Assembly: GCA_043820025.1 (NCBI GenBank)
Contig: JBDRED010000021.1
Span: 14,902-78,901, forward strand
DNA from: Elusimicrobiota bacterium
GTDB lineage: Bacteria; RUG730; JBDRED01
Direction: 5' to 3'
DNA: 64,000 nucleotides
Each line of letters opens with the position of its first letter. Positions within the stretch are counted from its first letter, which is position 1. The notes below the pieces were generated by a model that saw nothing but the letters and a program-made list of their open reading frames with translations, did no database searches and had not been told where the DNA came from. Made by a program: the position numbers and the translations under genes. Shown here piece by piece: positions 1 through 64,000 of the stretch.

Positions 1-3000
1 TCATCCATTCTTACCGGATGATTATCATATTTTGCTCCAACCGTTCTTAAAGCATTAAAAACTATTCCGGCGCTTGATGCCTGATCAGCAGTTACAGCAT
101 AATTTTTTGCAGATTGATAATGGAAATAGACTAAAAATGCCTGGTTAAGTTCGCGCGGAGTATAATCCTTGCCAAACATCCTTTTTGTTAAAATCTCTGA
201 CAATGCCTCTGTATACATAAACAGGTTTGTGTCCTCATCAACCCAGTATGCGGGAATGCCTCTTGTATTGAAGGCTTGAAGCTGGTCTTGAGTAGCCGCC
301 TTTTTGGCCTTTCCGCTTTTAACCATATTGTCTAAGTTTCTATATAAACCTGCAAGCCTTCTGAAGTTTACGCCTTTTTGAATATCTCCGCTTATAATAA
401 AGCTCATGTTAAATAAATGAAATTCATCGAAATCAATTACGTTCTGAGCCATGAATGCGTCGAATATACCGCTCGGGTCGCCTCTGTAATGGCCTTTATG
501 TCCAAACTGGTCATGCGTGTCTAATACTATAACATCGGGGTTATTATAAGCCTTTGCTAAGTCATTGAATTTGCCCTGTATAAATAATTCACTGCCATTG
601 ACCATTGTAAGGCCAAATACTTTAAACTGATCCGGAATAGCAATAATATTCTCATCGCCGGGGTCATTTAAGAACTTTAATAAAGCAGCCTCATTTTCAA
701 GCACTAGTGTGCCTCTATATTTGTTGCCTAAGAGCCACTTCATCATCTGATGCCTTGCGACAAGCATTTCGGTTTTACCCATAGCAGTACCTGCCTGAAC
801 AGACTGTCCCAAAGCAAGGTAAACAAGGCCCGCTACCTGCGCAGGCCTAAGCTGAACTCTGTTATTTTTAGTAAACATATAGTCTACAAGAGCAACTGCA
901 TTAAAAAGATTTTTGGAAAGCGAGGTTTTCCAAGTTCCATTATCAACAGCTATTTTTACTGCGCTATATGCGCCAGAATCTCTAAATTTATCAACCTTAT
1001 ATGTAACATTTCCCAATTCATCATAAGTAAAATACTTTTCAAGCTCGTCAAGTCCTGCTGTGCTTACATTGTATGTTTTATAGTAAGCGGCTGTTTTATC
1101 GTCTAGAGTCAGGTCCTTGATTACCGCCGGAGCTGCTTCCTCTCCCACTACCACTTCTTCCTCTTCAACCAGTGACTCTTCCTCTTCCATTTTCAGCTCG
1201 CCTTCTTTATAAACCGTTCTTACAATAGTTCCATTTAATGTTGTATTAACAATAATTTGACCATTTTCCTGTATTACTTCAAAGTTTATTCCCGGCGCTT
1301 CCTTAGTTTTTAATTCATTATAAATTTTAAGCATCACTCGGTAGAATTCTGTTACCTTTGTGAAGTCTTCGCCAAAAGCTTTAAATAATTCAGCATTAAC
1401 CTGCTCAATTATATCTTTGGCTTTTGCAGTATCAAAATCAGCGGCCATTAAATAACTCTGCACCATAAGAGCCTGCGCTGTTTCGCGTCCCGGCAGATAC
1501 TTGCTTGCAAGGTTCTTTGCGCCGTCAAATGCCATACGCTCTGCCTGGCCAAACACGCGCGATAAATAAAGGCCTCTCGAATCTTCCTCAGTTACAGTTG
1601 GCGTTATAATCTCAAATGATACGCCGCGTCCTCTTAAAACCTCTTTTATTCCCTGAGCGTGGTATCCGCCCACAACCATTACCTTTATTTTTGATTTTAG
1701 CTTTTTGCCTATTTTTAACGTATTGTTTACAAGTATCTCGTTACGTTTTTCTGCAAGCTGATAGAATGATTCCATATTATCATCAGCCTCTGCTAAAAGC
1801 TCTTTGTTCTGGGCAAAGTAATTAACATGCGATAACTTTCCAGTTATCTCTCCTGCCTTTGAGTAGAATGCGTCCTTTGCGCCTTTCCATTCTTCCGCGT
1901 CCTGACTGCTGACGCGGTTAGATAAATAATTATCCATAAGGCCCATATAATGATCGCAGTATAAAAGCGTGTTACCATCCGTTCTGCCTCTCATAAACGC
2001 CTGTTTCAATGTATAAGTAAGATGCTCTTTTTCCTCTAAGAGCTTTGAGTCGTCAATTGAGCTGGCATACTCAAGATATTTAAAGTATGCGCTGAGCGCA
2101 GGATATGTGCTTGTAATATCGAGCTGTTTTGTTTTTATAAAATCCTTTAGGAATAAATAGTAGGCGTCTGTGTCCTTATGCGACCATGTTTCTAAGTTGT
2201 CAAACTCTTTCTCAGTAATAACTTCCTTTAAACGGCTCATAATGTATGATGTCTCGGTTAATACTGAGTCTGTGTTAAGGGTCTTTCTTAATGCAGCTGC
2301 GCTCAAAAGATTATTTAACTGCGGATATTGTTTTTCAAACGGGACATTGTATTCATCAGCCTTTGATTTTAAAAATTTTAAGTATGATTCCAGCGAAAGT
2401 TTGCCGTTTAAGTATCTCTTTTCAGTTTCCTCAAACTCCTTTAATGCGTTTGTATATAAATATCTCTTACCTTTTGTAAGAACATTTTTAACCCTGTCCA
2501 TAATGCCCAAAAGCATCATTCTGTATTCAAGCGACTTGTAAAGCATACGGAAGTCATGCTTATAGGTTTGCGGATCCTCAATACCTTCAAGCGTAAGCTT
2601 ACCTGGATTTTCTATTGAATAATATTCAGGGCCGCTTATATCTCCGCTTTCAACAAAATAATTTACAACCCTTTCTTTTACGGTTTTATCAGGTATACTG
2701 GCTAAGATTGCGGTGTCAATCTCTCCCCATGAACCTTCAATACCGACAAACTTAGCGTCTTCGCCATATGTCTCTTTAATTACTCGGATTATCTCTTTAA
2801 TATTTTTCTGCGCCTGGGGGTGACAGTGCAGATCTTTTATACAGATAACCTTTTCATCGCTTTTACCATTAAATGTTTCAACAACCTTTCCATAGCTTGG
2901 AGGCATGTATAGCGCGCTGCCAAGAGCCGGCGCCGGCGCTGCTGCCCAGACAAAGTCATGGCATGTCACAGTAATAAATGTGACAAGCACTGCCAGAGCG

Positions 3001-3107
3001 ACTGTGCGCGTTGTAGACGAGAACCTGCTCCTCCCGTCTTCATGCCACCGCATAATTCTATTTAATAAACGTTTGCCTTTCAACTTAAGATAATCCGAGT
3101 ACTTCAT
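1..3107 (-). CDS. Large membrane-anchored protein with SecA DEAD-like ATPase domain; partial, C-terminus lies beyond window start (not in supplied ORF track)
   Basis: Reverse-strand translation from ATG (revcomp of cat at ~3105-3107, GGTGG RBS upstream) gives MKYSDYLKLKGKRLLNRIMRWHEDGRSRFSSTTRTVALAVLVTFITVTC... with no stop to position 1. TM/signal anchor at aa ~34-48. Motifs LGQSVQAGTAMGKTEMLVA...LGNKYRGTLVLENEAAL (like SecA motif I AEMRTGEGKT...VHVVTVNDYLA) and VIDFDEFHLFNMSFIISGD (like SecA DEVDSILIDEARTPLIISG). Confidence 0.6.
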   Translation of the reverse strand, partial: MKYSDYLKLKGKRLLNRIMRWHEDGRSRFSSTTRTVALAVLVTFITVTCHDFVWAAAPAPALGSALYMPPSYGKVVETFNGKSDEKVICIKDLHCHPQAQKNIKEIIRVIKETYGEDAKFVGIEGSWGEIDTAILASIPDKTVKERVVNYFVESGDISGPEYYSIENPGKLTLEGIEDPQTYKHDFRMLYKSLEYRMMLLGIMDRVKNVLTKGKRYLYTNALKEFEETEKRYLNGKLSLESYLKFLKSKADEYNVPFEKQYPQLNNLLSAAALRKTLNTDSVLTETSYIMSRLKEVITEKEFDNLETWSHKDTDAYYLFLKDFIKTKQLDITSTYPALSAYFKYLEYASSIDDSKLLEEKEHLTYTLKQAFMRGRTDGNTLLYCDHYMGLMDNYLSNRVSSQDAEEWKGAKDAFYSKAGEITGKLSHVNYFAQNKELLAEADDNMESFYQLAEKRNEILVNNTLKIGKKLKSKIKVMVVGGYHAQGIKEVLRGRGVSFEIITPTVTEEDSRGLYLSRVFGQAERMAFDGAKNLASKYLPGRETAQALMVQSYLMAADFDTAKAKDIIEQVNAELFKAFGEDFTKVTEFYRVMLKIYNELKTKEAPGINFEVIQENGQIIVNTTLNGTIVRTVYKEGELKMEEEESLVEEEEVVVGEEAAPAVIKDLTLDDKTAAYYKTYNVSTAGLDELEKYFTYDELGNVTYKVDKFRDSGAYSAVKIAVDNGTWKTSLSKNLFNAVALVDYMFTKNNRVQLRPAQVAGLVYLALGQSVQAGTAMGKTEMLVARHQMMKWLLGNKYRGTLVLENEAALLKFLNDPGDENIIAIPDQFKVFGLTMVNGSELFIQGKFNDLAKAYNNPDVIVLDTHDQFGHKGHYRGDPSGIFDAFMAQNVIDFDEFHLFNMSFIISGDIQKGVNFRRLAGLYRNLDNMVKSGKAKKAATQDQLQAFNTRGIPAYWVDEDTNLFMYTEALSEILTKRMFGKDYTPRELNQAFLVYFHYQSAKNYAVTADQASSAGIVFNALRTVGAKYDNHPVRMD

Positions 3108-3912
3108 GAGTACCACCCCCTAATAAATTTATAGGGGTCAGGTCTCCACATTCCACATTTTTGTGGAATGTGGAGACCTGACCCCTACTTTCTCTGTTTG
3201 ATTTATAATAAAAAAACGCGTTAAGATCTTTTTTAAAAGACCCAAACGCGTTTTTACTGCCATCCATATTCGTTATATTTTCAATATCTTCCTTTTCTGA
3301 CCTCGACTCATCAACACGCTTTAACATACTCCTTATTTTTGTCAAATAATAAAATACGCTAAGCGCCATAAATAAAATATCAGCCTTCCATACGCCAAAC
3401 AGCGATGAAAAGCCGGATCTATCCCTCCAGATTCCGTCTAGTTTATTATGACCGAAATTTTTATTAAACACTCCATTGCTGATATTCTGTTTGTGCCCGC
3501 AAATCTTTTTTAAATACTTGATCAGGTATTCATACATGCTTACAGCAATGATATAGTCGTTTGGTTTAGAAGTATTTTCAAACTCAGTCCCAAAATCATT
3601 ATTGTGTTTTATCTTTGTTTCGGACGAAGCGATTTTTTGAAATTTGACTGAGCGGAATGTAACAATAGAAACATTGCCTGCGCTGCATATAAGCGCAAAT
3701 GAAGCGTCAAATACACGCTTAATACGCGGCCTAACTGCTGCTGAACTCAGTACAGACTTAACTGCGTCAGAGTTAATCAGGCTGTTAGTTGGAACTCCCA
3801 CAGCGCCAACATACGCCTGCGCTGTAACCTGAATACAGAACGCAAAAAGGACTGCTGTGCCCGCAATCTTAGCCCTATTCATATTGGAGATGATATTAGA
3901 TAGTTTCTTCAT
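3085..3912 (-). CDS. Hypothetical secreted protein (N-terminal signal peptide)
   Basis: ORF track 275 aa; N-terminus MKKLSNIISNMNRAKIAGTAVLFAFCIQVTAQA is signal-peptide-like; no recognisable domain. 3' end runs through the 24-bp palindrome, so true C-terminus uncertain. Confidence 0.5.
   Translation of the reverse strand: MKKLSNIISNMNRAKIAGTAVLFAFCIQVTAQAYVGAVGVPTNSLINSDAVKSVLSSAAVRPRIKRVFDASFALICSAGNVSIVTFRSVKFQKIASSETKIKHNNDFGTEFENTSKPNDYIIAVSMYEYLIKYLKKICGHKQNISNGVFNKNFGHNKLDGIWRDRSGFSSLFGVWKADILFMALSVFYYLTKIRSMLKRVDESRSEKEDIENITNMDGSKNAFGSFKKDLNAFFYYKSNRESRGQVSTFHKNVECGDLTPINLLGGGTHEVLGLS
3134..3185. repeat. Perfect 24-bp inverted repeat (stem ggggtcaggtctccacattccaca, loop tttt) between two co-oriented genes
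   Basis: Read directly: ggggtcaggtctccacattccaca tttt tgtggaatgtggagacctgacccc. Lies ~27 nt upstream of the large ORF start and within the last codons of ORF 3085..3912. Confidence 0.8.
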
Positions 3913-3969
3913 TTAAATATAATCCTCCTATGGACTAATATAAAAATACCACAGAAACCATTGAAAACA

Positions 3970-4012
3970 AAGCGAAGTTATTGTGAATTTTTGTGAATTT
4001 TTTGCGAAGATT
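3970..4012 (-). promoter_or_regulatory. Conserved ~40-bp upstream element (copy 1), shared with the copy at 40651..40692
   Basis: aagcgaagttattgtgaatttttgtgaattttttgcgaag vs aagcgaagtttttgtaaaaaatgtgaattttttgcgaaa; both end 53-58 nt upstream of start codons of minus-strand secreted-protein genes. Confidence 0.45.
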
Positions 4013-4315
4013 TTATACACAGATTACACAGATAACGCTCCTGCGTCATCCTGAGTGAAACGAAGGATCTCCGAAAGAGTTACCACTCACGAAGATTTCA
4101 CCGCCTAAGCTGGACCCCGCAAAATGCGGTGGCTTAGTGCAGCAGCCCTCAGAATGAGAGCTGCCTGTCGCAGACGGACCGGGCTGCAGTCCACACATTT
4201 ATTTCTCTTATTTCTTCAATATTCTTTTATAGCAAAATATCATAAGCCCTATTATTACGCTCCATGATACAATAAGCATTATCCATCCAAATATAGTCAT
4301 AAAAATTTCCCCTCT

Positions 4316-4343
4316 GTCATTCCTGCTTTCGCAGGAATGACAA
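4316..4343 (-). terminator. Hairpin (tgtcattcctgc/gcaggaatgaca, loop tttc) followed on minus strand by T-run; candidate terminator of NSS transporter gene
   Basis: Perfect 12-bp inverted repeat read in sequence; on minus strand followed by gaggggaaatttttat. Confidence 0.5.
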
Positions 4344-4416
4344 CAGAAACAGGATTCCCGCCGCAGTTTATCCGGCCATAAGCGGGGCAGGAATAACAGA
4401 ATATCAAAACAATGAA

Positions 4417-6039
4417 TTATAATGACTCTCGAGTCTTTTTTCTCCAGGCGTGGCGTACCAAAAACGCCAATAAAATAAATATTGCCAAAAGCCCAAGCCT
4501 GGTTGCAAGAATATATACTCTATTTTCAGGCGCGATATTATGCATCGAGATTGTAGGCAGACCTTCCTGATAAAACCAAACCGCAAGAATAACCAGCAAA
4601 AATGTTGGAGTTACATACTTAATAACCGGCTTATACCACCCCGGGATTTTCATGTCAGCGCCTTGATGTATCTCATCCCACGCTTTATCCATACCAAATA
4701 TCCAAACAAATAAAAAAGCCTCAACTGTGCCGAATAATACCAGGCAGAATGTGCCGCCCCAGAAATCCAGCTCCCCTATCACGCCTTTACTGATAAACAA
4801 GATAGGAGCATGGCATAAAATAAAACATATTACGGCAATTATTTTAACAGCCTTTTCCCTGGATACATCAAACTCATCCTCTAAAAACGCTATTGCAGGC
4901 TGAAGCAGTGATATTGAAGATGTGATACCTGCCATAAAGAGTAAAAGGAACCATAGGAATGAAAAGAATACGCCCACCGGGATATTATGAAATATTATGG
5001 GCATTGTGACAAAACTAAGGTTAAACGTGCCGCTTTGGGCAATACTAACTATTTGTTTCGGCCCAAAAAACATGTATGCGGCCGGAATAACAATACTACT
5101 TCCTAAAATCACTTCGGCAAATTCGTTTGTGCTTACAGCAGCTAATCCGTTTAATACTACGTCGTCACTTTTTTTTAGATAACTCGCGTATGTGAGTATA
5201 ACACCTATTCCAACGCTAAGCGTAAAAAACACCTGCCCTGCGGCCGCGAGCCAAACCTTTGCGCTTTTAAGATACGCAAAGTTTGGATTCCATAAGAAAC
5301 CCAGCGCGTCTTTAATAGTGTAAGATTCGACAGTTGACGCAGGGGCTTTCAGCGTCAAGACTCTTACTGCCATAATCACGCCCATTAAAAGAAATATTGG
5401 AAGAAAGAGCCTGCATATTTTTTCAATTCCATGTTTTATTCCAAAGTATACGACTAAAAAATTAAGAACAAAGGTAATAAAAAAGAACATATACGCAGGC
5501 CCAATCCCGCTAAAAAACTGATTTTTTTCCAAGCCCTGGTAACCTGCCAGAAAATTCTGCATAAGCCCGGAATTAAGGGCTGCCGCATATTTTGGCGTTA
5601 AACTAAATACGGCGAAGCCCAACAGCCACGACTCAATATAAGTATAATATATTAAAATAATTAAAGGCCCAAAAATACCAATCACACCAAAATATTTAAT
5701 AAATCTATTCTTCTCCCACATAGTATGAAATATTCCGGGAGCCGTACCATGTTCAATACCTCCGCCATATCTGCCGATTGTCCATTCTATCCACATGAGC
5801 GGTATACCAAGAAGTATAAGCGCCACAAAATACGGAATCATGAATGCGCCGCCGCCATTGCTTGCGGCCTGCACAGGAAACCTCAAAAAGTTTCCAAGGC
5901 CTATAGCACTGCCTGCAACAGCAAGAATAATACCAAGCCTCGATCCCCAGGAATCGCGAATCTTTATTCTTTTTGGACCAATAATTGGTTGATTTTGATT
6001 TTCCATAATTCTCAATTCTATTCTTACTCCGTTTTCCAC
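4417..6039 (-). CDS. Neurotransmitter:sodium symporter (NSS/SNF, LeuT-like) family transporter
   Basis: AVAGSAIGLGNFLRFPVQAASNGGGAFMIPYF matches NSS signature GLGNxWRFP; multi-TM. Track start is GTG; the internal ATG (MENQNQPII) is an alternative start. Confidence 0.85.
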   Translation of the reverse strand: MENGVRIELRIMENQNQPIIGPKRIKIRDSWGSRLGIILAVAGSAIGLGNFLRFPVQAASNGGGAFMIPYFVALILLGIPLMWIEWTIGRYGGGIEHGTAPGIFHTMWEKNRFIKYFGVIGIFGPLIILIYYTYIESWLLGFAVFSLTPKYAAALNSGLMQNFLAGYQGLEKNQFFSGIGPAYMFFFITFVLNFLVVYFGIKHGIEKICRLFLPIFLLMGVIMAVRVLTLKAPASTVESYTIKDALGFLWNPNFAYLKSAKVWLAAAGQVFFTLSVGIGVILTYASYLKKSDDVVLNGLAAVSTNEFAEVILGSSIVIPAAYMFFGPKQIVSIAQSGTFNLSFVTMPIIFHNIPVGVFFSFLWFLLLFMAGITSSISLLQPAIAFLEDEFDVSREKAVKIIAVICFILCHAPILFISKGVIGELDFWGGTFCLVLFGTVEAFLFVWIFGMDKAWDEIHQGADMKIPGWYKPVIKYVTPTFLLVILAVWFYQEGLPTISMHNIAPENRVYILATRLGLLAIFILLAFLVRHAWRKKTRESL

Positions 6040-6500
6040 CAGAAATGATGGCCGCAGTTCGGGCAGGTTACCTCAACCTCGCCTTTTTTTTGGTCTTTTG
6101 TCTCCAGCATTATTGTCATATCAATCCAGCTTTTTGCTATAGCGTGAACCTCAACAACAGGGTAGAATGTATCCTGCCGGTCTAAAACCCTGCCTTTAAT
6201 GGTTACTTTATCGGATGTCCGGAGGGAGTTGATAATATCTGTTAAACTATTATCATTTACGTCATAGACATATTCGATTCCTATTGATGTATACGGCCTA
6301 AATTTTCCTGTTTCAGTCTTTGTGTCAAACTTTGTGTAAATTATTACATCCTTCCCTTTATAAAAACCCGGATCAGCAATAATTTTATTAGGATCAGTCA
6401 CTGAGTAAGAAAAAATGTTTGTAGCAGATAATAGCATTAATAGCGCTAACGTAAGTCTTATTATCTTTTTCATAAATCCCCCAAAATATTTTTTGCGCAA
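6024..6500 (-). CDS. Hypothetical exported/lipoprotein-like protein with C-terminal CPNCGHHFWW zinc-ribbon-like motif
   Basis: Track start is TTG; likely real start MKKIIRLTLALLMLLSATNIFS at ~6473 (signal peptide). Confidence 0.5.
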   Translation of the reverse strand: MRKKYFGGFMKKIIRLTLALLMLLSATNIFSYSVTDPNKIIADPGFYKGKDVIIYTKFDTKTETGKFRPYTSIGIEYVYDVNDNSLTDIINSLRTSDKVTIKGRVLDRQDTFYPVVEVHAIAKSWIDMTIMLETKDQKKGEVEVTCPNCGHHFWWKTE

Positions 6501-6559
6501 TTTTTGCGTTGTAGCCGGGGGTCTTTAGACCCCGGGCTGCATCATAAACACTTTCGCAC

Positions 6560-8659
6560 TTATACTATCTGCGAAAAATCCGCAATTCTCGAAAATGTGT
6601 TTGTAAGATGAGTTAACAAAACCAGCCTGTTATTCCTTACAGATTCATCCTTATCCATAATTAAGACATTGTCAAAGAAAGTATCCAGCGCAGGCTTTAA
6701 CTTCGCTAATAATTGAAGAAAAGAAACATATTTTTTCTTGCCTTGAAGTTTGTCATCAAGAACAACCTGCTGCAGGCTGTTCCATAAATTCTTTTCCTCC
6801 TGCATAGCAAATAAATTTTCATCTATTTTTTTGTCCGCAAAATTAAATCCTTTGTCCTTTGCCTGCCTGACAATATTATGCGCGCGTTTATATAGAGCAA
6901 TGAGCTGTTCAAAATCTTTGTCTTTTCTCATATCGTGAATAGCGCTCAACTTTAAATAATCGTCGTGAACAAGTATACCGGACTCTCTTTCGCTGATTGA
7001 ACGAACTTCGTCAACGCTAAACTGTTTATCTATCAGCCAATTTTCAAATCTTTTTTTATAAAAATCATTTAATGCGCTTACCGCTTCCTCTATACTTTCT
7101 TTTGAAAACTTATTTTCAAAAAGCGCTGAAACATTTTTTGCTAAATCAAAAAATGACAAATCCCATTTTTTATCCAAACATATTTCAAATACTCCATAAA
7201 ACTGGCGTCTCATGCCATAAGGGTCGTAAGAGCCTTTTGGCCTGTGTCCTGTAAGAAAGGTTGAGACTACATTATCAATCTTATCGGCTATACTGACTAT
7301 TGCAGACTCGTTTGACCGGGGCAATTTATCTCCCGCAGTTTTTGGCAGATAATTCTCCTCTATCGCGCTCGCTGTTAATTCGTCTTCGCCATTATCTTGA
7401 GCATAAACGCGCCCCATAACACCCTGCAATTCCGGAAATTCCTGAACCATTTCAGTTAAAAGATCTGTCTTTGCAAGCAAGGCAATACGGCTGATCCTGC
7501 TGTTATCCGCATCAATTTTTAGAATATTTACAAGCATCTCTGATATTTTTTGTATTCTATTTACCTTATCATAAACAGAACCCAGCTGTTCTTGATATAC
7601 AACTTTTTTTAAATCATCCACTCTATCAATAAGTTTTTTCTTTCTATCCTGCATATAAAAAAACTCCGCGTCCTTAAGCCTCGCGGTAAGAACCTTTTCA
7701 TAACCCTGACAAACTATTTTTTCATATTTTGTTCTTCCGTTTTTTACGCCGATAAAATGCGGCGTTAATTTTCCATCCTTTGTTTCAAGAGCAAAGAATT
7801 TCTGATGATGCTTTAATACAGTGACGATTACTTCTGCGGGAAGCTGCAGAAAACGTTTGTCAAACGAACCTAAAATAGTAAACGGATATTCGGTAAGAGC
7901 TGAAACCTCGTCTAGTAAATCCTCATGAATTATAGGAATGCCGTATTTTTTATTAATGCCTTTAAACCCGTTAATAACCATTTCCTTTCTCTTGTTCCGG
8001 TCAATAACAACGCTGTTTGCCAGCAATTTTTTATGATAATCATCTCTGTTTTTGACATTAATTTTCTTAGCCCTGAAACCGCTCATACCATATGTTATTT
8101 TGCCTGATTTTATTCCGGCGCATTCAAATGACAATGCCTTATTTCCAAACATACCTAAAAGCCATCTGACAGGCCGCGAAAATCTGGCCTTAGACTTATT
8201 CCAAACCATTGTTTTTGGAAAGTTAAGCGTTATTATAAACTCGTTAAATATCTTTGGCAGTATTTTTTCAGTTTTCTCGGATTTACCCACGATCTCAGCT
8301 GTTATATATTCGCCTTTTGACGTTTCTTTAAATTTTAAATCCTTTACCGCAACGCCGCATTTCTCAGCAAATCCTTTAAGCGCGTTTGTAGGCTTCCCAT
8401 TTTCGTCATACGCTATTCTTTTCGGCGGGCCAATGATTTCTTCCTTGGACACTCTTTGAGCCTCGTCTACATTAAGAGCTTCAATTACTATTCTGCACGG
8501 CGTTATAAAAACATTTATATCGTCATAAGTAATGCTGTTATTATCCATAATATTTTTAAAAAGTGATTTTGCGTTATCTCCGGCAGTCCGCTGAGCTGAA
8601 AGAGGAAGCTCCTCAACGCCTATTTCAAATATTAATTCTTTTTTCATATATTCTCCCAA
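6560..8659 (-). CDS. glyS: Glycyl-tRNA synthetase beta subunit
   Basis: MKKELIFEIGVEELPLSAQRT... typical GlyS N-terminus; ~695 aa; likely ATG at ~8647 preceded by GGGAGA. Confidence 0.9.
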   Translation of the reverse strand: MGEYMKKELIFEIGVEELPLSAQRTAGDNAKSLFKNIMDNNSITYDDINVFITPCRIVIEALNVDEAQRVSKEEIIGPPKRIAYDENGKPTNALKGFAEKCGVAVKDLKFKETSKGEYITAEIVGKSEKTEKILPKIFNEFIITLNFPKTMVWNKSKARFSRPVRWLLGMFGNKALSFECAGIKSGKITYGMSGFRAKKINVKNRDDYHKKLLANSVVIDRNKRKEMVINGFKGINKKYGIPIIHEDLLDEVSALTEYPFTILGSFDKRFLQLPAEVIVTVLKHHQKFFALETKDGKLTPHFIGVKNGRTKYEKIVCQGYEKVLTARLKDAEFFYMQDRKKKLIDRVDDLKKVVYQEQLGSVYDKVNRIQKISEMLVNILKIDADNSRISRIALLAKTDLLTEMVQEFPELQGVMGRVYAQDNGEDELTASAIEENYLPKTAGDKLPRSNESAIVSIADKIDNVVSTFLTGHRPKGSYDPYGMRRQFYGVFEICLDKKWDLSFFDLAKNVSALFENKFSKESIEEAVSALNDFYKKRFENWLIDKQFSVDEVRSISERESGILVHDDYLKLSAIHDMRKDKDFEQLIALYKRAHNIVRQAKDKGFNFADKKIDENLFAMQEEKNLWNSLQQVVLDDKLQGKKKYVSFLQLLAKLKPALDTFFDNVLIMDKDESVRNNRLVLLTHLTNTFSRIADFSQIV

Positions 8660-8764
8660 GAATAAGTTTAATGAGTTATTGAGTTCTCTCCTTCTCCTTC
8701 CCCTTATTTCCTCTTCATCTCTCTCTCTTCATCTCATCTCTCTTTCTTTCCTCTCTCTTTCTTT

Positions 8765-8800
8765 CCTCTCCCCTATGGGGAGAGGATTAAGGTGAGGGGG
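8765..8800 (+). repeat. REP-like 36-bp element copy A (core palindrome cctctcccc-tat-ggggagagg), preceded by polypyrimidine tract 8700..8764
   Basis: cctctcccctatggggagaggattaaggtgaggggg; a direct copy occurs at 9246..9281 and an inverted copy at 9168..9203. Confidence 0.8.
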
Positions 8801-9155
8801 CTTCATCTCTTCTTTTGAAAATAGCCCTCTCAATAACTTGACAAACACCTTCAATATTTTTCAAAATATCCCTATCACTAAAACGTAGAATCTCTATACC
8901 CTGATTATTTAATATATTCGTTCTCTTCGTATCATATATTATATTTTTTTCTTCATAGTGCTGACCGCCATCTGCTTCTATTGCTAATTTATATTTTGAA
9001 GAATAAAAATCTAATATGTACTTTTGGACCGGAACCTGCCTTTTAAATTTTACTCCTGATAATTGCCTATTTCGCAACACTCTCCAAAGCTTTTTCTCTG
9101 TATCTGTCTGCTTTTTTCTTAATGCACGACTTCTCTCGATATTTTTTCGTTTCAT
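8787..9155 (-). CDS. DUF559 (Vsr-like/restriction-endonuclease-fold) domain protein
   Basis: ALRKKQTDTEKKLWRVLRNRQLSGVKFKRQVPVQKYILDFYSSKYKLAIEADGGQHY...ILRFSDRDI matches the DUF559 pattern (LW..LR....G.KFRRQ.P...YI.DF.C....L.IE.DG..H). Confidence 0.85.
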   Translation of the reverse strand: MKRKNIERSRALRKKQTDTEKKLWRVLRNRQLSGVKFKRQVPVQKYILDFYSSKYKLAIEADGGQHYEEKNIIYDTKRTNILNNQGIEILRFSDRDILKNIEGVCQVIERAIFKRRDEAPSP

Positions 9156-9167
9156 AATTCATATTCA

Positions 9168-9203
9168 CCCCCTCACCCTAACCCTCTCCCCACAGGGGAG
9201 AGG
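9168..9203 (-). repeat. REP-like element copy B, inverted relative to A (33/36 identical to revcomp of A)
   Basis: ccccctcaccctaaccctctccccacaggggagagg vs revcomp(A) ccccctcaccttaatcctctccccataggggagagg. Confidence 0.8.
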
Positions 9204-9216
9204 GAAATAATAAACA

Positions 9217-9298
9217 CTCTTCATCTCTTTCCTCTCTCTTTCTTTCCTCTCCCCTATGGGGAGAGGATTAAGGTGAGGGGGCTTCATCTCTTCTTTTG
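9217..9298 (+). repeat. Direct repeat of the polypyrimidine+core+tail unit (copy C, core 9246..9281)
   Basis: ctcttcatctctttcctctctctttctttcctctcccctatggggagaggattaaggtgagggggcttcatctcttcttttg nearly identical to 8720..8817. Confidence 0.8.
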
Positions 9299-9311
9299 TA
9301 GAGAAAACTCT

Positions 9312-10187
9312 TTACCTAACATACGCTTCTGCAACCTTTTTTGCCATATTACGAACGCGCGCGATAAAATGTGTGCGCTCAGTTACGCTTATCACTCCTC
9401 TTGCCTGAAGCATATTAAACAAGTGCGACGCTTTTAAAACATAATCATACGCAGGGCCTATAAGGTTTTTTTCAATCAGCCTCAATGCTTCTTTTTCAGA
9501 AGAATCAAACGATATTCTTAAAAATGCGGTATCAGCCTCTTCAAAATTATATTTTGAGAAATCTTTTTCATCTCTTAAATGAACATCGCCATAAGTAAGC
9601 GGATATTTTTTACCATCAATATTCTGCGTTGTCCATAAAATATCAAATACGCTGTCTTTATTCTGCCTATACATCGCTATTCGCTCAAGCCCATATGTAA
9701 TTTCAACAGTGATTGGATCCAGTTCAATGCCGCCCATCTGCTGAAAATATGTAAACTGCGTGATTTCCATGCCATCCAGCCATACCTCCCAGCCAAGCCC
9801 CCAGGCTCCAAGCGTAGGAGATTCCCAATCATCCTCAACAAACCTTACATCATGTTTTTTTAGGTCTATGCCTATACTCTCAAGGCTCTGCAAATACAAT
9901 GATTGAATATCCTTTGGCGCAGGTTTTATCACAACCTGATATTGATAATAATGCTGAAGCCTGTTTGGATTTTCTCCATATCTTCCGTCAGTAGGCCTGC
10001 GCGACGGTTCAACATAAGCCGCTGCCCACGGCGCAGGGCCCAAGCATCGAAAAAATGTGGCAGGATTAAATGTGCCTGCGCCCTTTTCAATGTCATACGG
10101 CTGCATTATTGCGCATCCTTTTTTCGCCCAGTATTTTTCTAAACTTAAAATCATATCTTGAAATGTCATAATTCTCCTTTTTATCAT
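9312..10187 (-). CDS. glyQ: Glycyl-tRNA synthetase alpha subunit
   Basis: [45 protein letters not shown]...[10 protein letters not shown] is a strong GlyQ match; real start probably MTFQD at ~10169. Confidence 0.9.
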
Positions 10188-10245
10188 ATGGGACAGTCCC
10201 TATACAGTGACAGTCGCCCGCGCTTAGTTTTTCGATCTTACGCGC

Positions 10246-11007
10246 TTAAAATATATTTGCTTTTAATTTTTTCTCAATATAATATTCCATAGTTTTTTTT
10301 GTTAAACACATTGTGTCATTAAAACATTTTTTTGAGCATTCTGCCAAACACTTTTTTATGCTGTCAAATGATCCGCTTTCAACAATACTATTTACGCAAT
10401 CAACCGCTTCTCTTCCAATGCTCAGTTCATTCCTGTTTCCCATCCGGCTTAAACAAGAAAAGCATATTATCCCGCCCGCATGCGGCGAAACAAATATTTT
10501 TTCCGCGTCATTTGTCAGCTGTTTTTTACATTGGGTGCATTCGTCCAACTCAAATGAATATCCCAATAGATGCAAAAATTTAAACCAAAACCAAATCACT
10601 ATTTTCTCAGGATCACCGGAATCTGAAATACCTGTCAATGTATCCTTAATTAAATCAAAAAGTCCGCCATCCTCATTGCTCGCATCATGAATCATATTAT
10701 TAATAATTTCAATTACCATTGACGCAGCCATGAATCTGTCAATATCTTTACGAATATTATATAAAGAATTTTCAAGCTTAGCGCCGGTCAAAATATGATT
10801 ATGCCCAAACGACGGCCTATAAAGCGTAACTTCGTGAATAGAAAACAGATCCAGATTAGAACCATACTTATGCGATGTTTTATTTATTCCTTTTACAACA
10901 CACCTTGTTCTGCCTAAACTTTTTGTAAAAAGGTGCACTATTCTATCGCGTTCTTTTACATTGTATGACTTAATAATTATTGCGTTTGTCGATATATATC
11001 TTGACAT
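10246..11007 (-). CDS. recO: DNA repair protein RecO
   Basis: N-terminal OB-fold region (NAIIIKSYNVKERDRIVHLFTKSLGRTRCVVKG) and C-terminal CxxC...CxxC zinc motif (CTQCKK...CFSC). Confidence 0.7.
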   Translation of the reverse strand: MSRYISTNAIIIKSYNVKERDRIVHLFTKSLGRTRCVVKGINKTSHKYGSNLDLFSIHEVTLYRPSFGHNHILTGAKLENSLYNIRKDIDRFMAASMVIEIINNMIHDASNEDGGLFDLIKDTLTGISDSGDPEKIVIWFWFKFLHLLGYSFELDECTQCKKQLTNDAEKIFVSPHAGGIICFSCLSRMGNRNELSIGREAVDCVNSIVESGSFDSIKKCLAECSKKCFNDTMCLTKKTMEYYIEKKLKANIF

Positions 11008-11029
11008 TCCCCTTCCCCCCGCATAAGCT

Positions 11030-11065
11030 GAACCAAGCCGGCCCCTTTCCCCGCAAGGGAGAGGG
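11030..11065. repeat. Degenerate 4th copy of REP-like palindromic element
   Basis: ccctttccccgcaagggagaggg resembles ccctctccccacaggggagaggg. Confidence 0.45.
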
Positions 11066-11071
11066 AATTTT

Positions 11072-12343
11072 TTATGATTTATAAATTATTACTTCCTTGA
11101 TCACTCGTTTCTCTATCTTTTTTACTACAAATGTGACATTGTCTTTGCGCACGCACTCATTTATTCTAGGTATGCGGCCGACTAAAAACATAATGTAGGC
11201 GGAAAGCGTACGCACACCGGCAGGAGCGTCATCCTCGAGGCCAAGCTTAAGATTTTTATCCAACACATCAAGCTCTATCTCAGGATCAACTAAAAATCTT
11301 CCATTTTCTATAGGTTTAATTGACTCCTCTTCGGAATCGTACTCATCCAATATATCTCCAACTATCTCCTCGATAACATCCTCTATTGTGACAAGCCCTA
11401 ACACAGCGCCATATTCATCCACAACAATCGCCATATGATGATGGCCCGTCTTAAACTCGCGTAACAGTTCGTGTAATTTTTTTGTTGGCGGAATAAAATA
11501 GGCAGGCCGTATAAGATCCTCTAATATTAAAAGATCCTTGTTTTCCCAGGCAAGAAGCAGATCTTTAGAATAAAGCACGCCAATAATATTATCGATATTA
11601 TCACTATACACCGGCACGCGCGAATGTTTCAGTTTAATAACCTTTTTTACAATTGCCTCAAGTCCGTCTTTGTCATTCACACAATCCATCTTTGCCCGCG
11701 CAAGCATTACATCCTCAGCCGTAAGCTCGCCAAAACTAATTAGGCCTTCTAATGCGCTCTTTTCATACTCTTTAATCGTGCCGTCAGACTCGCCTATCTC
11801 AAGCATTTCCTGCATATCATGATCCGTAACCTTTGCTTCTTCCGCGTCAATATCAACTCCAAGTATCATAGACGTCCAAAATGTGAATCTGCTTAGTATT
11901 TTATTAAACGGCCATACAATTTTTTCAAATATTTTTAGCGGCCGGGCTACCAGCGAAATATACTGCCACGCATGCATGCGCGCAATAATTTTTGGAAGCA
12001 CCTCCCCAAAAACCAGAACCAGTATTGTCAGCAAAACGCCGCAGATGATTGTAGAATATGATTCCGGCAAATGATATATCTTTGCCACATCATACGAGGC
12101 GTTAGTAGTTAAAACAGACATAAACATTGCCATCAAATTGTTTCCTATTAAGAGAGCATTTAACATACGCCAAGGAAATTTATGCCAGAGACTTATAATA
12201 AAATTACCGGAATCTGTAAGGTCGCCGGGCTTATGCGCTGTATCATACTGCAAAGACGCAATAGCAGTTTCTCCTCCTGAAAATACGGCGCTAAATCCAA
12301 GCGCTATTATTATTAATAATAATTTTGTTACTAATACAAACAT
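11072..12343 (-). CDS. CNNM/DUF21 + CBS pair + CorC_HlyC transporter-associated domain protein (hemolysin/TlyC family)
   Basis: N-terminal multi-TM DUF21 region, CBS region, C-terminal CorC_HlyC-like tail. Confidence 0.8.
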   Translation of the reverse strand: MFVLVTKLLLIIIALGFSAVFSGGETAIASLQYDTAHKPGDLTDSGNFIISLWHKFPWRMLNALLIGNNLMAMFMSVLTTNASYDVAKIYHLPESYSTIICGVLLTILVLVFGEVLPKIIARMHAWQYISLVARPLKIFEKIVWPFNKILSRFTFWTSMILGVDIDAEEAKVTDHDMQEMLEIGESDGTIKEYEKSALEGLISFGELTAEDVMLARAKMDCVNDKDGLEAIVKKVIKLKHSRVPVYSDNIDNIIGVLYSKDLLLAWENKDLLILEDLIRPAYFIPPTKKLHELLREFKTGHHHMAIVVDEYGAVLGLVTIEDVIEEIVGDILDEYDSEEESIKPIENGRFLVDPEIELDVLDKNLKLGLEDDAPAGVRTLSAYIMFLVGRIPRINECVRKDNVTFVVKKIEKRVIKEVIIYKS

Positions 12344-12385
12344 TAATGCCCCTGACTATTTATAAATAAAAAAATCAAATATTTT

Positions 12386-13465
12386 TTACTTCAAATCATA
12401 TTCATCTAATATCTCGCCTGTAATCTCCTCTAATATATCCTCCATGGTTACCAGCCCTATTGTTTTCCCGCCATCTTTTACTATGAGCATATGCACACGT
12501 TTCTTTTTCATAATATCAAACACACTGCTTAGGCTGTCCTGCGGCGAAACAGTTATAGGCTGCCGTAAAAATTTATTTGTATCAAAATCCTTATCATACG
12601 GCCATACCGACAATATATCCTTTGCGTACAATATTCCTATAATATTATCCAAACTGCCTTTGTATACTGGCGCTCTCGATCTTCCCAGCGCAATCATTCT
12701 CTCCTGTATCCCGGGGGATTTTTCAATATCAATAGACTCAATTGATTCTTTTGGAGTCATTATCTGTCCTATTTTCTTATCCTTCATTTCGAGAAAAGCA
12801 TGTATCATCTGCTCAAGATCTCCTCGTATTATGCCCTGTTTTCTAGCTCGTATAATAAATTGATGAAGGTCACTGCGCGTAAACTTACTTATCTCCTCAT
12901 GCCTTTCTCCCTTAAACCTTCGTTCAATCATTGACACTAGATTAATTATTGGACTAATAATTGTAAGAAAGGATAAAAGAGGCCGGTATATTAAATGAAT
13001 TAACCGTTTTGCGCGCGTCTTGCCGATATTTTTTGGCAGTACTTCGCCAAAAACCAGCAAAAGAATTGACGCTGATACGAATGAGGCTGCGCTTGCGCTT
13101 GTTATTGTTAATCCGAATCGCAAAGCGTATCTAATAAAGAAATATGTATAGCCAATACCAAATCCAATATTTACAACATTATTCCCAATAAGTATGCCTG
13201 TGATAAACCAAGAAGGATTTTCTACCCACTGCGCCAGCTTTTTATACTTTGCTGTTTTCATTAGCTTTCGTATTTCGAATTTTGACAGGCTTAAAAGCAC
13301 CATCTCACTGCACGAAAAAAACGCTGATAATAATAAGAAAAAAACAATTAACGAAAAAATATTATCCTCCCCGAAAAATTTCCGTATCTCAGCGGGGACA
13401 GTCCCAGCGCCTGACTTTTTCGATCTAATTAATCCCGGTACTGCGAAGTATCTTTTTTTCTTCAC
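12386..13465 (-). CDS. Second DUF21-CBS-CorC_HlyC family protein
   Basis: Same architecture as the upstream paralogue; track N-terminus overlaps ybeY so real start is probably internal. Confidence 0.75.
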   Translation of the reverse strand: MKKKRYFAVPGLIRSKKSGAGTVPAEIRKFFGEDNIFSLIVFFLLLSAFFSCSEMVLLSLSKFEIRKLMKTAKYKKLAQWVENPSWFITGILIGNNVVNIGFGIGYTYFFIRYALRFGLTITSASAASFVSASILLLVFGEVLPKNIGKTRAKRLIHLIYRPLLSFLTIISPIINLVSMIERRFKGERHEEISKFTRSDLHQFIIRARKQGIIRGDLEQMIHAFLEMKDKKIGQIMTPKESIESIDIEKSPGIQERMIALGRSRAPVYKGSLDNIIGILYAKDILSVWPYDKDFDTNKFLRQPITVSPQDSLSSVFDIMKKKRVHMLIVKDGGKTIGLVTMEDILEEITGEILDEYDLK

Positions 13466-13925
13466 GCCTCATTACACGCTTATTTTCAACAGTATCATCT
13501 TTATACCCAATAAGATGAAGCAGGCCATGCGCCAACAAAAGTGCGAGTTCTTTTCTTATACCGGTTTTAAACTCCCTGCTCTGTTTTTTTGCAACTTCTG
13601 CGCATATAAATATCTCGCCGAATATACACGGCGCTGTCAAATCATATCCCGCATTATCCGTATTTATTGGCACAGAAATAACATCTGTCGGCTGACTCTT
13701 AGAAAACAAGATTCTATTAAGCTGAATAATTCTGCTAATAGAAACAAATGAAATGTATAATTCGCGATTTGTAATTTGTTTATTCTCAATCCGCGAATAA
13801 ACAAATTTTTCTACCAGGCGTGTATAGTAAACTTTATTGATCGCTGTCTGCCTCTGGCGATTATAAATTTTTATCTTCATTTTTAATCGGCTCCGGATAT
13901 TCCACTCTGTTATGATATATTCCAA
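13425..13925 (-). CDS. ybeY: Endoribonuclease YbeY (rRNA maturation)
   Basis: C-terminal HGLLHLIGYKDD matches the YbeY H..H..GYDH zinc motif; ~166 aa. Confidence 0.8.
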   Translation of the reverse strand: MEYIITEWNIRSRLKMKIKIYNRQRQTAINKVYYTRLVEKFVYSRIENKQITNRELYISFVSISRIIQLNRILFSKSQPTDVISVPINTDNAGYDLTAPCIFGEIFICAEVAKKQSREFKTGIRKELALLLAHGLLHLIGYKDDTVENKRVMRREEKKILRSTGIN

Positions 13926-15354
13926 CTAATGTTTTTACAAAACTATCCGCAATGATATGCAGATCCTTTAGAGTTATATCGCATTCGTCGAGCTGTCCGT
14001 CTACAAACTTATTATTAACAATCTTTCCGACTATATCTTGTATTTTTGCATGGCTGAATTCATCGCCGCTTCGCACAGCCGCCTCAGCGCTGTCAGCCAG
14101 CATAATAATCCCCGCTTCTTTTGTGTTTGGTTTTGGCCCGGGATATCTGTACTTCTCTTCATTTACTTCTTCCTTACTCTCTTTCATTGCCTTATGATAA
14201 AAATATTGTATCAGGCTTGTGCCATGATGCTGTTCGATAATATCTATAATAGCTTTATCAAGTTTATATTTTTTAGCTAAGCTTACTCCATCTTTAACAT
14301 GCGCGGATAATATTAAACTGCTCAAATTCGGAGAAAGCTCATCATGCCTGCTAATAAGCTCAAGCGGCTGGTTCTCAATAAAATATTCAGACTTTTCAAT
14401 CTTTCCTATATCATGATAATAAGCGCCTACGCGCACAAGCATTGGATTAGCGCCTATCAATCTCGCGGCCTGCTCGCCCATTGTGCCAACAAGCTGGCTG
14501 TGATGATATGTGCCCGGAGCCTCGAGCATCATCCTCTTTAAAAGAGGCTGCGTAAAATCCGCAAGCTCTAAAAGCCTTATATTTGTAGTTATACTAAATA
14601 AACTCTCTAAAAATGGCAATACGCCTACAGCAATCATAGACGAAATGATCCCATTGAAGACTCCGCCGATAATATCATTAAATACCTTCTGCGGTAAAAA
14701 TATCTTGCTCATAAATGCCAAAAATAAAATTGAAATCAAATTCATAAAACTTACATATAATCCGGCTTTAGCAATATCACGCCTATGATAAACCTGAATC
14801 GTCCCGACTATAGCGGCAAGCGACGCAAAAAAGACAGTAAAGAAGAGAGCGAAGTTTTTACTATACAGGAAAGTTAAAATAAAAATATTAATCATTGCAA
14901 CTATAAAAGCCGGTAACGGGCCCAGCAGGATTGTTATAAGCATTGTGCCTGCAGGCAGCGGCGTTATCAGTGGCGGCAGATTATGGTTTTTAACTACGAG
15001 AATCAACAATGTTGAAACTAAAAGTATAAGGCCTATTAATGTGATTGAATCATCACAATGAAGAAGCTTAGGAACATATTTTTTTAAAAAATAAATAGCA
15101 AAAAACGTGCATAACGTAAGCAGTAATGAAACAGCAATAATAAGCTCATAATTTGACATAAGCTCTAGAATGAGCACTCCAAAGAAAAGCAAATAAATAA
15201 CTGTCGCAACAAACCATATTGGAATATGTATCTCGCGATGAAATATGCTCACATCCTTACGCACAGCTTTTTTCCGCGCTCTGCCGAGCTTATGCAGAAA
15301 TAATATAAGCATTTTTCTTATAAAATATTTCACATTGCTATTTATCATAAACAC
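13861..15354 (-). CDS. 7TM receptor with intracellular HD (HDIG) hydrolase domain (PgpH/YqfF-like)
   Basis: N-terminal multi-TM, C-terminal GAYYHDIGKI HD motif; classic neighbour of ybeY. Confidence 0.8.
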   Translation of the reverse strand: MFMINSNVKYFIRKMLILFLHKLGRARKKAVRKDVSIFHREIHIPIWFVATVIYLLFFGVLILELMSNYELIIAVSLLLTLCTFFAIYFLKKYVPKLLHCDDSITLIGLILLVSTLLILVVKNHNLPPLITPLPAGTMLITILLGPLPAFIVAMINIFILTFLYSKNFALFFTVFFASLAAIVGTIQVYHRRDIAKAGLYVSFMNLISILFLAFMSKIFLPQKVFNDIIGGVFNGIISSMIAVGVLPFLESLFSITTNIRLLELADFTQPLLKRMMLEAPGTYHHSQLVGTMGEQAARLIGANPMLVRVGAYYHDIGKIEKSEYFIENQPLELISRHDELSPNLSSLILSAHVKDGVSLAKKYKLDKAIIDIIEQHHGTSLIQYFYHKAMKESKEEVNEEKYRYPGPKPNTKEAGIIMLADSAEAAVRSGDEFSHAKIQDIVGKIVNNKFVDGQLDECDITLKDLHIIADSFVKTLVGIYHNRVEYPEPIKNEDKNL

Positions 15355-15469
15355 ACCTTATTATGCTCACCGCGCCGCTTAAGACTCCCGCGCTATTGCT
15401 TAACATGCCTGTTTTGAACGCGGCACTATTTTTTTATATCTATATGTTGTAAAAACAGCCGGATAGCCG

Positions 15470-17258
15470 CTAAATGTTACTATCTTTTGCATTGACTGTC
15501 CTCAACTTTATCCCTAATTCAATAAGCTGTTTCTCATCAACACCTGAAGGCGCATTGGTTAATAAGCACGCTGCTTTTTGCGTTTTGGGAAACGCTATAA
15601 CATCTCGAATAGATTCCTTCTTTGCAAATATCATAATTAATCTATCGAGCCCTAAAGCAAGCCCTCCGTGAGGAGGCGCCCCATACTCTAAAGCGTCTAA
15701 CAAAAACCCGAACTTTGTTTTTGCTTCTTCATCAGAAATATTTATCAGTTCAAACACCTTCTTCTGAATATCCTTTTGATGAATACGAATACTGCCGCCG
15801 CCAATTTCAACGCCATTTACAACAACGTCATAAGCCCTGGACATTATCTTTGACGGATCTTGATTTAATTCATTAATATCTTTAATATCAGGAGCGGTAA
15901 ACGGATGATGAATAGCTTCAAAACGTTTTTCATCCTTATTGTATTCGAAAAGCGGGAAGCTATAGACCCAAACAAAGCTATAAACATTCTTTGGAATCAT
16001 CTCCAGCCTGCGCGCTAAAATAATTCTGAGCTGGCCTAAAACCTTTTGAGCTATCTTTGTTTCGTCGCTCACAATGAGCATTAAATCGCCCTTTTCTAAT
16101 TCAAGCGCTTTTATAATATTTTCAGTAGTAACTTCATCCATAAATTTAGAAACAGGAGATTCCAACCCTTTATCAGTATACTTTCCCCATACCAGCCCTT
16201 TTGCGCCCAGTTCCTTTGCTTTATCTGTAAGCTCATCCAGATCCTTTCTGGAAAATGAACCTGCCTTAGGCGCGCGCAATCCAATAACCTTTCCTCCTGA
16301 TTCTATTACAGACTTAAACACCTTAAATTCAGTATTTGCAAATACTGAAGATACATCATTTAAAAGCATTTCATAACGCGTGTCAGGCGCATCGCTTCCA
16401 TACAAACTCATAGCCTTTTCATAAGTCATTCTGGGAAAGGGTGTAGTAATATTTAAACCAAAAACAGCCAATGCTTCCTTTAACATTCCTTCAATAAGCT
16501 CATATATATCCTCTTCATGAATGAATGACATCTCAAGATCTATCTGTGTGAATTCGGGCTGTCTATCCGCGCGCAGGTCTTCGTCTCTAAAACATTTTGC
16601 TATTTGATAATATCTATCAAAACCCGCAACCATTAAAAGCTGTTTAAATAATTGCGGTGATTGGGGCAAAGCGAAAAAACTGCCGTTAGATACCCTGCTT
16701 GGCACCAAGTAATCACGCGCTCCCTCAGGGGTTGATTTTGTTAGTATTGGCGTTTCTATCTCAACAAAACTGCGCTCGCTAAAAAAACTGCGCACCTTTT
16801 GAAGAAACTGACTGCGATATCTAAAGACTTTTTGCATTTCCGGATTTCTCAAATCAAGATACCTGTATTTCAATCTGACATCCTCTGCTACTCCCATTGA
16901 TTCTTCTATATCAAATATACATGGCTTAGCCTGGTTTAAAACCTCTATATTAGTTAAAATTACCTCTATTTTACCTGTAGGCAAATCCTTATTTACAGTT
17001 CCCTCGGGCCGCATAGCAACCTTTCCTGTTATATTTAAAACAGTCTCAGGCTTTACATTATGTTTTACTATCTCATCAAGGGTTGAACTTGCGATTTCTT
17101 CAGGCCTGTATACAACCTGGACCAATCCTGAATAGTCTCTAAGGTCAAAAAAAAACAACACCGCCATGGTCCCTTCTGCTGTTAACCCAGCCCGCGATCT
17201 TGATATCTTTACCGCATAATTTTTCTGTTATTTCTCCGCACACATTTGTTCTATACAT
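15470..17258 (-). CDS. aspS: Aspartyl-tRNA synthetase, interrupted by an apparent +1 frameshift in a 9-A homopolymer at ~17147..17155
   Basis: Track ORF starts [14 protein letters not shown]; upstream in another frame [37 protein letters not shown] completes the AspS N-terminal anticodon-binding domain (cf. E. coli MRTEYCGQLR...[23 protein letters not shown]). Frames join only if the A9 run is A8. Confidence 0.85.
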
Positions 17259-17413
17259 TGTTTTTCCTTTCAATTTTTTTAATTGCCGCATACATTAATA
17301 TATGCATAAATAATAGCCTAATTTATATGCAAAGTCAATATAGACAAGCAGTTATTAGCGTTAAGTTGCGGAATTGTTATTTAACACTTAAAACTTAGCG
17401 CTTAACACTATTC

Positions 17414-17968
17414 TTATTCCTGAACGCCTTTAATAGATGTTCTTAAATAATCAAAGCCGGAAAGAATTGTTACCAGGCCTGTTAAATAATATAAATAAAT
17501 CAGATATTGTTCAATTGGAATGTATCCTTTTACTAGAATACATAGTACTGTAAGCATCTGCATAAATGTGGTAGATTTCCCAAGCGCGCTTGGACTTACC
17601 TTAGTTATGTTAAACACCAAATATAAAAAAAGCCACCCGTGAACTATCAAAATATCACGCATTAAAATTACTATAGTCAGCCACCACGGAATAACGCCTT
17701 TTATCGCGTAAATCATAAAAGCGCTTATCAAAAGAAGTTTATCTCCGGCAGGGTCAAGAAATGTGCCAAGCCTTGTCTTGCTTTTTGAAAGGCGCGCTAC
17801 TAATCCGTCAAGAGCGTCGCTTATCATGCACAAACTAAATATTCCAAGCGGGATATGTTTAACATTATAGACAACGGTTATAATAAAGGCCGGGACAAAG
17901 AGTATTCTTGCAAATGATATTTTATTCGGCAAGTTCATAATTTTACCTCTAAACCGCAAAACCACCAT
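17414..17968 (-). CDS. CDP-alcohol phosphatidyltransferase family protein (PgsA-like)
   Basis: DALDGLVARLSKSKTRLGTFLDPAGDKLL matches the D-x2-D-G-x2-AR...G-x3-D-x3-D motif; likely start MNLPNK at ~17938. Confidence 0.75.
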   Translation of the reverse strand: MVVLRFRGKIMNLPNKISFARILFVPAFIITVVYNVKHIPLGIFSLCMISDALDGLVARLSKSKTRLGTFLDPAGDKLLLISAFMIYAIKGVIPWWLTIVILMRDILIVHGWLFLYLVFNITKVSPSALGKSTTFMQMLTVLCILVKGYIPIEQYLIYLYYLTGLVTILSGFDYLRTSIKGVQE

Positions 17969-19728
17969 GCTCCGGGCATTGGAACTCCAAGTATTTCTTC
18001 ATAATATTCGCTAAATATATTTTTTCCCTTAACAAAAGCAGTTAAATCGCCAAAGTTTCTTGAAAACCTTACGTCAACATACCCGTATTCTTTGTAATTT
18101 ACCCTATCGTTATATGTGATTGTGAACGCGCTAAGAACATTATAAATCTTGGGCAGAGTAATATCAAATACTAAATTATTTCTAACATAATTAAGTCTGT
18201 ACTTTGAGACATAGTCATTTGCGACTGCGGCATATAAATCAATATAAATATAATTTAACTTAGTTTCACAGCTAAGCGCCTTTATGGTAGTATTAAATTC
18301 GAAACCTCTAACCCGGGCTAAATGGATATTACCCGCTATCCACTTATTATTTTTTAAGTAATAATCAATTACATCAGTTTCATCTCTGGCAAATATATTA
18401 GCCTCCCATATCAGTCCCAAATTATGAACAACGCCTGCCTCATATGTCCATGCTGTTTCGGGTTTTAAATCTAATGTGCCGACATTCGCAGGGCTTAAAT
18501 AATACCTGTCTGTAAAGCTCGGATAACTATGGCCTCTTGAAACAGACGCGCGCCATTTAAGCTCATCAGTCAGATCTCCGCCAAATCCCATATGCGGCAA
18601 AAGAATATTACCGTGCTGATCATTATACTCGTCACGTAGTCCGCACATAACCATTAGACTATTAAACTCTCCTTCATAACCGGCATAGCCTGCTGTGATG
18701 GTTTCTTGATATTCCCCGTTTATAGAGCTATCAAGATCATTCTGCGAAGCGCTGACATTCATACGCAGCGCGCCATTGTCAAGATCTCCGGATAGGCCTA
18801 TATCGCAGCCATAAGCGATTGATTCGGTTTCATTTATATATAATGCCGGATTATCGACAGTTAAAGTAAATTCATCATTATGTTCCTTAAAGAATATTTT
18901 AGGTATTAGCGTTGTTTTATTGTTTATGTAATGTTCTGACTGAATTGTTATAAAACTCTGCTGAAGTTTTTCATGAGAAGGATACGCGCCATAAAAACCG
19001 TTTGCGCCAAAATCTTTTTGATTATATCCCGCAATAAGGCTGAGTTTTGCGTTATTCAAAGAATGCCTGCTTATAAGCGAAACCCCATTCTCGTCAGACT
19101 GTGTTTCCCGTCTATACCCGGATGATTTTATCTTATTAAATGAAATAATATTATCAGTTCCGTTATAAGTAAGCGGTATTGATGCGTTTACTTCATACAG
19201 ATCATGACTGCCGAACATAATTCCTGCATTGATTTTTTTTTGACTCTCTTTTGTAATAATATTAATAACTCCGGCATACGCTCCGCTCCCATACAGCGAT
19301 GATGACGGCCCATAAACAACCTCAATTCTTTCAATATCATTTATCTGAACAGGGATATCCAAATTATGATGGCCTGTCTGTTTTTCATTTATGCTTATTC
19401 CATCAACCATAATAAGCACATGTTCAAAATAACTGCCTCTAACGCTTATATCCGAACTAATGTTTAGAGCGCCGCGCCTGTTAAAAGTTATAGATGGAAT
19501 TAAACTAAAAGCTTCATCAATTGTTGTGACTAAGTTTTTCTTTAATTCTTCGCCGGATATTACAAATGTCTTCCGGGTGGCTGCGACCGGAGCTGAATGG
19601 AACAGACTGCTTCGCACAGTCATTGTCGCAGAATACACCGAAAAATCTGCAGAATAAACAAAGCGGGATAGAATAATTACTAAAAACATTCCTATCCCAA
19701 ATTTTCTCATAATTACCTCCAAACACAT
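17935..19728 (-). CDS. TonB-dependent outer-membrane receptor (BtuB-size)
   Basis: Signal peptide then plug-domain-like region (VISGEELKK..., IERIEVVYGPSSSLYGSGAYAGVINIITK); ~590 aa beta-barrel-like remainder. Confidence 0.75.
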   Translation of the reverse strand: MCLEVIMRKFGIGMFLVIILSRFVYSADFSVYSATMTVRSSLFHSAPVAATRKTFVISGEELKKNLVTTIDEAFSLIPSITFNRRGALNISSDISVRGSYFEHVLIMVDGISINEKQTGHHNLDIPVQINDIERIEVVYGPSSSLYGSGAYAGVINIITKESQKKINAGIMFGSHDLYEVNASIPLTYNGTDNIISFNKIKSSGYRRETQSDENGVSLISRHSLNNAKLSLIAGYNQKDFGANGFYGAYPSHEKLQQSFITIQSEHYINNKTTLIPKIFFKEHNDEFTLTVDNPALYINETESIAYGCDIGLSGDLDNGALRMNVSASQNDLDSSINGEYQETITAGYAGYEGEFNSLMVMCGLRDEYNDQHGNILLPHMGFGGDLTDELKWRASVSRGHSYPSFTDRYYLSPANVGTLDLKPETAWTYEAGVVHNLGLIWEANIFARDETDVIDYYLKNNKWIAGNIHLARVRGFEFNTTIKALSCETKLNYIYIDLYAAVANDYVSKYRLNYVRNNLVFDITLPKIYNVLSAFTITYNDRVNYKEYGYVDVRFSRNFGDLTAFVKGKNIFSEYYEEILGVPMPGAWWFCGLEVKL

Positions 19729-19768
19729 TTCTCTGTCATTCCTAATAACTTTTTATTAAGCCTATAAA

Positions 19769-20746
19769 CTAACACCCTAATTCTTTTTTATAGTTATTCA
19801 AGACCTCTACTACTTCTTCAACCTCAGTTGTAAAATAGCATTTTTTTCTAATATCAGCTGAGCCGGGCAGGCCTTTTGTAAGCCAGCCCACAAATTTTCT
19901 AGACTCTAAAAGGCCTTTCGCGCCGCCAAAATATTCTACTAAAGAATGCACGAAATATATAGCGTAATCTAATCTTTCCAAAGCGCTTTTCTCTGTATAA
20001 AAACCTTTTGTGTAAAAATCAATTATCTGCTCGAAAATCCAGGGGTTAGAATATGCGGCCCTGCCTATCATAATACCATCGCAGCCTGTTTCATTAAACA
20101 TTTTTTGAGCGTCATACACAGTAAACACATTGCCATTTCCAATTACCGGAATACTCAGTGAATTTTTTAATTTTCCAATAATTGACCAGTCAAAATGCGG
20201 CCCGAATCTTTGTGATTTAGTTCTTGCATGAATCGTAACCATTTTTGCGCCCTCACCCTCCGCAATTTTGCCAACTTCAACAGCGTTTATTGTTCTTTCG
20301 TCCCAGCCTGCCCTGATTTTTACAGTAACCGGCGCCTTCACTCTCTGCGCAACCTTATTAACTATTTTTTTTATAAGGCCGGGCTTTTGCATAAGCGCAG
20401 CGCCGCTTCCGCCGTTTACCACCTTTGAAGAGGGACATCCCATATTTAAGTCAATAATATCAGCGCCCATTTCCTCAGCTATTGCAGCGGCTTCTTGAAA
20501 CACCTCAGGATCATTGCCAAAAAGCTGAACGCTTACAGGCCGTTCATTATCGTGAATATCAATCATACTGCGCGTTTTTTCACTCTCATGCGCAAGCGCA
20601 TAACTTGAAATCATTTCAGTATACACAAGCGCAGAGCCAAACCGCTTAATCGCAAGCCTAAAAGGCTGAATAGATATTCCTGCCAGCGGCGCCAGCATTA
20701 AATTATTCTTTATTTGTATATTTCCAATTTTCATTGATTTTAACAT
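19769..20746 (-). CDS. dus: tRNA-dihydrouridine synthase
   Basis: LMLAPLAGISIQPFRLAIKRFGSALVYTEMISS...VQLFGNDPEVFQEAAAIAEEMGADIIDLNMGCP typical Dus. Confidence 0.85.
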   Translation of the reverse strand: MLKSMKIGNIQIKNNLMLAPLAGISIQPFRLAIKRFGSALVYTEMISSYALAHESEKTRSMIDIHDNERPVSVQLFGNDPEVFQEAAAIAEEMGADIIDLNMGCPSSKVVNGGSGAALMQKPGLIKKIVNKVAQRVKAPVTVKIRAGWDERTINAVEVGKIAEGEGAKMVTIHARTKSQRFGPHFDWSIIGKLKNSLSIPVIGNGNVFTVYDAQKMFNETGCDGIMIGRAAYSNPWIFEQIIDFYTKGFYTEKSALERLDYAIYFVHSLVEYFGGAKGLLESRKFVGWLTKGLPGSADIRKKCYFTTEVEEVVEVLNNYKKELGC

Positions 20747-20807
20747 TTTCAGCGCCTAAAAAAATACCATGACTAACTGTCATGGTAATATTAAATTGAT
20801 TATAAAA

Positions 20808-20880
20808 TGCCAGGACCCAGAATTGAACTGGGGACGCAGGGTTTTTCAGACCCTCGCTCTACCAACTGAGCTATCCCGGC
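20808..20880 (-). tRNA. tRNA-Phe (anticodon GAA), 73 nt, CCA not encoded
   Basis: Revcomp folds as GCCGGGA/TCCTGGC acceptor, GCTC/GAGC D-stem, AGGGT-CTGAAAA-ACCCT anticodon arm (GAA), CCCAG-TTCAATT-CTGGG T-arm, discriminator A. Confidence 0.9.
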
Positions 20881-20892
20881 ATTTATATTTTT

Positions 20893-21165
20893 CTACTTCT
20901 TTTCTTTATTATAGGCTTTTTTTCCTGCTTCAAGAACAGAGGTTAATTTCTCTTTTTCTTCGTTTACTATTTCTTTTCCGTCTTCATAAATCTTACGCGC
21001 TTTCATAGCAGTGTTTATTCCTTTTTCCTGCAGCTCATCAACAAGTTTTAAAACTGCGGAACGTGTTTCTTTCCCGGGCCTTGGAGCAAATAAAATTCCA
21101 AGAGTCGCGCCGATCATACCGCCTAAAATAAACGCAAGTAACGAACTTTCTGAATTTTCTGCCAT
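20893..21165 (-). CDS. YtxH-like small membrane protein
   Basis: 90 aa, N-terminal TM (LLAFILGGMIGATLGILFAP) then charged coiled region. Confidence 0.55.
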   Translation of the reverse strand: MAENSESSLLAFILGGMIGATLGILFAPRPGKETRSAVLKLVDELQEKGINTAMKARKIYEDGKEIVNEEKEKLTSVLEAGKKAYNKEKK

Positions 21166-21167
21166 AG

Positions 21168-21485
21168 TTATGCCTCCTTTGAGGTTTTTTTCTTTCTGAA
21201 TTTCTGGATCGCTCCAAAAACCTTTCCTAACGCGACAAGCACGCTTATTATCTTAATACTGCCTTGAGAAAGAAAATCCATTGCGCCTATAGATTTATCC
21301 GCAAGCGATGCGACATTATCAACGGTTGAACCAATTTTTTTTACATGTTCATTTGTTTCATGTAATAATATTTCTAATTCAGAGGAAGCCTTTGCAACTT
21401 TTATAAGAGCAATAATTAGATACACAACAGCCGCGCTGATCGCGCAAGTCACAACAATCAGACATACAATAAAGATAGTATTCAT
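21168..21485 (-). CDS. Small membrane protein (DUF948-like)
   Basis: 105 aa, N-terminal TM, helical remainder. Confidence 0.45.
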   Translation of the reverse strand: MNTIFIVCLIVVTCAISAAVVYLIIALIKVAKASSELEILLHETNEHVKKIGSTVDNVASLADKSIGAMDFLSQGSIKIISVLVALGKVFGAIQKFRKKKTSKEA

Positions 21486-21832
21486 TTGCCCCCCCTAGTT
21501 TTACTCCAGGATTCATAATACTTCTCATACCACTCTGACGCGGCTTTTTTTAATCCAATATCATGATGTAACTTTTCAGATTCTATCCATTTGTGCTTAT
21601 AAATATTCTCCATCACCTCTTGCGCTTCCGCTTCATCTAATGCAATACCAATAAGATCTTTTATCTTTTTGGAATACACATGCTTATCCGCAGAAACCAC
21701 AAGAAACTTGTAAACGTCATTTTTTGCTTCATAACCATCTCCAACTACATCCATTACAGCATAACCCAGTTTACGAAGCCCTTCAAGATCCACAGAAAAT
21801 TTGTCTTTATGCTTATTTTTATCCATTATCAT
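21482..21832 (-). CDS. Hypothetical protein
   Basis: 116 aa ORF, no recognisable motif. Confidence 0.4.
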   Translation of the reverse strand: MIMDKNKHKDKFSVDLEGLRKLGYAVMDVVGDGYEAKNDVYKFLVVSADKHVYSKKIKDLIGIALDEAEAQEVMENIYKHKWIESEKLHHDIGLKKAASEWYEKYYESWSKTRGGK

Positions 21833-22059
21833 CTCCCTAAAAAATGTAGCTAACGAGAAGAATCTTACAAAAGATAGTCATCTTTGTCAATATTATAGAT
21901 CAAATTGTCAACGCAAAATAAAAATGTCCTGTTTTGTGCAAAATAATAATGTCCTATTTCGCTATTGAATTTATAATAGCTTTATAGTCTCTAATTTCTT
22001 CTTCTTTTTTTATCTTATTATTCATTTTATTTCCCAAATCATTAGTTTATGAAATTAAT

Positions 22060-22740
22060 TTAAATTTCATCCAAAGAAACACAGTCTAAATTTGATTTAA
22101 AGTAATTAACCGCAAGTTTTCCCGTACAATGCAAAGGCGTAAAATATTTAACATTCATTTTTTTTAGTTTATCTATAACATTTAATATTTCTTGCGCCTG
22201 CGAACCTTTAAGATGGAATCCGCCAATAACGGCATATATATCGCCGGCAAATTGTTGTTTTGCTTTTTCTATTATTTCCACTATACCGGGATGCGCGCAG
22301 CCAGTGATTAAAATTAATCCTTTTTCAGATTTAATACAAAGAGACTGTTCGTATAATATCCCGTCTTTTGACAATTCGCCTAGAGTAAATATGTTTCTTA
22401 TTATACAGCGCGCTGTGTCTATTTCTTGAAGTATTACGCCATAAGATTTTATTTTTTCTTTTATAGCATTATCAGTATCCAGACATACATAAACTGTAAC
22501 ATTTTTATTAAAAGCCAATATATCCCATAAACCGGACATATGATCCCAATGATCATGCGATATAATGATGTGTTTTATCCGCGAAATATCAACGTTCAGT
22601 TTTTTGATATTTTTCAAAAAAACCCGCGGTTTGCCGAATGTATCAAACAACACATCATCGTCTATTAAAAAGGCTAATCCCCAATTTTTTACAAACCTGT
22701 CCCATTTCGTAGACCCGCATGCTATAAGTTTTATGTTCAC
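22060..22740 (-). CDS. MBL-fold metallo-hydrolase
   Basis: IISHDHWDHMSG matches HxHxDH; later GCAHPG and PLHCTG. Confidence 0.7.
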   Translation of the reverse strand: MNIKLIACGSTKWDRFVKNWGLAFLIDDDVLFDTFGKPRVFLKNIKKLNVDISRIKHIIISHDHWDHMSGLWDILAFNKNVTVYVCLDTDNAIKEKIKSYGVILQEIDTARCIIRNIFTLGELSKDGILYEQSLCIKSEKGLILITGCAHPGIVEIIEKAKQQFAGDIYAVIGGFHLKGSQAQEILNVIDKLKKMNVKYFTPLHCTGKLAVNYFKSNLDCVSLDEI

Positions 22741-22790
22741 GTCAACTCCAAAAATTAGTTTTAAGCTCTATTCTATTTAAGTAAGTTTTA

Positions 22791-23627
22791 TTAACTTAAC
22801 GCTTGAACCTTTGCGCTTATAATTCTATTTACTATTTCCAAAAACGCTTTTTTTGACTCTGTATGTTTTTCAAATAACACAAACGGTTTTCCTGTATCGC
22901 CTGAATGAACAATTTCTATCTCAAAAGGTATTTTTCCAAGGAAAGGCACGTGCAAATCATGCGCAGCCTTTTCTCCGCCGCCTTCTTTGAAAATAGCTGT
23001 TTTTTCTCCGCAATGCGGACATACAAACCCGCTCATATTTTCAATCACTCCTGCAACCGGTATGCCCAGTTTTTTCGCAAACAATACGCTTTTTCGTGAA
23101 TCAAGTATTGCAACATCCTGAGGAGTAGTCACAATAACAACTCCTGCAGCATTTGGTATGAGCTGGCATACGCTCAATGTCTCATCGCCGGTACCCGGAG
23201 GACAATCGATAATCAAATAATCCAATTCTCCCCAATTAACCTCTGTCAAAAATTGTTTTATAACATTTCCTTTAATCGGCCCTCTCCAAATAATAGGATC
23301 ATCGGGATGCACGCCCATTAAGGCTAAGCTCATTGCTTTTAAATGCGGGGTAACCTCAATAGTATCTATTCCAAACTCAGATTGAACGACGCAATCTTTT
23401 TCAATACCGAGCATTTTTGCAATATTCGGTCCATGTATATCAACATCCAAGATACCAACTTTATTATTTTGAAGAGAAAGCGCGTATGCAAGATTAACAG
23501 CAACAGATGTTTTTCCAACTCCGCCTTTTCCGCTCATAACAATAAAGACATTCTTTATTTTTGACATTTTAAATTTCAATAGCATTTCTTTATCTTGTGT
23601 TTGATCTTGACTGCAACCTGTATTCAT
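22791..23627 (-). CDS. Mrp/NBP35/ApbC-family Fe-S cluster carrier ATPase
   Basis: VMSGKGGVGKTSVAVNLAYAL deviant Walker A; C-terminal CPHCGEKTAIF. Confidence 0.85.
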   Translation of the reverse strand: MNTGCSQDQTQDKEMLLKFKMSKIKNVFIVMSGKGGVGKTSVAVNLAYALSLQNNKVGILDVDIHGPNIAKMLGIEKDCVVQSEFGIDTIEVTPHLKAMSLALMGVHPDDPIIWRGPIKGNVIKQFLTEVNWGELDYLIIDCPPGTGDETLSVCQLIPNAAGVVIVTTPQDVAILDSRKSVLFAKKLGIPVAGVIENMSGFVCPHCGEKTAIFKEGGGEKAAHDLHVPFLGKIPFEIEIVHSGDTGKPFVLFEKHTESKKAFLEIVNRIISAKVQALS

Positions 23628-23717
23628 AAAATTCTCCTTGTTAAGATTTTAAAAGATAATCCGCAATCTCTCTATTAAATGTATTCACGGAAAACATAGA
23701 ACAATGCAGATGATTTT

Positions 23718-24578
23718 CTAGCAGATTTTACAAATAATTTTATCCCAAATATTTCTTATTTCCTGCGAAACCTTCCCGTCTGTATATTCTACAAGAGGCA
23801 TACACACCACAATTGATTTACTTACAACGCTGTCAAATGATATTAGTCCTAAAATTTCTATGTTATTTTCAGCGCATAATGATTTGACTTTCTCGCAATT
23901 CTCCAAATTCAAATCAAATTTGTTTATAACGACCTTTGTAGTAATTTTGAAATGTTTTGCGAGTTCCATTACCCTTTGCATATCGTGAATACCCGAAACA
24001 GTCGGTTCAGTGATAATCACAGCCAAATCGATTCCCGCAAGCGATGCCATAACCGGACAGCCAATACCCGGAGGCCCGTCAATAATCACATAATCCGCTT
24101 TTTTTGCTTCTGCCAATTTTTTTGCTTCGTCACGAATTTTTGCAACGAGCTTGCCCGAATTTTCCTCTGCAATCCCAAGTTTTGCATGCACAAAATCTCC
24201 ATACTTGGTTTCTGAAATAAACCATTCGCCCGATATATTATCGCTCATTTTTATTGCGTCAACCGGACATATAATGGAGCAAAAACCACAGCCTTCACAG
24301 GAAATAGGGTCTAAATTAAAATTATCGTCAAACGCCTCAAATCTGCAGACAGTCTTGCATTGTCCGCATTTAATACATAAACTCTCATCAATAACCGCTG
24401 ATTTACCGCCAACAAACTTATTTCGCTCTAGAATTTTTGGTTTCAGTAAAATATATAAGTCTGCGGCGTCTACATCGCAGTCAACCATAATCTTATTCTT
24501 TGCCAATACAGCAAAGGAAGCAGTAAGAACTGTCTTACCTGTTCCTCCTTTTCCGCTAATAACCAATATTTGTTTCAT
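23718..24578 (-). CDS. MinD/ParA-superfamily P-loop ATPase with inserted 2x[4Fe-4S] ferredoxin domain (COG1149-type)
   Basis: ISGKGGTGKT P-loop; CIKCGQCKTVCRFEA and CEGCGFCSIICPVDAI ferredoxin motifs. Confidence 0.8.
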   Translation of the reverse strand: MKQILVISGKGGTGKTVLTASFAVLAKNKIMVDCDVDAADLYILLKPKILERNKFVGGKSAVIDESLCIKCGQCKTVCRFEAFDDNFNLDPISCEGCGFCSIICPVDAIKMSDNISGEWFISETKYGDFVHAKLGIAEENSGKLVAKIRDEAKKLAEAKKADYVIIDGPPGIGCPVMASLAGIDLAVIITEPTVSGIHDMQRVMELAKHFKITTKVVINKFDLNLENCEKVKSLCAENNIEILGLISFDSVVSKSIVVCMPLVEYTDGKVSQEIRNIWDKIICKIC

Positions 24579-24618
24579 TAGATCTTACCTCTGCCGCATA
24601 CAAAAACGTCTACCTTTG

Positions 24619-25485
24619 TCATACAAACCTCCTGGAAATTTCATTAAATAATTCTTGGAAATCTTTTTTATATTCCGGCAATGCCTGAAGAATAGAAATA
24701 CCTTTTGAATATGCATAAGCTATTTTTTTATCAAATGGAATTTTCATTAGAACATCAATATTTTCATTTTTACAATATTTTTCTGTTTTCATATCGCCTA
24801 TATCTGACCGATTTATCACTACGCCAAATGGTATTTTTAATTTTCTTATAACTTCTACAGCCAGCATTAAATCATTAAGGCCAAACGGCGTAGGCTCTGT
24901 GACTAAAACGCAAAAGCCGCTTTCTTTAACTGCCGCAATAACAGGGCATGAAGTCCCGGGAGGCGCGTCTATAATCACTGTCCGGCGAGGATTAATAAAT
25001 CTCTTAACCTGCTTTATAAGCGCCGGAGACATTATCTCGCCAATTGACAATCTTCCTGATACAAACTTTATTCCATCCCTATTGCCAATTTCTATGCTCC
25101 CGATTTTTTTCCCAATTTCTTTTATAGCTTTTTTGGGGCAAATATACGCGCATGCGCCACAGCTATGACAAAGATGCGGAAAGGTTAATACATTGCCTTT
25201 TTTATCATTATTTCCCGGTATAACAGCTATCGCATTGTATGCGCATACTGTTCTGCATTTGCCGCAATAATTACATAATGTTTCATCAATATACGGCGCA
25301 AGAACTACCGCATCAATCTTCTCGTCAATTATAGGCTTTAAAAATAAATGCGCATTTGGTTCTTCAACATCACAATCAAGAAACCAGGCGTTATTTAAAG
25401 CTAATGCGAGATTTACAGCTATTGTTGTTTTACCTGTTCCGCCTTTCCCGCTTGCGATTGATATAATACGGTTATTTATGTCCAT
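24619..25485 (-). CDS. Second MinD-type ATPase with ferredoxin insert (paralogue)
   Basis: ASGKGGTGKT; CNYCGKCRTVCAYNAI and CHSCGACAYICPKKAI. Confidence 0.8.
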   Translation of the reverse strand: MDINNRIISIASGKGGTGKTTIAVNLALALNNAWFLDCDVEEPNAHLFLKPIIDEKIDAVVLAPYIDETLCNYCGKCRTVCAYNAIAVIPGNNDKKGNVLTFPHLCHSCGACAYICPKKAIKEIGKKIGSIEIGNRDGIKFVSGRLSIGEIMSPALIKQVKRFINPRRTVIIDAPPGTSCPVIAAVKESGFCVLVTEPTPFGLNDLMLAVEVIRKLKIPFGVVINRSDIGDMKTEKYCKNENIDVLMKIPFDKKIAYAYSKGISILQALPEYKKDFQELFNEISRRFV

Positions 25486-25517
25486 GCTATTAACACTTCC
25501 TGTTTATCGTCATATCC

Positions 25518-25850
25518 TTAATTCATTTTTTCAAGTTTGCCTGTTTTGTACTGTTCAATTACATTTTTTATACCGCCGCCATTTGATAAATATATTTCTA
25601 TGCCGGCTGTCTTGAGAGTATTATATGCATTCTGTCCAACCTTACCTGTTAGTACGGCCTTTACGCCGCTTGAAATAACCGACTGAGCAGATTGTATTCC
25701 GGCTCCGCCTGTAAGATTTACATTAGTATTTTCTACTGCCTTAAATTCGTTTGTATCAGTATCAAAAATTATAAAATACGCGCACCGTCCAAATCTCATA
25801 TCAAGATTTGATTCTAATGTTTTCCCTTCGGATGTAATACATATCTTCAT
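25518..25850 (-). CDS. NifX/NafY/NifB-C-terminal-like (dinitrogenase FeMo-cofactor-binding family) small protein
   Basis: 110 aa; RFGRCAYFIIFDTDT...GGAGIQSAQSVISSGVKAVLTGKVGQNA pattern of Nitro_FeMo-Co family. Confidence 0.7.
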   Translation of the reverse strand: MKICITSEGKTLESNLDMRFGRCAYFIIFDTDTNEFKAVENTNVNLTGGAGIQSAQSVISSGVKAVLTGKVGQNAYNTLKTAGIEIYLSNGGGIKNVIEQYKTGKLEKMN

Positions 25851-25865
25851 TATGATTCTCCTTTT

Positions 25866-26228
25866 TTATTGGCATTCGCCATGTTCTTTACATCCTTCTA
25901 TGCCTTTAAGGCTGTTTTTTAGAAGTAATTCAATGCCGTCTTTTGCAGAGCCGCTATATCCAAATATTTCTATGTTTGCCATTGCAAATTTTTGCTGCGC
26001 GCCCATGCCCATACCGCCTGCAATAACATGCGTTATGTTATGTTTTAATATCTCATCAACCGCGACACATCCTCCGCCTCCATGCGCGGCAGTATTTGGA
26101 ACAACCTTATTATTTTTTATTTTGCCGTCTTCAATATCTACAATTAAAAAATATTTACACTGTCCAAAATGCTGAGATACTTCGCTCAACAATCCTTGTT
26201 CATCGTCCAACGTTATTCCTATTCTCAT
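25866..26228 (-). CDS. Second NifX/NafY-like cofactor-binding protein
   Basis: 120 aa; HFGQCKYFLIVDIEDG...GGGGCVAVDEILKHNITHVIAGGMGMGA. Confidence 0.7.
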   Translation of the reverse strand: MRIGITLDDEQGLLSEVSQHFGQCKYFLIVDIEDGKIKNNKVVPNTAAHGGGGCVAVDEILKHNITHVIAGGMGMGAQQKFAMANIEIFGYSGSAKDGIELLLKNSLKGIEGCKEHGECQ

Positions 26229-26231
26229 AAA

Positions 26232-26519
26232 TTAGCTCTCCTTTTTTTTTAAAGAATTTATAGTTTGGTTGAGATTATCTAATTCTTGTTTTAGATATTC
26301 AGCGCGCGCAGTTAACGAATCTATATTATTATTTTGTTCGTTGTAACTTCGATTTCTAAAACTTCTATTCAATCCTCTGCCACAGCCTCTTCCAAAACAA
26401 AACAATTTTTCGGTAAAAGACTGCTTATTCTTTTCATCAACAATGCTCACGCAATTCCCCATTCCTTTTCCTGTCATTCGGCCTAATCCATTTGGGCCCG
26501 TTCCATCTAATCTCGGCAT
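26232..26519 (-). CDS. DUF5320-like protein (MPRxDGTGPxG N-terminus, coiled-coil C-terminus)
   Basis: MPRLDGTGPNGLGRMTGKGMGNC... then heptad-like tail; AGGAGG RBS. Confidence 0.6.
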   Translation of the reverse strand: MPRLDGTGPNGLGRMTGKGMGNCVSIVDEKNKQSFTEKLFCFGRGCGRGLNRSFRNRSYNEQNNNIDSLTARAEYLKQELDNLNQTINSLKKKES

Positions 26520-26543
26520 AATTTATACCTCCTTTTATAATAA

Positions 26544-26558
26544 TGGAAACCATTTTCA
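26544..26558. promoter_or_regulatory. Palindromic operator candidate TGGAAAccaTTTTCA (6-3-6, one mismatch) upstream of the DUF5320 gene
   Basis: Read in sequence; ~25 nt upstream of start, immediately 5' of RBS; near-identical to site at 27053..27067. Confidence 0.5.
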
Positions 26559-26578
26559 GTTTATAGGCAAAAAATATA

Positions 26579-27037
26579 TTACCTATTCCTGCATTCTGAA
26601 CAAACTCCGGAAAACTGTATCAAATGATTTTTAATTTCAAACTTATATTTCTTAGATAATCCTTTTTCTGTTTTTGTCAATAGTTCTACTTCTTCGTCGA
26701 TAAAATCCTTATAATCAATAATCCGTTTGCATTCTGTGCAGACTAAATGATGATGGTGATTTTTTCCATCTGCTGCATCAACTATTTCATACCGCGCTCT
26801 TCCATCCCCAAAATCAAATTTTTGCAGCATACCCATATTAGCCAATACATCTAATGTTCTATATACTGTTGTTAATCCTATAGATGAATATTTTTTATGT
26901 ACTTTTAAATATATTTCTTCAGCGCTTAAATGACCTTTGGTATTAGTCAGAACATCTAAGATTGCTTCTCTTCCTATAGTTATTCTATAACCGCATCCTC
27001 GAAATTTGCCGTGCCATTCATCTTTTCTACAAGACAT
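26579..27037 (-). CDS. Fur-family metal-responsive transcriptional regulator (Fur/Zur/PerR class) with Cys-rich N-terminal extension
   Basis: HLSAEEIYLKV...GLTTVYRTLDVL winged helix; HHHHLVCTECKRI and CSECRN metal-site motifs. Confidence 0.8.
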   Translation of the reverse strand: MSCRKDEWHGKFRGCGYRITIGREAILDVLTNTKGHLSAEEIYLKVHKKYSSIGLTTVYRTLDVLANMGMLQKFDFGDGRARYEIVDAADGKNHHHHLVCTECKRIIDYKDFIDEEVELLTKTEKGLSKKYKFEIKNHLIQFSGVCSECRNR

Positions 27038-27052
27038 TTTATATCTCCTTAA

Positions 27053-27067
27053 TGAAAACCATTTTCA
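27053..27067. promoter_or_regulatory. Perfect palindrome TGAAAAccaTTTTCA, 16 nt upstream of the Fur-family gene start (autoregulatory operator candidate)
   Basis: Read in sequence; sits just 5' of AAGGAG RBS. Confidence 0.5.
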
Positions 27068-27169
27068 ATAAGATACATTAATAAACTTTTTATGTCAATA
27101 GTAATATTGTAGATACTCTTTGGAAGTTTTAAAGGTTTAATGAGTAATTATAGATTGCGCCATATGCAC

Positions 27170-28138
27170 TTACTCTGAAATTATTTTTAATATGCTTTGA
27201 AAATCTTCCGGTATTTCAGCCTCAAAATACATTCGTTCATTAGTCAACGGATGAGTAAAGCCTAATTTATACGAATGAAGCATAGGCCTTTTTATGTTAC
27301 CCTTAAACATCTTTGGGTTTACTCCATAAACCGGATCTCCGAGAATAGGAAGGCCTATATACTTAAGGTGAACTCGTATTTGATGCGTCCTGCCGGTCTT
27401 AATTGTCACCTCTAACAAATTTATATCATCTTTAAAACTTTTTACTACCTTGTATTTAGTTATTGCAGGCTTAGCTGATGTGTCAGCTGTAACTGTCATT
27501 TTTTTTCTATTCTGCGCATGGCGTCCGATAGACGCATCAATTATTCCTTCGGTAGATTTTAATTTGCCCTTCACAATCGCTAAATATATTTTCTCAATAG
27601 TCCTGTTATTAAACTGCCTTGCCAGGCCGCTAAGCGCCTTTTCAGTCTTAGCCACAATCATAATCCCGGACGTATCCTTGTCTAATCTATGCACAAGCCC
27701 GGGCCTTATCCATGCCATTGGATCGCGATTGTCCTTTGACGCAGGCAGATCCTTAAAATGATAAACAAGAGCATTAACCAATGTGCCGCCGGTATTGCCG
27801 CACGCAGGATGAACAACCATTCCCGCAGGTTTATTTAATACCACTATCTCATCATCTTCAAAGATAATATTTAGAGGAATATTCTGCGGAATAATTTCTG
27901 TAAACTGCGTATTTTCAATAAGCGATATTTCAATTTCATCGCCATCTCTTAGATGATAACCGGCATTTGATCCTTTTTTATTTACTAAGACATGTGAATC
28001 TTTAATAAGATTTTTAAAATATGTCCGCGAATATTGCGGATAATTTTTTGAGAGAAAAGCGTCTAAACGCCTGCCTTTAAATTCCATTGAAATAATTATT
28101 TTTTCATGTTTCATATTATTACTCATCGCCCAAAGCAT
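27170..28138 (-). CDS. rluD: RluA-family 23S rRNA pseudouridine synthase (RluD-like)
   Basis: S4 domain (RLDAFLSKNYPQYSRTYFKNLIKDSHVLVN) and catalytic HRLDKDTSGIMIVAKT; start codon choice uncertain (overlaps lgt). Confidence 0.85.
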   Translation of the reverse strand: MLWAMSNNMKHEKIIISMEFKGRRLDAFLSKNYPQYSRTYFKNLIKDSHVLVNKKGSNAGYHLRDGDEIEISLIENTQFTEIIPQNIPLNIIFEDDEIVVLNKPAGMVVHPACGNTGGTLVNALVYHFKDLPASKDNRDPMAWIRPGLVHRLDKDTSGIMIVAKTEKALSGLARQFNNRTIEKIYLAIVKGKLKSTEGIIDASIGRHAQNRKKMTVTADTSAKPAITKYKVVKSFKDDINLLEVTIKTGRTHQIRVHLKYIGLPILGDPVYGVNPKMFKGNIKRPMLHSYKLGFTHPLTNERMYFEAEIPEDFQSILKIISE

Positions 28139-28883
28139 AGTTATATATTATTACGGCAACCGCTGTTACAAATAATAAAATGCCTATTCCCTGGGTCATA
28201 CTTAAAACCCCGAGCATACCGCGGTCATCGCCGCGCAAAAATTCTAAAAAGAATCTAAACACCGAGTACATGATAACATAAACGCACAACAGGTACCCGT
28301 TAAATTTATTATGCTTACGCAATTTCCACAACATTAAGAAAATTATTATATCGCCCGCTGACTCAAAAATCTGTACCGGATAAAGCGATACGCCTATGGG
28401 AGCCAAGCTGCGCGGGTCTTTAAACGTAACTCCGCATATACCATGCGTTTCATGCCCATAACAGCATCCTGCAAAAAAACAGCCGATTCTACCAATGGCC
28501 TGGCCAATTATTATTCCGGGCGCAATAGCGTCGCCATAAGCAAATATGCTCTTCACTTTTCTCTGTCGTAAAAATATTACAGAGGCTAAAACAGCTATTA
28601 TAAGCCCGCCGTAAAAAACTAAGCCGCCCTCCCATATTTTAAATACTGCGGTAATATCGCCGGAATAATATTTAATATTCAGCAAAACATAAAATAATCT
28701 TCCGCCAAACACAGCAGATAAAATAATTATCCAAAACAGATCATTAATATTTTTTTCTAAAAGATTTTTTCGCTTTATCTCATTTAGAACAATATACCAC
28801 GCTGCTAAAAACCCAAGCGCAACAAAAAACCCGTAGCTAAAAACCGGTATACCGAATATTTTAAATAAAACCGGATGCATCAT
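28119..28883 (-). CDS. lgt: Prolipoprotein diacylglyceryl transferase
   Basis: Multi-TM; GGRLFYVL and CYGHETHG region typical of Lgt. Confidence 0.85.
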   Translation of the reverse strand: MMHPVLFKIFGIPVFSYGFFVALGFLAAWYIVLNEIKRKNLLEKNINDLFWIIILSAVFGGRLFYVLLNIKYYSGDITAVFKIWEGGLVFYGGLIIAVLASVIFLRQRKVKSIFAYGDAIAPGIIIGQAIGRIGCFFAGCCYGHETHGICGVTFKDPRSLAPIGVSLYPVQIFESAGDIIIFLMLWKLRKHNKFNGYLLCVYVIMYSVFRFFLEFLRGDDRGMLGVLSMTQGIGILLFVTAVAVIIYNYALGDE

Positions 28884-29007
28884 TACTCCTTTCTCTCAGC
28901 GCAAGCTGAGCGCTTTGCGGCTCTAAAATTATTATTTGATTCGTTCCGAACGCGCATAATACCAGAAACTTAATACTGCGGCTATTGTTATGCATGAATC
29001 AGCTGTA

Positions 29008-29400
29008 TTAAACACCGGCCAAACATGAAAAATCAATAAAATCAACTACATTGCCTCGAAATATTCTGTCAAAAATATTTCCTAAACCGCCGCCGATAAA
29101 CAAACCTAAAAGCAGAGCGCATGGCAGTTTTGGATTTATTTTTTTACAATATAGTATTAATTTATTGCATGAGATTATTAATCCAAGAATCAGTAATGAA
29201 GAAAATACCAAAAAAAACAGATTGAGGCCTCTGCCTAAACCGAACGCTACTCCGGTATTTCTTATATGGGTAAAAGAAACAATATTAGGAATTATTTGTT
29301 TAGAAGCGCCAAGCGCGATTGTCTTTAAAACTATAAATTTTGATATTTGATCAAAAGAAAAAACCAAAGAAGAGTATAAAAACACCTTTTTCATCAGCAT
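29008..29400 (-). CDS. lspA: Lipoprotein signal peptidase (signal peptidase II)
   Basis: IRNTGVAFGL and GGGLGNIFDRIFRGNVVDFIDF conserved LspA blocks; directly downstream of ileS as in many bacteria. Confidence 0.85.
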   Translation of the reverse strand: MLMKKVFLYSSLVFSFDQISKFIVLKTIALGASKQIIPNIVSFTHIRNTGVAFGLGRGLNLFFLVFSSLLILGLIISCNKLILYCKKINPKLPCALLLGLFIGGGLGNIFDRIFRGNVVDFIDFSCLAGV

Positions 29401-29401
29401 A

Positions 29402-32245
29402 TTACCAATTTTTTATTATCTCGCTGCAGCGGCTGCAAAGCGAAGGATTTTCCTTATCATTACCCACAGTTGTTGACCAGTTCCAGCAGCGTTCGCATTT
29501 CTTTCCTTCAGCCTTAATGACATTAATATTGCAATGAAAACCTTTTAGCTTGTCTGAAAGGATTTCCGAATCTATATTCGCGGCAACATCTTCTTTAACA
29601 ATAATTTCCACCTGCGAGACTATAAGCGCCATAGCCCACAAAGTTTCATGGCCTTTATCCAGGTAAATGCCTTTATATTCCTTATTTATGGTTAAAACAA
29701 CGCGCGCTTCGAGTGAATTCCCAATAATTCCGGTCTGTCTTTTTTCCTCGATCTTTTTCAAAACAATCTTTCTAAACTCGAACATTTCATCCCACTTTTG
29801 GGCTGATTCTTTACAGCTTTCCCACTGTTTCAGCAAATCATTCTCAAATGAATTGATACCTGTAAAATCCTGCAAAAAAACGCTCTCTTGTTTACTGCCC
29901 GGGATACATTCCCATATCTCCTCAGCTGTGAACGATAAAACCGGCGCTATTAATCGAGTCAGCCAAGTAGCAATATAATACAAAGCTGTCTGCGCTGACC
30001 TGCGCTCCTTGCTCTTTGGGCTCAGCACATATAATCTGTCCTTCAATATATCAAAATATAATGAACTAAGCTCAATTGTGCAAAAATTATAAAACTTTCT
30101 GTACACAATATGAAACTCTCTTTCTTCATACGCTTTTTGAATGGTCTTGGTTAATTCAGCCAGTTTAAATAAAACCCATTTATCAATCTCTAACATATCC
30201 TTGTATTCGCAGGCGTGGTTTTCATGGTCATATTCATTAAGATTGCCTAATATATATCTTGCGGTGTTACGAATTTTACGATACGCGTCAACTAATTGTG
30301 TGATAATATCATCTGAAACACGAACATCTTCGCGATAATTCTCGCTTGAAACCCAAAGCCTGATTATATCAGCCCCATACTTGTCCATAATTTCCTGAGG
30401 AGCTATCACATTACCCTGTGATTTACTCATCTTCTTTCCCTCGCCGTCAACTGTAAATCCATGAGTAAGCACAGTTTTATATGGAGCTCTGTTATATAAA
30501 GCAACAGAGGGAATCAGAGAAGTCTGAAACCAGCCTCTATGCTGATCTGAACCCTCTAAATAAAGATCTGCAGGCCATGAAAGGCCCTCTCTCTGCTTGA
30601 GAACAGCTTCATGACTGACACCTGAATCAAACCATACATCCAGAATATCTGTTTCTTTGCGAAATTTTTTGCCGCCGCATGAACATGTTATATGCTCCGG
30701 AAGAATTTCGCCTGCATTCATATAGAACCATGCATCACTGCCTTTTTGTTCAAAGAGCGAGGCAACAGCTTCTACGCTCTCTTCAGTTAAAAGCTCCTGC
30801 CTGCAGTCCTCGCAGTAAAAAACCGGTATCGGCGTTCCCCACAAACGCTGCCTTGAGAGGCACCAATGCGGCCTATTCTCGATCATGCCTGTAATTCTAT
30901 TATAGCCAAATTCAGGAATCCACTTAACATCTGCGCATGCCTTTTTCAAAGCTTCGCGCAGGCCGTCTTTGTCAATATCAAGAAACCACTGATCCGTTGC
31001 CCTAAATACTATAGGCTCCTTGCATCTCCAGCAATGCGGATAAGAATGATTAATATCTTCTGCGCCAATAAGCAGGCTGTTTTTAATTAAATACTCGATA
31101 ATCAAAGGGTTGCAGCTAAAAACTTCTTTGCCTGCGAAGAGCGCTACATCGTCGGTAAAACATCCCTTATCATCAACAGGCGTTACTATTGGCAGATTAT
31201 ACTTAAGCGCTGTTTTATAATCGTCCTCGCCGTGGCCCGGAGCAATATGCACTATCCCTGTGCCGTCTTCCAGTGTGACAAAATCCGCGCAAACTCCCTG
31301 TGAGAACTCGTCTCTGAATGGAGATTTGCAGGTTAGTCCCTCAAGATCTTTGCCCTTTACCTTTTTTAATTCTTTATACGCCTTGATGCCGCATTTCCGG
31401 CATACATTATCTTTTAACTCGTCAGCAACAATATATCTCTCGCCTGCTTTAGCGCTCCCTTTACCCGACTCAGTAACCTCAAATATTACATAATCAAACT
31501 TCTCATGAAATGCTACAGCCACATTTGCAGGCAGTGTCCAAGGAGTGGTGGTCCATATTATAACGAATAGATTATCTATATCATTTAGTTTAGAATCTTT
31601 CACCGGAAACTTAACAAAAACTGAAGGCGATGTGTGATCTGCGTATTCAACCTCAGCCTCAGCCAGCGCTGTTTCGCACTTTCTGCACCAATATACCGGT
31701 TTTTTACCTCTATAGACATATCCCTTTTTCGCTAATTCTTTAAACATCCTCACAATTACGGCTTCATATTTCGGATCCATAGTAAGATACGGATTTTCCC
31801 AATCTCCCAATATGCCCAATCTTTTAAATTCATCTCTTTGAATCTTAATAAATTTCTGCGCGAATGCCCCTGCCTTTTTTCTAAACTTTAACTGATCAAC
31901 ATGATTTTTGTCTGTATTCATTTCTTTTAAGAGCTGATATTCTATCGGAAGCCCGTGGCAGTCCCATCCGGGAATATATGGAGTAAAAGACCCGTTCATT
32001 GATTCGTATTTAATTATGATATCCTTTAAAATTTTATTCAGCGCATGTCCCAGGTGTATGTGCCCGTTCGCGTATGGCGGCCCGTCATGGAGGATATAAT
32101 GCTTATTGTTTTTATTCTTAGCAAGCATCTTCCCATACAAATCCTGCGCTTCCCAATTCTTTGCCTGCACAGGCTCTCTCTGGGAAAGGTTTGCCTTCAT
32201 TGAAAATTTTGTCTTTGGTAAATTTACCTTCTTTTGATCTTCCAC
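29402..32245 (-). CDS. ileS: Isoleucyl-tRNA synthetase
   Basis: PYANGHIHLGHALNK (HIGH), KMSKSQGN (KMSKS), C-terminal CERCWN...CSRC zinc finger; 947 aa. Confidence 0.95.
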   Translation of the reverse strand: MEDQKKVNLPKTKFSMKANLSQREPVQAKNWEAQDLYGKMLAKNKNNKHYILHDGPPYANGHIHLGHALNKILKDIIIKYESMNGSFTPYIPGWDCHGLPIEYQLLKEMNTDKNHVDQLKFRKKAGAFAQKFIKIQRDEFKRLGILGDWENPYLTMDPKYEAVIVRMFKELAKKGYVYRGKKPVYWCRKCETALAEAEVEYADHTSPSVFVKFPVKDSKLNDIDNLFVIIWTTTPWTLPANVAVAFHEKFDYVIFEVTESGKGSAKAGERYIVADELKDNVCRKCGIKAYKELKKVKGKDLEGLTCKSPFRDEFSQGVCADFVTLEDGTGIVHIAPGHGEDDYKTALKYNLPIVTPVDDKGCFTDDVALFAGKEVFSCNPLIIEYLIKNSLLIGAEDINHSYPHCWRCKEPIVFRATDQWFLDIDKDGLREALKKACADVKWIPEFGYNRITGMIENRPHWCLSRQRLWGTPIPVFYCEDCRQELLTEESVEAVASLFEQKGSDAWFYMNAGEILPEHITCSCGGKKFRKETDILDVWFDSGVSHEAVLKQREGLSWPADLYLEGSDQHRGWFQTSLIPSVALYNRAPYKTVLTHGFTVDGEGKKMSKSQGNVIAPQEIMDKYGADIIRLWVSSENYREDVRVSDDIITQLVDAYRKIRNTARYILGNLNEYDHENHACEYKDMLEIDKWVLFKLAELTKTIQKAYEEREFHIVYRKFYNFCTIELSSLYFDILKDRLYVLSPKSKERRSAQTALYYIATWLTRLIAPVLSFTAEEIWECIPGSKQESVFLQDFTGINSFENDLLKQWESCKESAQKWDEMFEFRKIVLKKIEEKRQTGIIGNSLEARVVLTINKEYKGIYLDKGHETLWAMALIVSQVEIIVKEDVAANIDSEILSDKLKGFHCNINVIKAEGKKCERCWNWSTTVGNDKENPSLCSRCSEIIKNW

Positions 32246-32287
32246 AACAAAAACTCCTGTTATCTTAACACATCCATCTTTATAGTA

Positions 32288-33346
32288 TTAATTACTTGGT
32301 TGTTCGCCGATTTCTGCGTTTGGTTCTTCGCTCTTTGCTTCTTCCATCTTTGCTTGTTTTTTATCTTTGGATTTTTCTTTATCCTTAACTTTTTTTTCCT
32401 TTTCCGGCTTAGCTTCTTTTTGTTTTTCATTCTGTTTTTTATCTTCTTTACTCTTATCTCCCTTTTTCTCAAACTTTGACACAGCCTTTTCCATCATCTT
32501 AATAACCTTAGGATTACCTTTTATCTTTGCGATTGCCAGAGCGTCATTTCCCTTATTATTCTTAGCTGTAACATACGCCTTTTGCTTTATTATGCTATCA
32601 ATAAGTTTAACATTATCAGTCCTAATAGCGTACATAAGAGCTGTATTTCCTGTTTTGTCGGCAATATTCACGTCGAGATTCTTCTGTTTTTGGAGTATTG
32701 GCGTTATAGCATCGCATCCCTTTGATATTGAATACATAAAAGGAGTGACGCCATTTACATCTTGAAGATTGACATCAATCTTTGCCTTTAGGAGAACATT
32801 AACAAGTTGCGCATTCTTTTTTTCAACTGCAAATCTTAAAGCTGAAAATCCATTATCATCCACTGCGTTTATATTAGCGCCATGCTCCAAAAGAAATGAT
32901 ACAACTTCTACACGTTCTTCCCTGCTCGCAATTAAAAGAGCGGTCAAATCATTTTTTGTTTTATTATTAATGTCAAGGCCTCTGGTAAGAAGAAGTCCAA
33001 GTCCCGCTTGATCGCCTCTTCTCGCGAACACAAAAAACGCGCCGTAGAGAGCGTTTGTTTCCTCTATATCTCTCTTTGCCTCGTCAATATTTTCCAATCC
33101 GCTCAGCATTACGTTTTTTTCTACCGGTGTTACAGGCATAGCTGTCTGCGCAGGCTCAGCCTCAATATTTGAATTTGCAGCATCCGCTGAAGCCAGCATC
33201 ATTGGCACAGCTGTATATGTAGACATCGCAATAAGAATATTTGACTGTTCTTCATTTGGGGCCTGAACAGCGGAATCCTCTGCGTAAAGATTAGTTAATC
33301 CTAAAAAAAGACCTGCGGCTAAAAACATTACAAACATTTTTTTCAT
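32288..33346 (-). CDS. Secreted ankyrin-repeat protein with lysine/glutamate-rich C-terminal tail
   Basis: Signal peptide MKKMFVMFLAAGLFLGLTNLYA; at least 4 ANK repeats (NDLTALLIASREERVEVVSFLLEHGANINAVDDNGFSALRFAVEKKNAQLVNVLLKAKIDVN...); tail KEDKKQNEKQKEAKPEKEKKVKDKEKSKDKKQAK. Confidence 0.75.
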   Translation of the reverse strand: MKKMFVMFLAAGLFLGLTNLYAEDSAVQAPNEEQSNILIAMSTYTAVPMMLASADAANSNIEAEPAQTAMPVTPVEKNVMLSGLENIDEAKRDIEETNALYGAFFVFARRGDQAGLGLLLTRGLDINNKTKNDLTALLIASREERVEVVSFLLEHGANINAVDDNGFSALRFAVEKKNAQLVNVLLKAKIDVNLQDVNGVTPFMYSISKGCDAITPILQKQKNLDVNIADKTGNTALMYAIRTDNVKLIDSIIKQKAYVTAKNNKGNDALAIAKIKGNPKVIKMMEKAVSKFEKKGDKSKEDKKQNEKQKEAKPEKEKKVKDKEKSKDKKQAKMEEAKSEEPNAEIGEQPSN

Positions 33347-33442
33347 AAAATGCCCTCCTTTAATTGTAAAAATTGTTTACGCGGCGAGCGCGTAAATTAT
33401 TATAATGTTGTATTATACAAATTTATGGAAATATATCAAATT

Positions 33443-34675
33443 TTAATTCTTTGTAATTAGGTTAATCAAGGAAAGATAGTCGCATATATGGCGGGTTATT
33501 AGGAAATTATTACGAATATATTCTTTAGCGCGCCTGCCGAGTTTTTCAGAAAAATCCGGATTGTTTAATAAATACCTAACCCTGTACGCGCAGCCCTCTA
33601 CAGAATTAACCGTAAATCCGGTTTTTCCATAAATAATCTGTGTTGTTATTCCACCCACAGCGCCGCCTATAACAGGTTTTCCCTTCCACATAGCTTCTGC
33701 GACAGTAAGCCCAAATCCTTCTCTTAAAGATTTTTGCAAAATAACGCTCGCAGCGCTTTGAAGAGCGTTAATATCATGATGCGCATTGGGAGAAAGATTT
33801 AAAATAAACATATCAGGATCGCCCTCTGCAGCTGCGTTAACATACTCTAAAACCTGCAGGCCTTCAGGATCGTCATCAGCGCTGCCTCCTGCTAAGACTA
33901 AACAACAATCATTATACTGCTTCACTAGTTTATACGCTCTGATAACTCCTAACGGGTCTTTAAATTTATCAAACCTGGAAACTTGAAGTATTATTGGTTT
34001 ATCATTAGGTATCTTATATTTGTCCAGCACAGCTCTTATCTCATCTTTTGTCAGGTCTCTGCTTTTTTCGCTTAATGGATCTATAGACGGATAAATAAGA
34101 TATTGAGGTATAGCGAGCCTTTGAGAAAAACTCGGCAAAGAAAATATCGCGCTATCATACTTATCAATGTATTGTTTTAAAAAGTGCCAAACCTTTCTCT
34201 GCGGCCTTGAAGCGTCTACATGACAGCGCCAAACCCATTTTGAATTTTTCGGTTTAAAATTTACCAATGCAGCCGGCTGAGGATCATGAATAATCGCGAC
34301 GTCAGCTTTCAAATCAATCTTTTGCGCAGCAATCGTATTTATTCGTTTATATTCTTCATACAATTCATCCGATACATTTACCATCATTCCCTGCAAAGCA
34401 TTATGAAATGTTTTCGTGCATTTATAAAAAAGCGGAGAACCTTCAATTACCTCCCACCTTGCCTTTATATCCAATTCATTAAAAAGAGGCATCAGCCTAT
34501 TCAGCATCTCAGCAACGCCTCCGCCTGTGCGCGTTGAGTTTACATGCAGAAAGGTCTTGCCCTTCACGGTATCAGCCAGTTTATAAACTAAATCTAATGT
34601 GCCTCTTGGAGCAATATCCCTATAAGCCTCTAATATTGGATGCGTTTCACTCATTTTGACATTTCCTCGTCGCAT
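33443..34675 (-). CDS. treT: Trehalose glycosyltransferring synthase (GT4 family)
   Basis: FLHVNSTRTGGGVAEML, KTFHNALQG, HDPQPAAL, WVWRCHVD, PSIDPLSEK, ILQVSRFDKFKDP, DDPEG, REGFGLTVAEAMWKGKPVIGGAVGGI all align to the archaeal/bacterial TreT sequence as I recall it. Confidence 0.85.
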   Translation of the reverse strand: MRRGNVKMSETHPILEAYRDIAPRGTLDLVYKLADTVKGKTFLHVNSTRTGGGVAEMLNRLMPLFNELDIKARWEVIEGSPLFYKCTKTFHNALQGMMVNVSDELYEEYKRINTIAAQKIDLKADVAIIHDPQPAALVNFKPKNSKWVWRCHVDASRPQRKVWHFLKQYIDKYDSAIFSLPSFSQRLAIPQYLIYPSIDPLSEKSRDLTKDEIRAVLDKYKIPNDKPIILQVSRFDKFKDPLGVIRAYKLVKQYNDCCLVLAGGSADDDPEGLQVLEYVNAAAEGDPDMFILNLSPNAHHDINALQSAASVILQKSLREGFGLTVAEAMWKGKPVIGGAVGGITTQIIYGKTGFTVNSVEGCAYRVRYLLNNPDFSEKLGRRAKEYIRNNFLITRHICDYLSLINLITKN

Positions 34676-35301
34676 AAGAGCAATAACTTCGCCCTTAATC
34701 CTTCAAGATTATACATATAACAATCTATATTTTCTATCTTTTGCGCCAAATCAGTAAGCTGTAAATTATTTCCAATCCAGGACGCAAAATCACTCACTCC
34801 CTTACCGCTCCTAAGACGCGCGTCAAATATATGAAAATATATTACGCTTGCATCAATCGCTTTGATTGTATTTCTAAAATCCTTTAATGTTTTGACACTT
34901 ATTCCTGTAGGAACATCAACAATACATGACTTCATAAAATAGAAAGGCTGTCCATGCGTCAACGTGGGAATAGATCCAAGTTCAGATAAATGTTCGTCTA
35001 AAATCTCTACCAGGATATTTCTAACATCTTCCATACGCATTTTTTGAAGAGGAGTAACTGACGCAAGTTTTTCGCCTAATACACGATCCCTAAGCTGAAT
35101 AGAAGTCCAGTTTGCAAAATCATTTGGATATGGCCCGCCAATATTATAATCTGAATGTTTAAAATAAAAGGTATGCATGTGATAATAAATAGAATCTAAA
35201 GGAACCTCTTCCATAAGCTCCATCAGCTTTAATTCATTATCAGCTCTTCTTCCCAGAAGTTCAGTTATTTGATAACAGCTTTTGAAAACAAAATTTTTCA
35301 T
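34651..35301 (-). CDS. Hypothetical protein translationally coupled to treT
   Basis: 216 aa, no motif recognised; stop overlaps treT start region. Confidence 0.5.
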   Translation of the reverse strand: MKNFVFKSCYQITELLGRRADNELKLMELMEEVPLDSIYYHMHTFYFKHSDYNIGGPYPNDFANWTSIQLRDRVLGEKLASVTPLQKMRMEDVRNILVEILDEHLSELGSIPTLTHGQPFYFMKSCIVDVPTGISVKTLKDFRNTIKAIDASVIYFHIFDARLRSGKGVSDFASWIGNNLQLTDLAQKIENIDCYMYNLEGLRAKLLLLCDEEMSK

Positions 35302-35365
35302 TACTCATACCCCGCGGCGCGTAAACGCGCTAAGTATTTTATTCTCTCAAATATCCCCGTTCTTA

Positions 35366-36586
35366 TTACTCTAACACATCCTCTAAAAGAGCGCTTGTTT
35401 CAACTGCGGGAATTTCTTCAACATCTTTAAGCTTTCTCTGTATGGTTCTTGATTTTTTTGCGGCATCCTCGATTGTATTATGCGCTTCCATTAATTTTTT
35501 CTGCGTTTTATCCAATATATCGCCAAATTTGCCGAATTCATTCTTTACAGCTCCCAGAAGATTCCACACCTCGCTCGACCTTCTTTCTATTACCAATGTC
35601 CTAAAACCCATCTGCAGGCTGTTTAATAATGCTGACAATGTAGTCGGGCCTGTTACAATTATTCTGCATTCTCTCTGCAGTTTTTCGCAAAGATCGCTTC
35701 TCCTAATCACCTCAGCGTATAATCCTTCTGTCGGCAAAAACATAATACCAAAATCCGTTGTGTTTGGCGGATCTAAATATTTTTCCTGGATTGCTTTTGC
35801 CTCAAGCTTTATACGCGTTTCTAATTGTTTAATCGCCTGATCAACATCCTCATGATTTCCTCGTTCTTCAGCCTCTTGAAGACGCTGATAATCTTCCTGA
35901 GGAAATTTTGCGTCAATAGGCAGCCATACCACATCGTCCGTATTGTTTCTGCCCGGAAGTTTTATGGCAAACTCAACGCGTTCATTGCTCCCTTTCTTGG
36001 TTATGACATTACTGCTGTACTGTTCCTGGGTCAGTATCTGTTCTAATAGCGCGCCAAGCTGTATTTCGCCCCATGTGCCTCTTGTCTTAACATTGGTGAG
36101 AACCCTTTTCAAATCGCCAACGTTCGACGCCAAACTCTGCATTTCTCCCAGTCCTTTGTACACAGCTTCTAAACGCTCGCTCACAACCTTAAATGAATCT
36201 CCCAATCTCTTTTCCAATGTGGCATGCAGTTTTTCATCAACCGTCTCGCGCATCTTTTCTAATTTTTGATTATTATCTTCCTGAAGATTTCTTATACGTT
36301 CTTCAAGCATAACTCTCATATTTTCAAATTTCTCTTCATTGAGCCTTGAGATACCGGTCATATGCTTTACAATGGAATCATTAAATAGTTTCAGAGAAGA
36401 ACCAATTTCCTCTCTCTGCATACGCGCGTTTTTATCCATAGCGTCTCTTGTGTCCCTTAATAATCGTTCCAAATAAGTATATCCGCTATTATCCGCGCCT
36501 CTTTTAAATAATTGAACGAGCTGTATCGCAAAAATCCCAAGCGCCAAACAGCTGATAGTAATTAGTAGTGAAAACATATTTGTCAT
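35366..36586 (-). CDS. rmuC: DNA recombination protein RmuC
   Basis: N-terminal TM, long coiled-coil, C-terminal RmuC nuclease-like domain (TRGTWGEIQLGALLEQ). Confidence 0.8.
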   Translation of the reverse strand: MTNMFSLLITISCLALGIFAIQLVQLFKRGADNSGYTYLERLLRDTRDAMDKNARMQREEIGSSLKLFNDSIVKHMTGISRLNEEKFENMRVMLEERIRNLQEDNNQKLEKMRETVDEKLHATLEKRLGDSFKVVSERLEAVYKGLGEMQSLASNVGDLKRVLTNVKTRGTWGEIQLGALLEQILTQEQYSSNVITKKGSNERVEFAIKLPGRNNTDDVVWLPIDAKFPQEDYQRLQEAEERGNHEDVDQAIKQLETRIKLEAKAIQEKYLDPPNTTDFGIMFLPTEGLYAEVIRRSDLCEKLQRECRIIVTGPTTLSALLNSLQMGFRTLVIERRSSEVWNLLGAVKNEFGKFGDILDKTQKKLMEAHNTIEDAAKKSRTIQRKLKDVEEIPAVETSALLEDVLE

Positions 36587-36673
36587 CCTGAATTCTAAAC
36601 TTTAAAACTTTTTATTATAATAACTCAATGATTTTAATTATATATCATTATGTATCAAGATAGAAGAATAAAA

Positions 36674-36706
36674 AAAGCCGCTTTAAAATTTTTCAAAGCG
36701 GCTTCT
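36674..36706 (-). terminator. Rho-independent terminator candidate downstream of DUF3276 gene
   Basis: aagccgcttt ... aaagcggctt 10-bp stem; on minus strand followed by TTTTTTTATTCTT. Confidence 0.6.
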
Positions 36707-36727
36707 AAAAAATCCCTTCATTCATTA

Positions 36728-36958
36728 TTAATTATTTTTTACGAACTCCATCACCTTATTAAGACTCTCTGTAAAAGCATCAAAATGTTCCTGAAAGACC
36801 ATTACTCTTGTTCTTTCAGACTTTCCTTCAGTTGACCGCTTCTCTGTAATAACCAAATACTTTTGATTATCTTTTGTTTCCTTCACGTCGAAAAAATACA
36901 ACCTTCTACCAGCTGCCAGCTTCTCGGTAAACAGCTCCTTTTTTTCTTGTACGATCAT
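36728..36958 (-). CDS. DUF3276 (PUR-alpha-like ssDNA/RNA-binding) protein
   Basis: 76 aa; RRLYFFDVKETKDNQKYLVITEKR matches the PUR-like pattern (R.FFFDVK....G.YLKI.E). Confidence 0.7.
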   Translation of the reverse strand: MIVQEKKELFTEKLAAGRRLYFFDVKETKDNQKYLVITEKRSTEGKSERTRVMVFQEHFDAFTESLNKVMEFVKNN

Positions 36959-37065
36959 ACTAATCTCCTTATCTCAGAGAAATTAAGCGCCGGTAATTAT
37001 GTCTATGTATTATTAACAAGTATTACATAATAATGTGAGATATATCAAGCAAAAATTTATTTTTT

Positions 37066-37737
37066 TTACATTTTTTTATTTTCCATGAAACTATAGTATG
37101 AACCGGCGCCAACTATAATATGGTCAATTAAAGAAATGTCTACGGTTTTAAGCGCCTGCTTAACAGCCTCAGTCGCTTTCATATCATCTGCTGAAGGTTC
37201 GGTGAGTCCGCTCGGATGGTTATGCGCTATTATCACGCTAACAGCATGGTTTAACAAGGCTCTTTCAACAATATTTCTCGGATATATAACCGACTCATTA
37301 ACGGTTCCTGTCTGAAGCTGTTCAGATGCGATTACATGATTTTTACTATCCAGGAACAAAACAAAAAACTCCTCGTTTTTTTTGCCTTTCATTATAATCT
37401 TAAGGTAATCATAAACATTATTTGGAGATGATAAAATATCAACATCTATTATTCTTTTCTCGAGAAACTTCTCAGCAATGTCTTTGAATAGTTTAAGTAA
37501 TATTGCGCTGTGTTCAGCTATTCCCGTGACCTTCTGAAGTTCTTTAATATCCGCTGTTAAAACTGAATCAAATGTTTTAAATTTAGAAAGTAATCTCTTG
37601 GCAATTGGTTTTGTATCTTTCTGCGGGATAGCGTAAGTGAGCAGAAGTTCAAGCACCTCATAGTCATGCCATCCGGCAATGCCTTTTTTTAAATATTTTT
37701 CCTTAATACGCTTTCTATGGCCTATATTTTTATTCAT
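37066..37737 (-). CDS. radC: RadC-like JAB/MPN domain protein (UPF0758)
   Basis: HhH-like N-terminus; JAMM motif AHNHPSG...D. Confidence 0.85.
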   Translation of the reverse strand: MNKNIGHRKRIKEKYLKKGIAGWHDYEVLELLLTYAIPQKDTKPIAKRLLSKFKTFDSVLTADIKELQKVTGIAEHSAILLKLFKDIAEKFLEKRIIDVDILSSPNNVYDYLKIIMKGKKNEEFFVLFLDSKNHVIASEQLQTGTVNESVIYPRNIVERALLNHAVSVIIAHNHPSGLTEPSADDMKATEAVKQALKTVDISLIDHIIVGAGSYYSFMENKKM

Positions 37738-37754
37738 GTTATATTATATATTTA

Positions 37755-40598
37755 TTAGCTCTCAACTGCAAGCCCGTGAGCTCTAAGCGCATCCAGTATT
37801 TGATTAATTTTTCTACCTAATTCATTAAGCGCTGCATTCGTATTATCCACACGAGCTCCTGATAAACTTTGCTCGCCAACACTATAGCCGGTATTTGCAT
37901 CCGTTATCACAGGATGCGTGCTTCCAATTACTTGATATCCATTTATCCCAATATTACCGGCCACATCCAGTAAAAGAGTTGGAGTACTATCGCCAATGCC
38001 TACATTACCTGCCGAACTAATATAAAGAGCATTCGTCTTGCCGGAACTTGATAATCTCAAATCGCTTGCGCCCTGGAGCTCATCCAAGTTAAATATACTG
38101 CCTTCTGTTCCGTAAAATTTCATATCGCCGTTAACTTCTAATTTTTTGGTTGGATTAGTAATTCCTATACCCACATTACCTGTACCTGCCACATTGAGAG
38201 ATGTTTGACTGCCATACATACCAAGGCTTAAATAATTTGAAGCTGACCCTGCGCCTACATGGGTATAGCTTAGTTGAGCAGTATTGTTTGTTGAGTCAGC
38301 GTTACCCAAATTTATTCTTAACGCATGGCCTGCGCTCATAACCGGATCATATATTTTAGATATAACCGTTGTTACTGAATAATCTTTTTCTAAATCCAAC
38401 AAAGCGCCGGGCGCTGTTGTCCCTATTCCTACATTGCCTGTTCCCTTAATTGTAAACAATTCATTCCCTGCAGGCGCGTCTAAAAACGAAAATCTTCCGC
38501 TATTATTTCCAACATGAAGCCTAAATTGATTGGATTGTATTCCCATGCCATAAAATATACTCCCCCCGTCATATAATGCTAATTTGGTATTTCCAAAACT
38601 GTTATTTAAAGATACTAACGCCAGCGGATTTGTTGTGCCTATACCTATGTTTCCTCCCACCCTCTTTATTACAAATGTATCGTTTTGCCAGCCGCTGTCA
38701 TTTCTTGTTATATAAAAATCACCTGATAAATTTTTTCCAAACGCTACCTTATCAACGCCTGCTTCTTGAAAGGTGAATGTAGTATATCCTGCCGCTCCTG
38801 TATCATTAAAAACAATATCCGGTTCATCATTACTTAATGATAAAGGAGCAGTAGGATTCGTTGTGCCAATACCTACATAACCGGAGCCTGTTATTAAAAC
38901 ATTATTTGCCGCATTATTAATATATAACGGCGACTTTGTATTTATAGTCGAAATATATATATCAGAAAAATCTCCTATAGGCGCGTATACTGTCGTGCTT
39001 GACGCAATATCTCCTAACACATACAATTTCTCTGAAGGATCGTTTGTTCCCACTCCAATATTCCCGCCTGCTTTAATTACAAGTTTTGGGGTACCTTGAT
39101 ACCAATCTGAAAAATATAAATCAGCTGAAGAACCTGTAACTGTTGATGATGATGGTTGTATATATAATGCTCCGCCAGCTCCAACCATTCTTAATAATGA
39201 TGTTCCACTTCCAATAATAGTATCTCCTGCCACTTGTAATTTTCCAATCGGAGCAACTGTGCCTATGCCCACATTGCCGTCTGATTTTATCGTCATTTTT
39301 GTTGAGCCGTTTGTCCCGAAATATATACTATCAGTCCCTGTTGCATTTAGATGTACATAATTATCTAAAATAGTACTATTTGTGTTTAGGATTATATGTT
39401 TATCCGGGGTAGTTAATTGAAGCGCTGATAGGCCGGTTACCGAATAACTTGAATATCCTATTGTAGCTCTGTCTTGAAAAGCAAGATAAGCTGATTCTCC
39501 ATCAACACTTCCTGTTCTTATTCTTATATAGCCGCCATTACTCACTATAGCATCTAATTTCGCCAATGGATTTGTTGTGCCTATACCCACATTACCGCCG
39601 TCTTTAATAAATATTCCATTATTCCCATCATCATACAATTTTAATCCGTCTGCTCCTCTTGCATAAACGCCTGATGATTTCATTATACCTACTACTTCAA
39701 ATTTTTGCGCCGGAGCTATTGTTCCTATTCCTACATTCGCTATCGAGCCTGAAACTCTATCAATAAATAATGTGCCATCTGTTGCGGGATCTGTTGTAGT
39801 GCCGGATATTCCAAGACTCAATCCATAAACCCCCATTCCAATAAAACCTGATTCTGATCCGGTTCTGGTAAACACTATTTTTGGAATATCGCTTGCTCCA
39901 TTTGATGTTACTATTGATAAGGATTGCGTATCGGTTGCTGCTGAATGACCTATTTGCAATTTTGAACCCGGATTATTTGTGCCTATTCCGACAAATCCGC
40001 CATCTTCAATAAATATTCCGTTATTCCCATCATCTACTAAATATAATCCGGATGCGTCTACAGCTGAAACAGTGCTTGTTCTTATTTCATTTGCCTTTAT
40101 TTCTCCTACCACTTCAATCTCTTCTGCAGGCTGGGTTGTGCCTATTCCCATTCGCCCTGTCCCCACAAAATGGGCAATGCTTTTTCCATATAAACCTATT
40201 GTGTAATAATTGCTTGTAGAATTATCACCTACATATGAAAATGTATTTTCTACTGCATTATAGTTTGTTTCTTCTTTTCCAAATTGGAATCTTACAGCAT
40301 CGGTAACACTCATAACTGAATCAAACATTTTCAAGAGCTTACCACCGTCTATAACATTTTTATATATATACAAAGGCGATGAAGGGATTGACGTCCCCAC
40401 ACCTAGGTATCCTGCAAAATATGCGTCACCATTTGAGCTTATTGTTGATACAACAACCTCGCTCGAATCCTGTATACTTATACCGCTTGATCCGTCATTT
40501 GTTTCCAGCTTGATTGTTACGTCTGCAGCTGCATATAGGCATGTTAGAAGAGTCCCGCTGATAAATATATATACAAAAGTATTTCTTAAAATTTGCAT
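37755..40598 (-). CDS. Large secreted repeat protein with tail-fibre-like G(N/Y)VGIGTTNP...KL.V repeats
   Basis: Signal peptide (MQILRNTFVYIFISGTLLTCLYAAA); more than 10 copies of GNVGIGTTNP / GFVGIGTNNP / GYVGIGTTNP-type motifs across 947 aa. Confidence 0.7.
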   Translation of the reverse strand: MQILRNTFVYIFISGTLLTCLYAAADVTIKLETNDGSSGISIQDSSEVVVSTISSNGDAYFAGYLGVGTSIPSSPLYIYKNVIDGGKLLKMFDSVMSVTDAVRFQFGKEETNYNAVENTFSYVGDNSTSNYYTIGLYGKSIAHFVGTGRMGIGTTQPAEEIEVVGEIKANEIRTSTVSAVDASGLYLVDDGNNGIFIEDGGFVGIGTNNPGSKLQIGHSAATDTQSLSIVTSNGASDIPKIVFTRTGSESGFIGMGVYGLSLGISGTTTDPATDGTLFIDRVSGSIANVGIGTIAPAQKFEVVGIMKSSGVYARGADGLKLYDDGNNGIFIKDGGNVGIGTTNPLAKLDAIVSNGGYIRIRTGSVDGESAYLAFQDRATIGYSSYSVTGLSALQLTTPDKHIILNTNSTILDNYVHLNATGTDSIYFGTNGSTKMTIKSDGNVGIGTVAPIGKLQVAGDTIIGSGTSLLRMVGAGGALYIQPSSSTVTGSSADLYFSDWYQGTPKLVIKAGGNIGVGTNDPSEKLYVLGDIASSTTVYAPIGDFSDIYISTINTKSPLYINNAANNVLITGSGYVGIGTTNPTAPLSLSNDEPDIVFNDTGAAGYTTFTFQEAGVDKVAFGKNLSGDFYITRNDSGWQNDTFVIKRVGGNIGIGTTNPLALVSLNNSFGNTKLALYDGGSIFYGMGIQSNQFRLHVGNNSGRFSFLDAPAGNELFTIKGTGNVGIGTTAPGALLDLEKDYSVTTVISKIYDPVMSAGHALRINLGNADSTNNTAQLSYTHVGAGSASNYLSLGMYGSQTSLNVAGTGNVGIGITNPTKKLEVNGDMKFYGTEGSIFNLDELQGASDLRLSSSGKTNALYISSAGNVGIGDSTPTLLLDVAGNIGINGYQVIGSTHPVITDANTGYSVGEQSLSGARVDNTNAALNELGRKINQILDALRAHGLAVES

Positions 40599-40650
40599 AT
40601 ATCACTCCTCCTATGTTCTATTATAATTAAATCATTAATCTGTAAATAAA

Positions 40651-40692
40651 CAAGCGAAGTTTTTGTAAAAAATGTGAATTTTTTGCGAAAGC
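40651..40692 (-). promoter_or_regulatory. Conserved ~40-bp upstream element (copy 2)
   Basis: See 3970..4012; 53 nt upstream of the repeat-protein start. Confidence 0.45.
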
Positions 40693-40735
40693 TGAAATTA
40701 GGGAAGAGAAAAGAAACTATGATAATAATAAATAA

Positions 40736-40771
40736 AAATACCCCGCAGTATGATTTTATTGCGGGGTATTT
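40736..40771 (-). terminator. Rho-independent terminator candidate downstream of gltB-like gene
   Basis: aaataccccgc ... gcggggtattt 11-bp stem, 14-nt loop; minus strand followed by TTTTTATTTATT. Confidence 0.6.
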
Positions 40772-40790
40772 TATTTTTCTATTACTATGC

Positions 40791-42437
40791 CTACGCCTTT
40801 ACAGTAACCTTTTCTCCATCGAGAATAGCCTCTGCTTCTTCTCTATAAGCATTCATCACATATGGAATACCTGAAACAACGCTCGCTTCTTCTGTTAAAG
40901 CCATAAGGTCAGCTCTTGATATTGAAGAAATATTAAAGTTTCTGCTTCCGGCCATAAGCTGCTGCAATCCTACTCTGATTTTTTCTGAGAAACTATAAAT
41001 ACCAATAGCTCCTAACGGTATCTTCTTTATCTCATCACTGCCGTATTTATCACGCAGCTCCTCGTAAGAGACAAATATCTCTTCCGGAGTTGTTCCAAAT
41101 TCAGACACAGTTTTTGGAAGATCATTTGATTTTATCCATGCTTCAATATTTTTGCCTACCATACCCGGAATCATAAGAGCCCTGCCCATACAAACAGCTT
41201 TTGTGTATGGAGCGCCCATTGCTAAAACCTTAAATATATGATCTTCGCTCGAGAATCCGCCTGCTATTGCAATATCGGGAATTCTCATTCCTTTCTTTGC
41301 TAATTTATCGCAAAATTCCTGAGTTAACGACTGAAGATAAAATGTAGGTATACCCCACTCTTCCATCATCCGCCATGGGCTCATACCTGTTCCGCCCGGC
41401 GCTCCGTCAATTGTCAAAAGATCAATCTTTGCTAATGAGCTGTATCTTATTGCCATAGCCAATTCTTTCATTGAATACGCGCCTGTTTTTAATGTAATTC
41501 TCTCATATCCTAAATCTCTCAGCCTTTTAACCTCTGCCAAGAATGATTCTTCTGTTACAAAACCAAGCCTTGAATGCCTTTCAAATTCCTTTATTGCTCC
41601 TGTTTTATATGCTTCTTGGTTTGCGTGTACAGACGGGTCAGGAGTAACAATATAGCCTCTCTTTTGAAGTTCAATCGCCCTGTCTAAACTCTTAACCTTT
41701 ATTTCTCCGCCAATACATTTCGCTCCCTGTCCCCACTTAAGCTCAATTGTCTTTAAATCATGTTTCTTTCTTAAATATTCAGCAACGCCTAATCTTGTAT
41801 CTTCAACATTCATCTGTACCAATATTTCGCCATAACCGTCATGGAGTCTTTTATATGTTTCAATTCTTCTGTCCATTTCAGGGGCTTTAACTACCTTTTT
41901 ATTAGCATCAAGAACTAACTCCGGATCTATGCCGCAAACATTTTCTCCACAAACAAGAGTTACACCTGAGATAGCCGCGCCTACAGCAAAATGCTCCCAG
42001 TTTTTCCTGGCGATTTCAGTTGAACCAAGCGCGCCTGTAAAAATAGGCACCTTCATCTTTACCTTTTTGCTCCAGCCGTATGAAGTTGTTGTATCAACAT
42101 CCGGGAATTTACATGTATCCGGATTTCCCACAACTCCGGCCGGCAGGCCTTTTGCTCCCTGGGCATAACCCTGGATATTTAGATGCGAATAATCCAGCGG
42201 ATAATTTTTATCTCCGCCTGCGGTAACATCGCCGAATGGGCCCGGATAAATAACTTCTCTGCCTCTAAATGTTGCTTTAAAAACCTCGCAATTGCCTTTG
42301 CATCCATCAATACATCTTGAACAAAGCCCTGAACCGGGAACAACACTTTTTGAACGGTTAAACGTCCTGGTTGCGTCATTAGCATTAGGTGTCTGTAAAT
42401 TCATGTAAAACTCCCCCTTAATATGAATATATGCCAA
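40791..42437 (-). CDS. Glutamate synthase large-subunit FMN/Fe-S domain family protein (archaeal-type GltB-like)
   Basis: N-terminal Cys cluster CSRCIDGCKGNCEVF; central GltS-FMN-like domain with GAPGGTGMSPW. Confidence 0.75.
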   Translation of the reverse strand: MAYIHIKGEFYMNLQTPNANDATRTFNRSKSVVPGSGLCSRCIDGCKGNCEVFKATFRGREVIYPGPFGDVTAGGDKNYPLDYSHLNIQGYAQGAKGLPAGVVGNPDTCKFPDVDTTTSYGWSKKVKMKVPIFTGALGSTEIARKNWEHFAVGAAISGVTLVCGENVCGIDPELVLDANKKVVKAPEMDRRIETYKRLHDGYGEILVQMNVEDTRLGVAEYLRKKHDLKTIELKWGQGAKCIGGEIKVKSLDRAIELQKRGYIVTPDPSVHANQEAYKTGAIKEFERHSRLGFVTEESFLAEVKRLRDLGYERITLKTGAYSMKELAMAIRYSSLAKIDLLTIDGAPGGTGMSPWRMMEEWGIPTFYLQSLTQEFCDKLAKKGMRIPDIAIAGGFSSEDHIFKVLAMGAPYTKAVCMGRALMIPGMVGKNIEAWIKSNDLPKTVSEFGTTPEEIFVSYEELRDKYGSDEIKKIPLGAIGIYSFSEKIRVGLQQLMAGSRNFNISSISRADLMALTEEASVVSGIPYVMNAYREEAEAILDGEKVTVKA

Positions 42438-42468
42438 AATAACGACAATAAATTCTTCTTTGAATTCA

Positions 42469-42486
42469 ATATGACATCTTTGTCAT
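42469..42486. promoter_or_regulatory. Perfect palindrome TATGACA-tctt-TGTCATA upstream of gltB-like gene
   Basis: Read in sequence ~35-50 nt upstream of start; second IR ttttgcatat-N14-atatgcaaaa at 42559..42592. Confidence 0.4.
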
Positions 42487-42652
42487 AAGAAAAGCCGTTA
42501 ATAGGTTAGATTTTTCAGATTATACATATTTTATAACGTTTGGGAAGTTTTTTTTACGATTTTGCATATTTCAAACTATATTAATATGCAAAACACGTTT
42601 ATTTCAACCCTTTTGAAGAGTTTTAAGATAATTTATAAATCTTTTTATTTTT

Positions 42653-44065
42653 TTATGAAATGTATTTTAGGATTGATTCTGCCGCTGTTTTACCCATACC
42701 CATTGCTTCTATTACAGTTCCTTCTCCTCCAACAATATCACCGCCTGCATATACGCCGGAAATAGAAGTCTCCATAGTTTCCCTATTAACAATAAGGTCT
42801 CCCTTTGCGTCAATCTTTAAATCCTGCGTTTCTCTGGTTAAAATTTTATTTGCTTTTAGGCCAATAGCAATGATTGCAACATCGCAGTCCAGATCAAATT
42901 CACTGTTCTTAATAGGCACAGGCCTTGGCCTGCCTGATTTATCTAAATCTCCAAGCGCGCATTTTAATGAACGCATCTTTTTTACATAATTATTTTCATC
43001 GCCGATAAAAGATATGGGCTGTACTAACACCTTAAAAATAATTCCTTCTTCCTTTGCATGGCTAAGCTCAAGCCTTCTGGCAGGCATTTCTTCTTCTGTG
43101 CGCCGGTAAACTATCGTAACATTTGGTTTTAAACCATTTAATTTTTGAAGCCTTAAAGCAACTCTCGCTGAGTCCATGGCAGTATTGCCGCCGCCGATAA
43201 CCAGCATGCTTTTTCCAATGTTGATTGGCGTATGGTATTCGGGAAATTTATACGCTGACATTAGATTCACCCTTGTTAAGAATTCATTAGCAGAATAAAC
43301 ATTACATAGATTTTCACCCGGTATTTTCATAAACGCCGGAGTGCCTGCGCCAAGCCCTAAAAACACAGCGCTAAATCCTTTTTTAAAAAGTTCTCTTAAT
43401 CCGCCGGTTCTTCCAATAATATAGTTTTGCACTATCTCAACGCCTAATTTTTTTAAATAATTTATTTCAAAATCCAAAATTTCCCCGGGAAGCCTAAAAG
43501 GAGGAATACCATAACGAAGAACACCGCCCGGAGTATGCAGACTTTCAAAAATAACAACCTTAACGCCTTTTCGCGCCAGTTCGCCTGCAACGCACAATCC
43601 TGCAGGGCCGCTGCCAACCACCGCAACCTTTTTGCCATTTGTCTTAGATAGTTTAATATCTATATCCGACTCGTGTTCTTTGCCATAATCGCCGGCAAAC
43701 CGCTCGAGAAAATGAATATTAATCGCGTTATCTGACGCGAATCTCTCGCCTTTCTTAGTCAAAACACACGCTTTTCTGCACTGAAACTCAGCCGGGCAAA
43801 CCCTGCCGCAGACAGATGGAAAATTGTTTTTTTCTTTTATAGTTTTATAGGCGTCTAGAAATTTGCGGTTTTTTATCTCTTCAATAAATTGTTTAATATT
43901 AATCCCTACAGGACAGCCTTCAATACATACGGGATTTTTACACTGAAGGCATCTTCCGGCCTCCATAACAGCCTGTTCTTCATTATAACCAAGAATCACC
44001 TCGTCAAAAGTATCCATCCTTTTTTCAAGAGGCATTTCATTGATTGAAACCTGTTTTGTTTTCAT
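42653..44065 (-). CDS. GltD-like NAD(P)H oxidoreductase beta subunit (NfnB/SudA-like)
   Basis: CLQCKNPVCIEGCPVGINI Fe-S motif; VAVVGSGPAGLCVAGELARKG FAD dinucleotide fold; 470 aa. Confidence 0.8.
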   Translation of the reverse strand: MKTKQVSINEMPLEKRMDTFDEVILGYNEEQAVMEAGRCLQCKNPVCIEGCPVGINIKQFIEEIKNRKFLDAYKTIKEKNNFPSVCGRVCPAEFQCRKACVLTKKGERFASDNAINIHFLERFAGDYGKEHESDIDIKLSKTNGKKVAVVGSGPAGLCVAGELARKGVKVVIFESLHTPGGVLRYGIPPFRLPGEILDFEINYLKKLGVEIVQNYIIGRTGGLRELFKKGFSAVFLGLGAGTPAFMKIPGENLCNVYSANEFLTRVNLMSAYKFPEYHTPINIGKSMLVIGGGNTAMDSARVALRLQKLNGLKPNVTIVYRRTEEEMPARRLELSHAKEEGIIFKVLVQPISFIGDENNYVKKMRSLKCALGDLDKSGRPRPVPIKNSEFDLDCDVAIIAIGLKANKILTRETQDLKIDAKGDLIVNRETMETSISGVYAGGDIVGGEGTVIEAMGMGKTAAESILKYIS

Positions 44066-44943
44066 TTTTTATAAAGTTTGCAAATATGTTCTTCTTTAGG
44101 CTTATAAACGCCGGTTCTGCTCATTAGTTCCTTCCAATCCACTAAATGAGCGTCAAACTCAGGCCCGTCGACACATGCAAACCTTACCTCCCCTCCAATA
44201 GTTACTCTGCAGCAGCCGCACATTCCTGTGCCATCCAAGATTAATGAATTTAAACAAGCAACGGTTTTTATTCCTTTTTCCTTTGTTATTTCCGCAGCCT
44301 TTTGCATCATTAAAATCGGGCCGACTGTATACACTAAGTCATATCTATTACTATTTATTTTTTCTTTCATAATATTGGTAGTAAATCCTTTTTCTCCATA
44401 GGATCCATCGTCAGTAACAATATAAATTTCATCAGATACATTCCGTAATTCATCTTCTAATATAATTAATGACTTTGTTTTAGAACCAATAACAATACAA
44501 ACATGATTTCCTTCTTCTTTCATCTTAGAGGCAATAGGCAGAATTTCAGCAATACCCACTCCGCCTGCCACAAGCATTACTCTGCCGTAGTTTTTAATCT
44601 TTGACGCATGTCCAAGAGGCCCGACAAGCGCGAACAGCCTGCCGCCTTCATCTAATCTGCCCAAAAGCTTTGTGGAATAGCCTATCTCTTGAAAAATAAT
44701 TGTGACTAATTCACTCTCAGCTTTAACAACTGTAAATGGCAGCCTCTCTCCTTTCTCATTTACCATAAGCACAATAAACTGGCCCGGCTTAACAGTATCC
44801 GCTATTTCAGGCGAAAATATCCGCATTTTGACAATACGAACATCTCCTAAAGACGCAATAATATTTTTATTAACTATTGTATTTTTTTCCACGATATTTC
44901 CTTTTATTATTAATATATTATTTACCTGTGAAATTATACACAC
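44062..44943 (-). CDS. PyrK-like FAD/NAD(P)-binding [2Fe-2S] subunit (NfnA/SudB-like)
   Basis: KPGQFIVLMV..., C-terminal CLNSLILDGTGMCGCCRVTIGGEVRFAC cluster motif; overlaps the beta-subunit gene by 4 nt. Likely real start GTG ~44892 after AAAGGA. Confidence 0.75.
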   Translation of the reverse strand: MCIISQVNNILIIKGNIVEKNTIVNKNIIASLGDVRIVKMRIFSPEIADTVKPGQFIVLMVNEKGERLPFTVVKAESELVTIIFQEIGYSTKLLGRLDEGGRLFALVGPLGHASKIKNYGRVMLVAGGVGIAEILPIASKMKEEGNHVCIVIGSKTKSLIILEDELRNVSDEIYIVTDDGSYGEKGFTTNIMKEKINSNRYDLVYTVGPILMMQKAAEITKEKGIKTVACLNSLILDGTGMCGCCRVTIGGEVRFACVDGPEFDAHLVDWKELMSRTGVYKPKEEHICKLYKK

Positions 44944-44960
44944 ACAATATGAAATGTCAA
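44926..44960 (-). promoter_or_regulatory. Consensus sigma70-type promoter (TTGACA-N16-TATAAT on minus strand) with overlapping Rex-like half-sites TGTGAAattaTACACA
   Basis: Minus strand reads attgacatttcatattgtgtgtgtataatttcacagg; + strand cTGTGAAATTATACACAc resembles TTGTGAA-N4-TTCACAA. Confidence 0.5.
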
Positions 44961-45050
44961 TAATTATACATTTCGCTCAATCATTATAATACTGATGCTG
45001 GTCAATTTTTACAATAACAAAAATAATAATTTAATAATTTTTAATAGTTC

Positions 45051-45078
45051 TTGACATCGAAATCATAATGGTTAAAAT
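45051..45078 (+). promoter_or_regulatory. Candidate promoter TTGACA-N16-TAAAAT for the hydrogenase operon
   Basis: ttgacatcgaaatcataatggttaaaat ~65 nt upstream of the NuoE-like gene. Confidence 0.45.
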
Positions 45079-45140
45079 ATCAATAATATCTTACCATCTT
45101 TGTTAATTCCGATTTTATCAAAATAAATGAGGAGTCCATT

Positions 45141-45617
45141 ATGTCCAATTTTAATCCGAAACTAAGCAAACATGAAAAAAACGGCAAATCAATGTTTGTC
45201 TGTGATCAAACCAGGACACAGCTTTTGCCAAGACTTCAAGAAATTCAAATCAAACAAGGATACATTTCAGACAGGGATATGCAGGAACTTGCTGATGAGC
45301 TCGGACTTCATCCTGTGGAAGTTTACTCTATTGTAACCTTTTACTCATTTCTTTCAATAAAACCTAAAAGCCGCCACATTATTCGCGTCAGTAACTGCAT
45401 CTCCTGCAAGATGGCCGGAAGTGAAATCATTTTAAAGGAATTTGAAAATGAATTAGGCATTAAGACCGGCAAAACATCGCAAGATAATATCACACTTGAA
45501 TTGACAAGCTGTATTGGAATGTGCGACCAAGCGCCTGCTCTTATAGCCGATGATGTTGTGTATAGCAGTGTAACTCGAGAAACCGTAAAAAAAATAGTGC
45601 AAAATTTAAGAAAATAA
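45141..45617 (+). CDS. NuoE/HndA-like [2Fe-2S] thioredoxin-fold subunit of bifurcating-type hydrogenase
   Basis: CISCKMAGSE...LELTSCIGMCDQAPALIADDVVY Cys pattern of NuoE family. Confidence 0.8.
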   Translation: MSNFNPKLSKHEKNGKSMFVCDQTRTQLLPRLQEIQIKQGYISDRDMQELADELGLHPVEVYSIVTFYSFLSIKPKSRHIIRVSNCISCKMAGSEIILKEFENELGIKTGKTSQDNITLELTSCIGMCDQAPALIADDVVYSSVTRETVKKIVQNLRK

Positions 45618-45627
45618 GGAGAACTAA

Positions 45628-46833
45628 ATGGCAAAAAGAAATGGCCCTGTAATATTTAGTGAGATCAAATCAAATTCAGCACTAGAAAAAGCAATCCTGC
45701 TTGGCAGTGAAAAAATAATAAGCCTAATAAAAGATTCTAATCTCCGCGGCAGAGGCGGGGCCGGCTTCCCCACAGGCCTTAAATGGCAGTTTGTGGCAGA
45801 TTCGCAATCCTTAGAAAAATATGTTGTATGCAACGCGGACGAAGGCGAACCCGGAACATTTAAAGACAGAGTGTTATTATCCGAATACCCCGGGCTAATA
45901 TTCGACGGCATGGTAATCGCAGGACTTGCTATAGGAGCAAATAAAGGATTTCTTTATTTGCGCGGCGAATATAGGTATATGCTTGCTGATTTGGAAAAAG
46001 AACTTACAGAAATGAGAAAAGGCGGAGCGCTTGGCAAAGACATTTTAGGCGCTAAAGAATTTAATTTTGATATAGAGATTAAACTTGGATCAGGCGCGTA
46101 TGTATGCGGAGAAGAAACAGCGCTCATTGAATCAATGGAGGGCTATAGAGGCGAACCTAGAAACAGGCCTCCATTTCCTGTAGATACCGGATACACTTGC
46201 TTTCCAACTATTGTAAATAATGTTGAGACATTCGCAACTATTCCCCATATTATTGCAAAAGGCGCAGATTGGTTTAAATCCTTTGGCACAGAAAAATCAT
46301 CCGGTTCAAAACTTTTAAGCATTTCAGGAGACTGCTCTAATCCCGGAGTATACGAGGTTGTATTTGGCACAACTGTACAAGAAGCGCTCGACATTGCCGG
46401 AGCAAACGATACAAAGGCTGTTCAAATCGGAGGAGCATCCGGTATATGTATTGGAAAAAAGGATTTTAATAGAAAAATAGCCTATGAAGATATTCCGACA
46501 GGCGGTTCATTTATAATATTTAATAAATCAAGAAACTTAATAGACGCTATTGAAAACTTTTTAGATTTTTTCAAGGAAGAATCCTGCGGCCAATGCACGC
46601 CATGCCGCGAAGGCATACCTGTTCTAATTGAGGCAGTATCATTATTAAGAAAAGGCGATTGTTCAGCGGATTATTTAAATGACATTCAGTCATTATGCGA
46701 AACAATGCAGTTAGCGTCAAAATGCGGACTGGGACAATCAGCGCCTAACGCATTTTTATCTGTTATAAAGAATTTTCAAGACGAATATGTTCTATCAAAA
46801 AAATCTAAAAAGGAGATATCATTCAATGGATAA
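45628..46833 (+). CDS. NuoF-like NADH/FMN-binding subunit of [FeFe] hydrogenase complex
   Basis: GRGGAGFPTGLKW, SGAYVCGEETALIESMEG, ESCGQCTPCREG. Confidence 0.85.
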   Translation: MAKRNGPVIFSEIKSNSALEKAILLGSEKIISLIKDSNLRGRGGAGFPTGLKWQFVADSQSLEKYVVCNADEGEPGTFKDRVLLSEYPGLIFDGMVIAGLAIGANKGFLYLRGEYRYMLADLEKELTEMRKGGALGKDILGAKEFNFDIEIKLGSGAYVCGEETALIESMEGYRGEPRNRPPFPVDTGYTCFPTIVNNVETFATIPHIIAKGADWFKSFGTEKSSGSKLLSISGDCSNPGVYEVVFGTTVQEALDIAGANDTKAVQIGGASGICIGKKDFNRKIAYEDIPTGGSFIIFNKSRNLIDAIENFLDFFKEESCGQCTPCREGIPVLIEAVSLLRKGDCSADYLNDIQSLCETMQLASKCGLGQSAPNAFLSVIKNFQDEYVLSKKSKKEISFNG

Positions 46834-48724
46834 TAAACCATTTGGAGGGCCTGCTTCACGCGCCCCAAGAAGCCAAAGTTTAAGAGATGTCACAAATGAT
46901 TCAAGAATTAATCTTGAAGGCAAGGAAATGATTGATATTACCATTGATCATCTGAAACATAAAATATTAAAGGGCTCAACAATACTACAGGCAGCAAAAG
47001 AGCTTAATATTAAAATCCCCACACTCTGCCAGCACGACGATCTTTGCCTTGCAGGCGTATGCCGCGTATGTGTTGTTGAAGTCAGCGGAGAACGCACTCT
47101 TCAATCCGCGTGTTCATATCCTATATTAAAATCAATTGAGGTTAACACTTACTCGCCAAAGGTTAGACGCGCGCGAAAAAATATTCTCCAGCTTCTATTA
47201 AGAAACCATTATGGCGAATGCTATTCCTGCAGAAGAAACAATAACTGCGAACTTCAAGAACTTGCGAAGGAATACGGCGTTACAAACTATAAATTCGGAC
47301 ATATAAATAAACCAAGATATGCTCAAGACTCGTCAAGTTATTCAGTTGAAAGAGATATGAATAAATGCGTGCTTTGCAGAAGATGCGTCAGAACTTGTAT
47401 TGACCTTCAAGAAGTAGGCGTATTAGAAGCAGGCTTTAGAGGATCTGATACAAAAATTGTAACATATTTAGATAAACCTCTTGCTGACGTGATTTGTATA
47501 AATTGCGGCCAATGCATAAACCGCTGTCCCACAGGCGCGCTAAAAGCAAAAAGCGCTGTTGACTTAGCGTGGGAAGCAATCGATAATCCTGAAAAACACG
47601 TTATCATTCAGACTGCGCCCAGCCCAAGAGCCGCAATAGGCGAAGAGTTCGGGCTTCCTGCCGGAACAAGCGTTACGAAAAAACTAAATACAGCTCTAAA
47701 AAGAGTAGGATTTAATAAAGTTTTTGACACAAATTTTACAGCTGATTTAACAATTATGGAAGAAGGCACAGAACTCTTAATAAAACTAAAAAAGGCTCTT
47801 GTTGATAAAGATAAAAGCGTAATGCTTCCTCAATTTACTTCCTGCTCTCCGGGATGGGTTAAATATATTGAGCACTTTTATCCTGAAAAACTTGGACATG
47901 TTTCAACAGCAAAAAGCCCGCAGCAGATGTTCGGCGCAATAGTAAAAACATGGTACGCTCAAAAAAATAATATAGACCCAAAAAACATTGTAAGCGTTTC
48001 TCTTATGCCTTGTTCTGCCAAAAAATTTGAATGCGAACGTCCGGAGATGAACAGCTCGGGCTTCAAAGATGTTGATATAGCTCTTACTACGCGCGAGCTT
48101 GCTGATATGATAAAGGAATGCGGCATTGACCTCCCGAATCTACCGGAATCCGCATTTGATGACCCTCTGGGTATCGGATCAGGAGCAGCATTAATTTTTG
48201 GAGCAACAGGCGGAGTTATGGAAGCTGCAATTAGAACTGTTTATGAAATAGTTACAGGCGAAGAGGTTCCTTTTAAAAATCTTGATATCATGCCTGTGCG
48301 CGGAATGGAAGGAATACGAGAAGCATCCCTCCCAATTCCAAAGGCTGTAGCAGAATGGAAGTTTTTAGAAGGAGCGACTCTTAAGGTCATGGTAGGCCAT
48401 GGCACGGCTAATGCTAAGGAAATAATGGACATGCTTGTAAGAGGCGAACTTAATGATTATCATTTTGTAGAGATAATGGCCTGCCCCGGCGGATGCTTGG
48501 GCGGCGGCGGACAGCCTATACCAACAAGCCCGGAAATAAGACAAGCGCGCGCAAACGCGATATATGCGGAAGACGAAGGCCTGCCGCTTAGAAAGTCTCA
48601 CGAAAATCCTATAGTAAAGGAAATATATAAAGAATTTTTAACAGACGGGCCATGCGGCCATAAGAGCCATAAATTATTGCATACTTCGTATTTAAAACGC
48701 GGCAAATGGATTGGAAAAAAATAG
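46787..48724 (+). CDS. hydA: [FeFe] hydrogenase catalytic subunit (M3-type, CpI-like cluster complement)
   Basis: N-terminal 2Fe-2S and 4Fe-4S motifs (CRVCVVEV, HYGECYSCRRNNNC, CVLCRRCVRTC, CINCGQCINRCP); H-cluster motifs FTSCSPGW (L1 variant), MPCSAKKFE (L2), EIMACPGGCLGGGGQP (L3). Likely start MDNKPF at ~46826 overlapping upstream stop. Confidence 0.9.
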   Translation: MFYQKNLKRRYHSMDNKPFGGPASRAPRSQSLRDVTNDSRINLEGKEMIDITIDHLKHKILKGSTILQAAKELNIKIPTLCQHDDLCLAGVCRVCVVEVSGERTLQSACSYPILKSIEVNTYSPKVRRARKNILQLLLRNHYGECYSCRRNNNCELQELAKEYGVTNYKFGHINKPRYAQDSSSYSVERDMNKCVLCRRCVRTCIDLQEVGVLEAGFRGSDTKIVTYLDKPLADVICINCGQCINRCPTGALKAKSAVDLAWEAIDNPEKHVIIQTAPSPRAAIGEEFGLPAGTSVTKKLNTALKRVGFNKVFDTNFTADLTIMEEGTELLIKLKKALVDKDKSVMLPQFTSCSPGWVKYIEHFYPEKLGHVSTAKSPQQMFGAIVKTWYAQKNNIDPKNIVSVSLMPCSAKKFECERPEMNSSGFKDVDIALTTRELADMIKECGIDLPNLPESAFDDPLGIGSGAALIFGATGGVMEAAIRTVYEIVTGEEVPFKNLDIMPVRGMEGIREASLPIPKAVAEWKFLEGATLKVMVGHGTANAKEIMDMLVRGELNDYHFVEIMACPGGCLGGGGQPIPTSPEIRQARANAIYAEDEGLPLRKSHENPIVKEIYKEFLTDGPCGHKSHKLLHTSYLKRGKWIGKK

Positions 48725-48817
48725 CAGATTGAGCAAGAAAACGCATTCATAATTATAAAAAGATTTAATAGTATTAGATTTTATTAATCGTAATATAGGT
48801 TAGAAGTCATAAAAGCT

Positions 48818-49093
48818 TTGAAATTCCGGGAGGGTTTAATGAAAAAAGATATTCTTTTAATTTTAGTTAACAAAAGAAAGGAAACAGCTGTAAATGTTCA
48901 AAAGATTTTGACAGAATGGGGATGCTTAATTAAAACCAGGCTTGGCATACACGATGGAATACTCGACGATTGCTCAAACACAGGCCTGATTATGCTTGAA
49001 TTAGTCGGTGACCGGGCAAAGATCAATGAACTAACGCATAAGCTTGGACTGCTTGACGGCGTTAACGCAAAACTGGTAGAGCTTGCTCTATAA
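48818..49093 (+). CDS. TM1266-family putative iron-only hydrogenase system regulator (ACT-like)
   Basis: ~85 aa; ILTEWGCLIKTRLGIHDG...GLIMLELVGDRAKINELTHKLGLLDGVNAKLVEL fits the TM1266-family pattern; ATG ~48839 after GGGAGGG. Confidence 0.6.
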   Translation: MKFREGLMKKDILLILVNKRKETAVNVQKILTEWGCLIKTRLGIHDGILDDCSNTGLIMLELVGDRAKINELTHKLGLLDGVNAKLVELAL

Positions 49094-49209
49094 AGATAAA
49101 TGGGGTATATTGGCCGCTCGAATTTGCAACGGAATTTTAAAACAATAACTTCTATTAATGTGTCTGAGAATTATTGTTGTTAATCAGCTATATTGATCAT
49201 CAAATAACA

Positions 49210-50262
49210 CTAATTTTTTAAAGTATCTCCTCTTCCTTGCGCAATATATCGTCCAATTTCAACGCTCATCATACGCATACAACCGCTACACTGACCAGCC
49301 TCTTCGTTCACACAACGTTTATTTGGATATATTTCATAATATTCTCTGTATGGACCGGGAGTAAAGTTTGGCATCATTACATTTGCCCCTGCTTTTAATC
49401 CGTCAATCCTATAATCTTGTCCCATACTTCCTAGCGCTGTTGTAGCCGGAATATGCGCGTTCTTTGTCATTATTCTGGCTATTGCCATTACCTTCAAAGT
49501 TTCTTTAACATCTGCAATTTTAGAATCTTTTAGGCTTGTGAGCGGATGCGGAATAAAAGGGCTGATACTAACCATATCAAAATTTTCATTTCTAAAATAA
49601 ATCAAGTCATTGGCGATTGACTCATTTGTCTGGTTTGGAAGCCCGACAATATTTCCTGACCCGGTCTGATAACCTAATTCTTTCAGCCGCGCAAGGCAAT
49701 TTTTTCTATTTTCAAAACTCATCCCGGGATGCAGGCTATCGTACAAATTCTTATCAAGTGTTTCCATTTTCAGCAGGAACCTGTCAGCTCCGCTCTCTTT
49801 CCAAAGTTTGTAATCTTCAAAAGTTTTTTCGCCTACTGAAAGTGTAATAGCCAGATTTTTATAAAGAGATCTAATGGTTTTTATTACGTCAGCGAACCAT
49901 TGCGGGTCAAGTCCATCATACTCTCCTGACTGCAGGACAACTGTGCCTATATTATGTTTTACTATAAGTCCAACTGACTCTAGAATCTCTGCTTTTGTCA
50001 TACAATAGCGTCTTAGTTTTGTATTTAGACTTGTCAGCCCGCAGTACGCGCAGTTATTGCCGCAAAAATTTGAAAATTCAAGCAAACCTCTTAAATAAAT
50101 TCCGTCTCCGAGACATTCCTTTCTAATTTTACTCGCTGTATCGAATATTAATTTAATATTATCGTCGGAAGCAGCGGATAATAATTCCACACAGCCATCT
50201 TTTGTAATATTGGGCGATGTTAATATGTTATTAATATTATACATACTCATCCCGCTTGCCAT
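49210..50262 (-). CDS. hydE: [FeFe] hydrogenase maturase HydE (radical SAM, BioB-like)
   Basis: CGNNCAYCG radical-SAM CxxxCxxC; ~350 aa. Confidence 0.85.
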   Translation of the reverse strand: MASGMSMYNINNILTSPNITKDGCVELLSAASDDNIKLIFDTASKIRKECLGDGIYLRGLLEFSNFCGNNCAYCGLTSLNTKLRRYCMTKAEILESVGLIVKHNIGTVVLQSGEYDGLDPQWFADVIKTIRSLYKNLAITLSVGEKTFEDYKLWKESGADRFLLKMETLDKNLYDSLHPGMSFENRKNCLARLKELGYQTGSGNIVGLPNQTNESIANDLIYFRNENFDMVSISPFIPHPLTSLKDSKIADVKETLKVMAIARIMTKNAHIPATTALGSMGQDYRIDGLKAGANVMMPNFTPGPYREYYEIYPNKRCVNEEAGQCSGCMRMMSVEIGRYIAQGRGDTLKN

Positions 50263-51619
50263 TCTTCATTTTGCAAAATATCTCATTTAACATATTTTTA
50301 TCGTCGCCGGATAAATCTTTAAACCCGGATTCAATAAGTTTTCTACCTTTCTCTTTTACATCAGCCGAAGCAAAATCGTCGAGGTACTCGGTAAGAGTCA
50401 ATAAAGCGTTCATACTGCACTTGCCTTTGATATTACCGGGTTTCGCAAGGCCCATAAACGCCTCTCCTGTCCTGCCCGAACGGTAACAAGCTGTGCAAAA
50501 ACTTGGGACACAACCATGATCTATTAATGAAGATATTATTTCATCAAGGCTTCTCTCATCATGCACGCCAAACTGAGCGTTCTTACCCCCATTTTCATTT
50601 TTATAGCCTCCGGGAGATGTTTTAGACTCGGCGCTTATTTGAGAGATCCCATAATTAAAAAGTTCATCCCGTAATTTCGCAGTCTCCCTTGTAGAAAGTA
50701 TCAGCCCGGTATATGGCACCGCTAATCTTAAAATCGCGGCCAGTTTTTTAAATTCAATATCTTGTAATTTATATGGCGGATTTAATGTGTAAGGAGCGCC
50801 GTCAGCTGACTCGATTCTCGGAACAGAAATTGTATGAGGCCCTACATTAAACTTATTCTCCAAATGTTCAATATGCGCCATAAGCGCAAGTGTTTCAAAT
50901 TTCCAGTCATAAAGCCCGTATAATACGCCTATGCCAACATCGTCTATTCCGCATTCAAAAGCGTCATCAATTGCCTGCATTCTTATGTCAGGATCGCTTT
51001 TGGGGCCGTTTAAATGCACCCTTTTATAAGTTTCGTCATGATATGTTTCTTGAAACAGCTGATATGTCCCTATTCCCGCTGTTTTTAATATCTTAAACTC
51101 TTCTTTGCTTAGCGGCGCTACATTTACATTAACACGCCTAATACTATTATTCTCATATTTAGCTTCATAAATCGCTCGAATTGAATCTATATAAAAATCT
51201 ATCTTCTTTTTATTTTGCGGCGCAGACTCTCCGGCTACCATGAGTATTCTTTTATGTCCTCTTTTAAGCAGCCAGGCAATCTGTTCTTTTATTTCTTCCT
51301 CTGTTAAAGCCTTCCTGACAATTGCCTTATTATCAGCTCTAAAACCACAGTAAAGACAGTTATTACAGCATTGGTTGCTAATGTACATTGGCGCAAAAAG
51401 CACTACTCTTTTTCCATATATTTTTTCCTTAACATACGCGGCTGTTTCAAATAATTTATTAACTAAATCCTCATCGGTAATTTTTAAAAGCTGTCCCACT
51501 TCTTGCAGTGACAACCTGCCAAGAGATTTAGATTTTTCAAGAATATCCTTGATCTGAAATTTATCAACCTTAGCTCCTTCAAGGATAGAATATATTTTGT
51601 TGTTTTCAATATACTTCAT
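50237..51619 (-). CDS. hydG: [FeFe] hydrogenase maturase HydG (radical SAM, ThiH-like)
   Basis: CCNNCLYCGF radical-SAM motif; C-terminal CTACYRSGRTG...GKCSMNAL second-cluster motif; 460 aa. Confidence 0.85.
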   Translation of the reverse strand: MKYIENNKIYSILEGAKVDKFQIKDILEKSKSLGRLSLQEVGQLLKITDEDLVNKLFETAAYVKEKIYGKRVVLFAPMYISNQCCNNCLYCGFRADNKAIVRKALTEEEIKEQIAWLLKRGHKRILMVAGESAPQNKKKIDFYIDSIRAIYEAKYENNSIRRVNVNVAPLSKEEFKILKTAGIGTYQLFQETYHDETYKRVHLNGPKSDPDIRMQAIDDAFECGIDDVGIGVLYGLYDWKFETLALMAHIEHLENKFNVGPHTISVPRIESADGAPYTLNPPYKLQDIEFKKLAAILRLAVPYTGLILSTRETAKLRDELFNYGISQISAESKTSPGGYKNENGGKNAQFGVHDERSLDEIISSLIDHGCVPSFCTACYRSGRTGEAFMGLAKPGNIKGKCSMNALLTLTEYLDDFASADVKEKGRKLIESGFKDLSGDDKNMLNEIFCKMKNGKRDEYV

Positions 51620-51621
51620 AA

Positions 51622-52293
51622 TTATTTTATTCCTTCTTTGATTTGATTTTGCGCGTTAACAAAATAAATTACATTTTCGAGCTCTAACTCTAAATTAACA
51701 TTATTAACAACCGCTCCTATAGGAACATTCAGATTAATCGGAGCAAAATTAAGAATACCTTTAACCCCTGCTTTAATTATTCTATCAGCAATACTCTGAG
51801 CAACTTCATGAGGCACAGCAAGAATCGCCAGTCTTACATCTTCATTTTTTATTATAGCCTCTAATTCCTCCATTGGCTTAATAACCATATTTCCCATTCC
51901 GTTATTCTTGCCTGGATTAATATCAAAGGCAGCGGCAATTTCTATACCCTCATTTTCAAACCCGCTGTAATTCATAAGCGCTGTTCCAATATTTCCAACA
52001 CCTATAACAATCACCTTCTGCACTACATTCTTTCCAAGTATCTTATTTAAATTTTCAATAAGCTCCTCAATAATATATCCACCCTTCTTATTGCCGGTAA
52101 TACCAAATACTGAAAAATCCTTTCTTACCTGTACAGGAGAAATCCCTAAAGAATCCCCTAAGTTATCAGAATATACCTTCACAAATCCAATATCTTTTAA
52201 TCTATTTAAAGCATTCTTGTAACCGGATAATCTCATTATTACATTTTTATTATTTGTCATTTTATTGTTCCTTTTTGGTACATATACTTGCAA
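51622..52293 (-). CDS. rex: Redox-sensing transcriptional repressor Rex
   Basis: N-terminal winged helix (RLSGYKNALNRLKDIGFVKVYSDNLGDSLGISPVQVRKDFSVFG) and Rossmann VIVIGVGNIGTAL; probable start MTNNKN at ~52260 after AAGGAA. Confidence 0.8.
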   Translation of the reverse strand: MQVYVPKRNNKMTNNKNVIMRLSGYKNALNRLKDIGFVKVYSDNLGDSLGISPVQVRKDFSVFGITGNKKGGYIIEELIENLNKILGKNVVQKVIVIGVGNIGTALMNYSGFENEGIEIAAAFDINPGKNNGMGNMVIKPMEELEAIIKNEDVRLAILAVPHEVAQSIADRIIKAGVKGILNFAPINLNVPIGAVVNNVNLELELENVIYFVNAQNQIKEGIK

Positions 52294-52470
52294 TATACTA
52301 TCATATTATTTACTCTTGTCAATTTTTATTACGATAGTTTAGCACAATACATCCATAAGAGCCATTATTCTCAACACTAATTCTTAAAGGCAGACTGATA
52401 TTATTTTTTTCCAATAAATAAAAAAGGCCTATGCAATAAAGCGCAGGCCTTTTAAAATAGCTTTCATTTT

Positions 52471-53115
52471 TTATTTTTCACGCTCTTCTTCAAAATATTC
52501 TGTAAACTCACCGTGTTCTTTGTACCATTCTTTGTATGCGCCAATTGGCAGACCTTCGACTCTATCATACCTTGGATATTGTTTTTCAGTTTCATAGGAA
52601 ACCTTTCTGCTTTCATCTTGAAAAATGCTTTCTTCGATAGCTCTAACCATATCCTGAGGCGTAAAAAATATTCCGGTATCTAATCTGAGTTTTGTATACA
52701 ATGTTTCTAATGTTTTAAAATAATATAGCGCTTTAAGTATTGATTTTGGATTGAGCGCGTTTTCTTTATTTAAAACAAAGTCAACCTTTTCATAAAGCTT
52801 TGACATATCAAACGGCTTTTTCATATAACAAAAAGCGTGCATAACCTTTCTGACTATTTCCTCAGTTACGTCAACTTTGCCGGATATGATAATAACATTA
52901 AACATTTTTCCAAGCTCGGTTAATTGCAAACCGGATTTATCAGGTAAATCAACATCAAGTAATATTATATCAGGCTGTATCTGCTCAGCGCTTTTAACGC
53001 CATCCATAGCTGTGTGCGCCATATGCACCTCATAATCATTCTCCTCAAAAAAACCTTTTACAAGTTCGCATAATGTTACTTCATCGTCTATAATTAACAT
53101 CTTATTTTTTTTCAT
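52471..53115 (-). CDS. Response regulator (REC domain) with uncharacterised non-HTH C-terminal domain
   Basis: MLIIDDEVTLCELVKGFFEENDYEVHMAHTAMDG...DIILLDVDLPDKSG REC signature; C-terminal ~90 aa unrecognised. Confidence 0.75.
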   Translation of the reverse strand: MKKNKMLIIDDEVTLCELVKGFFEENDYEVHMAHTAMDGVKSAEQIQPDIILLDVDLPDKSGLQLTELGKMFNVIIISGKVDVTEEIVRKVMHAFCYMKKPFDMSKLYEKVDFVLNKENALNPKSILKALYYFKTLETLYTKLRLDTGIFFTPQDMVRAIEESIFQDESRKVSYETEKQYPRYDRVEGLPIGAYKEWYKEHGEFTEYFEEEREK

Positions 53116-53238
53116 TTAGACCCTCCTCTTAAATACTGATTACGCTGATGCGCCATAGATTTCTCAAATAACGCAAATCAGTATATACGCCGTACAAATC
53201 TTCTTCATTTTTTTATTTGCATCACCTGCCTAAATTTA

Positions 53239-55425
53239 TCATTTTTCCTGTTTATCTTTGTATATTGGGAGATACACAGTGAATGTTGTGCCCTCGCCTT
53301 CCTTGCTTGCGACCTCAATATCTCCTCTATTATCCGTCACCATCCTGTGCACAAGAGAAACTCCCATACCTGTGCCCTGAGAACCTTTTGTTGTAAAAAA
53401 TAAATCAAAAATCTTATTTTTAATATTATCAGGTATGCCATGTCCTGTATCCGATATCTTCATTTCCACAAACCCAAGCCTGCTCATTGAGTCTTGGGCA
53501 TTTATTGTGATCGTACCGCCGCGATCATTTGCCATTGCCTCAATAGCGTTTATGCAAAGATTCATTATTACCTGCTGTATATCTATAGCTTTGACCAAAA
53601 CCGGTGATAACCCGGGTTCAATGCTTTTTATTACGTTTATTTTAAAATCGTTAAACTTTTTAGAAGGTATCATATTGAGCCCCTCATTAATTATTTCTAA
53701 AAGATTTTCTCTTTGGAAATCCCCGGGCTTTGCAAATCCCATTATACCCTGAATAATATGCGCAATACGAAAAGCCATTTTTTTAATAATTTCGATATTC
53801 TTTATTTGCCAATCAGTAAATTCCTGCCTTAATTCAGAACTTAATCCTTCTTTTTCAATTCTATCTAAAAACCTGGGAAACTTTAAAGAACACAAATCAG
53901 CAGCTCCAACAACAGTCCCTAAAGGATTATTAATCTGATGCGCAAAACCGGCAGCCATCTCGCCTAAAGTAGATAGTTTTGCTGTTTGAATCAAATGCAT
54001 TTCATGTTCTTTTATTCTTTCAAAAAACTCAGCATTCTCAATAGCAAGAGAAACCTGATTAATCAAAGTTACAAGCACATTTAAGTCATATTTTGTATAA
54101 AGCTCTTTATTTATCTTTGCGCCCAGCGTAATAAAACCCTCTAAACGCTTATTCGAAAATCTAGGCAGTACTATGGAAGCTCCCAATGCTCTGATTTCTT
54201 TATACACTTCGTCATAATCTATTTGATATTTATTCAAAACAAATCGATCTAAATCTTCTATAACCAAAGGATTTCTTTCTCTATTTAATAGTTTAATCAA
54301 ATGATGTTCATCATTAAGCGCCTTTCCGGATTGATAACGCCTCTCTATGCCTCTGGATGCGACTAATTCATATTGCACGCGTTCTTCGTTATATTCAAAA
54401 AACCTAACATGGCTTATATTAATTTCTTTTGTGAGAATATCAACCACACTCTCTCTTATAGACTTTATATCTCTTACAAATATCATTTCTTTTGAAGCCT
54501 TAAGCAAAGATTCATAATATTGCCGATGTTTTCTTATCAGCCTTTCTTCAGCTTTATTTCTCAAATAGTGATAAATAATCTGACCTATATACGCTAAAAC
54601 TACGCCAAAAATAAAAAATCCAATCCACCAGCGCTCGCCAAGCAGCTGCGCAAAGTATTTCTCGCCTGAAATAGCAATAAATATCGAAACAGCGAGTATT
54701 AATCCATAAACAATAATAAAAATTGTTCCAACTGTTAATACGGTATTAATCTCCATTAAACGATGTTTAACAATAGAATAAAATAATACTATACTGCCAA
54801 GTCCGATCAAATATCCTGCCGGCGCAAAAACATTTATGAGCCCAAAAATTGTAGCGAAATATATACCATATCCTATATAAAACAATAAGTAGCCTAAAAA
54901 CACAAACTTGAATTGATCCCTCCTTATACCTATAGCGGATTTCATGCCATCATAAAGTAAAAAAATACAATAACCGCATCCCAGCGCAATAGATAAAAAG
55001 AAAATGTAATAAATTATGCCCGGATCAGATTGAACTAAAGTTGATCCTTTCACATTTACTAATCCTTTGATAAACAGCGAAGTTGGCAAAAAAACCAATA
55101 AAATTCCTGTAACAGCATACACTGCTTTTCTTGACCAATTATTCCATATTTCATTTCTCATTGTATATGCAAAATGGATTGATAGCAGAGGTAAAATAAT
55201 ACCAAAAATATAACAAAATCTATGAACATTTAATATAAAATTAGGGAAGTCTGACAGGAGATTGATAAAGAAAGCTCCCAAACACCACATACCAATAGAA
55301 AAATTTAAAAAAACAAAAGATTTATTTAATTTCGGCTCAATATTTCTATTAAACACAATAATAGCTAGAAGAAATGTAACTAAAACCGCAAATAAATTCC
55401 CTCCTATAATAAGAACCTTTAGCAT
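53239..55425 (-). CDS. Sensor histidine kinase (N-terminal 7TM, GAF-like, HisKA, HATPase_c)
   Basis: ~8 TM N-terminus; GAF-like segment; H-box LSTLGEMAAGFAHQINNPL; DTGHGIP...GTGMGVSL ATPase motifs. Confidence 0.85.
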   Translation of the reverse strand: MLKVLIIGGNLFAVLVTFLLAIIVFNRNIEPKLNKSFVFLNFSIGMWCLGAFFINLLSDFPNFILNVHRFCYIFGIILPLLSIHFAYTMRNEIWNNWSRKAVYAVTGILLVFLPTSLFIKGLVNVKGSTLVQSDPGIIYYIFFLSIALGCGYCIFLLYDGMKSAIGIRRDQFKFVFLGYLLFYIGYGIYFATIFGLINVFAPAGYLIGLGSIVLFYSIVKHRLMEINTVLTVGTIFIIVYGLILAVSIFIAISGEKYFAQLLGERWWIGFFIFGVVLAYIGQIIYHYLRNKAEERLIRKHRQYYESLLKASKEMIFVRDIKSIRESVVDILTKEINISHVRFFEYNEERVQYELVASRGIERRYQSGKALNDEHHLIKLLNRERNPLVIEDLDRFVLNKYQIDYDEVYKEIRALGASIVLPRFSNKRLEGFITLGAKINKELYTKYDLNVLVTLINQVSLAIENAEFFERIKEHEMHLIQTAKLSTLGEMAAGFAHQINNPLGTVVGAADLCSLKFPRFLDRIEKEGLSSELRQEFTDWQIKNIEIIKKMAFRIAHIIQGIMGFAKPGDFQRENLLEIINEGLNMIPSKKFNDFKINVIKSIEPGLSPVLVKAIDIQQVIMNLCINAIEAMANDRGGTITINAQDSMSRLGFVEMKISDTGHGIPDNIKNKIFDLFFTTKGSQGTGMGVSLVHRMVTDNRGDIEVASKEGEGTTFTVYLPIYKDKQEK

Positions 55426-55662
55426 TATTTGCTCCTATATTTTCTTTACTCTACAGCAAACGCCAAACTTGTCAGTAGAGCAATAAATGAATCAATTACA
55501 TTTTCTCCTCAGTTATTAATAAGAGAATCTCCGGTATTGTGATTTTTTCTTATTTTTAAGTCTAACAAATTCCACCTTGTTTTTCAATGATTAGTTACAT
55601 CACTTCTCTCCGGCAACAGGCCTTTTGGGACAAAATATTGCTTCATGATTTTTTATATTAAC

Positions 55663-56151
55663 TCACTGTATATTTTGATTGATCTTATCAATAATCACTT
55701 TTTCGGTTTCATCGAGATTCTCAAATACAGATGCTGCGGTTATTGCGTCAACATTCACATCTTTGGCCTTCCATCCCTCATCTCCTGCTGTTGTTATTAA
55801 AATTACCTTTTTTTCCTGCTCAGGAAATAAACTTTTTAAAAACTTTTTAACATCGCCATTTATTTTCCACATCTTACATGTATTCATCAAAACTATAGCA
55901 TCTAAATCATCGGTGTTTACTTCTCGAAGAGCCTTTAAATCTACAATTTTAACTTCATATTTAGGCGAAGGATAAGCGTTTACTATCCGCGCAACAAGCC
56001 TGTCTTTGTACTCACTGGCGCCGGCAGCGATAAGAATTTTTTTAGTAACTACTTTTTCCATAACTACAGTTCCAAGATTTTCGATCTCCTGAGAACCAAC
56101 CCATCCGGTTAAAATGCTCAATGTAATAATTACAGTTAAAATCTTTTTCAT
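55663..56151 (-). CDS. Hypothetical exported protein
   Basis: Signal peptide MKKILTVIITLSILTGWVGS; no recognised domain. Confidence 0.45.
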   Translation of the reverse strand: MKKILTVIITLSILTGWVGSQEIENLGTVVMEKVVTKKILIAAGASEYKDRLVARIVNAYPSPKYEVKIVDLKALREVNTDDLDAIVLMNTCKMWKINGDVKKFLKSLFPEQEKKVILITTAGDEGWKAKDVNVDAITAASVFENLDETEKVIIDKINQNIQ

Positions 56152-56212
56152 ATTGCCTCCTTTTTGCCGTTATATTACCTTAAATTCGTAAAATCATGTT
56201 TATACGGCCTTT

Positions 56213-56551
56213 TCACCATGACATTTTGTCGCCTTCGGACAAATCCGCATTCCGCGCCGTTCCCTCAGGCAATTCAAACACATATTTTGCTCTTAAAATG
56301 TAGCTTGTAACACGCCAGGGCTTTAGATTATGATAAATTTTAATTACCTTTTTCCTTTTATCTAAAAAAACCACATCTATGGTAAACCCCATAAAAAAAC
56401 AATGTATTTGTTTAGCGCCTGTAAAAAGCATTCCTGTATCTTGAGGCAGACTTTTTCTTCCGAGAAGCCCTTTCATTTTTTTGTAAAACGAGTCTGCAAA
56501 GATAATATTTTTTATTACAATGTTGTTTTTTGTCAGATTAATAATCGGCAT
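56213..56551 (-). CDS. DUF192 (COG1430) family protein
   Basis: KGLLGRKSL..DTGMLFTG...IHCFFMGFTIDVVFLD...LKPW pattern. Confidence 0.7.
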   Translation of the reverse strand: MPIINLTKNNIVIKNIIFADSFYKKMKGLLGRKSLPQDTGMLFTGAKQIHCFFMGFTIDVVFLDKRKKVIKIYHNLKPWRVTSYILRAKYVFELPEGTARNADLSEGDKMSW

Positions 56552-56560
56552 TTTATCACC

Positions 56561-58021
56561 TTATTGCTTAAGAAACTTTTTAACAAATGCGTACGCGTCC
56601 TTCTTTGTTTTAATCTTTCCTTCCACCCGCGCTTCAGCTATGGCATTAAGAATTTCGCCAATTAGTTTACTTTGCGGCAAACCAAACTTCGTCATGATTT
56701 CATTCCCGTCTATTATAGGCTTCTTATTAATAATTTTCTCTTTTTTATCAAACCAATCAATTATTCTCTCAATAAATTTCTGATAATCCGCGAAATTTTT
56801 CGAACCGCATTCATCGAGGCTGATACCGTCTTCGAATGACTTTTTCTGTATTCCTCTGATTGAAGCCAGGCAATCTGCCAATGTAAACAACATCACTCCT
56901 TTTGCCGCGTCGCCGGCGCGTTTAAAGAATCTGTAATACGCTTTTTCAGTCACAGTACCGGCCTGCGCAACCATGTTCCCGATATACATGTGATATTTCG
57001 CTAAAAGCTGAGCCACTGCCTTATCTTTATTGCTAAACCTCAGCCTTTTCATAATGAAACCTATTTGTTGTCTTGAAATTTCTTCATGCCCGAAAAACCT
57101 AACCTTTTCATCTATAATTTTTAATGTATCAGGCTTGCCTAAATCATGAAATAGACAATTTAGTATAAAACATACTCTCATATTCACCGGTTTTACATAC
57201 TCAAGAAAAAATGACGCGCGGCTTTTCTTAAATATTTTTGTTAAATTATTTATTATAAATTCAAAACAGTATAATACTTCAAGAGAATGCCCCCACAATC
57301 CATATTTGTGATAATAATATTCTAAATCTTTTCTTATTTCTGTAATTTCAGGAAAGATAACGTCTAATATTCCAATATCATCCATTTGTTTTATAATTTT
57401 AAATGTATTTCCAGCCGCGCATATTTTAACCCACTCATCATGTATTCTTTCTTGAGAAACATTCTTTAATAATTCAACATGCTGAGCAATAACCTTCTTT
57501 GTCCCCGCATCAATTTTAAATTTATACTGTGAAGAGAATCTGAACGCTCTGATTATTCGCAAACTATCCTCTTTAAAAGCGCTCTCAGCCATCATTCGAA
57601 TAATTCCGCCCTTTAAATCCTTTAAACCGCCGGCATAATCAACAACATTTTGGAAATCACACTCTTCGGAAACTTTCCAATAAAGCGCGTTAAAGGTAAA
57701 GTCCCTTCTTTTCGCGTCTTCTTTTAAATTTTTTCCATGCATGGTTGTGAAATCAATATAGTAATCGCCTGCCTGCGTTTTATGAACTATTCTGTATGTT
57801 TCCTCATCCTCATCAAGAACGACTAATGCGCCGCCATGTTTCTTTTGAAAAAGCTCCGCAGCTTTTTTCGCGTTTTTTGAAACCACACAATCTATATCCA
57901 GAGTAACATTACCTAAAATATAATCGCGCAGGAACCCGCCTACCAAATATATCTCTGCCTTTAATTCTTTCTCAATAGCCAATAATGATTTGATATATTT
58001 TTTTATTGTTTTTTCATGCAT
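56561..58021 (-). CDS. cca: CCA-adding tRNA nucleotidyltransferase / poly(A) polymerase family with HD domain
   Basis: LVGGFLRDYILG...DIDCVV head-domain motif; later HD-type region (LFHDLGK). Confidence 0.8.
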   Translation of the reverse strand: MHEKTIKKYIKSLLAIEKELKAEIYLVGGFLRDYILGNVTLDIDCVVSKNAKKAAELFQKKHGGALVVLDEDEETYRIVHKTQAGDYYIDFTTMHGKNLKEDAKRRDFTFNALYWKVSEECDFQNVVDYAGGLKDLKGGIIRMMAESAFKEDSLRIIRAFRFSSQYKFKIDAGTKKVIAQHVELLKNVSQERIHDEWVKICAAGNTFKIIKQMDDIGILDVIFPEITEIRKDLEYYYHKYGLWGHSLEVLYCFEFIINNLTKIFKKSRASFFLEYVKPVNMRVCFILNCLFHDLGKPDTLKIIDEKVRFFGHEEISRQQIGFIMKRLRFSNKDKAVAQLLAKYHMYIGNMVAQAGTVTEKAYYRFFKRAGDAAKGVMLFTLADCLASIRGIQKKSFEDGISLDECGSKNFADYQKFIERIIDWFDKKEKIINKKPIIDGNEIMTKFGLPQSKLIGEILNAIAEARVEGKIKTKKDAYAFVKKFLKQ

Positions 58022-58061
58022 GATAATAATTCCTTTATATCAGCGCGTTGAACGCGATTCG

Positions 58062-58877
58062 TTATAATTCACCCATAGATTCTTCTTTTGAGAGCTGTTC
58101 TTGCTGAGAAAATCTATCAAAATTAGCCCCGCTCATATATTTCAATAGTGTTTTTTTGAACTCTGAAAAAGGAAAACTTGATTTTGAAAAAAGCATCATT
58201 TTCCAGCCATCGTGTTCTTTTATAAAGAAACATACAGTCGGTTCAGTTAGAACATTTAGCTTTAACCGCCTATATTCCTTAACCTTTGCCGGAGTATCCT
58301 TTTCTTTATTCAATACGCTTTTTAATTCTTTTATCTTATCATTTGGAAAAGTAAAATTTGACCGGCAAATAATTAGCGCATAATTTCCTTGAATTCTCTC
58401 CTCTATAACATTGCCGAATATATCACTTACCGCCACAGAAAACACAAGCTCCTTTTCCAAGTCCAATGCCATATTGTCATTTGAAAGGCCTAACTCATTC
58501 CAATCTTCTGCATCATCCACTATCGGCTGATCCATCGCCTCTGCGCTATATGCGAGCTTTGCCTCAGTTAATGTCTGCAGTTCTTCAGCTTTTGCTTTTT
58601 TTGTTTCAGCGTCAAACTGAAACATCCACATTCTCTCAAGCTCCTTTTCCAAGGTATTACTCTCGTCAAACGCTATACCTGATTCCCCTAAATCAATATC
58701 TTCATATAACATATGGTCGGCTGACGATAAGTACTTAGCCGCTTCATAAAATTCCCTTGCCTTAAAGTGTTTACTAAATGAAAAATAACTCCCCTTTAAA
58801 TTATTTACAGGTTCCGCTCCTGATACTACGCTAAGCGTAAAAAAGCTTATGATTAATAAAAGCAGTCTTTGCTTCAT
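58062..58877 (-). CDS. Hypothetical exported protein
   Basis: Signal peptide MKQRLLLLIISFFTLSVVSGA. Confidence 0.45.
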   Translation of the reverse strand: MKQRLLLLIISFFTLSVVSGAEPVNNLKGSYFSFSKHFKAREFYEAAKYLSSADHMLYEDIDLGESGIAFDESNTLEKELERMWMFQFDAETKKAKAEELQTLTEAKLAYSAEAMDQPIVDDAEDWNELGLSNDNMALDLEKELVFSVAVSDIFGNVIEERIQGNYALIICRSNFTFPNDKIKELKSVLNKEKDTPAKVKEYRRLKLNVLTEPTVCFFIKEHDGWKMMLFSKSSFPFSEFKKTLLKYMSGANFDRFSQQEQLSKEESMGEL

Positions 58878-58889
58878 AATGATCTCCTG

Positions 58890-59810
58890 TTACATGCTAT
58901 CCTTTGATATTTTATATTTTTTTCCATCTGTTGTAATTACAATATCTCCGTCTTCAGTCGAGTATATTTTAGACCCAAAAGAATAATTCGCGTTTGTAAT
59001 ACCCGCGTCAATTATACCTCTTAAACTTAATGACAATCCGCTGACAATCATTACCTCAGGCTTTACAAAATAAATAAATGGATAACTCCATGAACCACCC
59101 AGCCCATGATGCGGATATTTCATAATATTAGATCTTAGTTTTGGGCCGTATTTTGTCAGATCAGCGGCCGCAATACTTGTAATATCAGACCCAAACAGAA
59201 AACCAATCTTATCGTACTCAAGCTTAAAAACAAATGAGTCAGTATCCCGGGGATTATCATACTGTTCTAATGGCCCAAGAGTTCGTAATTTTAAAAATGG
59301 ATCTAAATCAAACACCTTCCCAATAGCTAATCGTTTATACTCTATTTCAGGATGCCTCTTTAAGTATGCTAAAACATCTTTGTATACTATTGTATCACCT
59401 TTTCCGATTCCGTCAATAATTTCTCCAACAGGTATATTCATTAAAATATATAACAAACTGCCTATATAGTCATGATTTGGATTAGTTATGATAATTTTAT
59501 CAAGCGCGTAAATCTCATTCTCTAATAAATATTTCATAACCTCACTTCTATCTCCTCTCACCTGGCCGGGCAGTTCGCGCAGTAATCTGCCGGTATCTAT
59601 AAGAATATACTTCCCTGTAGGCGTCTTTACAAGGCACGAATCATTATTCCCTAAACTAAAAAACCTTACAGACATAAATTTACTTTCATATGCTTTCGGG
59701 TAAAAGAAATCCGTATAAATTTCCGTGTATCTTGAGATAAAGTACTGTAATAAACATAAATTGATAAGCAATAATAAAACAATAAATATCCCTGTCCTAC
59801 TTACCTTCAT
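58890..59810 (-). CDS. Membrane-anchored ComEC-C-terminal-like MBL-fold domain protein with degenerate metal motif
   Basis: SLGNNDSCLVKTPTGKYILIDTG resembles ComEC [25 protein letters not shown]; metal motif position reads NPNHDY instead of HxHxDH. Confidence 0.45.
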   Translation of the reverse strand: MKVSRTGIFIVLLLLINLCLLQYFISRYTEIYTDFFYPKAYESKFMSVRFFSLGNNDSCLVKTPTGKYILIDTGRLLRELPGQVRGDRSEVMKYLLENEIYALDKIIITNPNHDYIGSLLYILMNIPVGEIIDGIGKGDTIVYKDVLAYLKRHPEIEYKRLAIGKVFDLDPFLKLRTLGPLEQYDNPRDTDSFVFKLEYDKIGFLFGSDITSIAAADLTKYGPKLRSNIMKYPHHGLGGSWSYPFIYFVKPEVMIVSGLSLSLRGIIDAGITNANYSFGSKIYSTEDGDIVITTDGKKYKISKDSM

Positions 59811-62595
59811 TTAACAACTCCCTGCCAAAAACGCGCATTTTATCCTTTTTTATAACAGCCTTAAATCTTGTGTTATTTGCAGTTCCGATTTCATACTCAT
59901 TATTGCGAACCAGGCCTTTACCAAATAACCCTTTTCTCAAAATCGGAGCATATATAAGCATGGTTGTATCCGCATGAGACACCTTATCCACAAGATTAAT
60001 TCTGCTCCACCCGGATTTATTTTCCGTATCTTCGCTTCCCGGGTATTCTGTGATATCATCCGCTCCATAATATACAAACGTGTCGTCATTGATAATACGC
60101 AAAACCCAGGCAGATTTCTTTTCATCACCCATATCAATTATTCCCAGCATAAAAAGTCCGCCATTTTCTTCCTCGTATATTCGCTCCTCTCCAATTACAG
60201 GAAAGTAGTATAACGACGGCGATAATTGTTTCAGCGCTTGATTTAATTCCTGAATTAAAGAATATTTTTTACCTGTGACATTATAATTATTTTCATTCAA
60301 AAATTGCATGATATTACTGTAATCATCCCCGGATAAACTATACCTGTTTTGTTCCTGCAAAGCGCTGAACGTAAAGTCAGATTGAATAGTATATAAACCT
60401 AAATCGGCAGCAATCATTTTACAAGACAAAGACCGGGCGATATTGCCTATTTCTCTTACAATCCGGAAACTATTCTGCGCATTCCGAATAATAATAATAT
60501 CCGGCGATTGTAAACCATGTTTTAAGCAGTAATCTATATTACCCCAGCCTCTATTGAGAATTAAATTAAGAGAACTTTCATCTTTATTAATAACATCAAA
60601 CACTACTATTTTTTTACCTATCGGCGTTTCAACCAATACGCATCTAAAAATATCATTTGATGAAATAGTAAGCGATGTTGATTTACCATTAAAAACAATA
60701 AAAACACAGCCAGCCAAGACCACGGCAAGAAATACTATTTTTTTTGGGCTATGCTTAGCCGCATATCCCTTAATTCGGCTAAAATTGCTGCGTATTTTCC
60801 CATAATTAGTAACAATATAATATCCTGCCACAACTATTAGAAAATATGCAAACACTACAGTTAATGAATTTTTTATTCTAAAAATAAATTCTCCGGAAAA
60901 ATTAGTATACGTAAAAAATAAAAACTGCGTAAATATTCTGCTCAATCTACTTGTAAATTCATAATACCAAACCACATACGCGGCGCTATATGAAATCCAA
61001 TTGATACTCGACAAAAACATAGCTGTAACTATACCGGTAAACCCCAACTGCATAAATATCACTAAAAATGCTAAGATGAAAATCCCTAAAAAAATATCTG
61101 AAAGACTGAGAGGGTCTACAAAGAATATTGAGGCCGGTATGAATACGCAAACATACGCAGACAAAATCCATGAAATATATTTTTTAAAAATAAAATTAAA
61201 ATCTTTAAATTCAAGTCCTTTCCATGGCAATAATTTCTGTAATAAAATTGCCGCGATAAATGTCAGAAATACTAATATAACAAGCGCAGCTCTTAATGAA
61301 TAATATTGTAATATATAAGGGAATATACCTAAAACGCATAAAAATAAACCCACACAAAAGCTAAACCATATCAGCCACCCTGAAAAAAATCTCTCGAGCA
61401 AAGCTTCCATTCGTTTCGTTCCATAAACTGTAGCTAATAACAATAATAATAAATATACAAACCATTTATCAGTAAAAATAAATGGATCAAATATACTCAA
61501 TATGAAAACTCCCCAGGTCAAAGCATAATAAAGGCTCTTTTCCCAGGAATAGTGAGTCGCTAAGAAAATAAAGCCGGCAAACAACAAGACAGTTCTTATA
61601 ACTTCGACGGAAAAACCATTTAAAAGCCCATAAAACAATATTAAAGGCAGAGCGATAATGTACGCCAGTCTCCTTTTCCAGCCTAACGAACCGCCAATAA
61701 TAAGGAAAACAAGCAGTATTGTAATAAGATAGAATTTAGATTTTACAACCAAGTATAAAATTCTGTTTGGCTGATGCTCTCCTCGAAGAAACATCGGAAT
61801 ACTTGATTGTTCATTAAAAAACAGCCAATATAAAAGCCCTGCGCCTTGTTTTGGGATCATCTCTTCAGCGCTTGAAAGCGCCACATCTTTGATCATTCGT
61901 AATCCTTGATTAATCCATGATCTCGAATAATATGGAATCTTTTCAATATTATCAATATTATCTGCAATCCAAACAACATTATAAGGAATACCTGTCTGCA
62001 TCCCATACTTACGCTCTGATTCTCGTAAAAGCCTTATTTTACCTCTAAACGCTAAAAGATCATTTGGATATGAAATGTTTTCAATTTCGCTTACAGGAAG
62101 AGCGACTGCGATATAGCCATGATAAAAACGACGAACAAATATTTTATTTGAAGGCGCTGATGCATCTGCTATTGAATATGGTTTAAAAACAATTATAGCC
62201 TTATCATCAAAAAGCAATGGCTCTCTCGCAACAGCTCCGGTAACGATAATTGACGTATTCTTTTTTAATAGATCATTAGAAAATGTCGGATTATTAAGAC
62301 AAAATTTAGAGAAGAAAAGAAAATTTACGCCAAATATAAAAACACTCGCATAAACCAAATATTTCCATAAGGGCCTGAATCTCTTTATGAAAAGAAGCGC
62401 AAATAATAAAACACTAACCGCTAAAATAACCAGAAGTAATATTATAGATATTGCCGGCCATGATTGAGTTAATAAAATTATTTGCGCGGTGATTATTCCG
62501 GATAAGAAAATTACTATACTTTTTGTGGCAGAACGTACAATAAGTTTTATGCTATTCTCAATCCTATATAAAAGGCCGGCGAAAAGCTTTCTCAT
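59797..62595 (-). CDS. ComEC/Rec2-like polytopic membrane protein (DUF4131 + competence domain; C-terminal region MBL-like but lacking HxHxDH)
   Basis: N-terminal TM+OB-like region, central ~10 TM competence-domain-like block, C-terminal VLVETPIGKKIVVFDV segment. Confidence 0.55.
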   Translation of the reverse strand: MRKLFAGLLYRIENSIKLIVRSATKSIVIFLSGIITAQIILLTQSWPAISIILLLVILAVSVLLFALLFIKRFRPLWKYLVYASVFIFGVNFLFFSKFCLNNPTFSNDLLKKNTSIIVTGAVAREPLLFDDKAIIVFKPYSIADASAPSNKIFVRRFYHGYIAVALPVSEIENISYPNDLLAFRGKIRLLRESERKYGMQTGIPYNVVWIADNIDNIEKIPYYSRSWINQGLRMIKDVALSSAEEMIPKQGAGLLYWLFFNEQSSIPMFLRGEHQPNRILYLVVKSKFYLITILLVFLIIGGSLGWKRRLAYIIALPLILFYGLLNGFSVEVIRTVLLFAGFIFLATHYSWEKSLYYALTWGVFILSIFDPFIFTDKWFVYLLLLLLATVYGTKRMEALLERFFSGWLIWFSFCVGLFLCVLGIFPYILQYYSLRAALVILVFLTFIAAILLQKLLPWKGLEFKDFNFIFKKYISWILSAYVCVFIPASIFFVDPLSLSDIFLGIFILAFLVIFMQLGFTGIVTAMFLSSINWISYSAAYVVWYYEFTSRLSRIFTQFLFFTYTNFSGEFIFRIKNSLTVVFAYFLIVVAGYYIVTNYGKIRSNFSRIKGYAAKHSPKKIVFLAVVLAGCVFIVFNGKSTSLTISSNDIFRCVLVETPIGKKIVVFDVINKDESSLNLILNRGWGNIDYCLKHGLQSPDIIIIRNAQNSFRIVREIGNIARSLSCKMIAADLGLYTIQSDFTFSALQEQNRYSLSGDDYSNIMQFLNENNYNVTGKKYSLIQELNQALKQLSPSLYYFPVIGEERIYEEENGGLFMLGIIDMGDEKKSAWVLRIINDDTFVYYGADDITEYPGSEDTENKSGWSRINLVDKVSHADTTMLIYAPILRKGLFGKGLVRNNEYEIGTANNTRFKAVIKKDKMRVFGRELLNEGK

Positions 62596-62599
62596 AATC

Positions 62600-62956
62600 T
62601 CAGATTACCATATTATCCAAATACTCTTTTATTGATTGCGTAGTCATCTGACTAATGCTGATAAAAACCATTGCAGTTATATAATTGCTCCCTATTTTAA
62701 CCTGTCTTACAACCTTGCCTTTTATATGTTCAAGAACAGTTCCATTCGGCAGACTGATACTTAAAAAATGGCATGTATTTTCTTTAAACGCCTTTTTTGA
62801 ATGAAAGGCCAAACCCTTTCCGCTTATATCTATTAAGGAACCGCTTATTTTTTCCTTTGAATTATCCAGCATTAAAGTTACATTACCTGAAACTTTAATT
62901 CGCGGTTCGCTTCTACGTTCGTGAAAATTATTTTTGTTATTATCTTGATCAGACAT
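62600..62956 (-). CDS. PilZ domain protein (c-di-GMP receptor-like)
   Basis: ERRSEPRIKV (RxxxR) and DISGKGLAF (DxSxxG). Confidence 0.7.
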   Translation of the reverse strand: MSDQDNNKNNFHERRSEPRIKVSGNVTLMLDNSKEKISGSLIDISGKGLAFHSKKAFKENTCHFLSISLPNGTVLEHIKGKVVRQVKIGSNYITAMVFISISQMTTQSIKEYLDNMVI

Positions 62957-63019
62957 AACAACCTCCCAAAAATAGGCTTTTCCCCATACAGACGGGGATT
63001 CAGTTATAATATAAATAAC

Positions 63020-63883
63020 CTATACACTCAGTATATCCGGAATATACTGCTCAGTGCCAATTGCCATAATATGAACTCCCGGAGCATGCTTCTTTAATTC
63101 CTTAACTAATTCACCGGCTATCTTAATTCCCTCTTTTAGTTCATCTTTCGACGATTTAAGGCGCTTAAGAATATCCTCTGGAATAGTAATACCCGGAATC
63201 TGCGATATGTACTCAGCGAATTTGTATGACTTAAGCAAAAAAACGCCAACAATAATTTTTGAATCCAAAAACAAGACGCTCTTTTTAAAATCCAAATAGG
63301 TTTGGATATGAAAAATAGGCTGGGACTGAAAAAACTGCGCTCCGGCTTTTATTTTTTTTTCTAATGTTAATACCGCAAGCTCTGAAGGAGTAGATGAAGG
63401 ATTTATTGCAGCGCCAAGAAAGAAAGAAGGACTGCCTTTTAGGGCCTTACCCGCTATATCCGCGCCTTGTTCCATATCCTTAATAGTTTTAATCAGTTGA
63501 ATAGTATCTAAATCATAAACAGGTTTTGCGTCAGGATGATCTCCGGCTGTCGGATAGTCTCCGCTAATAATTAAAATATTTCTAACGCCAAGCGCGTATG
63601 CCCCTAAAATATCCGACTGCAGAGCAAGCCTGTTTCTATCGCGGCAAGTTAGTTGATAAACAGGCTCCACACCCTTATCTATTAAAAGTTTTGAAACCGC
63701 CAGAGAACTTATACGCATCACAGCTCTCTGACAATCAGTCACATTAACAGCGTCGACATACGGCTTAATAATATCAACCTTTGAAAACATAACAGATAGA
63801 TCAACTCCCTTAGGCGGAAATATCTCTGCTGTTATTACAAATTCATTATTTTTTATTTTAGTTTCTAATTTTGAAACTGCCAT
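63020..63883 (-). CDS. metF: 5,10-methylenetetrahydrofolate reductase
   Basis: EIFPPKG...VNVTDCQRAVMRISSL...LTCRDRNRLALQSDILGAYALGVRNILIISGD TIM-barrel MetF signature; 287 aa short form. Confidence 0.85.
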   Translation of the reverse strand: MAVSKLETKIKNNEFVITAEIFPPKGVDLSVMFSKVDIIKPYVDAVNVTDCQRAVMRISSLAVSKLLIDKGVEPVYQLTCRDRNRLALQSDILGAYALGVRNILIISGDYPTAGDHPDAKPVYDLDTIQLIKTIKDMEQGADIAGKALKGSPSFFLGAAINPSSTPSELAVLTLEKKIKAGAQFFQSQPIFHIQTYLDFKKSVLFLDSKIIVGVFLLKSYKFAEYISQIPGITIPEDILKRLKSSKDELKEGIKIAGELVKELKKHAPGVHIMAIGTEQYIPDILSV

Positions 63884-63902
63884 CCCTCACACCTTTATTA
63901 TA

Positions 63903-64000
63903 TTACTTATTGTTTATTATCCTCTTGCTCTTCGCAAATCCTTTAATAGCCTTATACCCGCCTAATGATTTTTTCTTTTTATATATTCTATACCAAATAC
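63903..64000 (-). CDS. C-terminal 32 codons of an ORF entering from beyond the window end
   Basis: Revcomp reads ...IWYRIYKKKKSLGGYKAIKGFAKSKRIINNK* with stop ~63903; too short to identify. Confidence 0.3.
   Translation of the reverse strand, partial: IWYRIYKKKKSLGGYKAIKGFAKSKRIINNK

Follow-up and report, generated by a model that had tools for sequence, protein, structure and literature searches.

An orp-type gene cluster with predicted control by its own Fur-family regulator in an Elusimicrobiota bacterium

Introduction

The orp gene cluster of Desulfovibrio vulgaris Hildenborough and its product, the ORP (ORange Protein) complex, have been investigated since 2011 (PMC6345978, PMC8359166, PMC3897727). 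Orp3/4 have two [4Fe-4S] motifs, Orp5/8 are Di-Nase proteins and Orp9 is MrpORP, which passes Fe-S to Orp3/4 in vitro; Orp8-type proteins carry S2MoS2CuS2MoS2 (PMC6345978). [quoted passage not shown] Here we compare an eight-gene cluster of an Elusimicrobiota bacterium with these systems and find that, as judged by homology, the gene set is the orp cluster as in D. vulgaris. [quoted passage not shown]

Results

Gene content and order

The window (the whole 64,000-nucleotide stretch of DNA analysed) holds eight open reading frames, all on the minus strand, that span 22060-27037:

26579-27037, minus strand: Fur-family regulator, 152 aa (Pfam FUR, 110.6 bits)
26232-26519, minus strand: DUF5320 protein, 95 aa (PF17253, 66.3 bits)
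25866-26228, minus strand: NifX-like (Nitro_FeMo-Co) protein A, 120 aa (Pfam/NCBIfam)
25518-25850, minus strand: NifX-like (Nitro_FeMo-Co) protein B, 110 aa, ORP/Orp8 type by homology (Pfam, 85.9 bits)
24619-25485, minus strand: MinD/CbiA ATPase with Fer4 insert, paralogue A, 288 aa, Orp3/Orp4 type (Pfam)
23718-24578, minus strand: MinD/CbiA ATPase with Fer4 insert, paralogue B, 286 aa, Orp3/Orp4 type (Pfam)
22791-23627, minus strand: Mrp/NBP35 Fe-S carrier ATPase, 278 aa (PF10609, 317.5 bits)
22060-22740, minus strand: MBL-fold protein, 226 aa (Pfam Lactamase_B)

The translations are identical to consecutive NCBI proteins (MFH1714972.1-MFH1714979.1) of a MAG named 'Elusimicrobiota bacterium', and the Pfam matches that define each of the eight all exceed the gathering score. 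From fur to the MBL gene the intergenic gaps measure 59, 3, 15, 32, 40, 90 and 50 nt, and a Shine-Dalgarno-like sequence precedes 8/8 start codons. The co-oriented, tightly spaced genes of the initial annotation are thus borne out by strand and by gaps of 3-90 nt, its operon-like organisation is backed by spacing and ribosome-binding sites, and its domain content agrees with Pfam for every protein.

Because the two MinD-type ATPases with ferredoxin inserts (MinD-Fd) occur together with NifX-like genes in 41/41 well-flanked loci from many phyla, the arrangement is not due to chance. Mrp is found in 63% of these loci, DUF5320 in 54% and NifU_N in 49%. An IscU-type NifU is a frequent neighbour of the sister clusters; FeoAB and an encapsulated-ferritin-like (EncFtn) gene adjoin them less often, and 29% of loci include a radical SAM gene weakly similar to MoaA and to the tungsten-cofactor maturase, its match (62 bits) being far below the cutoff of 380. 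The cluster also occurs in Bathyarchaeia, Methanophagales, methanogen-lineage MAGs (Methanohalophilus, Methanocellaceae) and many other lineages.

ATPases, carriers and accessory proteins

One locus of the comparison, L052, encodes an OrpR-like EBP with a C-x8-C-x3-C PAS motif and an MrpORP that scores above the NCBIfam cutoff (518.5 > 450). The best matches there of window MinD-Fd A, MinD-Fd B, NifX-like protein B and Mrp are the orp counterparts, at 45-54% identity (Mrp 45% to MrpORP, protein B 47% to its orthologue).

Both MinD-type ATPases have a deviant Walker A motif and an inserted 2x[4Fe-4S] ferredoxin domain. Paralogue A shows no variation among 107/107 homologues at the eight ferredoxin Cys, at the two Walker A Lys or at Cys180 (DxPPGxxC); in paralogue B, which is always paired with paralogue A (41/41 loci), the eight ferredoxin Cys are invariant in 99/99 and Cys174 is kept in 98/99. 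The AlphaFold model of paralogue A (pLDDT 85) predicts a MinD/ApbC/HypB/NifH-class fold, and its structural neighbours belong to the SIMIBI fold (MinD, ApbC, HypB, CooC, NifH), archaeal MinD proteins scoring highest. With Mrp/ApbC/NBP35, ATPase-type HypB and CooC the pair shares the deviant Walker A, a dimerising SIMIBI fold and metal or cluster delivery roles, but differs in the ferredoxin insert, which structure searches found in no solved structure.

The window Mrp, with a CPHC motif, scores 352.7 bits against NCBIfam MrpORP, covering model positions 1-252 of 365 and missing the 450 cutoff; the ApbC model gives 236 bits. By these matches it is the MrpORP P-loop domain without the fused Di-Nase domain. 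NifX-like protein A, which carries an HFGQC motif and whose C-terminus (GCKEHGECQ) is rich in Cys and His, is of the type fused to Mrp in proteins of MrpORP architecture; at 31% identity to the Di-Nase domain of the L052 MrpORP, it is on homology grounds an Orp5/MrpORP-type domain. Protein B is likewise classed by homology as an orange protein (ORP/Orp8), and its PDB matches are D. gigas ORP 2WFB (E=1.5e-14), TM1290 1RDU (E=5e-22) and MTH1175 (E=1.4e-17).

The DUF5320 protein, probably the counterpart of Orp7 (DVU2107), has an MPRxDGTGP...GxC motif at its N-terminus, a coiled coil at its C-terminus and a short GRG-rich cationic stretch; the pI over residues 1-60 is 10.2. Pfam confirms Nitro_FeMo-Co+DUF5320 fusion proteins in other genomes. 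The MBL-fold protein (HDHWDH motif) belongs to the cluster as an accessory: 9/41 genome loci have a homologue on the same strand within 6 kb, as do 5/42 loci of the Fur-seeded sample. For its PDB matches, 7DCK (E=5.5e-35), TM1679 and 2P4Z, the PDB gives no functional name and a literature search returned no functional description.

A Fur-family clade linked to the cluster

Like classical Fur, PerR and Zur, the window Fur has a FUR domain, two CxxC pairs and a His-rich site (HHHH motif), and its gene appears to be autoregulated. It differs in scoring below every NCBIfam Fur/PerR/Zur equivalog cutoff, in an N-terminal motif of its clade, (MPRGxGxG)WWHGxFRGCGYR with the core WHGxFRGCGYR, and in the dedication of that clade to one operon. 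In a metagenome sample seeded by Fur alone, the clade lies directly upstream of DUF5320/NifX-like genes in 34/42 loci (81%). Comparative genomics thus marks the protein as a distinct clade dedicated to orp-type clusters. The 'unusual Cys-rich N-terminal extension' of the initial annotation was overstated: the first 15 residues hold two Cys only, of which C3 is not conserved and C15 is kept in 8/11 genome and 47/61 metagenome homologues, and B. subtilis Fur has an N-terminus at least as long.

Predicted operators and promoters

A conserved 7-1-7 operator, TGAAAATnATTTTCA, precedes both fur and the gene that follows it, and both copies are present in the window, each just downstream of a promoter-like site:

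27070..27098, minus strand: promoter-like site P1, TTGACA-17-TATCTT, upstream of fur (consensus match only, 10/12 positions)
27053..27067, minus strand: predicted Operator 1, 7-1-7 Fur-type box TGAAAATGGTTTTCA (operator motif match)
26573..26600, minus strand: weak promoter-like site P2, TTCAGA-16-TATATT, at the 3' end of fur (consensus match only, 9/12 positions)
26544..26558, minus strand: predicted Operator 2, 7-1-7 Fur-type box TGAAAATGGTTTCCA, between fur and the DUF5320 gene (operator motif match)

Operator 1 begins 3 nt past the -10 hexamer of P1 and ends 15 nt before the fur ATG; homologous boxes precede cluster-linked fur in other phyla. The equivalent of Operator 2 is found in the intergenic region downstream of fur in 36/67 metagenome loci. 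The two window copies compare with 0.34 expected; at least 16/29 sites in 1.21 Mb lie at cluster heads, and in the independent Fur-seeded metagenome sample 73/96 sites fall within fur-flanking intergenic DNA, which makes up 5% of the sequence. B. subtilis Fur boxes carry TGATAAT; the operator here shares their 15-bp 7-1-7 inverted repeat with G2/C14 and differs at position 4, A instead of T (TGAAAAT). P1 is the best minus-strand consensus match of the region, although the total number of such matches is at the chance level, which weighs against the promoter part of the model below. No sigma-54 promoter match was found at the cluster. Fur-family control, as the initial annotation had proposed, is therefore the prediction favoured by the two operator copies, the same operator in other phyla and the tight linkage of Fur and cluster.

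Discussion

Two MinD-type ATPases with two [4Fe-4S] motifs, two single-domain Di-Nase/NifX-like proteins of which one is ORP-like, an Mrp/NBP35 carrier and a small protein ahead of the core (DUF5320 here, probably Orp7) are common to this cluster and to D. vulgaris ORP, as are gene clustering and restriction to anaerobes. On the other hand, the Elusimicrobiota genes form one co-directional operon and not two divergent ones as in the Desulfobacterota host, MrpORP is split into Mrp and a separate NifX-like gene, an MBL-fold gene is appended, and a putative Fur-family repressor with its 7-1-7 operator replaces the sigma-54/IHF/OrpR activator system. The new element of this orp-type cluster is the regulator.

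How the cargo is handled is a matter of several readings. A two-component store resembling IssA, in which NifX-like and DUF5320 proteins would accumulate a thioferrate-like polymer that the ATPases and Mrp reduce and mobilise, is a tentative possibility; it is a more specific form of the reading we prefer and its probability is contained in that of the latter. By the description of IssA, both systems have the IPR003731 (NifX-like) domain and a cationic low-complexity region rich in Gly, Arg and aromatics, which DUF5320 would supply here and which is fused elsewhere, the Nitro_FeMo-Co+DUF5320 fusions having an IssA-like architecture; moreover MTH1175, the 'IssA-type protein' structural model of the IssA paper, closely matches the 110-aa protein (PMC5524996). 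However, neither NifX-like protein of the window has a tail, the coiled-coil DUF5320 is encoded as a polypeptide of its own, and IssA forms homomeric particles without ATPase or other partner proteins. IssA is also induced by abundant iron and sulfide, whereas operators over promoters suggest repression at high metal. Two points count against the preferred model as well: its DUF5320 has a short GRG region only, and an IssA-like iron store as cargo would be expected to show induction at high iron, not classical Fur repression.

We consider it unlikely that the cluster is a cell-division or positioning system, with the MinD-like ATPases as septum or pole positioning factors and the metal clusters as redox or iron sensors only. 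The sole reported D. vulgaris phenotype, described by Fievet in 2011, is said to be morphological (cell division), and Orp7 is said to lie outside the purified complex; both points weigh against the model that we prefer. The ORP complex has been called 'putatively involved in cell division', with MrpORP at a cell pole and a MinD-like C-terminal amphipathic helix ascribed to Orp3/4 (PMC6345978, PMC4641369), and the modelled fold has archaeal MinD proteins as its nearest neighbours. Against this, the genes that recur beside the cluster are of the Fe-S and iron kind (IscU-type NifU, Mrp, FeoAB, EncFtn, Fur) and not division genes, minC, minE and fts genes were not found adjoining the cluster in the window, and the predicted Fur operator speaks for control that depends on metal. 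An Fe-S defect could have caused the division phenotype indirectly, and 'unclear' is the ORP authors' own word for the role (PMC8359166).

Handling of heterometal (Mo/W-Cu) sulfides, by which the system would make or detoxify species of the thiomolybdate or thiotungstate type, comparable to the Mo-Cu cluster in D. gigas ORP, is improbable. The match of the 110-aa protein to 2WFB, the cluster on Orp8-type proteins (PMC6345978) and the radical SAM gene speak for it, but that gene's match is far under cutoff, mod, tup and moa genes and a Moco riboswitch were not found in or beside the window cluster, and regulator and recurrent neighbours are of the iron type.

Least credible of all is a role in place of HydF or in support of [FeFe]-hydrogenase H-cluster maturation, or an origin as a leftover of nitrogenase cofactor biosynthesis: although HydA/B/C, HydE and HydG lie in the window (45141-51619) and neither HydF nor nitrogenase was found among its scanned ORFs, in line with the initial annotation, and although NifX-like domains and a NifH-class fold are present, the hyd genes are 18 kb away beyond housekeeping genes, HydF may sit elsewhere in the MAG, and the same cluster occurs in archaea and many other lineages with hyd and nif absent among its recurrent neighbours. 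To our knowledge Bathyarchaeia, Methanophagales and the Methanohalophilus/Methanocellaceae lineages are not known for [FeFe]-hydrogenases, and the suggested H-cluster link is not supported. A nitrogenase-type role is unsupported, nif genes being neither in the window nor among the families that recurrently adjoin the cluster. The resemblance to the nitrogenase assembly line (NifU, NifB, NifX/NafY, NifH) lies in a scaffold or carrier, NifX-fold cluster carriers and a SIMIBI-class Fe-S ATPase. In NifH the switch-II Cys follows the Walker B Asp by 7 residues, and the MinD-Fd ATPases have the same spacing; their redox clusters, however, would sit in the inserted ferredoxin domain and not at a NifH-type dimer interface, nifHDK, nifEN and nifB were not found in the window, and orp-type clusters are widespread in non-diazotrophs.

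In the model that we prefer, the Fur-clade protein would bind the 7-1-7 operators, which overlap the start regions of the predicted fur and DUF5320 promoters. With its co-repressor metal bound, most likely Fe2+, Fur would shut the operon off, and shortage of iron or Fe-S would derepress it. Mrp may then load [4Fe-4S] into the ferredoxin inserts of both ATPases, as demonstrated for the Desulfovibrio homologues. The two paralogues, each with 2x[4Fe-4S] and an invariant switch-II Cys placed as in NifH, would form a nucleotide-dependent heterodimer coupling ATP hydrolysis to electron transfer or to the hand-over of inorganic metal-sulfide species. Such species could be bound, without covalent attachment, to the NifX-like carriers of ORP/Orp8 and Cys/His type, with the cationic Gly/Arg-rich DUF5320 as their partner, jointly resembling a split IssA.

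Metallocluster handling, the general idea of the initial annotation, fits the evidence. In vitro, and in D. gigas, the ligand of Orp8-type proteins is a Mo-Cu-S cluster, and therefore the cargo need not be Fe-S. Nevertheless a putative Fur-family repressor of its own in place of a sigma-54 activator points to a role in iron-sulfur handling, and the IscU-type NifU, FeoAB and EncFtn neighbours together with the IssA-like fusions favour the same role. Taken as a variant of the orp cluster with a dedicated Fur repressor, the locus would thus likely serve strict anaerobes by supplying, salvaging or trafficking Fe-S (or heterometal-sulfide) units.

An eight-gene operon of the orp type

The eight genes at 22060-27037 on the minus strand form a real, tightly organised operon. 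The initial annotation had described eight co-oriented, tightly spaced genes, and the open reading frames and Pfam matches uphold both this arrangement and the domains it named. The intergenic gaps span 3-90 nt (59, 3, 15, 32, 40, 90 and 50 nt), and a Shine-Dalgarno-like sequence lies ahead of all eight start codons. The translations are identical to MFH1714972.1-MFH1714979.1, NCBI entries from an 'Elusimicrobiota bacterium' MAG that carry generic names only.

Genes of the operon
26579-27037, minus strand: Fur-family regulator, 152 aa (Pfam FUR, PF01475, 110.6 bits)
26232-26519, minus strand: DUF5320 protein, 95 aa (Pfam DUF5320, 66.3 bits)
25866-26228, minus strand: NifX-like A, 120 aa (Pfam Nitro_FeMo-Co, 70.2 bits)
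25518-25850, minus strand: NifX-like B, 110 aa (Pfam Nitro_FeMo-Co, 85.9 bits)
24619-25485, minus strand: MinD-Fd A, 288 aa (Pfam CbiA/ParA P-loop with Fer4 insert)
23718-24578, minus strand: MinD-Fd B, 286 aa (Pfam CbiA/ParA P-loop with Fer4 insert)
22791-23627, minus strand: Mrp/NBP35 protein, 278 aa (PF10609, 317.5 bits)
22060-22740, minus strand: MBL-fold protein, 226 aa (Pfam Lactamase_B, HDHWDH motif)

A terminator scan gave nothing meaningful within the operon or 3' of it. The flanks are housekeeping, with rluD-like, lgt, lspA and ileS genes upstream, identified by reading translations, and dus, YtxH, TonB-dependent receptor and aspS genes downstream. The receptor gene (17935-19728, minus strand) lies 2.3 kb downstream of the operon and has no Fur-type box ahead of it. 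In the 64-kb window Rfam finds no riboswitch or small RNA, its sole match being a tRNA (20808-20880, minus strand). Elsewhere in the window, neither Pfam nor NCBIfam matches a 947-aa ORF (37755-40598, minus strand) at the thresholds applied, a 548-aa ORF at 40791-42437 has a partial Glu_synthase match only, and a DUF559/REase_MTES_1575 endonuclease-like gene (8787-9155, minus strand) separates the two glycyl-tRNA synthetase genes, that of the alpha subunit at 9312-10187 and that of the beta subunit at 6560-8659.

The gene set had been thought to have no assigned function. [quoted passage not shown] In that organism Orp3 and Orp4 carry two [4Fe-4S] ferredoxin motifs each, Orp5 and Orp8 consist of a single Di-Nase domain, Orp8 being the orange protein with its Mo-Cu-S cluster, and Orp9 (MrpORP) joins an Mrp/NBP35 domain to a Di-Nase domain; orp3-4-5 and orp7-8-9 are divergent operons whose expression depends on sigma-54 and on OrpR, an activator that senses redox state (PMC6345978, PMC8359166, PMC4641369). 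The window encodes a pair of MinD-type ATPases with two [4Fe-4S] ferredoxin motifs each, as described for Orp3 and Orp4 (PMC6345978). NifX-like B matches the D. gigas ORP structure 2WFB (E=1.5e-14) and is thus a single-domain protein of the Orp8/ORP type. NifX-like A carries HFGQC and a C-terminal CKEHGEC, motifs similar, not identical, to those described for Orp5 (PMC6345978), and matches positions 275-358 of the NCBIfam MrpORP model, to whose C-terminal part both NifX-like proteins align. The window Mrp is an Mrp/NBP35 protein with a deviant Walker A motif (SGKGGVGKTS, pattern GKGGhGK[ST]) and a C-terminal CxxC (CPHC). Its best NCBIfam model is 'iron-sulfur cluster carrier protein MrpORP' (352.7 bits over positions 1-252 of 365; ApbC scores 236 bits), a score under the 450 bits set for two-domain MrpORP (NF041136), and it has no Di-Nase domain.

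The link to orp is anchored through a locus from a Desulfobacteraceae MAG (L052); the D. vulgaris proteins themselves were compared by published description. L052 encodes a MinD-Fd pair, an Mrp plus Di-Nase protein scoring above the equivalog cutoff for MrpORP (518.5 over 450 bits) and a sigma-54 activator (EBP) with a PAS domain in which cysteines are spaced C-x8-C-x3-C, as OrpR is reported to have. Counterparts were taken as the best matches within that locus in a one-way search from the window to L052, and the MinD-Fd A and B paralogues each match their own type.

Counterparts of window proteins in the Desulfobacteraceae locus L052
MinD-Fd A: first MinD-Fd of L052, 54% identity
MinD-Fd B: second MinD-Fd of L052, 49% identity
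NifX-like B: NifX-like B of L052, 47% identity
Mrp: P-loop domain of the L052 MrpORP, 45% identity
NifX-like A: Di-Nase domain of the L052 MrpORP, 31% identity

Because of these counterparts (31-54% identity), we regard the window as holding an orp-type cluster with MrpORP split into two genes. MrpORP is one two-domain protein in D. vulgaris, whereas separate Mrp and NifX-like genes stand in the window. Likewise, D. vulgaris uses a sigma-54 promoter and OrpR, whereas in the window a Fur-family gene takes that position; no match to a sigma-54 -24/-12 promoter was found at 25275-27609, and there is no EBP gene in the window.

A dedicated Fur-family regulator and its operators

The window Fur belongs to a distinct clade. 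Sister loci from an Omnitrophica MAG (L001) and a Thermodesulfovibrionales MAG (L003), reached through close relatives of the window ATPase, share the head FUR-DUF5320-NifX-NifX, and their Fur proteins are 64-66% identical to that of the window, where other Fur and PerR proteins reach 30-37%. The window protein passes the PF01475 gathering score and falls under all NCBIfam equivalog cutoffs for Fur, PerR, Zur and Irr, its best match being the Bacillus-type Fur model (133.6 bits against a cutoff of 220; PerR 87.9 against 180). Invariant in the clade are two CxxC pairs (C100, C103, C146 and C149) and H94-H97, and its members have in common the N-terminal motif WWHGKFRGCGYR. The Cys-rich N-terminal extension ascribed to the regulator must be rejected. 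The window N-terminus, MSCRKDEWHGKFRGCGYR, does not exceed that of B. subtilis Fur in length and its Cys3 is not conserved; Cys15 is found in 8 of 11 homologues from genomes and 47 of 61 from metagenomes. Many clade members do have a longer N-terminus, MPRG[ND][CG]xGxGWWHGKFRGCGYR.

The window contains two near-identical copies of a 16-mer and no others, with 0.34 matches expected by chance.

Operators in the window
27052-27067, minus strand: operator 1, TGAAAATGGTTTTCAT, with a 7-1-7 inverted-repeat box at 27053-27067 in fur's own promoter region
26543-26558, minus strand: operator 2, TGAAAATGGTTTCCAT, between fur and the DUF5320 gene and ahead of the latter

Operator 1 begins 3 nt 3' of the best promoter-like site (TTGACA-17-TATCTT, 27098-27070), and operator 2 lies downstream of a weaker one; an inverted-repeat operator in the regulator's own promoter region is as expected of the Fur family. 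Over the loci the consensus is the 7-1-7 inverted repeat TGAAAAT-n-ATTTTCA. The B. subtilis Fur box is TGATAATnATTATCA, and G2 and C14 separate Fur boxes from PerR boxes; the consensus operator is similar to it and keeps G2 and C14. Among 29 operator sites with at most two mismatches in 1.21 Mb of fetched loci, at least 16 lie at cluster heads. As an independent test, metagenomes were scanned with the Fur clade alone as seed. Where at least 1.5 kb was available 3' of Fur, a NifX-like gene came next in 34 of 42 loci (81%), with DUF5320 in 32/42 and an A-type ATPase in 27/42. DNA flanking fur makes up 5% of the sequence in this set and contains 73 of the 96 operator-like sites, which lie upstream of the gene in 37 of 71 loci and downstream of it in 36 of 67.

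Fur-type boxes were also seen in other settings. In a Leptospirales MAG (L063, 2694-3000) three of them lie upstream of DUF5320, one a perfect TGAAAATCATTTTCA; no fur is adjacent, which suggests control in trans. In the Thermodesulfovibrionales sister locus, a box at 94-108 (TGAAAATCATTATCA) precedes a CGGC-domain gene directly upstream of the cluster-linked fur.

We conclude that the window Fur is a predicted dedicated, autoregulated repressor of the orp-type operon, with a metal as its presumed effector. The metal-responsive control that had been proposed thereby gains Fur-type operators before fur and the DUF5320 gene that recur elsewhere. A dedicated Fur-family regulator with a conserved operator, spread across many phyla, is one point that is new relative to known orp clusters. 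The many lineages with Fur-headed clusters include Elusimicrobiota, Omnitrophota, Nitrospirota, Clostridia, Syntrophia and MAGs labelled Planctomycetales and Puniceicoccaceae, and the clusters often adjoin IscU-type, FeoAB or ferritin-like genes. This arrangement gives a testable handle, namely iron-dependent expression, operator binding and Fe-S phenotypes.

Core and variable members of the cluster

MinD-Fd A has at least 8000 database relatives, and among the matches listed many are 65-73% identical to it, from Omnitrophota, Nitrospirota, Endomicrobiia and other lineages. A scan with one genome per species yielded 80 loci, from Omnitrophota to Bathyarchaeia and methanogens, which were annotated with HMMs built from the window and the two sister loci. 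Family shares were taken over the 41 loci with at least 4 kb on either side, counting genes on the same strand within 6 kb.

Gene families in the 41 loci
MinD-Fd A and B pair: 100%
Any NifX-like gene: 100%
Mrp: 63%
DUF5320: 54%
IscU-type NifU_N: 49%
Uncharacterised radical SAM protein: 29%
MBL protein: 22%
Cluster-type Fur: 10%

The ATPase pair and the NifX-like carriers therefore make up the core of the cluster. Mrp, DUF5320 and NifU often belong to it as well. Loci differ in the type of regulator and in whether they have the MBL protein, and sigma-54 EBPs adjoin the cluster in loci from Desulfobacterota-type MAGs. Conservation of the ORP complex extends very widely among anaerobes, both bacterial and archaeal. 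The Omnitrophica sister locus (7127-11204) also holds an encapsulated-ferritin-like gene, a methyltransferase, DUF5981 and a homologue of 'methanogenesis marker 8' (DUF2099; 213.9 bits, slightly under cutoff), and further along an IscU-type NifU, an MBL protein, FeoAB and a second Fur paralogue.

About one cluster locus in five also has a homologue of the MBL protein, and this protein is not a core member. The 50-nt gap, the Shine-Dalgarno sequence and the lack of a terminator make it probable that in the window its gene is transcribed together with the others. The protein resembles PDB 7DCK, TM1679 and 2P4Z, whose PDB names give no function and on which a literature search found nothing useful, and it has a very weak match to the di-iron ODP family.

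The paired ATPases and the carriers

Across 107 A-type and 99 B-type homologues there is no variation at the two Walker A lysines or at the eight ferredoxin cysteines. A ninth cysteine, in DxPPGxxC, is present in 107/107 A-type (Cys180) and 98/99 B-type (Cys174) homologues, seven residues after the Walker B Asp. Switch II of NifH runs from Asp125 to Cys132, so that the Asp-to-Cys spacing is the same in NifH and in the MinD-Fd ATPases. The AlphaFold model of MinD-Fd A (pLDDT 85.1, with the ferredoxin insert at low confidence) has archaeal MinD, ApbC, ATPase-type HypB, FleN, CooC1 and NifH as fold neighbours, a generic SIMIBI likeness only, and structure and fold searches found no solved structure with the ferredoxin insert. 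The strict A/B pairing suggests that the two proteins form a heterodimer, and their conserved residues would fit a nucleotide-switched device for electron transfer or cluster hand-over. In vitro, MrpORP loads Fe-S clusters onto Orp3/Orp4 (PMC6345978).

DUF5320 runs from an N-terminal motif ending in Cys through a Gly/Arg/Trp/Tyr-rich low-complexity region and a Pro/Tyr-rich stretch to a C-terminal coiled coil; in the window protein the pI of residues 1-60 is 10.2. In IssA, the thioferrate store of Pyrococcus furiosus, an IPR003731 domain precedes a cationic tail rich in W, G and R (PMC5524996). Compared by description, the DUF5320 composition fits that C-terminal tail. The window NifX-like proteins (110 and 120 aa) are tailless, unlike IssA, and the tail-like module stands in trans as DUF5320, while in other genomes it is fused. 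Indeed, Nitro_FeMo-Co plus DUF5320 fusion proteins occur in several genomes, with both Pfam domains above gathering score. From the likeness in composition and the fusions we infer that DUF5320 works with the NifX-like carriers, supplying in trans the tail that IssA has in cis. These fusions are the second point that is new beyond the known orp cluster and the first functional lead for DUF5320; a literature search found no functional account of DUF5320, COG1149, COG1433 or DVU2107 (Orp7). One locus (L055, 8392-9270) holds a triple fusion, Nitro_FeMo-Co, DUF5320 and a 2x[4Fe-4S] ferredoxin in that order, the three domains confirmed by Pfam. Loci from Desulfobacterota-type MAGs often have Mrp fused to NifX-A, as in MrpORP.

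The N-terminal signature of DUF5320 is MPGGDGTGPxGxGPMTGRGxGxC (also MPGGDGTGPxGxGPMTGRGAGYC). In several orp-linked Fur proteins (locus L009, 106-600; the Thermodesulfovibrionales sister locus, 629-1102; many of the loci L085-L164) the N-terminus is MPRRDGTGPQWWHGKFRGCGYR, and its first nine residues resemble that of DUF5320; the window Fur has no corresponding nine-residue stretch. A motif for binding a common partner, or an origin by recombination, may account for the likeness.

Possible role of the cluster

What is the ORP complex for? Some ten years after its first description its authors still termed its role unclear (PMC8359166). The regulator and operator, together with the DUF5320-NifX fusions, point to iron-sulfur handling. 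A part in cell division, as hypothesised from Desulfovibrio, is possible, although gene neighbourhoods lend it no support. We disfavour a role with Mo or W and Cu: the ORP protein does bind a Mo-Cu cluster, but the neighbours and the regulator are of the iron type, and the window has neither mod nor moa genes among its ORFs nor a Moco riboswitch in the Rfam scan.

The annotation had also considered a supply of the hydrogenase H-cluster, as HydF is absent from the nearby hydrogenase genes, and had reported that no nitrogenase is present.

Hydrogenase genes in the window
45141-45617, plus strand: NuoE-like gene of a trimeric [FeFe]-hydrogenase set
45628-46833, plus strand: NuoF-like gene of the same set
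46787-48724, plus strand: HydA; the HydC/B/A set spans 45141-48724
49210-50262, minus strand: HydE
50237-51619, minus strand: HydG
51622-52293, minus strand: Rex-like regulator gene

HydF is indeed lacking among the scanned window ORFs, and nifHDK, nifEN and nifB were found neither among Pfam-scanned window ORFs nor among recurrent families in 160 related loci. The GC skew changes sign across 46-50 kb, where the plus-strand hydrogenase genes lie. These genes are at least 18 kb from the orp-type cluster, no cluster protein has the GTPase domain that HydF combines with a C-terminal cluster-binding domain, all three ATPases being of MinD/Mrp type, and some cluster-bearing lineages are not known for [FeFe]-hydrogenases. 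Given this lineage spread and the lack of hyd or nif genes among recurrent cluster neighbours, we reject both a HydF substitute, and with it the link to H-cluster supply, and a role in nitrogenase cofactor assembly.

For iron-sulfur handling we can sketch a scheme, which as a whole we consider improbable. The Fur-headed orp module would be a route, induced by iron starvation and driven by ATP, by which strict anaerobes assemble or mobilise Fe-S units. NifX-like carriers and DUF5320 would form a 'split IssA' that holds inorganic Fe-S units, the NifH-like MinD-ferredoxin heterodimer would reduce these and hand them over, and Mrp and IscU-type proteins would pass them on. The Fur N-terminal motif, similar to the DUF5320 N-terminus, might serve the regulator as a sensor of the machinery's state. 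A literature search found nothing useful on iron limitation of such clusters. If true, the scheme would add to ISC, SUF and NIF a further, separate system for Fe-S supply, and would explain the long-unresolved function of the ORP complex.

What the first reader, a model, noticed from the sequence alone, without database searches (positions are those of the whole stretch)
26544..27067. Two near-identical palindromic operator candidates (TGAAAAccaTTTTCA) before the Fur-family gene and before the downstream DUF5320 gene
A perfect 6-3-6 palindrome lies 16 nt upstream of the regulator's ATG, just 5' of its RBS. A one-mismatch copy (TGGAAAccaTTTTCA) occupies the same position before the next gene. 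The spacing and arms differ from the classical Fur box (7-1-7 TGATAATnATTATCA) and from the PerR box, suggesting a distinct recognition motif and autoregulation.
Basis: seen in the sequence. Interest (0 to 1): 0.6.

Follow-up and report, generated by a model that had tools for sequence, protein, structure and literature searches.

The report
Known-type Fur-family operator pair
The two palindromes are real, conserved binding sites of a well-known type for the metal-sensing Fur-family repressor encoded between them, so this is an ordinary self-regulating metal switch found in a little-studied group of bacteria.

Summary
Both sites are in the sequence as described: 27053-27067 and 26544-26558, with the genes on the minus strand. 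A weight matrix trained only on orthologous sites from other genomes scores them 30.2 and 21.5 bits. The next best site in the 64 kb window scores 4.7. The same boxes sit at the same two positions, before fur and between fur and DUF5320, in Elusimicrobiota, Omnitrophota and Spirochaetota contigs. They are therefore functional operators, and autoregulation is well supported. The claim of a distinct motif with different spacing is not supported. Read with its relatives, the element is a 7-1-7 inverted repeat, TAATGAAAAT-n-ATTTTCATTA. This is the classical Fur-box architecture with one changed base per arm. It matches the published delta-proteobacterial 'dFUR-box' (WTGAAAATNATTTTCAW) and the mycobacterial/actinobacterial Zur box. 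Box A abuts the -10 of a TTGACA-17-TATCTT promoter. Box B lies in the 59-nt spacer ahead of a DUF5320, NifX-like and MinD/ferredoxin ATPase operon that resembles the ORP cluster. The effector is unproven. Fe(II) is most likely from protein similarity and ligand residues, but a conserved PerR-like Asp and the Zur-like box leave alternatives open. Verdict: a new member of a known kind, of modest interest.

The parts
27050..27070 (-). Box A: a 21-bp Fur-family operator. On the minus strand it reads TATTGAAAATGGTTTTCATTA. It is a 7-1-7 repeat with one mismatch at the innermost base of one arm.
   Evidence: It scores 30.2 bits with the weight matrix trained on other genomes. Orthologous boxes occur upstream of fur in 12 related genome loci.
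27070..27098 (-). Predicted sigma-70-type promoter P1 of fur. The -35 TTGACA is at 27098-27093, followed by a 17-nt spacer and the -10 TATCTT at 27075-27070. The last base of the -10 is the first base of box A, so the box covers the expected transcription start.
   Evidence: This is the best promoter match in the region, 10 of 12. A TTGACA followed by a -10-like hexamer a few nt before the box is visible in most relatives. L003 has TTGACA-17-TATATT, 11 of 12, with the -10 ending where the box begins.
26579..27037 (-). The fur-family regulator gene, 152 aa. Its ribosome-binding site AAGGAG is at 27045-27050.
   Evidence: PF01475, E 6.5e-32. The best NCBIfam match is a Bacillus-type Fur at 133.6 bits, below its cut-off. 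The best PDB match is the Fur structure 9ire at 102.5 bits. Ligand residues are shown in alignment A1.
26541..26561 (-). Box B: a second 21-bp operator in the 59-nt fur-DUF5320 spacer. On the minus strand it reads AACTGAAAATGGTTTCCATTA. The 15-mer core is 26544-26558, with two mismatches to TGAAAATnATTTTCA.
   Evidence: It scores 21.5 bits. Orthologous boxes occur in the fur-DUF5320 spacer of 9 related genome loci. Both boxes also score in 7 metagenome loci.
26569..26600 (-). Weak internal promoter-like site P2. TTCAGA is at 26600-26595, followed by a 16-nt spacer and TATATT at 26578-26573. It overlaps a T6 tract at 26574-26569, which lies 10-15 nt upstream of the box B core.
   Evidence: The match is 9 of 12, which is no better than the shuffle background for the region. 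L003 has an equivalent TTGTAA-17-TATATT. The T-tract is conserved in all 10 loci that have box B. Its function is inferred only.
23718..26519 (-). Genes downstream of box B, separated by gaps of 3-40 nt. They are DUF5320 (26232-26519), two Nitro_FeMo-Co / NifX-like proteins (25866-26228 and 25518-25850), and two MinD/ParA-type ATPases each carrying 4Fe-4S ferredoxin motifs (24619-25485 and 23718-24578). Their content resembles the ORP cluster. An Mrp/NUBPL ATPase follows at 22791-23627.
   Evidence: Pfam and NCBIfam results. The gene order is conserved in related loci. Composition of the ORP complex is taken from PMC6345978.

Best explanation
The two palindromes are operators of the classical Fur-family 7-1-7 type, with consensus TAATGAAAAT-n-ATTTTCATTA. 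They are bound by dimers of the metal-loaded Fur-family repressor encoded between them.

Box A abuts the -10 hexamer and covers the expected transcription start of the fur promoter. The loaded repressor should therefore block RNA polymerase and autoregulate fur.

Box B lies in the 59-nt spacer after fur. It gives a second checkpoint on the DUF5320, NifX-like and MinD/ferredoxin-ATPase genes, either by repressing a weak internal promoter or by blocking read-through from the fur promoter.

Shown here: the sites, their significance, their conservation and positions, and the identity of the motif with published Fur-family boxes. Inferred: binding by this particular protein, repression as the mode of action, and Fe(II) as the co-repressor.
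For: 1. Both sites are far above background with a matrix trained on other genomes (30.2 and 21.5 bits against 4.7 for the next best).

2. Of the related genome loci that reach far enough upstream, 12 carry a box with at most one mismatch 30-70 nt before the matched start of fur. Nine carry a second box in the fur-DUF5320 spacer. These loci are labelled Endomicrobiaceae, Elusimicrobiaceae, Omnitrophota and Spirochaetota.

3. Information content is 1.39-1.40 bits per position over the 21-nt box, against 0.3-0.7 in the flanks.

4. In metagenome loci found through one box, a second box was present at the other position in 7 loci.

5. In 170 kb of 30 loci that encode this fur subfamily, every site scoring 13 bits or more lies at the box A or box B position.

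6. A TTGACA-17-TATCTT promoter match ends exactly where box A begins, and the arrangement recurs in relatives.

7. The motif equals the dFUR-box found upstream of fur and feoAB genes (PMC545781).

8. The protein is a complete Fur-family member. It has the DNA-recognition helix IGLTTVYRTL, two CxxC pairs, and His/Glu/Asp ligands at H36, E84, H93-96, D107 and H138.

9. It is most similar to iron-sensing Fur: NCBIfam gives 133.6 bits for Bacillus-type Fur, 87.9 for PerR and 33.1 for Zur. The best PDB match is the Fur structure 9ire.

10. The sequence of the arms is conserved rather than covarying, no Rfam family matches, and the site B hairpin is no better than shuffled sequence (z -0.36).
Against: 1. 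No binding or expression data exist for this protein.

2. The box does not identify the effector. The identical 21-mer is a validated Zur box in mycobacteria. In a sample of 120 metagenome loci with the exact motif, the commonest neighbours were ZIP and ZnuA zinc-transport genes. No feoB was found in any fetched locus or in the window.

3. The subfamily carries Asp at the position of B. subtilis PerR D104, where Fur and Zur have Glu.

4. No other site was found in the 64 kb window, so membership in a wider iron regulon is untested.

5. The internal promoter before box B is weak (9 of 12, at the shuffle background), so how box B acts is not settled.

6. Some relatives (L007-L009, L016) lack box B.
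Confidence: 0.7

Rival explanations
1. The operators and the regulator are as described, but the signal is not iron sufficiency. The subfamily could be a PerR-like sensor of peroxide or redox state, using metal-catalysed oxidation of its His/Asp site. It could instead sense another metal such as Zn or Mn. On this reading it acts as a dedicated local regulator of the ORP-like operon.
For: Asp107 is conserved across the subfamily at the position of PerR D104, whereas Fur and Zur have Glu. By my recollection of Parent et al. 2013, not checked here, a Glu-to-Asp change at this position makes Fur peroxide-sensitive. The recognition helix IGLTTVYRTL is identical to that of M. tuberculosis Zur, and the box equals the mycobacterial Zur box. 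All high-scoring sites in 170 kb of related loci belong to the operon itself. In D. vulgaris the homologous orp genes are controlled by a redox-sensing regulator, OrpR (abstract of PMC8359166). No feoB lies near any sampled exact motif.
Against: Overall similarity favours Fur over PerR and Zur. The Cys ligand seen in the hinge of actinobacterial Zur is absent, with Glu84 in its place. The helix has Arg60, the Fur/Zur type, rather than the Asn of PerR, and the box has G at position 2 rather than the T of PerR boxes. The target genes are not zinc-uptake genes or classical peroxide-defence genes.
Confidence: 0.2
2. The boxes are bound mainly by a different Fur-family paralogue encoded elsewhere in the genome, for example a Zur or a global Fur. 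The adjacent regulator would then be a target rather than the binder.
For: At least two distinct Fur-family lineages use the same motif. Cross-regulation between paralogues is known in the family (my knowledge).
Against: The boxes travel with this specific fur subfamily across phyla, at fixed positions flanking the gene. That pattern is the signature of a self-contained regulator-operator module. No other Fur-family gene was noticed among the window's genes that were examined.
Confidence: 0.05
3. The palindromes act at the RNA level, as small hairpins next to the ribosome-binding sites that modulate translation or mRNA stability.
For: The site A region folds into a hairpin adjacent to the Shine-Dalgarno sequence (-9.6 kcal/mol, z -2.56).
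Against: The stem is a 6-bp, A-U-rich stem. The site B fold is no better than shuffled sequence (z -0.36). The single difference between the two sites is not compensated. Across phyla the base identities of the arms are conserved rather than covarying. No Rfam match reaches significance. Box A begins right after the -10, so much of it may lie at or before the transcript start.
Confidence: 0.03
4. The sites are chance AT-rich palindromes with no function.
For: The window is AT-rich, and loose pattern matches occur elsewhere (5 found against 1.34 expected at one mismatch or fewer).
Against: An exact match is expected 0.03 times per window. Matrix scores are far above all shuffles for site A and above the largest shuffle maximum for site B. 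The positions are conserved across phyla.
Confidence: 0.01

Closest known systems
dFUR-box of metal-reducing delta-proteobacteria (WTGAAAATNATTTTCAW; Rodionov et al. 2004, PMC545781)
   Same: It is the same 17-bp palindrome and the same 7-1-7 architecture. It is likewise found upstream of fur genes, implying autoregulation. Overlapping boxes shifted by 6 bp also occur in two related loci here, L043 and L072.
   Different: Here it occurs in Elusimicrobiota, Omnitrophota and Spirochaetota. The controlled genes are a DUF5320 / NifX-like / MinD-ferredoxin operon, not feoAB. A second box lies inside the operon. Whether the regulator belongs to the FUR_Delta branch was not tested.
Mycobacterial/actinobacterial Zur (FurB) box (e.g. 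TAATGAAAATCATTTTCATTA; PMC4298942, PMC5472717)
   Same: The 21-bp consensus is identical. The recognition helix IGLTTVYRTL is identical to that of M. tuberculosis Zur (2o03).
   Different: The regulator lacks the Zur-type Cys ligand, having Glu84, and has His36. It scores much lower against the Zur model than against Fur models (33 versus 134 bits). The targets are not zinc-uptake genes.
Classical Fur box (B. subtilis 7-1-7 TGATAATnATTATCA; E. coli 19-bp GATAATGATAATCATTATC)
   Same: It has the same 7-1-7 inverted-repeat geometry, the same TGA...TCA ends and the same overlap with the promoter. One relative, L006, carries TGATAAT-type boxes at the same two positions.
   Different: Position 4 of each arm is A instead of T. 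In this genome the innermost base of one arm is also C. Site A has 3 mismatches in 14 positions to the B. subtilis consensus.
PerR box (TTATAATnATTATAA) and PerR sensors
   Same: It is a Fur-family 7-1-7 operator with autoregulation. The protein has Asp at the PerR D104 position.
   Different: The box has G, not T, at position 2. The recognition helix has Arg60, not Asn. Overall similarity is lower than to Fur.
orp (Orange Protein complex) operons of Desulfovibrio vulgaris, controlled by sigma-54 and OrpR (PMC6345978, PMC8359166)
   Same: The target genes have the same content: Di-Nase/NifX-like proteins, two MinD-like ATPases with 2x[4Fe-4S] motifs, and an Mrp/NBP35 ATPase nearby.
   Different: Regulation here is by a Fur-family repressor with sigma-70-type promoters. 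There are no divergent operons. A DUF5320 gene is added. The Mrp protein here is a single-domain protein.

Membership tests
Fur-family 7-1-7 operator (Fur box in the broad sense) | A 15-bp inverted repeat with 7-nt arms around one central base, and TGA...TCA ends | tested here: met
   On the minus strand site A is TGAAAAT-G-GTTTTCA, with one arm mismatch. Site B is TGAAAAT-G-GTTTCCA, with two. Orthologous sites are perfect, for example TGAAAATCATTTTCA.
Fur-family 7-1-7 operator (Fur box in the broad sense) | The site overlaps or abuts the core promoter of the regulated gene | tested here: met
   Box A begins at the last base of the -10 of TTGACA-17-TATCTT, and the arrangement recurs in relatives. 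This is a prediction only, because no transcription start has been mapped. For box B the result is inconclusive, since the promoter match is weak.
Fur-family 7-1-7 operator (Fur box in the broad sense) | A cognate Fur-family regulator with an intact winged-helix domain and metal sites | tested here: met
   PF01475, E 6.5e-32. The helix IGLTTVYRTL, two CxxC pairs, and H36/E84/H93-96/D107/H138 are present.
Fur-family 7-1-7 operator (Fur box in the broad sense) | Metal-dependent binding of the regulator to the site | not testable with these tools
   This needs EMSA or footprinting.
dFUR-box (Rodionov 2004) | A match to WTGAAAATNATTTTCAW | tested here: met
   Site A matches 15 of 16 specified positions and site B 13 of 16. 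Orthologous sites often match 16 of 16.
dFUR-box (Rodionov 2004) | The box precedes fur and ferrous-iron transporter feoAB genes of the same genome | tested here: inconclusive
   It precedes fur. No feoB is present in the window or in any fetched locus, and the rest of the genome is not available.
Actinobacterial Zur box / Zur regulon | A regulator with the Zur-type sensing site, including a hinge Cys, and targets in zinc acquisition | tested here: not met
   Glu84 aligns within one residue of the hinge Cys in the RRC motif of M. tuberculosis Zur, and no Cys is present there. The Zur model scores 33 bits against 134 for Fur. The targets are DUF5320, NifX-like and MinD-type genes. The DNA motif itself does match.
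PerR box / PerR | A TTATAATnATTATAA box and Asn in the recognition helix | tested here: not met
   The box has G at position 2. The helix has Arg60, reading TVYRTL against TVYNNL in 2fe3. The PerR-like Asp107 is nevertheless present.
ORP-type gene cluster (target operon) | Di-Nase (Nitro_FeMo-Co) proteins, two MinD-like ATPases with 2x[4Fe-4S] motifs, and an Mrp/NBP35 protein | tested here: met
   Pfam and NCBIfam hits, compared with the description in PMC6345978. Formation of a complex is not testable here.

The most novel reading that the evidence does not exclude
The regulator may represent a distinct Fur subfamily. Its marks are a Trp-rich N-terminal extension, a conserved DFIDEE insertion, and a PerR-like Asp in the sensing site. 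It has spread as a self-contained module (fur, box A, box B, DUF5320) through several phyla of uncultivated anaerobes. On this reading it is a dedicated sensor for the ORP-like metallocluster operon, possibly of redox or oxidant state or of iron-sulfur status, rather than a global iron regulator. Box B, always preceded by a conserved T-tract, would then act as a repressor roadblock. RNA polymerase would stall on a U-rich hybrid there and terminate read-through.
Probability: 0.15. Interest if true: 0.55.

Novelty: new member of a known kind. Interest (0 to 1): 0.3.

Why it matters
The motif itself adds nothing new to the biology of Fur-family operators. Its modest value is in annotation. It gives a ready-made operator model for a Fur subfamily that is abundant in Elusimicrobiota, Omnitrophota, Ratteibacteria and Spirochaetota metagenomes. 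It also links DUF5320 and ORP-like NifX/MinD-ferredoxin clusters, whose function is unknown, to metal- or redox-responsive control. That link offers a concrete handle for studying those genes: derepression when the effector is withdrawn. Finally, the case shows that the box sequence alone cannot assign the metal, because the same 21-mer serves Fur in delta-proteobacteria and Zur in actinobacteria.

Tried and rejected
1. The sites at 15918, 36097 and 56136, and the two-mismatch hits at 34760, 60281 and 62922, score 4 bits or less with the orthologue-trained matrix. I treat them as chance. No further regulon member is visible in the 64 kb.

2. RNA element. There is no meaningful Rfam hit; the only one is a lncRNA model at E 0.09. 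The folds are unremarkable, especially at site B.

3. Intrinsic terminator between fur and DUF5320. None was found in the window, L003 or L012.

4. Defining the metal from neighbours of the exact motif in metagenomes. This gave mainly zinc genes belonging to a different Fur-family lineage, plus fur-DUF5320 modules. No feoB turned up. The test was therefore uninformative for this subfamily's effector.

5. Literature on DUF5320 and on Fur control of NifX/MinD clusters. Nothing relevant was found.

6. A search for open-access papers with experimental validation of the dFUR-box found none directly. My recollection that D. vulgaris fur-mutant and G. sulfurreducens Fur studies support it is unverified here.

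Full report
**What is in the sequence**

All genes around the finding are on the minus strand. In order they are:
- a pseudouridine synthase (27170-28138);
- a 132-nt spacer;
- a 152-aa Fur-family gene (26579-27037; PF01475, E 6.5e-32);
- a 59-nt spacer;
- DUF5320 (26232-26519);
- two Nitro_FeMo-Co (NifX-like) genes (25866-26228 and 25518-25850);
- two MinD/ParA-type ATPases with 4Fe-4S ferredoxin motifs (24619-25485 and 23718-24578);
- an Mrp/NUBPL ATPase (22791-23627) and a metallo-beta-lactamase-fold gene.

Gaps from DUF5320 to the second ATPase are 3-40 nt, so these genes probably form one operon. The fur protein is 100% identical to a database protein from an Elusimicrobiota MAG.

On the coding strand they read TGAAAATGGTTTTCA (27067 to 27053) and TGAAAATGGTTTCCA (26558 to 26544). 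The first ends 15 nt before the fur ATG. The second ends 24 nt before the DUF5320 ATG and starts 20 nt after the fur stop codon.

**Is it more than chance?**

I built a 21-nt weight matrix from 23 sites taken only from other genomes. The window's two sites score 30.2 and 21.5 bits with it. The next best of about 64,000 positions scores 4.7. In 200 shuffles the mean maximum was 8.6 and the largest was 18.8. The additional loose matches at 15918, 36097, 56136, 34760, 60281 and 62922 all score 4 bits or less and are noise.

**Comparative evidence**

A scan of one genome per species found 17 loci encoding relatives of the regulator at 52-81% identity. They come from MAGs labelled Endomicrobiaceae, Elusimicrobiaceae, Omnitrophota, Spirochaetota and Ratteibacteria.
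- Twelve loci have a box with at most one mismatch 30-70 nt before the matched start of fur.
- Nine have a second box in the fur-DUF5320 spacer.
- Anchored on the box, information content is 1.39-1.40 bits per position over the 21-nt box, against 0.3-0.7 in the flanks.
- The gene order fur, (DUF5320), NifX, NifX, MinD/Fer, MinD/Fer is also conserved.

In a separate scan of metagenome contigs for the exact 19-mer AATGAAAATNATTTTCATT, about a dozen further loci carry this fur subfamily at 45-69% identity next to the motif. Seven of them have a second high-scoring box at the other position. Across 170 kb of the 30 loci that carry this subfamily, every site of 13 bits or more is at the box A or box B position.

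The boxes are therefore functional, and they are tied to this regulator gene.

**What the motif really is**

The orthologous sites show the true symmetry: AATGAAAAT-C-ATTTTCATT. This is a 7-1-7 inverted repeat, extended to 9-1-9. The window's 6-3-6 reading arises because the innermost base of one arm is C instead of T (TGAAAAT-G-GTTTTCA). The spacing is the same as in the classical 7-1-7 Fur box. The arm differs from TGATAAT only at position 4. One relative, L006, even has TGATAAT-type boxes at the same two positions.

The consensus is already in the literature.
- Rodionov et al. 2004 derived WTGAAAATNATTTTCAW, the 'dFUR-box', upstream of feoAB and fur genes in Geobacter, Desulfuromonas and Desulfovibrio. 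They noted that it differs from the E. coli and B. subtilis box (PMC545781).
- Mycobacterial Zur (FurB) sites include CCGTAATGAAAATCATTTTCATTA (PMC4298942).
- The computed actinobacterial Zur box is taaTGaNAANNNTTNtCANta, described as a 7-1-7 palindrome (PMC5472717).

Consistent with this, the commonest neighbours of the exact motif in my metagenome sample were divergent ZIP-transporter and ABM gene pairs with a distant Fur-family gene (28-35% identity) about 0.8 kb away. ZnuA lipoproteins were also common. The claim of a distinct recognition motif with different spacing is therefore not supported.

**How it most likely works**

On the minus strand the best sigma-70-type match in the region is TTGACA (27098-27093), a 17-nt spacer, then TATCTT (27075-27070). 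The last base of the -10 is the first base of the 21-nt box A. In relatives a TTGACA followed by a -10-like hexamer lies a few nt before the box (L003 matches 11 of 12). A dimer bound at box A would therefore cover the transcription start. That is the standard repressor geometry, and it implies autoregulation. This step is inferred from positions, since no transcription start has been mapped.

Box B is less clear.
- A weak promoter-like site (TTCAGA-16-TATATT, 26600 to 26573, 9 of 12) lies just upstream of it. L003 has an equivalent. L012, from Spirochaetota, does not.
- No terminator-like hairpin exists between fur and DUF5320.
- Box B thus represses either an internal promoter or read-through from the fur promoter.
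- A T-tract of 6-8 T lies 10-19 nt upstream of box B in all 10 loci that have it. That is about where RNA polymerase would stall against a bound repressor. The idea is speculative.

The RNA-hairpin alternative is weak.
- The stem is short and A-U-rich.
- The site B fold is no better than shuffled sequence.
- The arm sequences are conserved rather than covarying.
- Rfam gives nothing significant.

**Which signal?**

The box cannot tell, because Fur and Zur lineages share it.

The protein evidence favours iron-type Fur.
- NCBIfam gives Bacillus-type Fur 133.6 bits, clostridial PerR 87.9 and Zur 33.1. All are below the curated cut-offs.
- The best PDB match is the Fur structure 9ire at 102.5 bits. 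It is ahead of C. jejuni Fur (74.0), B. subtilis PerR (70.6) and M. tuberculosis Zur (63.6).

I made alignment A1 with PerR (2fe3) and Zur (2o03). In A1 the subfamily has:
- His36, Glu84, His93-96, Asp107 and His138;
- two CxxC pairs;
- Glu84, not Cys, aligned within one residue of the hinge Cys of Zur;
- Arg60 in the recognition helix, the Fur/Zur type, where PerR has Asn.

Two features leave doubt. Asp107 is conserved at the position of PerR Asp104, where Fur and Zur have Glu. From memory (Parent et al. 2013), that change confers peroxide sensitivity on Fur. The helix IGLTTVYRTL is also identical to that of M. tuberculosis Zur.

The subfamily additionally has a Trp-rich N-terminal extension and a conserved DFIDEE insertion. 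No feoB lies in the window or in any of the 137 fetched loci.

I therefore rate 'operators of the adjacent Fur-family repressor, with autoregulation' as well supported. Fe(II) is the most likely effector but is unproven.

**The target genes**

The operon content matches the Orange Protein (ORP) complex of Desulfovibrio vulgaris. That complex comprises Di-Nase/NifX-like proteins, two MinD-like ATPases with 2x[4Fe-4S] motifs, and an Mrp/NBP35 Fe-S carrier. Its genes are expressed from sigma-54-dependent promoters, and the regulator OrpR is described as redox-sensing (PMC6345978; abstract of PMC8359166). The same Di-Nase family includes the thioferrate-storage protein IssA.

Control by a Fur-family repressor in these uncultivated anaerobes points to a metal- or redox-linked role for the cluster and for DUF5320. 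I found no literature on DUF5320 function.

**Verdict**

The finding is a new member of a known kind, namely a dFUR/Zur-type 7-1-7 box pair in a new lineage with a less usual target operon. Interest is modest (0.3).

The most novel reading still open is a distinct Fur subfamily acting as a dedicated sensor, with a roadblock-type second operator. I give that about 15%.

Noticed in passing
window 26569-26574 (minus strand T6); L001-L003 and L010-L015, 10-19 nt upstream of box B: A run of 6-8 T directly after the fur stop codon and just upstream of box B is conserved in all 10 loci that have box B, across Endomicrobia/Elusimicrobia and Spirochaetota. No hairpin precedes it, so it is not a classical terminator. 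It could belong to an internal promoter, or it could be a U-rich stall site for polymerase blocked by the repressor.
   Followed up: partly
box B in window 26541-26561 and in L001-L003, L010-L015; box A in window 27050-27070: Box B keeps an asymmetric centre (AAAATGGTTTT) in 10 loci, whereas box A is usually symmetric (AAAATCATTTT). In the window both boxes have the ATGG centre and are identical at 17 of 18 positions. Elsewhere box B can be perfectly symmetric, for example in L029, L043 and L048. No explanation was found.
   Followed up: partly
window 26579-27037 (-) and alignment A1: The Fur subfamily has three conserved features: a Trp-rich N-terminal extension (WHGKFRGCGYR or PWWQEKF), a six-residue acidic insertion (DFIDEE) after the sensing-site Asp, and Asp where Fur and Zur have Glu, the PerR D104 position. 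The homology search returned more than 2,500 relatives. All of the best 120 are 64% identical or more, mostly from Omnitrophota-type metagenomes.
   Followed up: partly
window 22791-26519 (-): The gene cluster resembles the ORP cluster: DUF5320, two NifX-like/Di-Nase proteins, two MinD-type ATPases with 2x[4Fe-4S] motifs, an Mrp/NUBPL ATPase and a metallo-beta-lactamase-fold gene. It is conserved next to this fur in several phyla. DUF5320 has no functional literature.
   Followed up: partly
L043 2730-2756 and L072 1891-1917: Two overlapping boxes shifted by 6 bp (AATTGAAAATGAAAATCATTATCATTT), the same arrangement that Rodionov et al. described for Desulfovibrio Fur sites.
   Followed up: no
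L006 2134-2154 and 2785-2805: An Elusimicrobium sp. relative has classical TGATAAT-type boxes at the same two positions, before fur and before DUF5320. This suggests that A and T are interchangeable at arm position 4 for this subfamily.
   Followed up: no
L018, L022, L024, L036, L038, L044 and about 25 more metagenome loci: The exact 19-mer sits between divergent ZIP zinc-transporter and ABM-domain genes. A distant Fur-family gene (28-35% identity) lies about 0.8 kb away. This looks like an abundant Zur-controlled module in environmental bacteria, probably actinobacteria.
   Followed up: partly
window 17935-19728 (-): A TonB-dependent receptor gene lies about 7 kb from the operon. It has no Fur-type box upstream.
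   Followed up: no
whole window: Nearly all long ORFs are on the minus strand; only 45141-48724 runs the other way. Base composition is skewed, with C 22% against G 15% on the plus strand. This is consistent with one replication arm with co-oriented genes.
   Followed up: no

Follow-up and report, generated by a model that had tools for sequence, protein, structure and literature searches.

Genes and features of the locus

In the window (the whole 64-kb stretch of DNA analysed), genes for a NuoE-like subunit (hydC), a NuoF-like subunit (hydB) and an [FeFe] hydrogenase catalytic subunit (hydA) lie together with hydE, hydG, rex and a small TM1266-like gene (Table 1). This trimeric module and its accompanying genes had been proposed in a preliminary description of the sequence, and the ORFs were found where it had placed them. 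Every gene assignment was backed by Pfam and NCBIfam profile searches. Among the related loci that we compared, the order hydC-hydB-hydA is kept across phyla, with hydC orthologues directly 5' of hydB.

Divergently transcribed from hydCBA is a neighbouring nfnB-like gene. The nfnA-like gene is listed as the maximal ORF; translation probably begins at the GTG at 44892, which has AAAGGA ahead of it. On the other side, beside rex, a response regulator gene and a histidine kinase gene are possible members of the module. In Ignavibacteriota loci, histidine kinase genes are found next to hydC.

Table 1. Coordinates of genes and sequence elements at the hydrogenase locus, numbered from the first nucleotide of the window.
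Feature	Position	Strand	Evidence or remark
nfnB-like (NADPH-dependent glutamate-synthase-small-chain homologue)	42653..44065	-	TIGR01316 541.7 bits, cutoff 471.75; Pfam Fer4_20, Pyr_redox_2
nfnA-like (sulfide/dihydroorotate-dehydrogenase-like FAD/NAD-binding subunit), maximal ORF	44062..44943	-	NF004862 345.6 bits, cutoff 220
Rex-operator-like palindrome TGTGAAATTATACACA	44927..44942	.	overlaps -10 box of nfnA promoter
Promoter-like site for hydCBA, TTGACA-16-TAAAAT	45051..45078	+	11/12 consensus match only
hydC, NuoE-like thioredoxin-fold [2Fe-2S] subunit, 158 aa	45141..45617	+	Pfam PF01257 133 bits
hydB, NuoF-like FMN/NADH subunit, 401 aa	45628..46833	+	Pfam Complex1_51K, NADH_4Fe-4S; motifs
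hydA, M3-type [FeFe] hydrogenase catalytic subunit, 632 aa	46826..48724	+	NF040763, Pfam
HydA N-terminal tail, 34 residues	46826..46927	+	core S-R-A-P-R-S-Q, residues 11-17
H-cluster motif L1, TSCSPGW	47837..47857	+	sequence; alignment to 7q4v_A and CpI chains
H-cluster motif L2, MPCSAKKFE (Cys396), canonical	48005..48031	+	translation
H-cluster motif L3, EIMACPGGCLGGGGQP (Cys553, Cys557), canonical	48470..48517	+	translation
Small ACT-like protein, CPF_0552 family (TM1266-like fold), 84 aa	48840..49093	+	NF052672, PF21699
hydE, radical-SAM H-cluster maturase	49210..50262	-	TIGR03956 337.4 bits, cutoff 254.6; CxxxCxxC present
hydG, radical-SAM H-cluster maturase	50237..51619	-	TIGR03955 504.2 bits, cutoff 312.15; C-terminal CxxCx22C
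rex, redox-sensing repressor	51622..52293	-	NF003996 233.5 bits, cutoff 138
Response regulator	52471-53115	-	Pfam, NCBIfam; adjoins rex
Sensor histidine kinase	53239-55425	-	Pfam, NCBIfam

HydA and the serine in motif L1

With 814.4 bits, HydA exceeds the curated cutoff of 765 for NF040763 (NADH-dependent [FeFe] hydrogenase, group A6); the match spans model positions 1-571 and HydA residues 36-625. Its Pfam domains are Fer2_4, NADH-G_4Fe-4S_3, Fer4 domains, Fe_hyd_lg_C and Fe_hyd_SSU. NCBI record P0001 (632 aa) is 100% identical to HydA, has the same start and carries a group A6 NADH-dependent name.

Catalytic competence of group A enzymes was judged by L1 TSCCPxW, L2 MPCxxKxxE, L3 ExMACxxGCxxGGGQP and a proton-relay Cys. 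In the alignment of homologues, columns M394, P395 and C396 of L2 and E549-P564 of L3 are invariant. The bases of L1 read act tcc tgc tct ccg gga tgg, confirming the TSCSPGW of the preliminary description, with the Ser codon TCT at 47846-47848. Based on alignment, Cys340 occupies the proton-relay position (C299 in CpI), so that the relay Cys is retained. Ser341 occupies the [4Fe-4S]H ligand position (C300 in CpI, Ser301 in Acetobacterium woodii), as had been supposed. HydA therefore shows the features of a catalytically competent group A H-domain, its L1 variant being the L1 of the active A. woodii enzyme.

The Cys-to-Ser change had been suggested to mark a sensory or ancestral-type enzyme or one with altered catalytic bias. 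TSCSP[GA]W was present in all of the 120 closest database homologues of HydA and at all 80 related genomic loci, and a Ser-type L1 was found in 22 of 150 diverse representatives; NF040763 scores among the representatives were 810-881 for the Ser type and 642-775 for TSCCP. In the cryo-EM study of A. woodii HydA1, Ser301 is reported to be a ligand of the H-cluster cubane, with normal FTIR signatures and activity of that enzyme (PMC10021017). Clearly, the serine is the norm of this family, active A. woodii HydABC included. The alignments make it typical of a known subgroup, which by the terms of the preliminary description itself disposes of the serine as an oddity.

It is very improbable that the substitution denotes a sensory, catalytically biased or degenerate hydrogenase. 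The serine does lie at a true cluster-ligand position, and some L1 variants in other groups, such as TSCCCP in group B, are tied to altered behaviour; however, apart from its universality in the HydA clade and the normal A. woodii enzyme, Pfam detected no PAS or other sensory domain in HydA, the proton-relay Cys, L2 and L3 are all intact, and hydA lies within an NADH-module operon, not a regulatory operon. A sensory [FeFe] hydrogenase (HydS, groups C/D) was rejected as a candidate because there is no PAS or signalling domain and Cys340 is kept. The Ser ligand would instead be the ancestral state of the HydA clade rather than a lesion, and would be compatible with a normal active H-cluster, whose cubane is presumably held by Ser341, Cys396, Cys553 and Cys557 with the proton-relay Cys340 retained.

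HydB lacks the additional domains of bifurcating enzymes

In Pfam searches, HydB matched only Complex1_51K, SLBB (weakly) and NADH_4Fe-4S, corresponding to an FMN domain, an SLBB region and a single [4Fe-4S] domain. In alignment, it covers residues 174-554 of Thermotoga maritima HydB (626 aa). Neither Pfam nor the alignment revealed in the window's HydB the extra Fe-S domains of bifurcating HydB (N-terminal [2Fe-2S] and C-terminal 2x[4Fe-4S]). According to published criteria (Losey et al. [quoted passage not shown]

At positions 232/234, HydB has T and K (DEGEPG-T-F-K, versus GDEGDPG-A-F-M in T. maritima), and in the SLBB region QIGGASG replaces QIGGPSG. At the FMN site it reads GSGA-Y-VCGEE, versus GAGA-F-VCGEE in four bifurcating HydB/NfnB chains, with the Tyr mark mapped by inference to T. 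maritima F312, because position '367' does not fall on any Phe in 7p5h_B numbering and F312 is the sole F/Y split near the FMN site. The F/Y split holds in related loci. The 80 related loci yielded 76 orthologous HydB ORFs that were scored; all of their readable marks are non-bifurcating, and 67 ORFs have all three. Four second hydrogenases with a long HydB were also scored in those loci; three carry AM/F/GGPSG, and the fourth (L011) has F and GGPSG, its first mark being unread.

Similarity searches would also allow an electron-bifurcating HydABC in which, as in the enzymes of T. maritima, A. woodii and Thermoanaerobacter kivui, H2 is coupled to both NADH and reduced ferredoxin: the best solved match of HydA is HydA1 of the bifurcating A. 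woodii enzyme (614 bits), the best matches of HydB are bifurcating HydB chains, and the adjoining NfnAB-like pair suggests a ferredoxin-linked redox economy. We consider this unlikely, since the 401-aa HydB has neither the N-terminal [2Fe-2S] domain nor the C-terminal 2x[4Fe-4S] ferredoxin domain, nor the GGPSG, A/E...M and F marks. Moreover, bifurcation activity of HydABC drops upon deletion of the HydB C-terminus (PMC10021017), and Syntrophomonas wolfei Hyd1ABC, with the same HydB architecture, is non-bifurcating (PMC5626996; PMC11406978). Assignment to the Bfu family of electron-bifurcating HydABC was rejected for want of the two terminal Fe-S domains and GGPSG.

Judged by sequence criteria that derive from two characterised enzymes, the product of the locus is very probably a non-bifurcating heterotrimer, an NADH-dependent [FeFe] hydrogenase of the S. 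wolfei Hyd1ABC type, encoded together with part of the maturation and regulation machinery. The preliminary description was right about the trimeric module but overlooked the short HydB, which places it in the non-bifurcating NADH-dependent class.

Comparison with characterised hydrogenases

Like the complex described here, S. wolfei Hyd1ABC has three subunits and a HydB without extra Fe-S domains, and the sizes of its HydB (43.9 kDa) and HydC (about 17 kDa) match (PMC5626996). The likeness to S. wolfei follows the published criteria, the diagnostic HydB residues of PMC7311640 being non-bifurcating here (T/K, Y, GGASG). In both S. wolfei and the window, hydE and hydG are found together with a small ORF; hydF is encoded elsewhere in S. 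wolfei (PMC5626996) and absent from the window. HydA is about 60 residues longer than its S. wolfei counterpart (about 63 kDa), largely because of a conserved N-terminal tail.

The closest solved HydA is A. woodii HydA1 of HydABC(D) (PDB 7Q4V, 7Q4W, 8A5E; PMC10021017), which has an identical L1 and the same M3 domain order. It has no N-terminal tail, as the alignment begins at query residue 46, and its partner HydB, unlike that of the window, is a 599-aa bifurcating subunit with ferredoxin-type domains. HydABC of T. maritima (7P5H) and T. kivui (8A6T) are homologous NuoE/NuoF/HydA modules with the same HydB core of FMN and N3 cluster; they differ in having L1 TSCCP (aligned for T. kivui) and a HydB of 626-630 aa with extra clusters and GGPSG, and both bifurcate. 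Clostridium pasteurianum CpI (PDB 4XDC and others; 427 bits) shares the M3 architecture, L2, L3 and the proton-relay residues, but it is monomeric and ferredoxin-dependent and has Cys300 in place of Ser341. In these comparisons, the tailed HydA clade is known from sequence, and the solved HydA closest to that of the window belongs to a bifurcating complex.

A conserved N-terminal tail in HydA

The start codon of hydA, ATG 46826, overlaps the hydB stop codon (46831-46833) by 8 nt, sits 10 nt past AGGAG (46811-46815) and puts 34 residues ahead of MIDITID. An extension of about this length had been proposed on condition that this ATG is used; the same start in the NCBI record and the conservation of a motif within the extension confirm it. 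The core, R-(A/T/S)-P-x-S-Q, is conserved in the 120 homologues and the 80 loci, in eight or more phyla; a variable linker, about 15-20 residues long, comes after it. The tail lies outside the NF040763 model, whose match begins at residue 36. With AF2 pLDDT below 50 for residues 1-32, it is predicted to be disordered. In a sister group, the tail is kept and the proton-relay Cys is lost (TSGCP, SSDCP).

The tail is a clade-specific peptide, predicted to be disordered, that would most likely dock on a partner surface, for example that of HydB, HydC or a second protomer. It could serve as a docking arm in place of the missing HydB domains or as a regulatory peptide gating the NADH module. Tentatively, and at somewhat less than even chance, we propose it as a previously undescribed functional element defining a large clade of NADH-dependent hydrogenases with a short HydB (non-bifurcating) that spans multiple phyla.

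Maturation genes and the location of hydF

The overlap between hydG and hydE is 26 nt. Across the 64 kb of the window, no ORF pairs a GTPase P-loop with CxH...CxxC, no mid-size ORF matched the NCBIfam HydF model, and five HydF proteins of related loci, used as tblastn queries, found no hydF (best E 0.26). The lack of a nearby hydF, pointed out before, thus extends to the entire window, but it does not set the locus apart: in S. wolfei, hydE and hydG are likewise together and hydF is encoded far off (PMC5626996), and the same split occurs in 4 of the 23 related loci where hydG or hydE is close by.

Could the genome truly be without HydF, with the H-cluster assembled in its absence or the hydrogenase not matured? 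hydF is present in the other 19 of those 23 loci, and the window has none. Even so, we regard this as highly implausible. The view is limited to 64 kb of a metagenome-assembled genome; in addition to the unlinked hydF of S. wolfei and the four hydG-hydE loci without hydF, Clostridium species have their maturase genes dispersed (PMC9431212), and 56 of the 80 related loci have no maturase near hydCBA. Furthermore, HydE and HydG of the window are intact. HydE and HydG are encoded in the rex-led operon, and HydF would have to come from another locus.

Rex and the small TM1266-like gene

rex, separated from hydG by 2 nt, is the first gene of the rex-hydG-hydE operon, which converges on hydCBA and the small TM1266-like gene. 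Its start is likely the ATG at 52260, with AAAGGAA ahead, and a promoter-like site is located at 52322..52295. Membership in a Rex regulon was assessed by the presence of a Rex protein and of a TTGTGAAnnnnTTCACAA-type operator at the regulated promoters. TGTGAAATTATACACA, which has 1 mismatch, is the sole match to TGTGAANNNNTTCACA with at most one mismatch in 64 kb (0.16 expected), and the nfnA promoter that it overlaps (44960..44933, minus strand) matches the consensus at 12/12 positions. The promoter-like site of hydCBA lies 63 nt upstream of the hydC ATG; in the window, neither the hydC promoter nor the rex promoter showed a Rex operator. In six related loci, Rex boxes with at most one mismatch are present upstream of hydC, at a distance of about 57 nt (L006), about 190 nt (L056) or 560-740 nt (L028, L068, L073, L078). 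Through Rex, the neighbourhood is probably coupled to the NADH/NAD+ ratio, with the sole operator-like site at the divergent nfnAB promoter, not at the hydC promoter.

The small ORF begins at ATG 48840, preceded by GGGAGGG (mechanically, the ORF extends from TTG 48818). It scored 100.6 bits on NF052672 (CPF_0552; cutoff 85) and 35.2 on PF21699 (TM1266-like; cutoff 27); the TM1266 equivalog TIGR03959 was rejected (36.3 bits versus a cutoff of 60.8). The earlier designation as a TM1266-type regulator therefore stands in so far as the product is TM1266-like by Pfam and of the CPF_0552 family, but not as TM1266 itself in the sense of TIGR03959. Homologues adjoin hydG in four related loci (L044, L049, L054, L055).

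Discussion

The gene cluster is ordinary, and none of the three features that had been singled out, namely the serine, the missing hydF and the tail, is an anomaly. Seen by itself, a Cys-to-Ser change at an H-cluster ligand looks alarming; in this case an entire hydrogenase clade carries it as its fixed, functional state, and such a serine should not be taken for a lesion, an error of sequencing or a mark of a sensory enzyme. The N-terminal tail of HydA, conserved and predicted to be disordered, is covered by no family model or structure.

Going by the homologous HydABC and complex I modules of solved structure, FMN of HydB would oxidise NADH, and the electrons would pass through the sole [4Fe-4S] cluster of HydB, with the [2Fe-2S] cluster of HydC alongside, to the [2Fe-2S] cluster, the His-ligated [4Fe-4S] cluster and the two ferredoxin-type [4Fe-4S] clusters of HydA and then to the H-cluster, where protons would be reduced to H2. 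Because HydB is without ferredoxin-type domains, no ferredoxin should be needed. In that case, H2 could be formed from NADH only when the H2 partial pressure is low or the NADH/NAD+ ratio is high.

This locus provides a further example of a non-bifurcating NADH-dependent hydrogenase, from a genome that is labelled Elusimicrobiota and has Omnitrophota-like genes. Such an enzyme would tie its owner to low H2 partial pressure, and so to syntrophic or H2-scavenging partners.

Organization of the hydrogenase locus

The hydC, hydB and hydA genes form a plus-strand operon with a small gene 3' of hydA, facing a minus-strand operon in which rex comes first, with a 2-nt gap between rex and hydG and a 26-nt overlap between hydG and hydE (see table). 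Based on Pfam and NCBIfam, HydA comprises an N-terminal [2Fe-2S] domain, a His-ligated [4Fe-4S] domain, a two-cluster ferredoxin domain, the H-domain and a small-subunit-like C-terminus. The product of the small gene scored above the CPF_0552 family model and the Pfam TM1266-like model and below the TM1266 equivalog.

Rfam and tRNA scans of the hydrogenase region gave no match; the sole RNA gene detected in the window is a tRNA-Phe gene (ARAGORN; Rfam at gathering thresholds). A 362-aa ORF elsewhere in the window showed ankyrin-repeat-type matches to Legionella Dot/Icm effector models. Because all of these matches were far under the curated cutoffs, the ORF probably encodes just an ankyrin-repeat protein.

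Features of the hydrogenase region and of other parts of the window (window positions)
Feature	Position	Strand	Remarks
tRNA-Phe (GAA)	20807-20881	-	
Ankyrin-repeat-type ORF	32288-33376	-	362 aa
NfnAB-like pair	42653-44943	-	upstream of hydC, divergent from hydCBA
Rex-operator-like site	44927-44942		TGTGAAATTATACACA; palindrome
Sigma-70-type promoter	44960..44933		TTGACA-16-TATAAT, perfect; reads into nfnA
Promoter-like site of hydC	45051-45078		
hydC	45141-45617	+	158 aa; NuoE-type thioredoxin-like [2Fe-2S] protein (Pfam, NCBIfam)
hydB	45628-46833	+	401 aa; NuoF-type FMN protein, one [4Fe-4S] domain (Pfam, NCBIfam)
hydA	46826-48724	+	632 aa
L1 motif of HydA	47837-47857	+	TSCSPGW
Small gene	48840-49093	+	
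hydE	49210-50262	-	TIGR03956, 337 bits, above curated cutoff
hydG	50237-51619	-	TIGR03955, 504 bits, above curated cutoff
rex	51622-52260/52293	-	NF003996, 233 bits, above curated cutoff
Promoter-like site upstream of rex	52322..52295	-	good match
Response regulator and histidine kinase	52471-55425	-	beside rex, at higher coordinates

A serine ligand in motif L1 is fixed in the HydA clade

In the alignment to solved structures, the Cys of the L1 motif of HydA stands in the column of Cys299 of Clostridium pasteurianum CpI, the proton relay, and the Ser in that of Cys300, a ligand of the H-cluster cubane. The preliminary description had placed the Ser correctly at a ligand position, and the form proved typical of a known family. 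The best solved match to HydA was HydA1 of Acetobacterium woodii (7Q4V, 7Q4W, 8A5E; 614 bits), which has an identical TSCSPGW with Ser301 in the same column; according to the structure paper, one Cys ligand of cluster A1 "is replaced by a serine residue (Ser301Aw)" (PMC10021017). As early as 2013, the motif had been recognised in hydrogenases of Melainabacteria (PMC3787301).

The L1 Ser is fixed across the HydA clade: the 120 database homologues with the best scores (73-100% identity) and the 80 related genomic loci (hereafter designated by L numbers) had TSCSP[GA]W without exception. Of 150 cluster representatives (50% identity), 22 showed the Ser form, clustered among the best-scoring ones, and about 100 showed TSCCP. 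Natronincola peptidivorans was the only organism named in a cluster look-up of TSCSPGW carriers. On NF040763, the NCBIfam model for NADH-dependent [FeFe] hydrogenases of group A6, HydA scored 814 bits (cutoff, 765); Ser-type representatives scored well over the cutoff, TSCCP representatives at or under it. Motifs L2 (MPCSAKKFE) and L3 (EIMACPGGCLGGGGQP) are canonical. From the clade-wide fixation, the A. woodii precedent, the match to NF040763 and the canonical L2 and L3, it follows that the TCT codon is no error and that the Ser, which had been proposed to mark a sensory enzyme, is a sign of neither a sensory nor a degenerate one.

HydB carries the sequence marks of the non-bifurcating type

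HydB aligned solely to residues 174-554 of the 626-aa HydB of Thermotoga maritima and lacks the N-terminal [2Fe-2S] and C-terminal ferredoxin domains of the latter. Losey et al. (2020) described marks by which non-bifurcating and bifurcating beta subunits can be told apart (PMC7311640), and at every one of them HydB showed the non-bifurcating state. At mark 232/234 it has T and K (in DEGEPGTFK), whereas T. maritima HydB has A and M; in the SLBB region it has GGASG instead of GGPSG; and near the FMN site it has Y (in GSGAYVCGEE) instead of F, this mark being mapped to the sole F/Y split near that site, as position 367 of PMC7311640 is not a Phe in the numbering of 7p5h_B (the T. maritima HydB chain). 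From the 80 related loci, 76 orthologous HydB ORFs were scored; every readable mark was likewise non-bifurcating, and in 67 ORFs all three were. Four second hydrogenases with a long HydB (599-659 aa) were scored from the same loci: three showed AM, F and GGPSG, and the fourth (L011) showed F and GGPSG, with mark 232/234 unread.

In subunit sizes, HydABC matches Hyd1ABC of Syntrophomonas wolfei, a biochemically characterised enzyme with which NADH was oxidised and NAD+ reduced without ferredoxin (PMC5626996). HydABC homologues without the B3-B5 clusters have been found in several phyla in a recent survey (PMC11406978). Judged by these sequence features, HydABC most likely catalyzes NADH-driven, ferredoxin-independent H2 evolution or the reverse reaction; evolution of H2 from NADH would be thermodynamically feasible solely when H2 is low or the NADH/NAD+ ratio high.

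In loci L014, L015, L018, L019 and L061, HydB is 554-575 aa long and a separate hydC was not found, pointing to natural fusions of HydC and HydB in this clade.

hydF was not found with hydE and hydG

No hydF was found in the 64-kb window: no ORF combined a GTPase P-loop with CxH...CxxC, no mid-size ORF matched HydF in NCBIfam, and tblastn with five HydF proteins from related loci gave a best E value of 0.26. The absence of hydF from the vicinity, pointed out before, thus extends to all 64 kb. In relatives, hydF is accompanied by an aspartate-ammonia-lyase-like gene, which was not found in the window either.

hydG or hydE lay near hydCBA in 23 of the 80 related loci; hydF was also present in 19 of these and not nearby in 4 (L007, L023, L028 and L070). 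One locus (L075) had hydF nearby without hydG or hydE, and 56 had no maturase gene near hydCBA. The hydF gene of S. wolfei (RS01625) is remote from hydE and hydG (RS05180 and RS05190), which flank a small ORF (PMC5626996), and in Clostridium species the maturase genes are scattered (PMC9431212). Because these 4 of 23 loci, S. wolfei and Clostridium all show it, the split of hydF from hydE and hydG is a minority arrangement, yet a recurrent and unremarkable one, not the anomaly it had been taken for.

In maturation clusters of relatives (L001, 5689-10659; L044, 13205-19411; L049, 11982-18027), the gene order is TM1266-like, aspartate-ammonia-lyase-like, hydF, hydG, hydE in Omnitrophota, or hydG, CPF_0552-like, lyase-like, hydF, hydE, rex in Planctomycetota. 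By comparison, neither the lyase-like gene nor hydF has been retained in the cluster of the window.

HydA is about 80% identical to Omnitrophota proteins. The best match of HydG (63% identity) is also from Omnitrophota, and HydE and HydG are 39-46% identical to the maturases near hydCBA in that phylum; the contig is labelled Elusimicrobiota by NCBI. The structural (46826-48724) and maturase (49210-51619) genes seem to differ in history, or else the bin label is loose.

Putative regulation by Rex

The 18-mer Rex consensus had 9 matches in the window, no significant excess over the 5.9 expected; informative results came solely from the 16-mer core at up to one mismatch. The sole good Rex-operator-like site in the 64-kb window, with one mismatch to this core (0.16 expected by chance), overlaps the -10 box of the sigma-70-type promoter of nfnA and lies about 110 nt upstream of the promoter-like site of hydC. 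Rex-like boxes (at most one mismatch) were present upstream of hydC in six related loci, at about 57 nt (L006), about 190 nt (L056) and 560-740 nt (L028, L068, L073 and L078), and in L054 a further one preceded a rex paralogue; rex itself is often directly 5' of hydC in related loci. Rex may plausibly exert redox control over the neighbourhood.

In Ignavibacteriota (L027, L029, L031, L032, L038, L045, L060 and L074), one or two sensor histidine-kinase genes lie directly upstream of hydC. Their products are 26-38% identical to the kinase encoded beside rex in the window, and there may be a conserved two-component input to the hydrogenase.

HydA possesses a conserved N-terminal tail

The ATG of hydA overlaps the hydB stop by 8 nt, with AGGAG 10 nt upstream, and the NCBI record of the identical protein has the same start. 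A longer start, ATG 46787, was rejected: it lies inside hydB without a ribosome-binding site, and the NCBI protein and homologues start at the equivalent of 46826. The NCBI start, the ribosome-binding site and conservation confirmed the 34-aa extension proposed earlier. Its motif, P-F-x-x-x-(T/S)-S-R-A-P-x-S-Q-R, shows conservation of at least 90% across 71 aligned homologues; the core, R-(A/T/S)-P-x-S-Q, which precedes a linker of variable sequence, was found in loci from Omnitrophota, Ignavibacteriota, Planctomycetota, Firestonebacteria, Fibrobacterota, Latescibacterota, Hydrogenedentota and Armatimonadota. The tail precedes the [2Fe-2S] domain and falls outside NF040763, which aligns from residue 36 onwards; A. 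woodii HydA1, Thermoanaerobacter kivui HydA and CpI lack the tail. In our data set, it co-occurs with the short, non-bifurcating HydB.

In an AF2 monomer model of HydA, the H-domain was confident, and the tail is predicted to be disordered (pLDDT 31-35 for residues 1-32); the model thus gives no structure for the tail from which its binding place could be read. Because a conserved motif sits in a disordered segment, we infer that the tail may bind a surface elsewhere, for instance on HydB, HydC or a second protomer. A Tat or Sec signal was rejected, because inspection of the sequence revealed neither a twin arginine nor a hydrophobic core.

Three more distant representatives (36-46% identity), P0126 (630 aa), P0242 (615 aa) and P0147 (629 aa), keep the R-x-P-x-S-Q tail. 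L1 lacks the proton-relay Cys in P0126 (TSGCPAW) and P0242 (SSDCPGW), no L1 motif was detected in P0147, and P0126 and P0147 scored under the NF040763 cutoff. These proteins may have branched off the tail-bearing clade as non-catalytic or sensory forms.

The tail is the sole feature that existing models or structures do not cover, a minor point that merits brief mention rather than a headline. The observations in the preliminary description were accurate, but reading them as anomalies finds no support: the locus is a well-formed representative of a family already known under a curated name, the Ser ligand has structural and spectroscopic precedent, and the gene arrangement has precedents as well.
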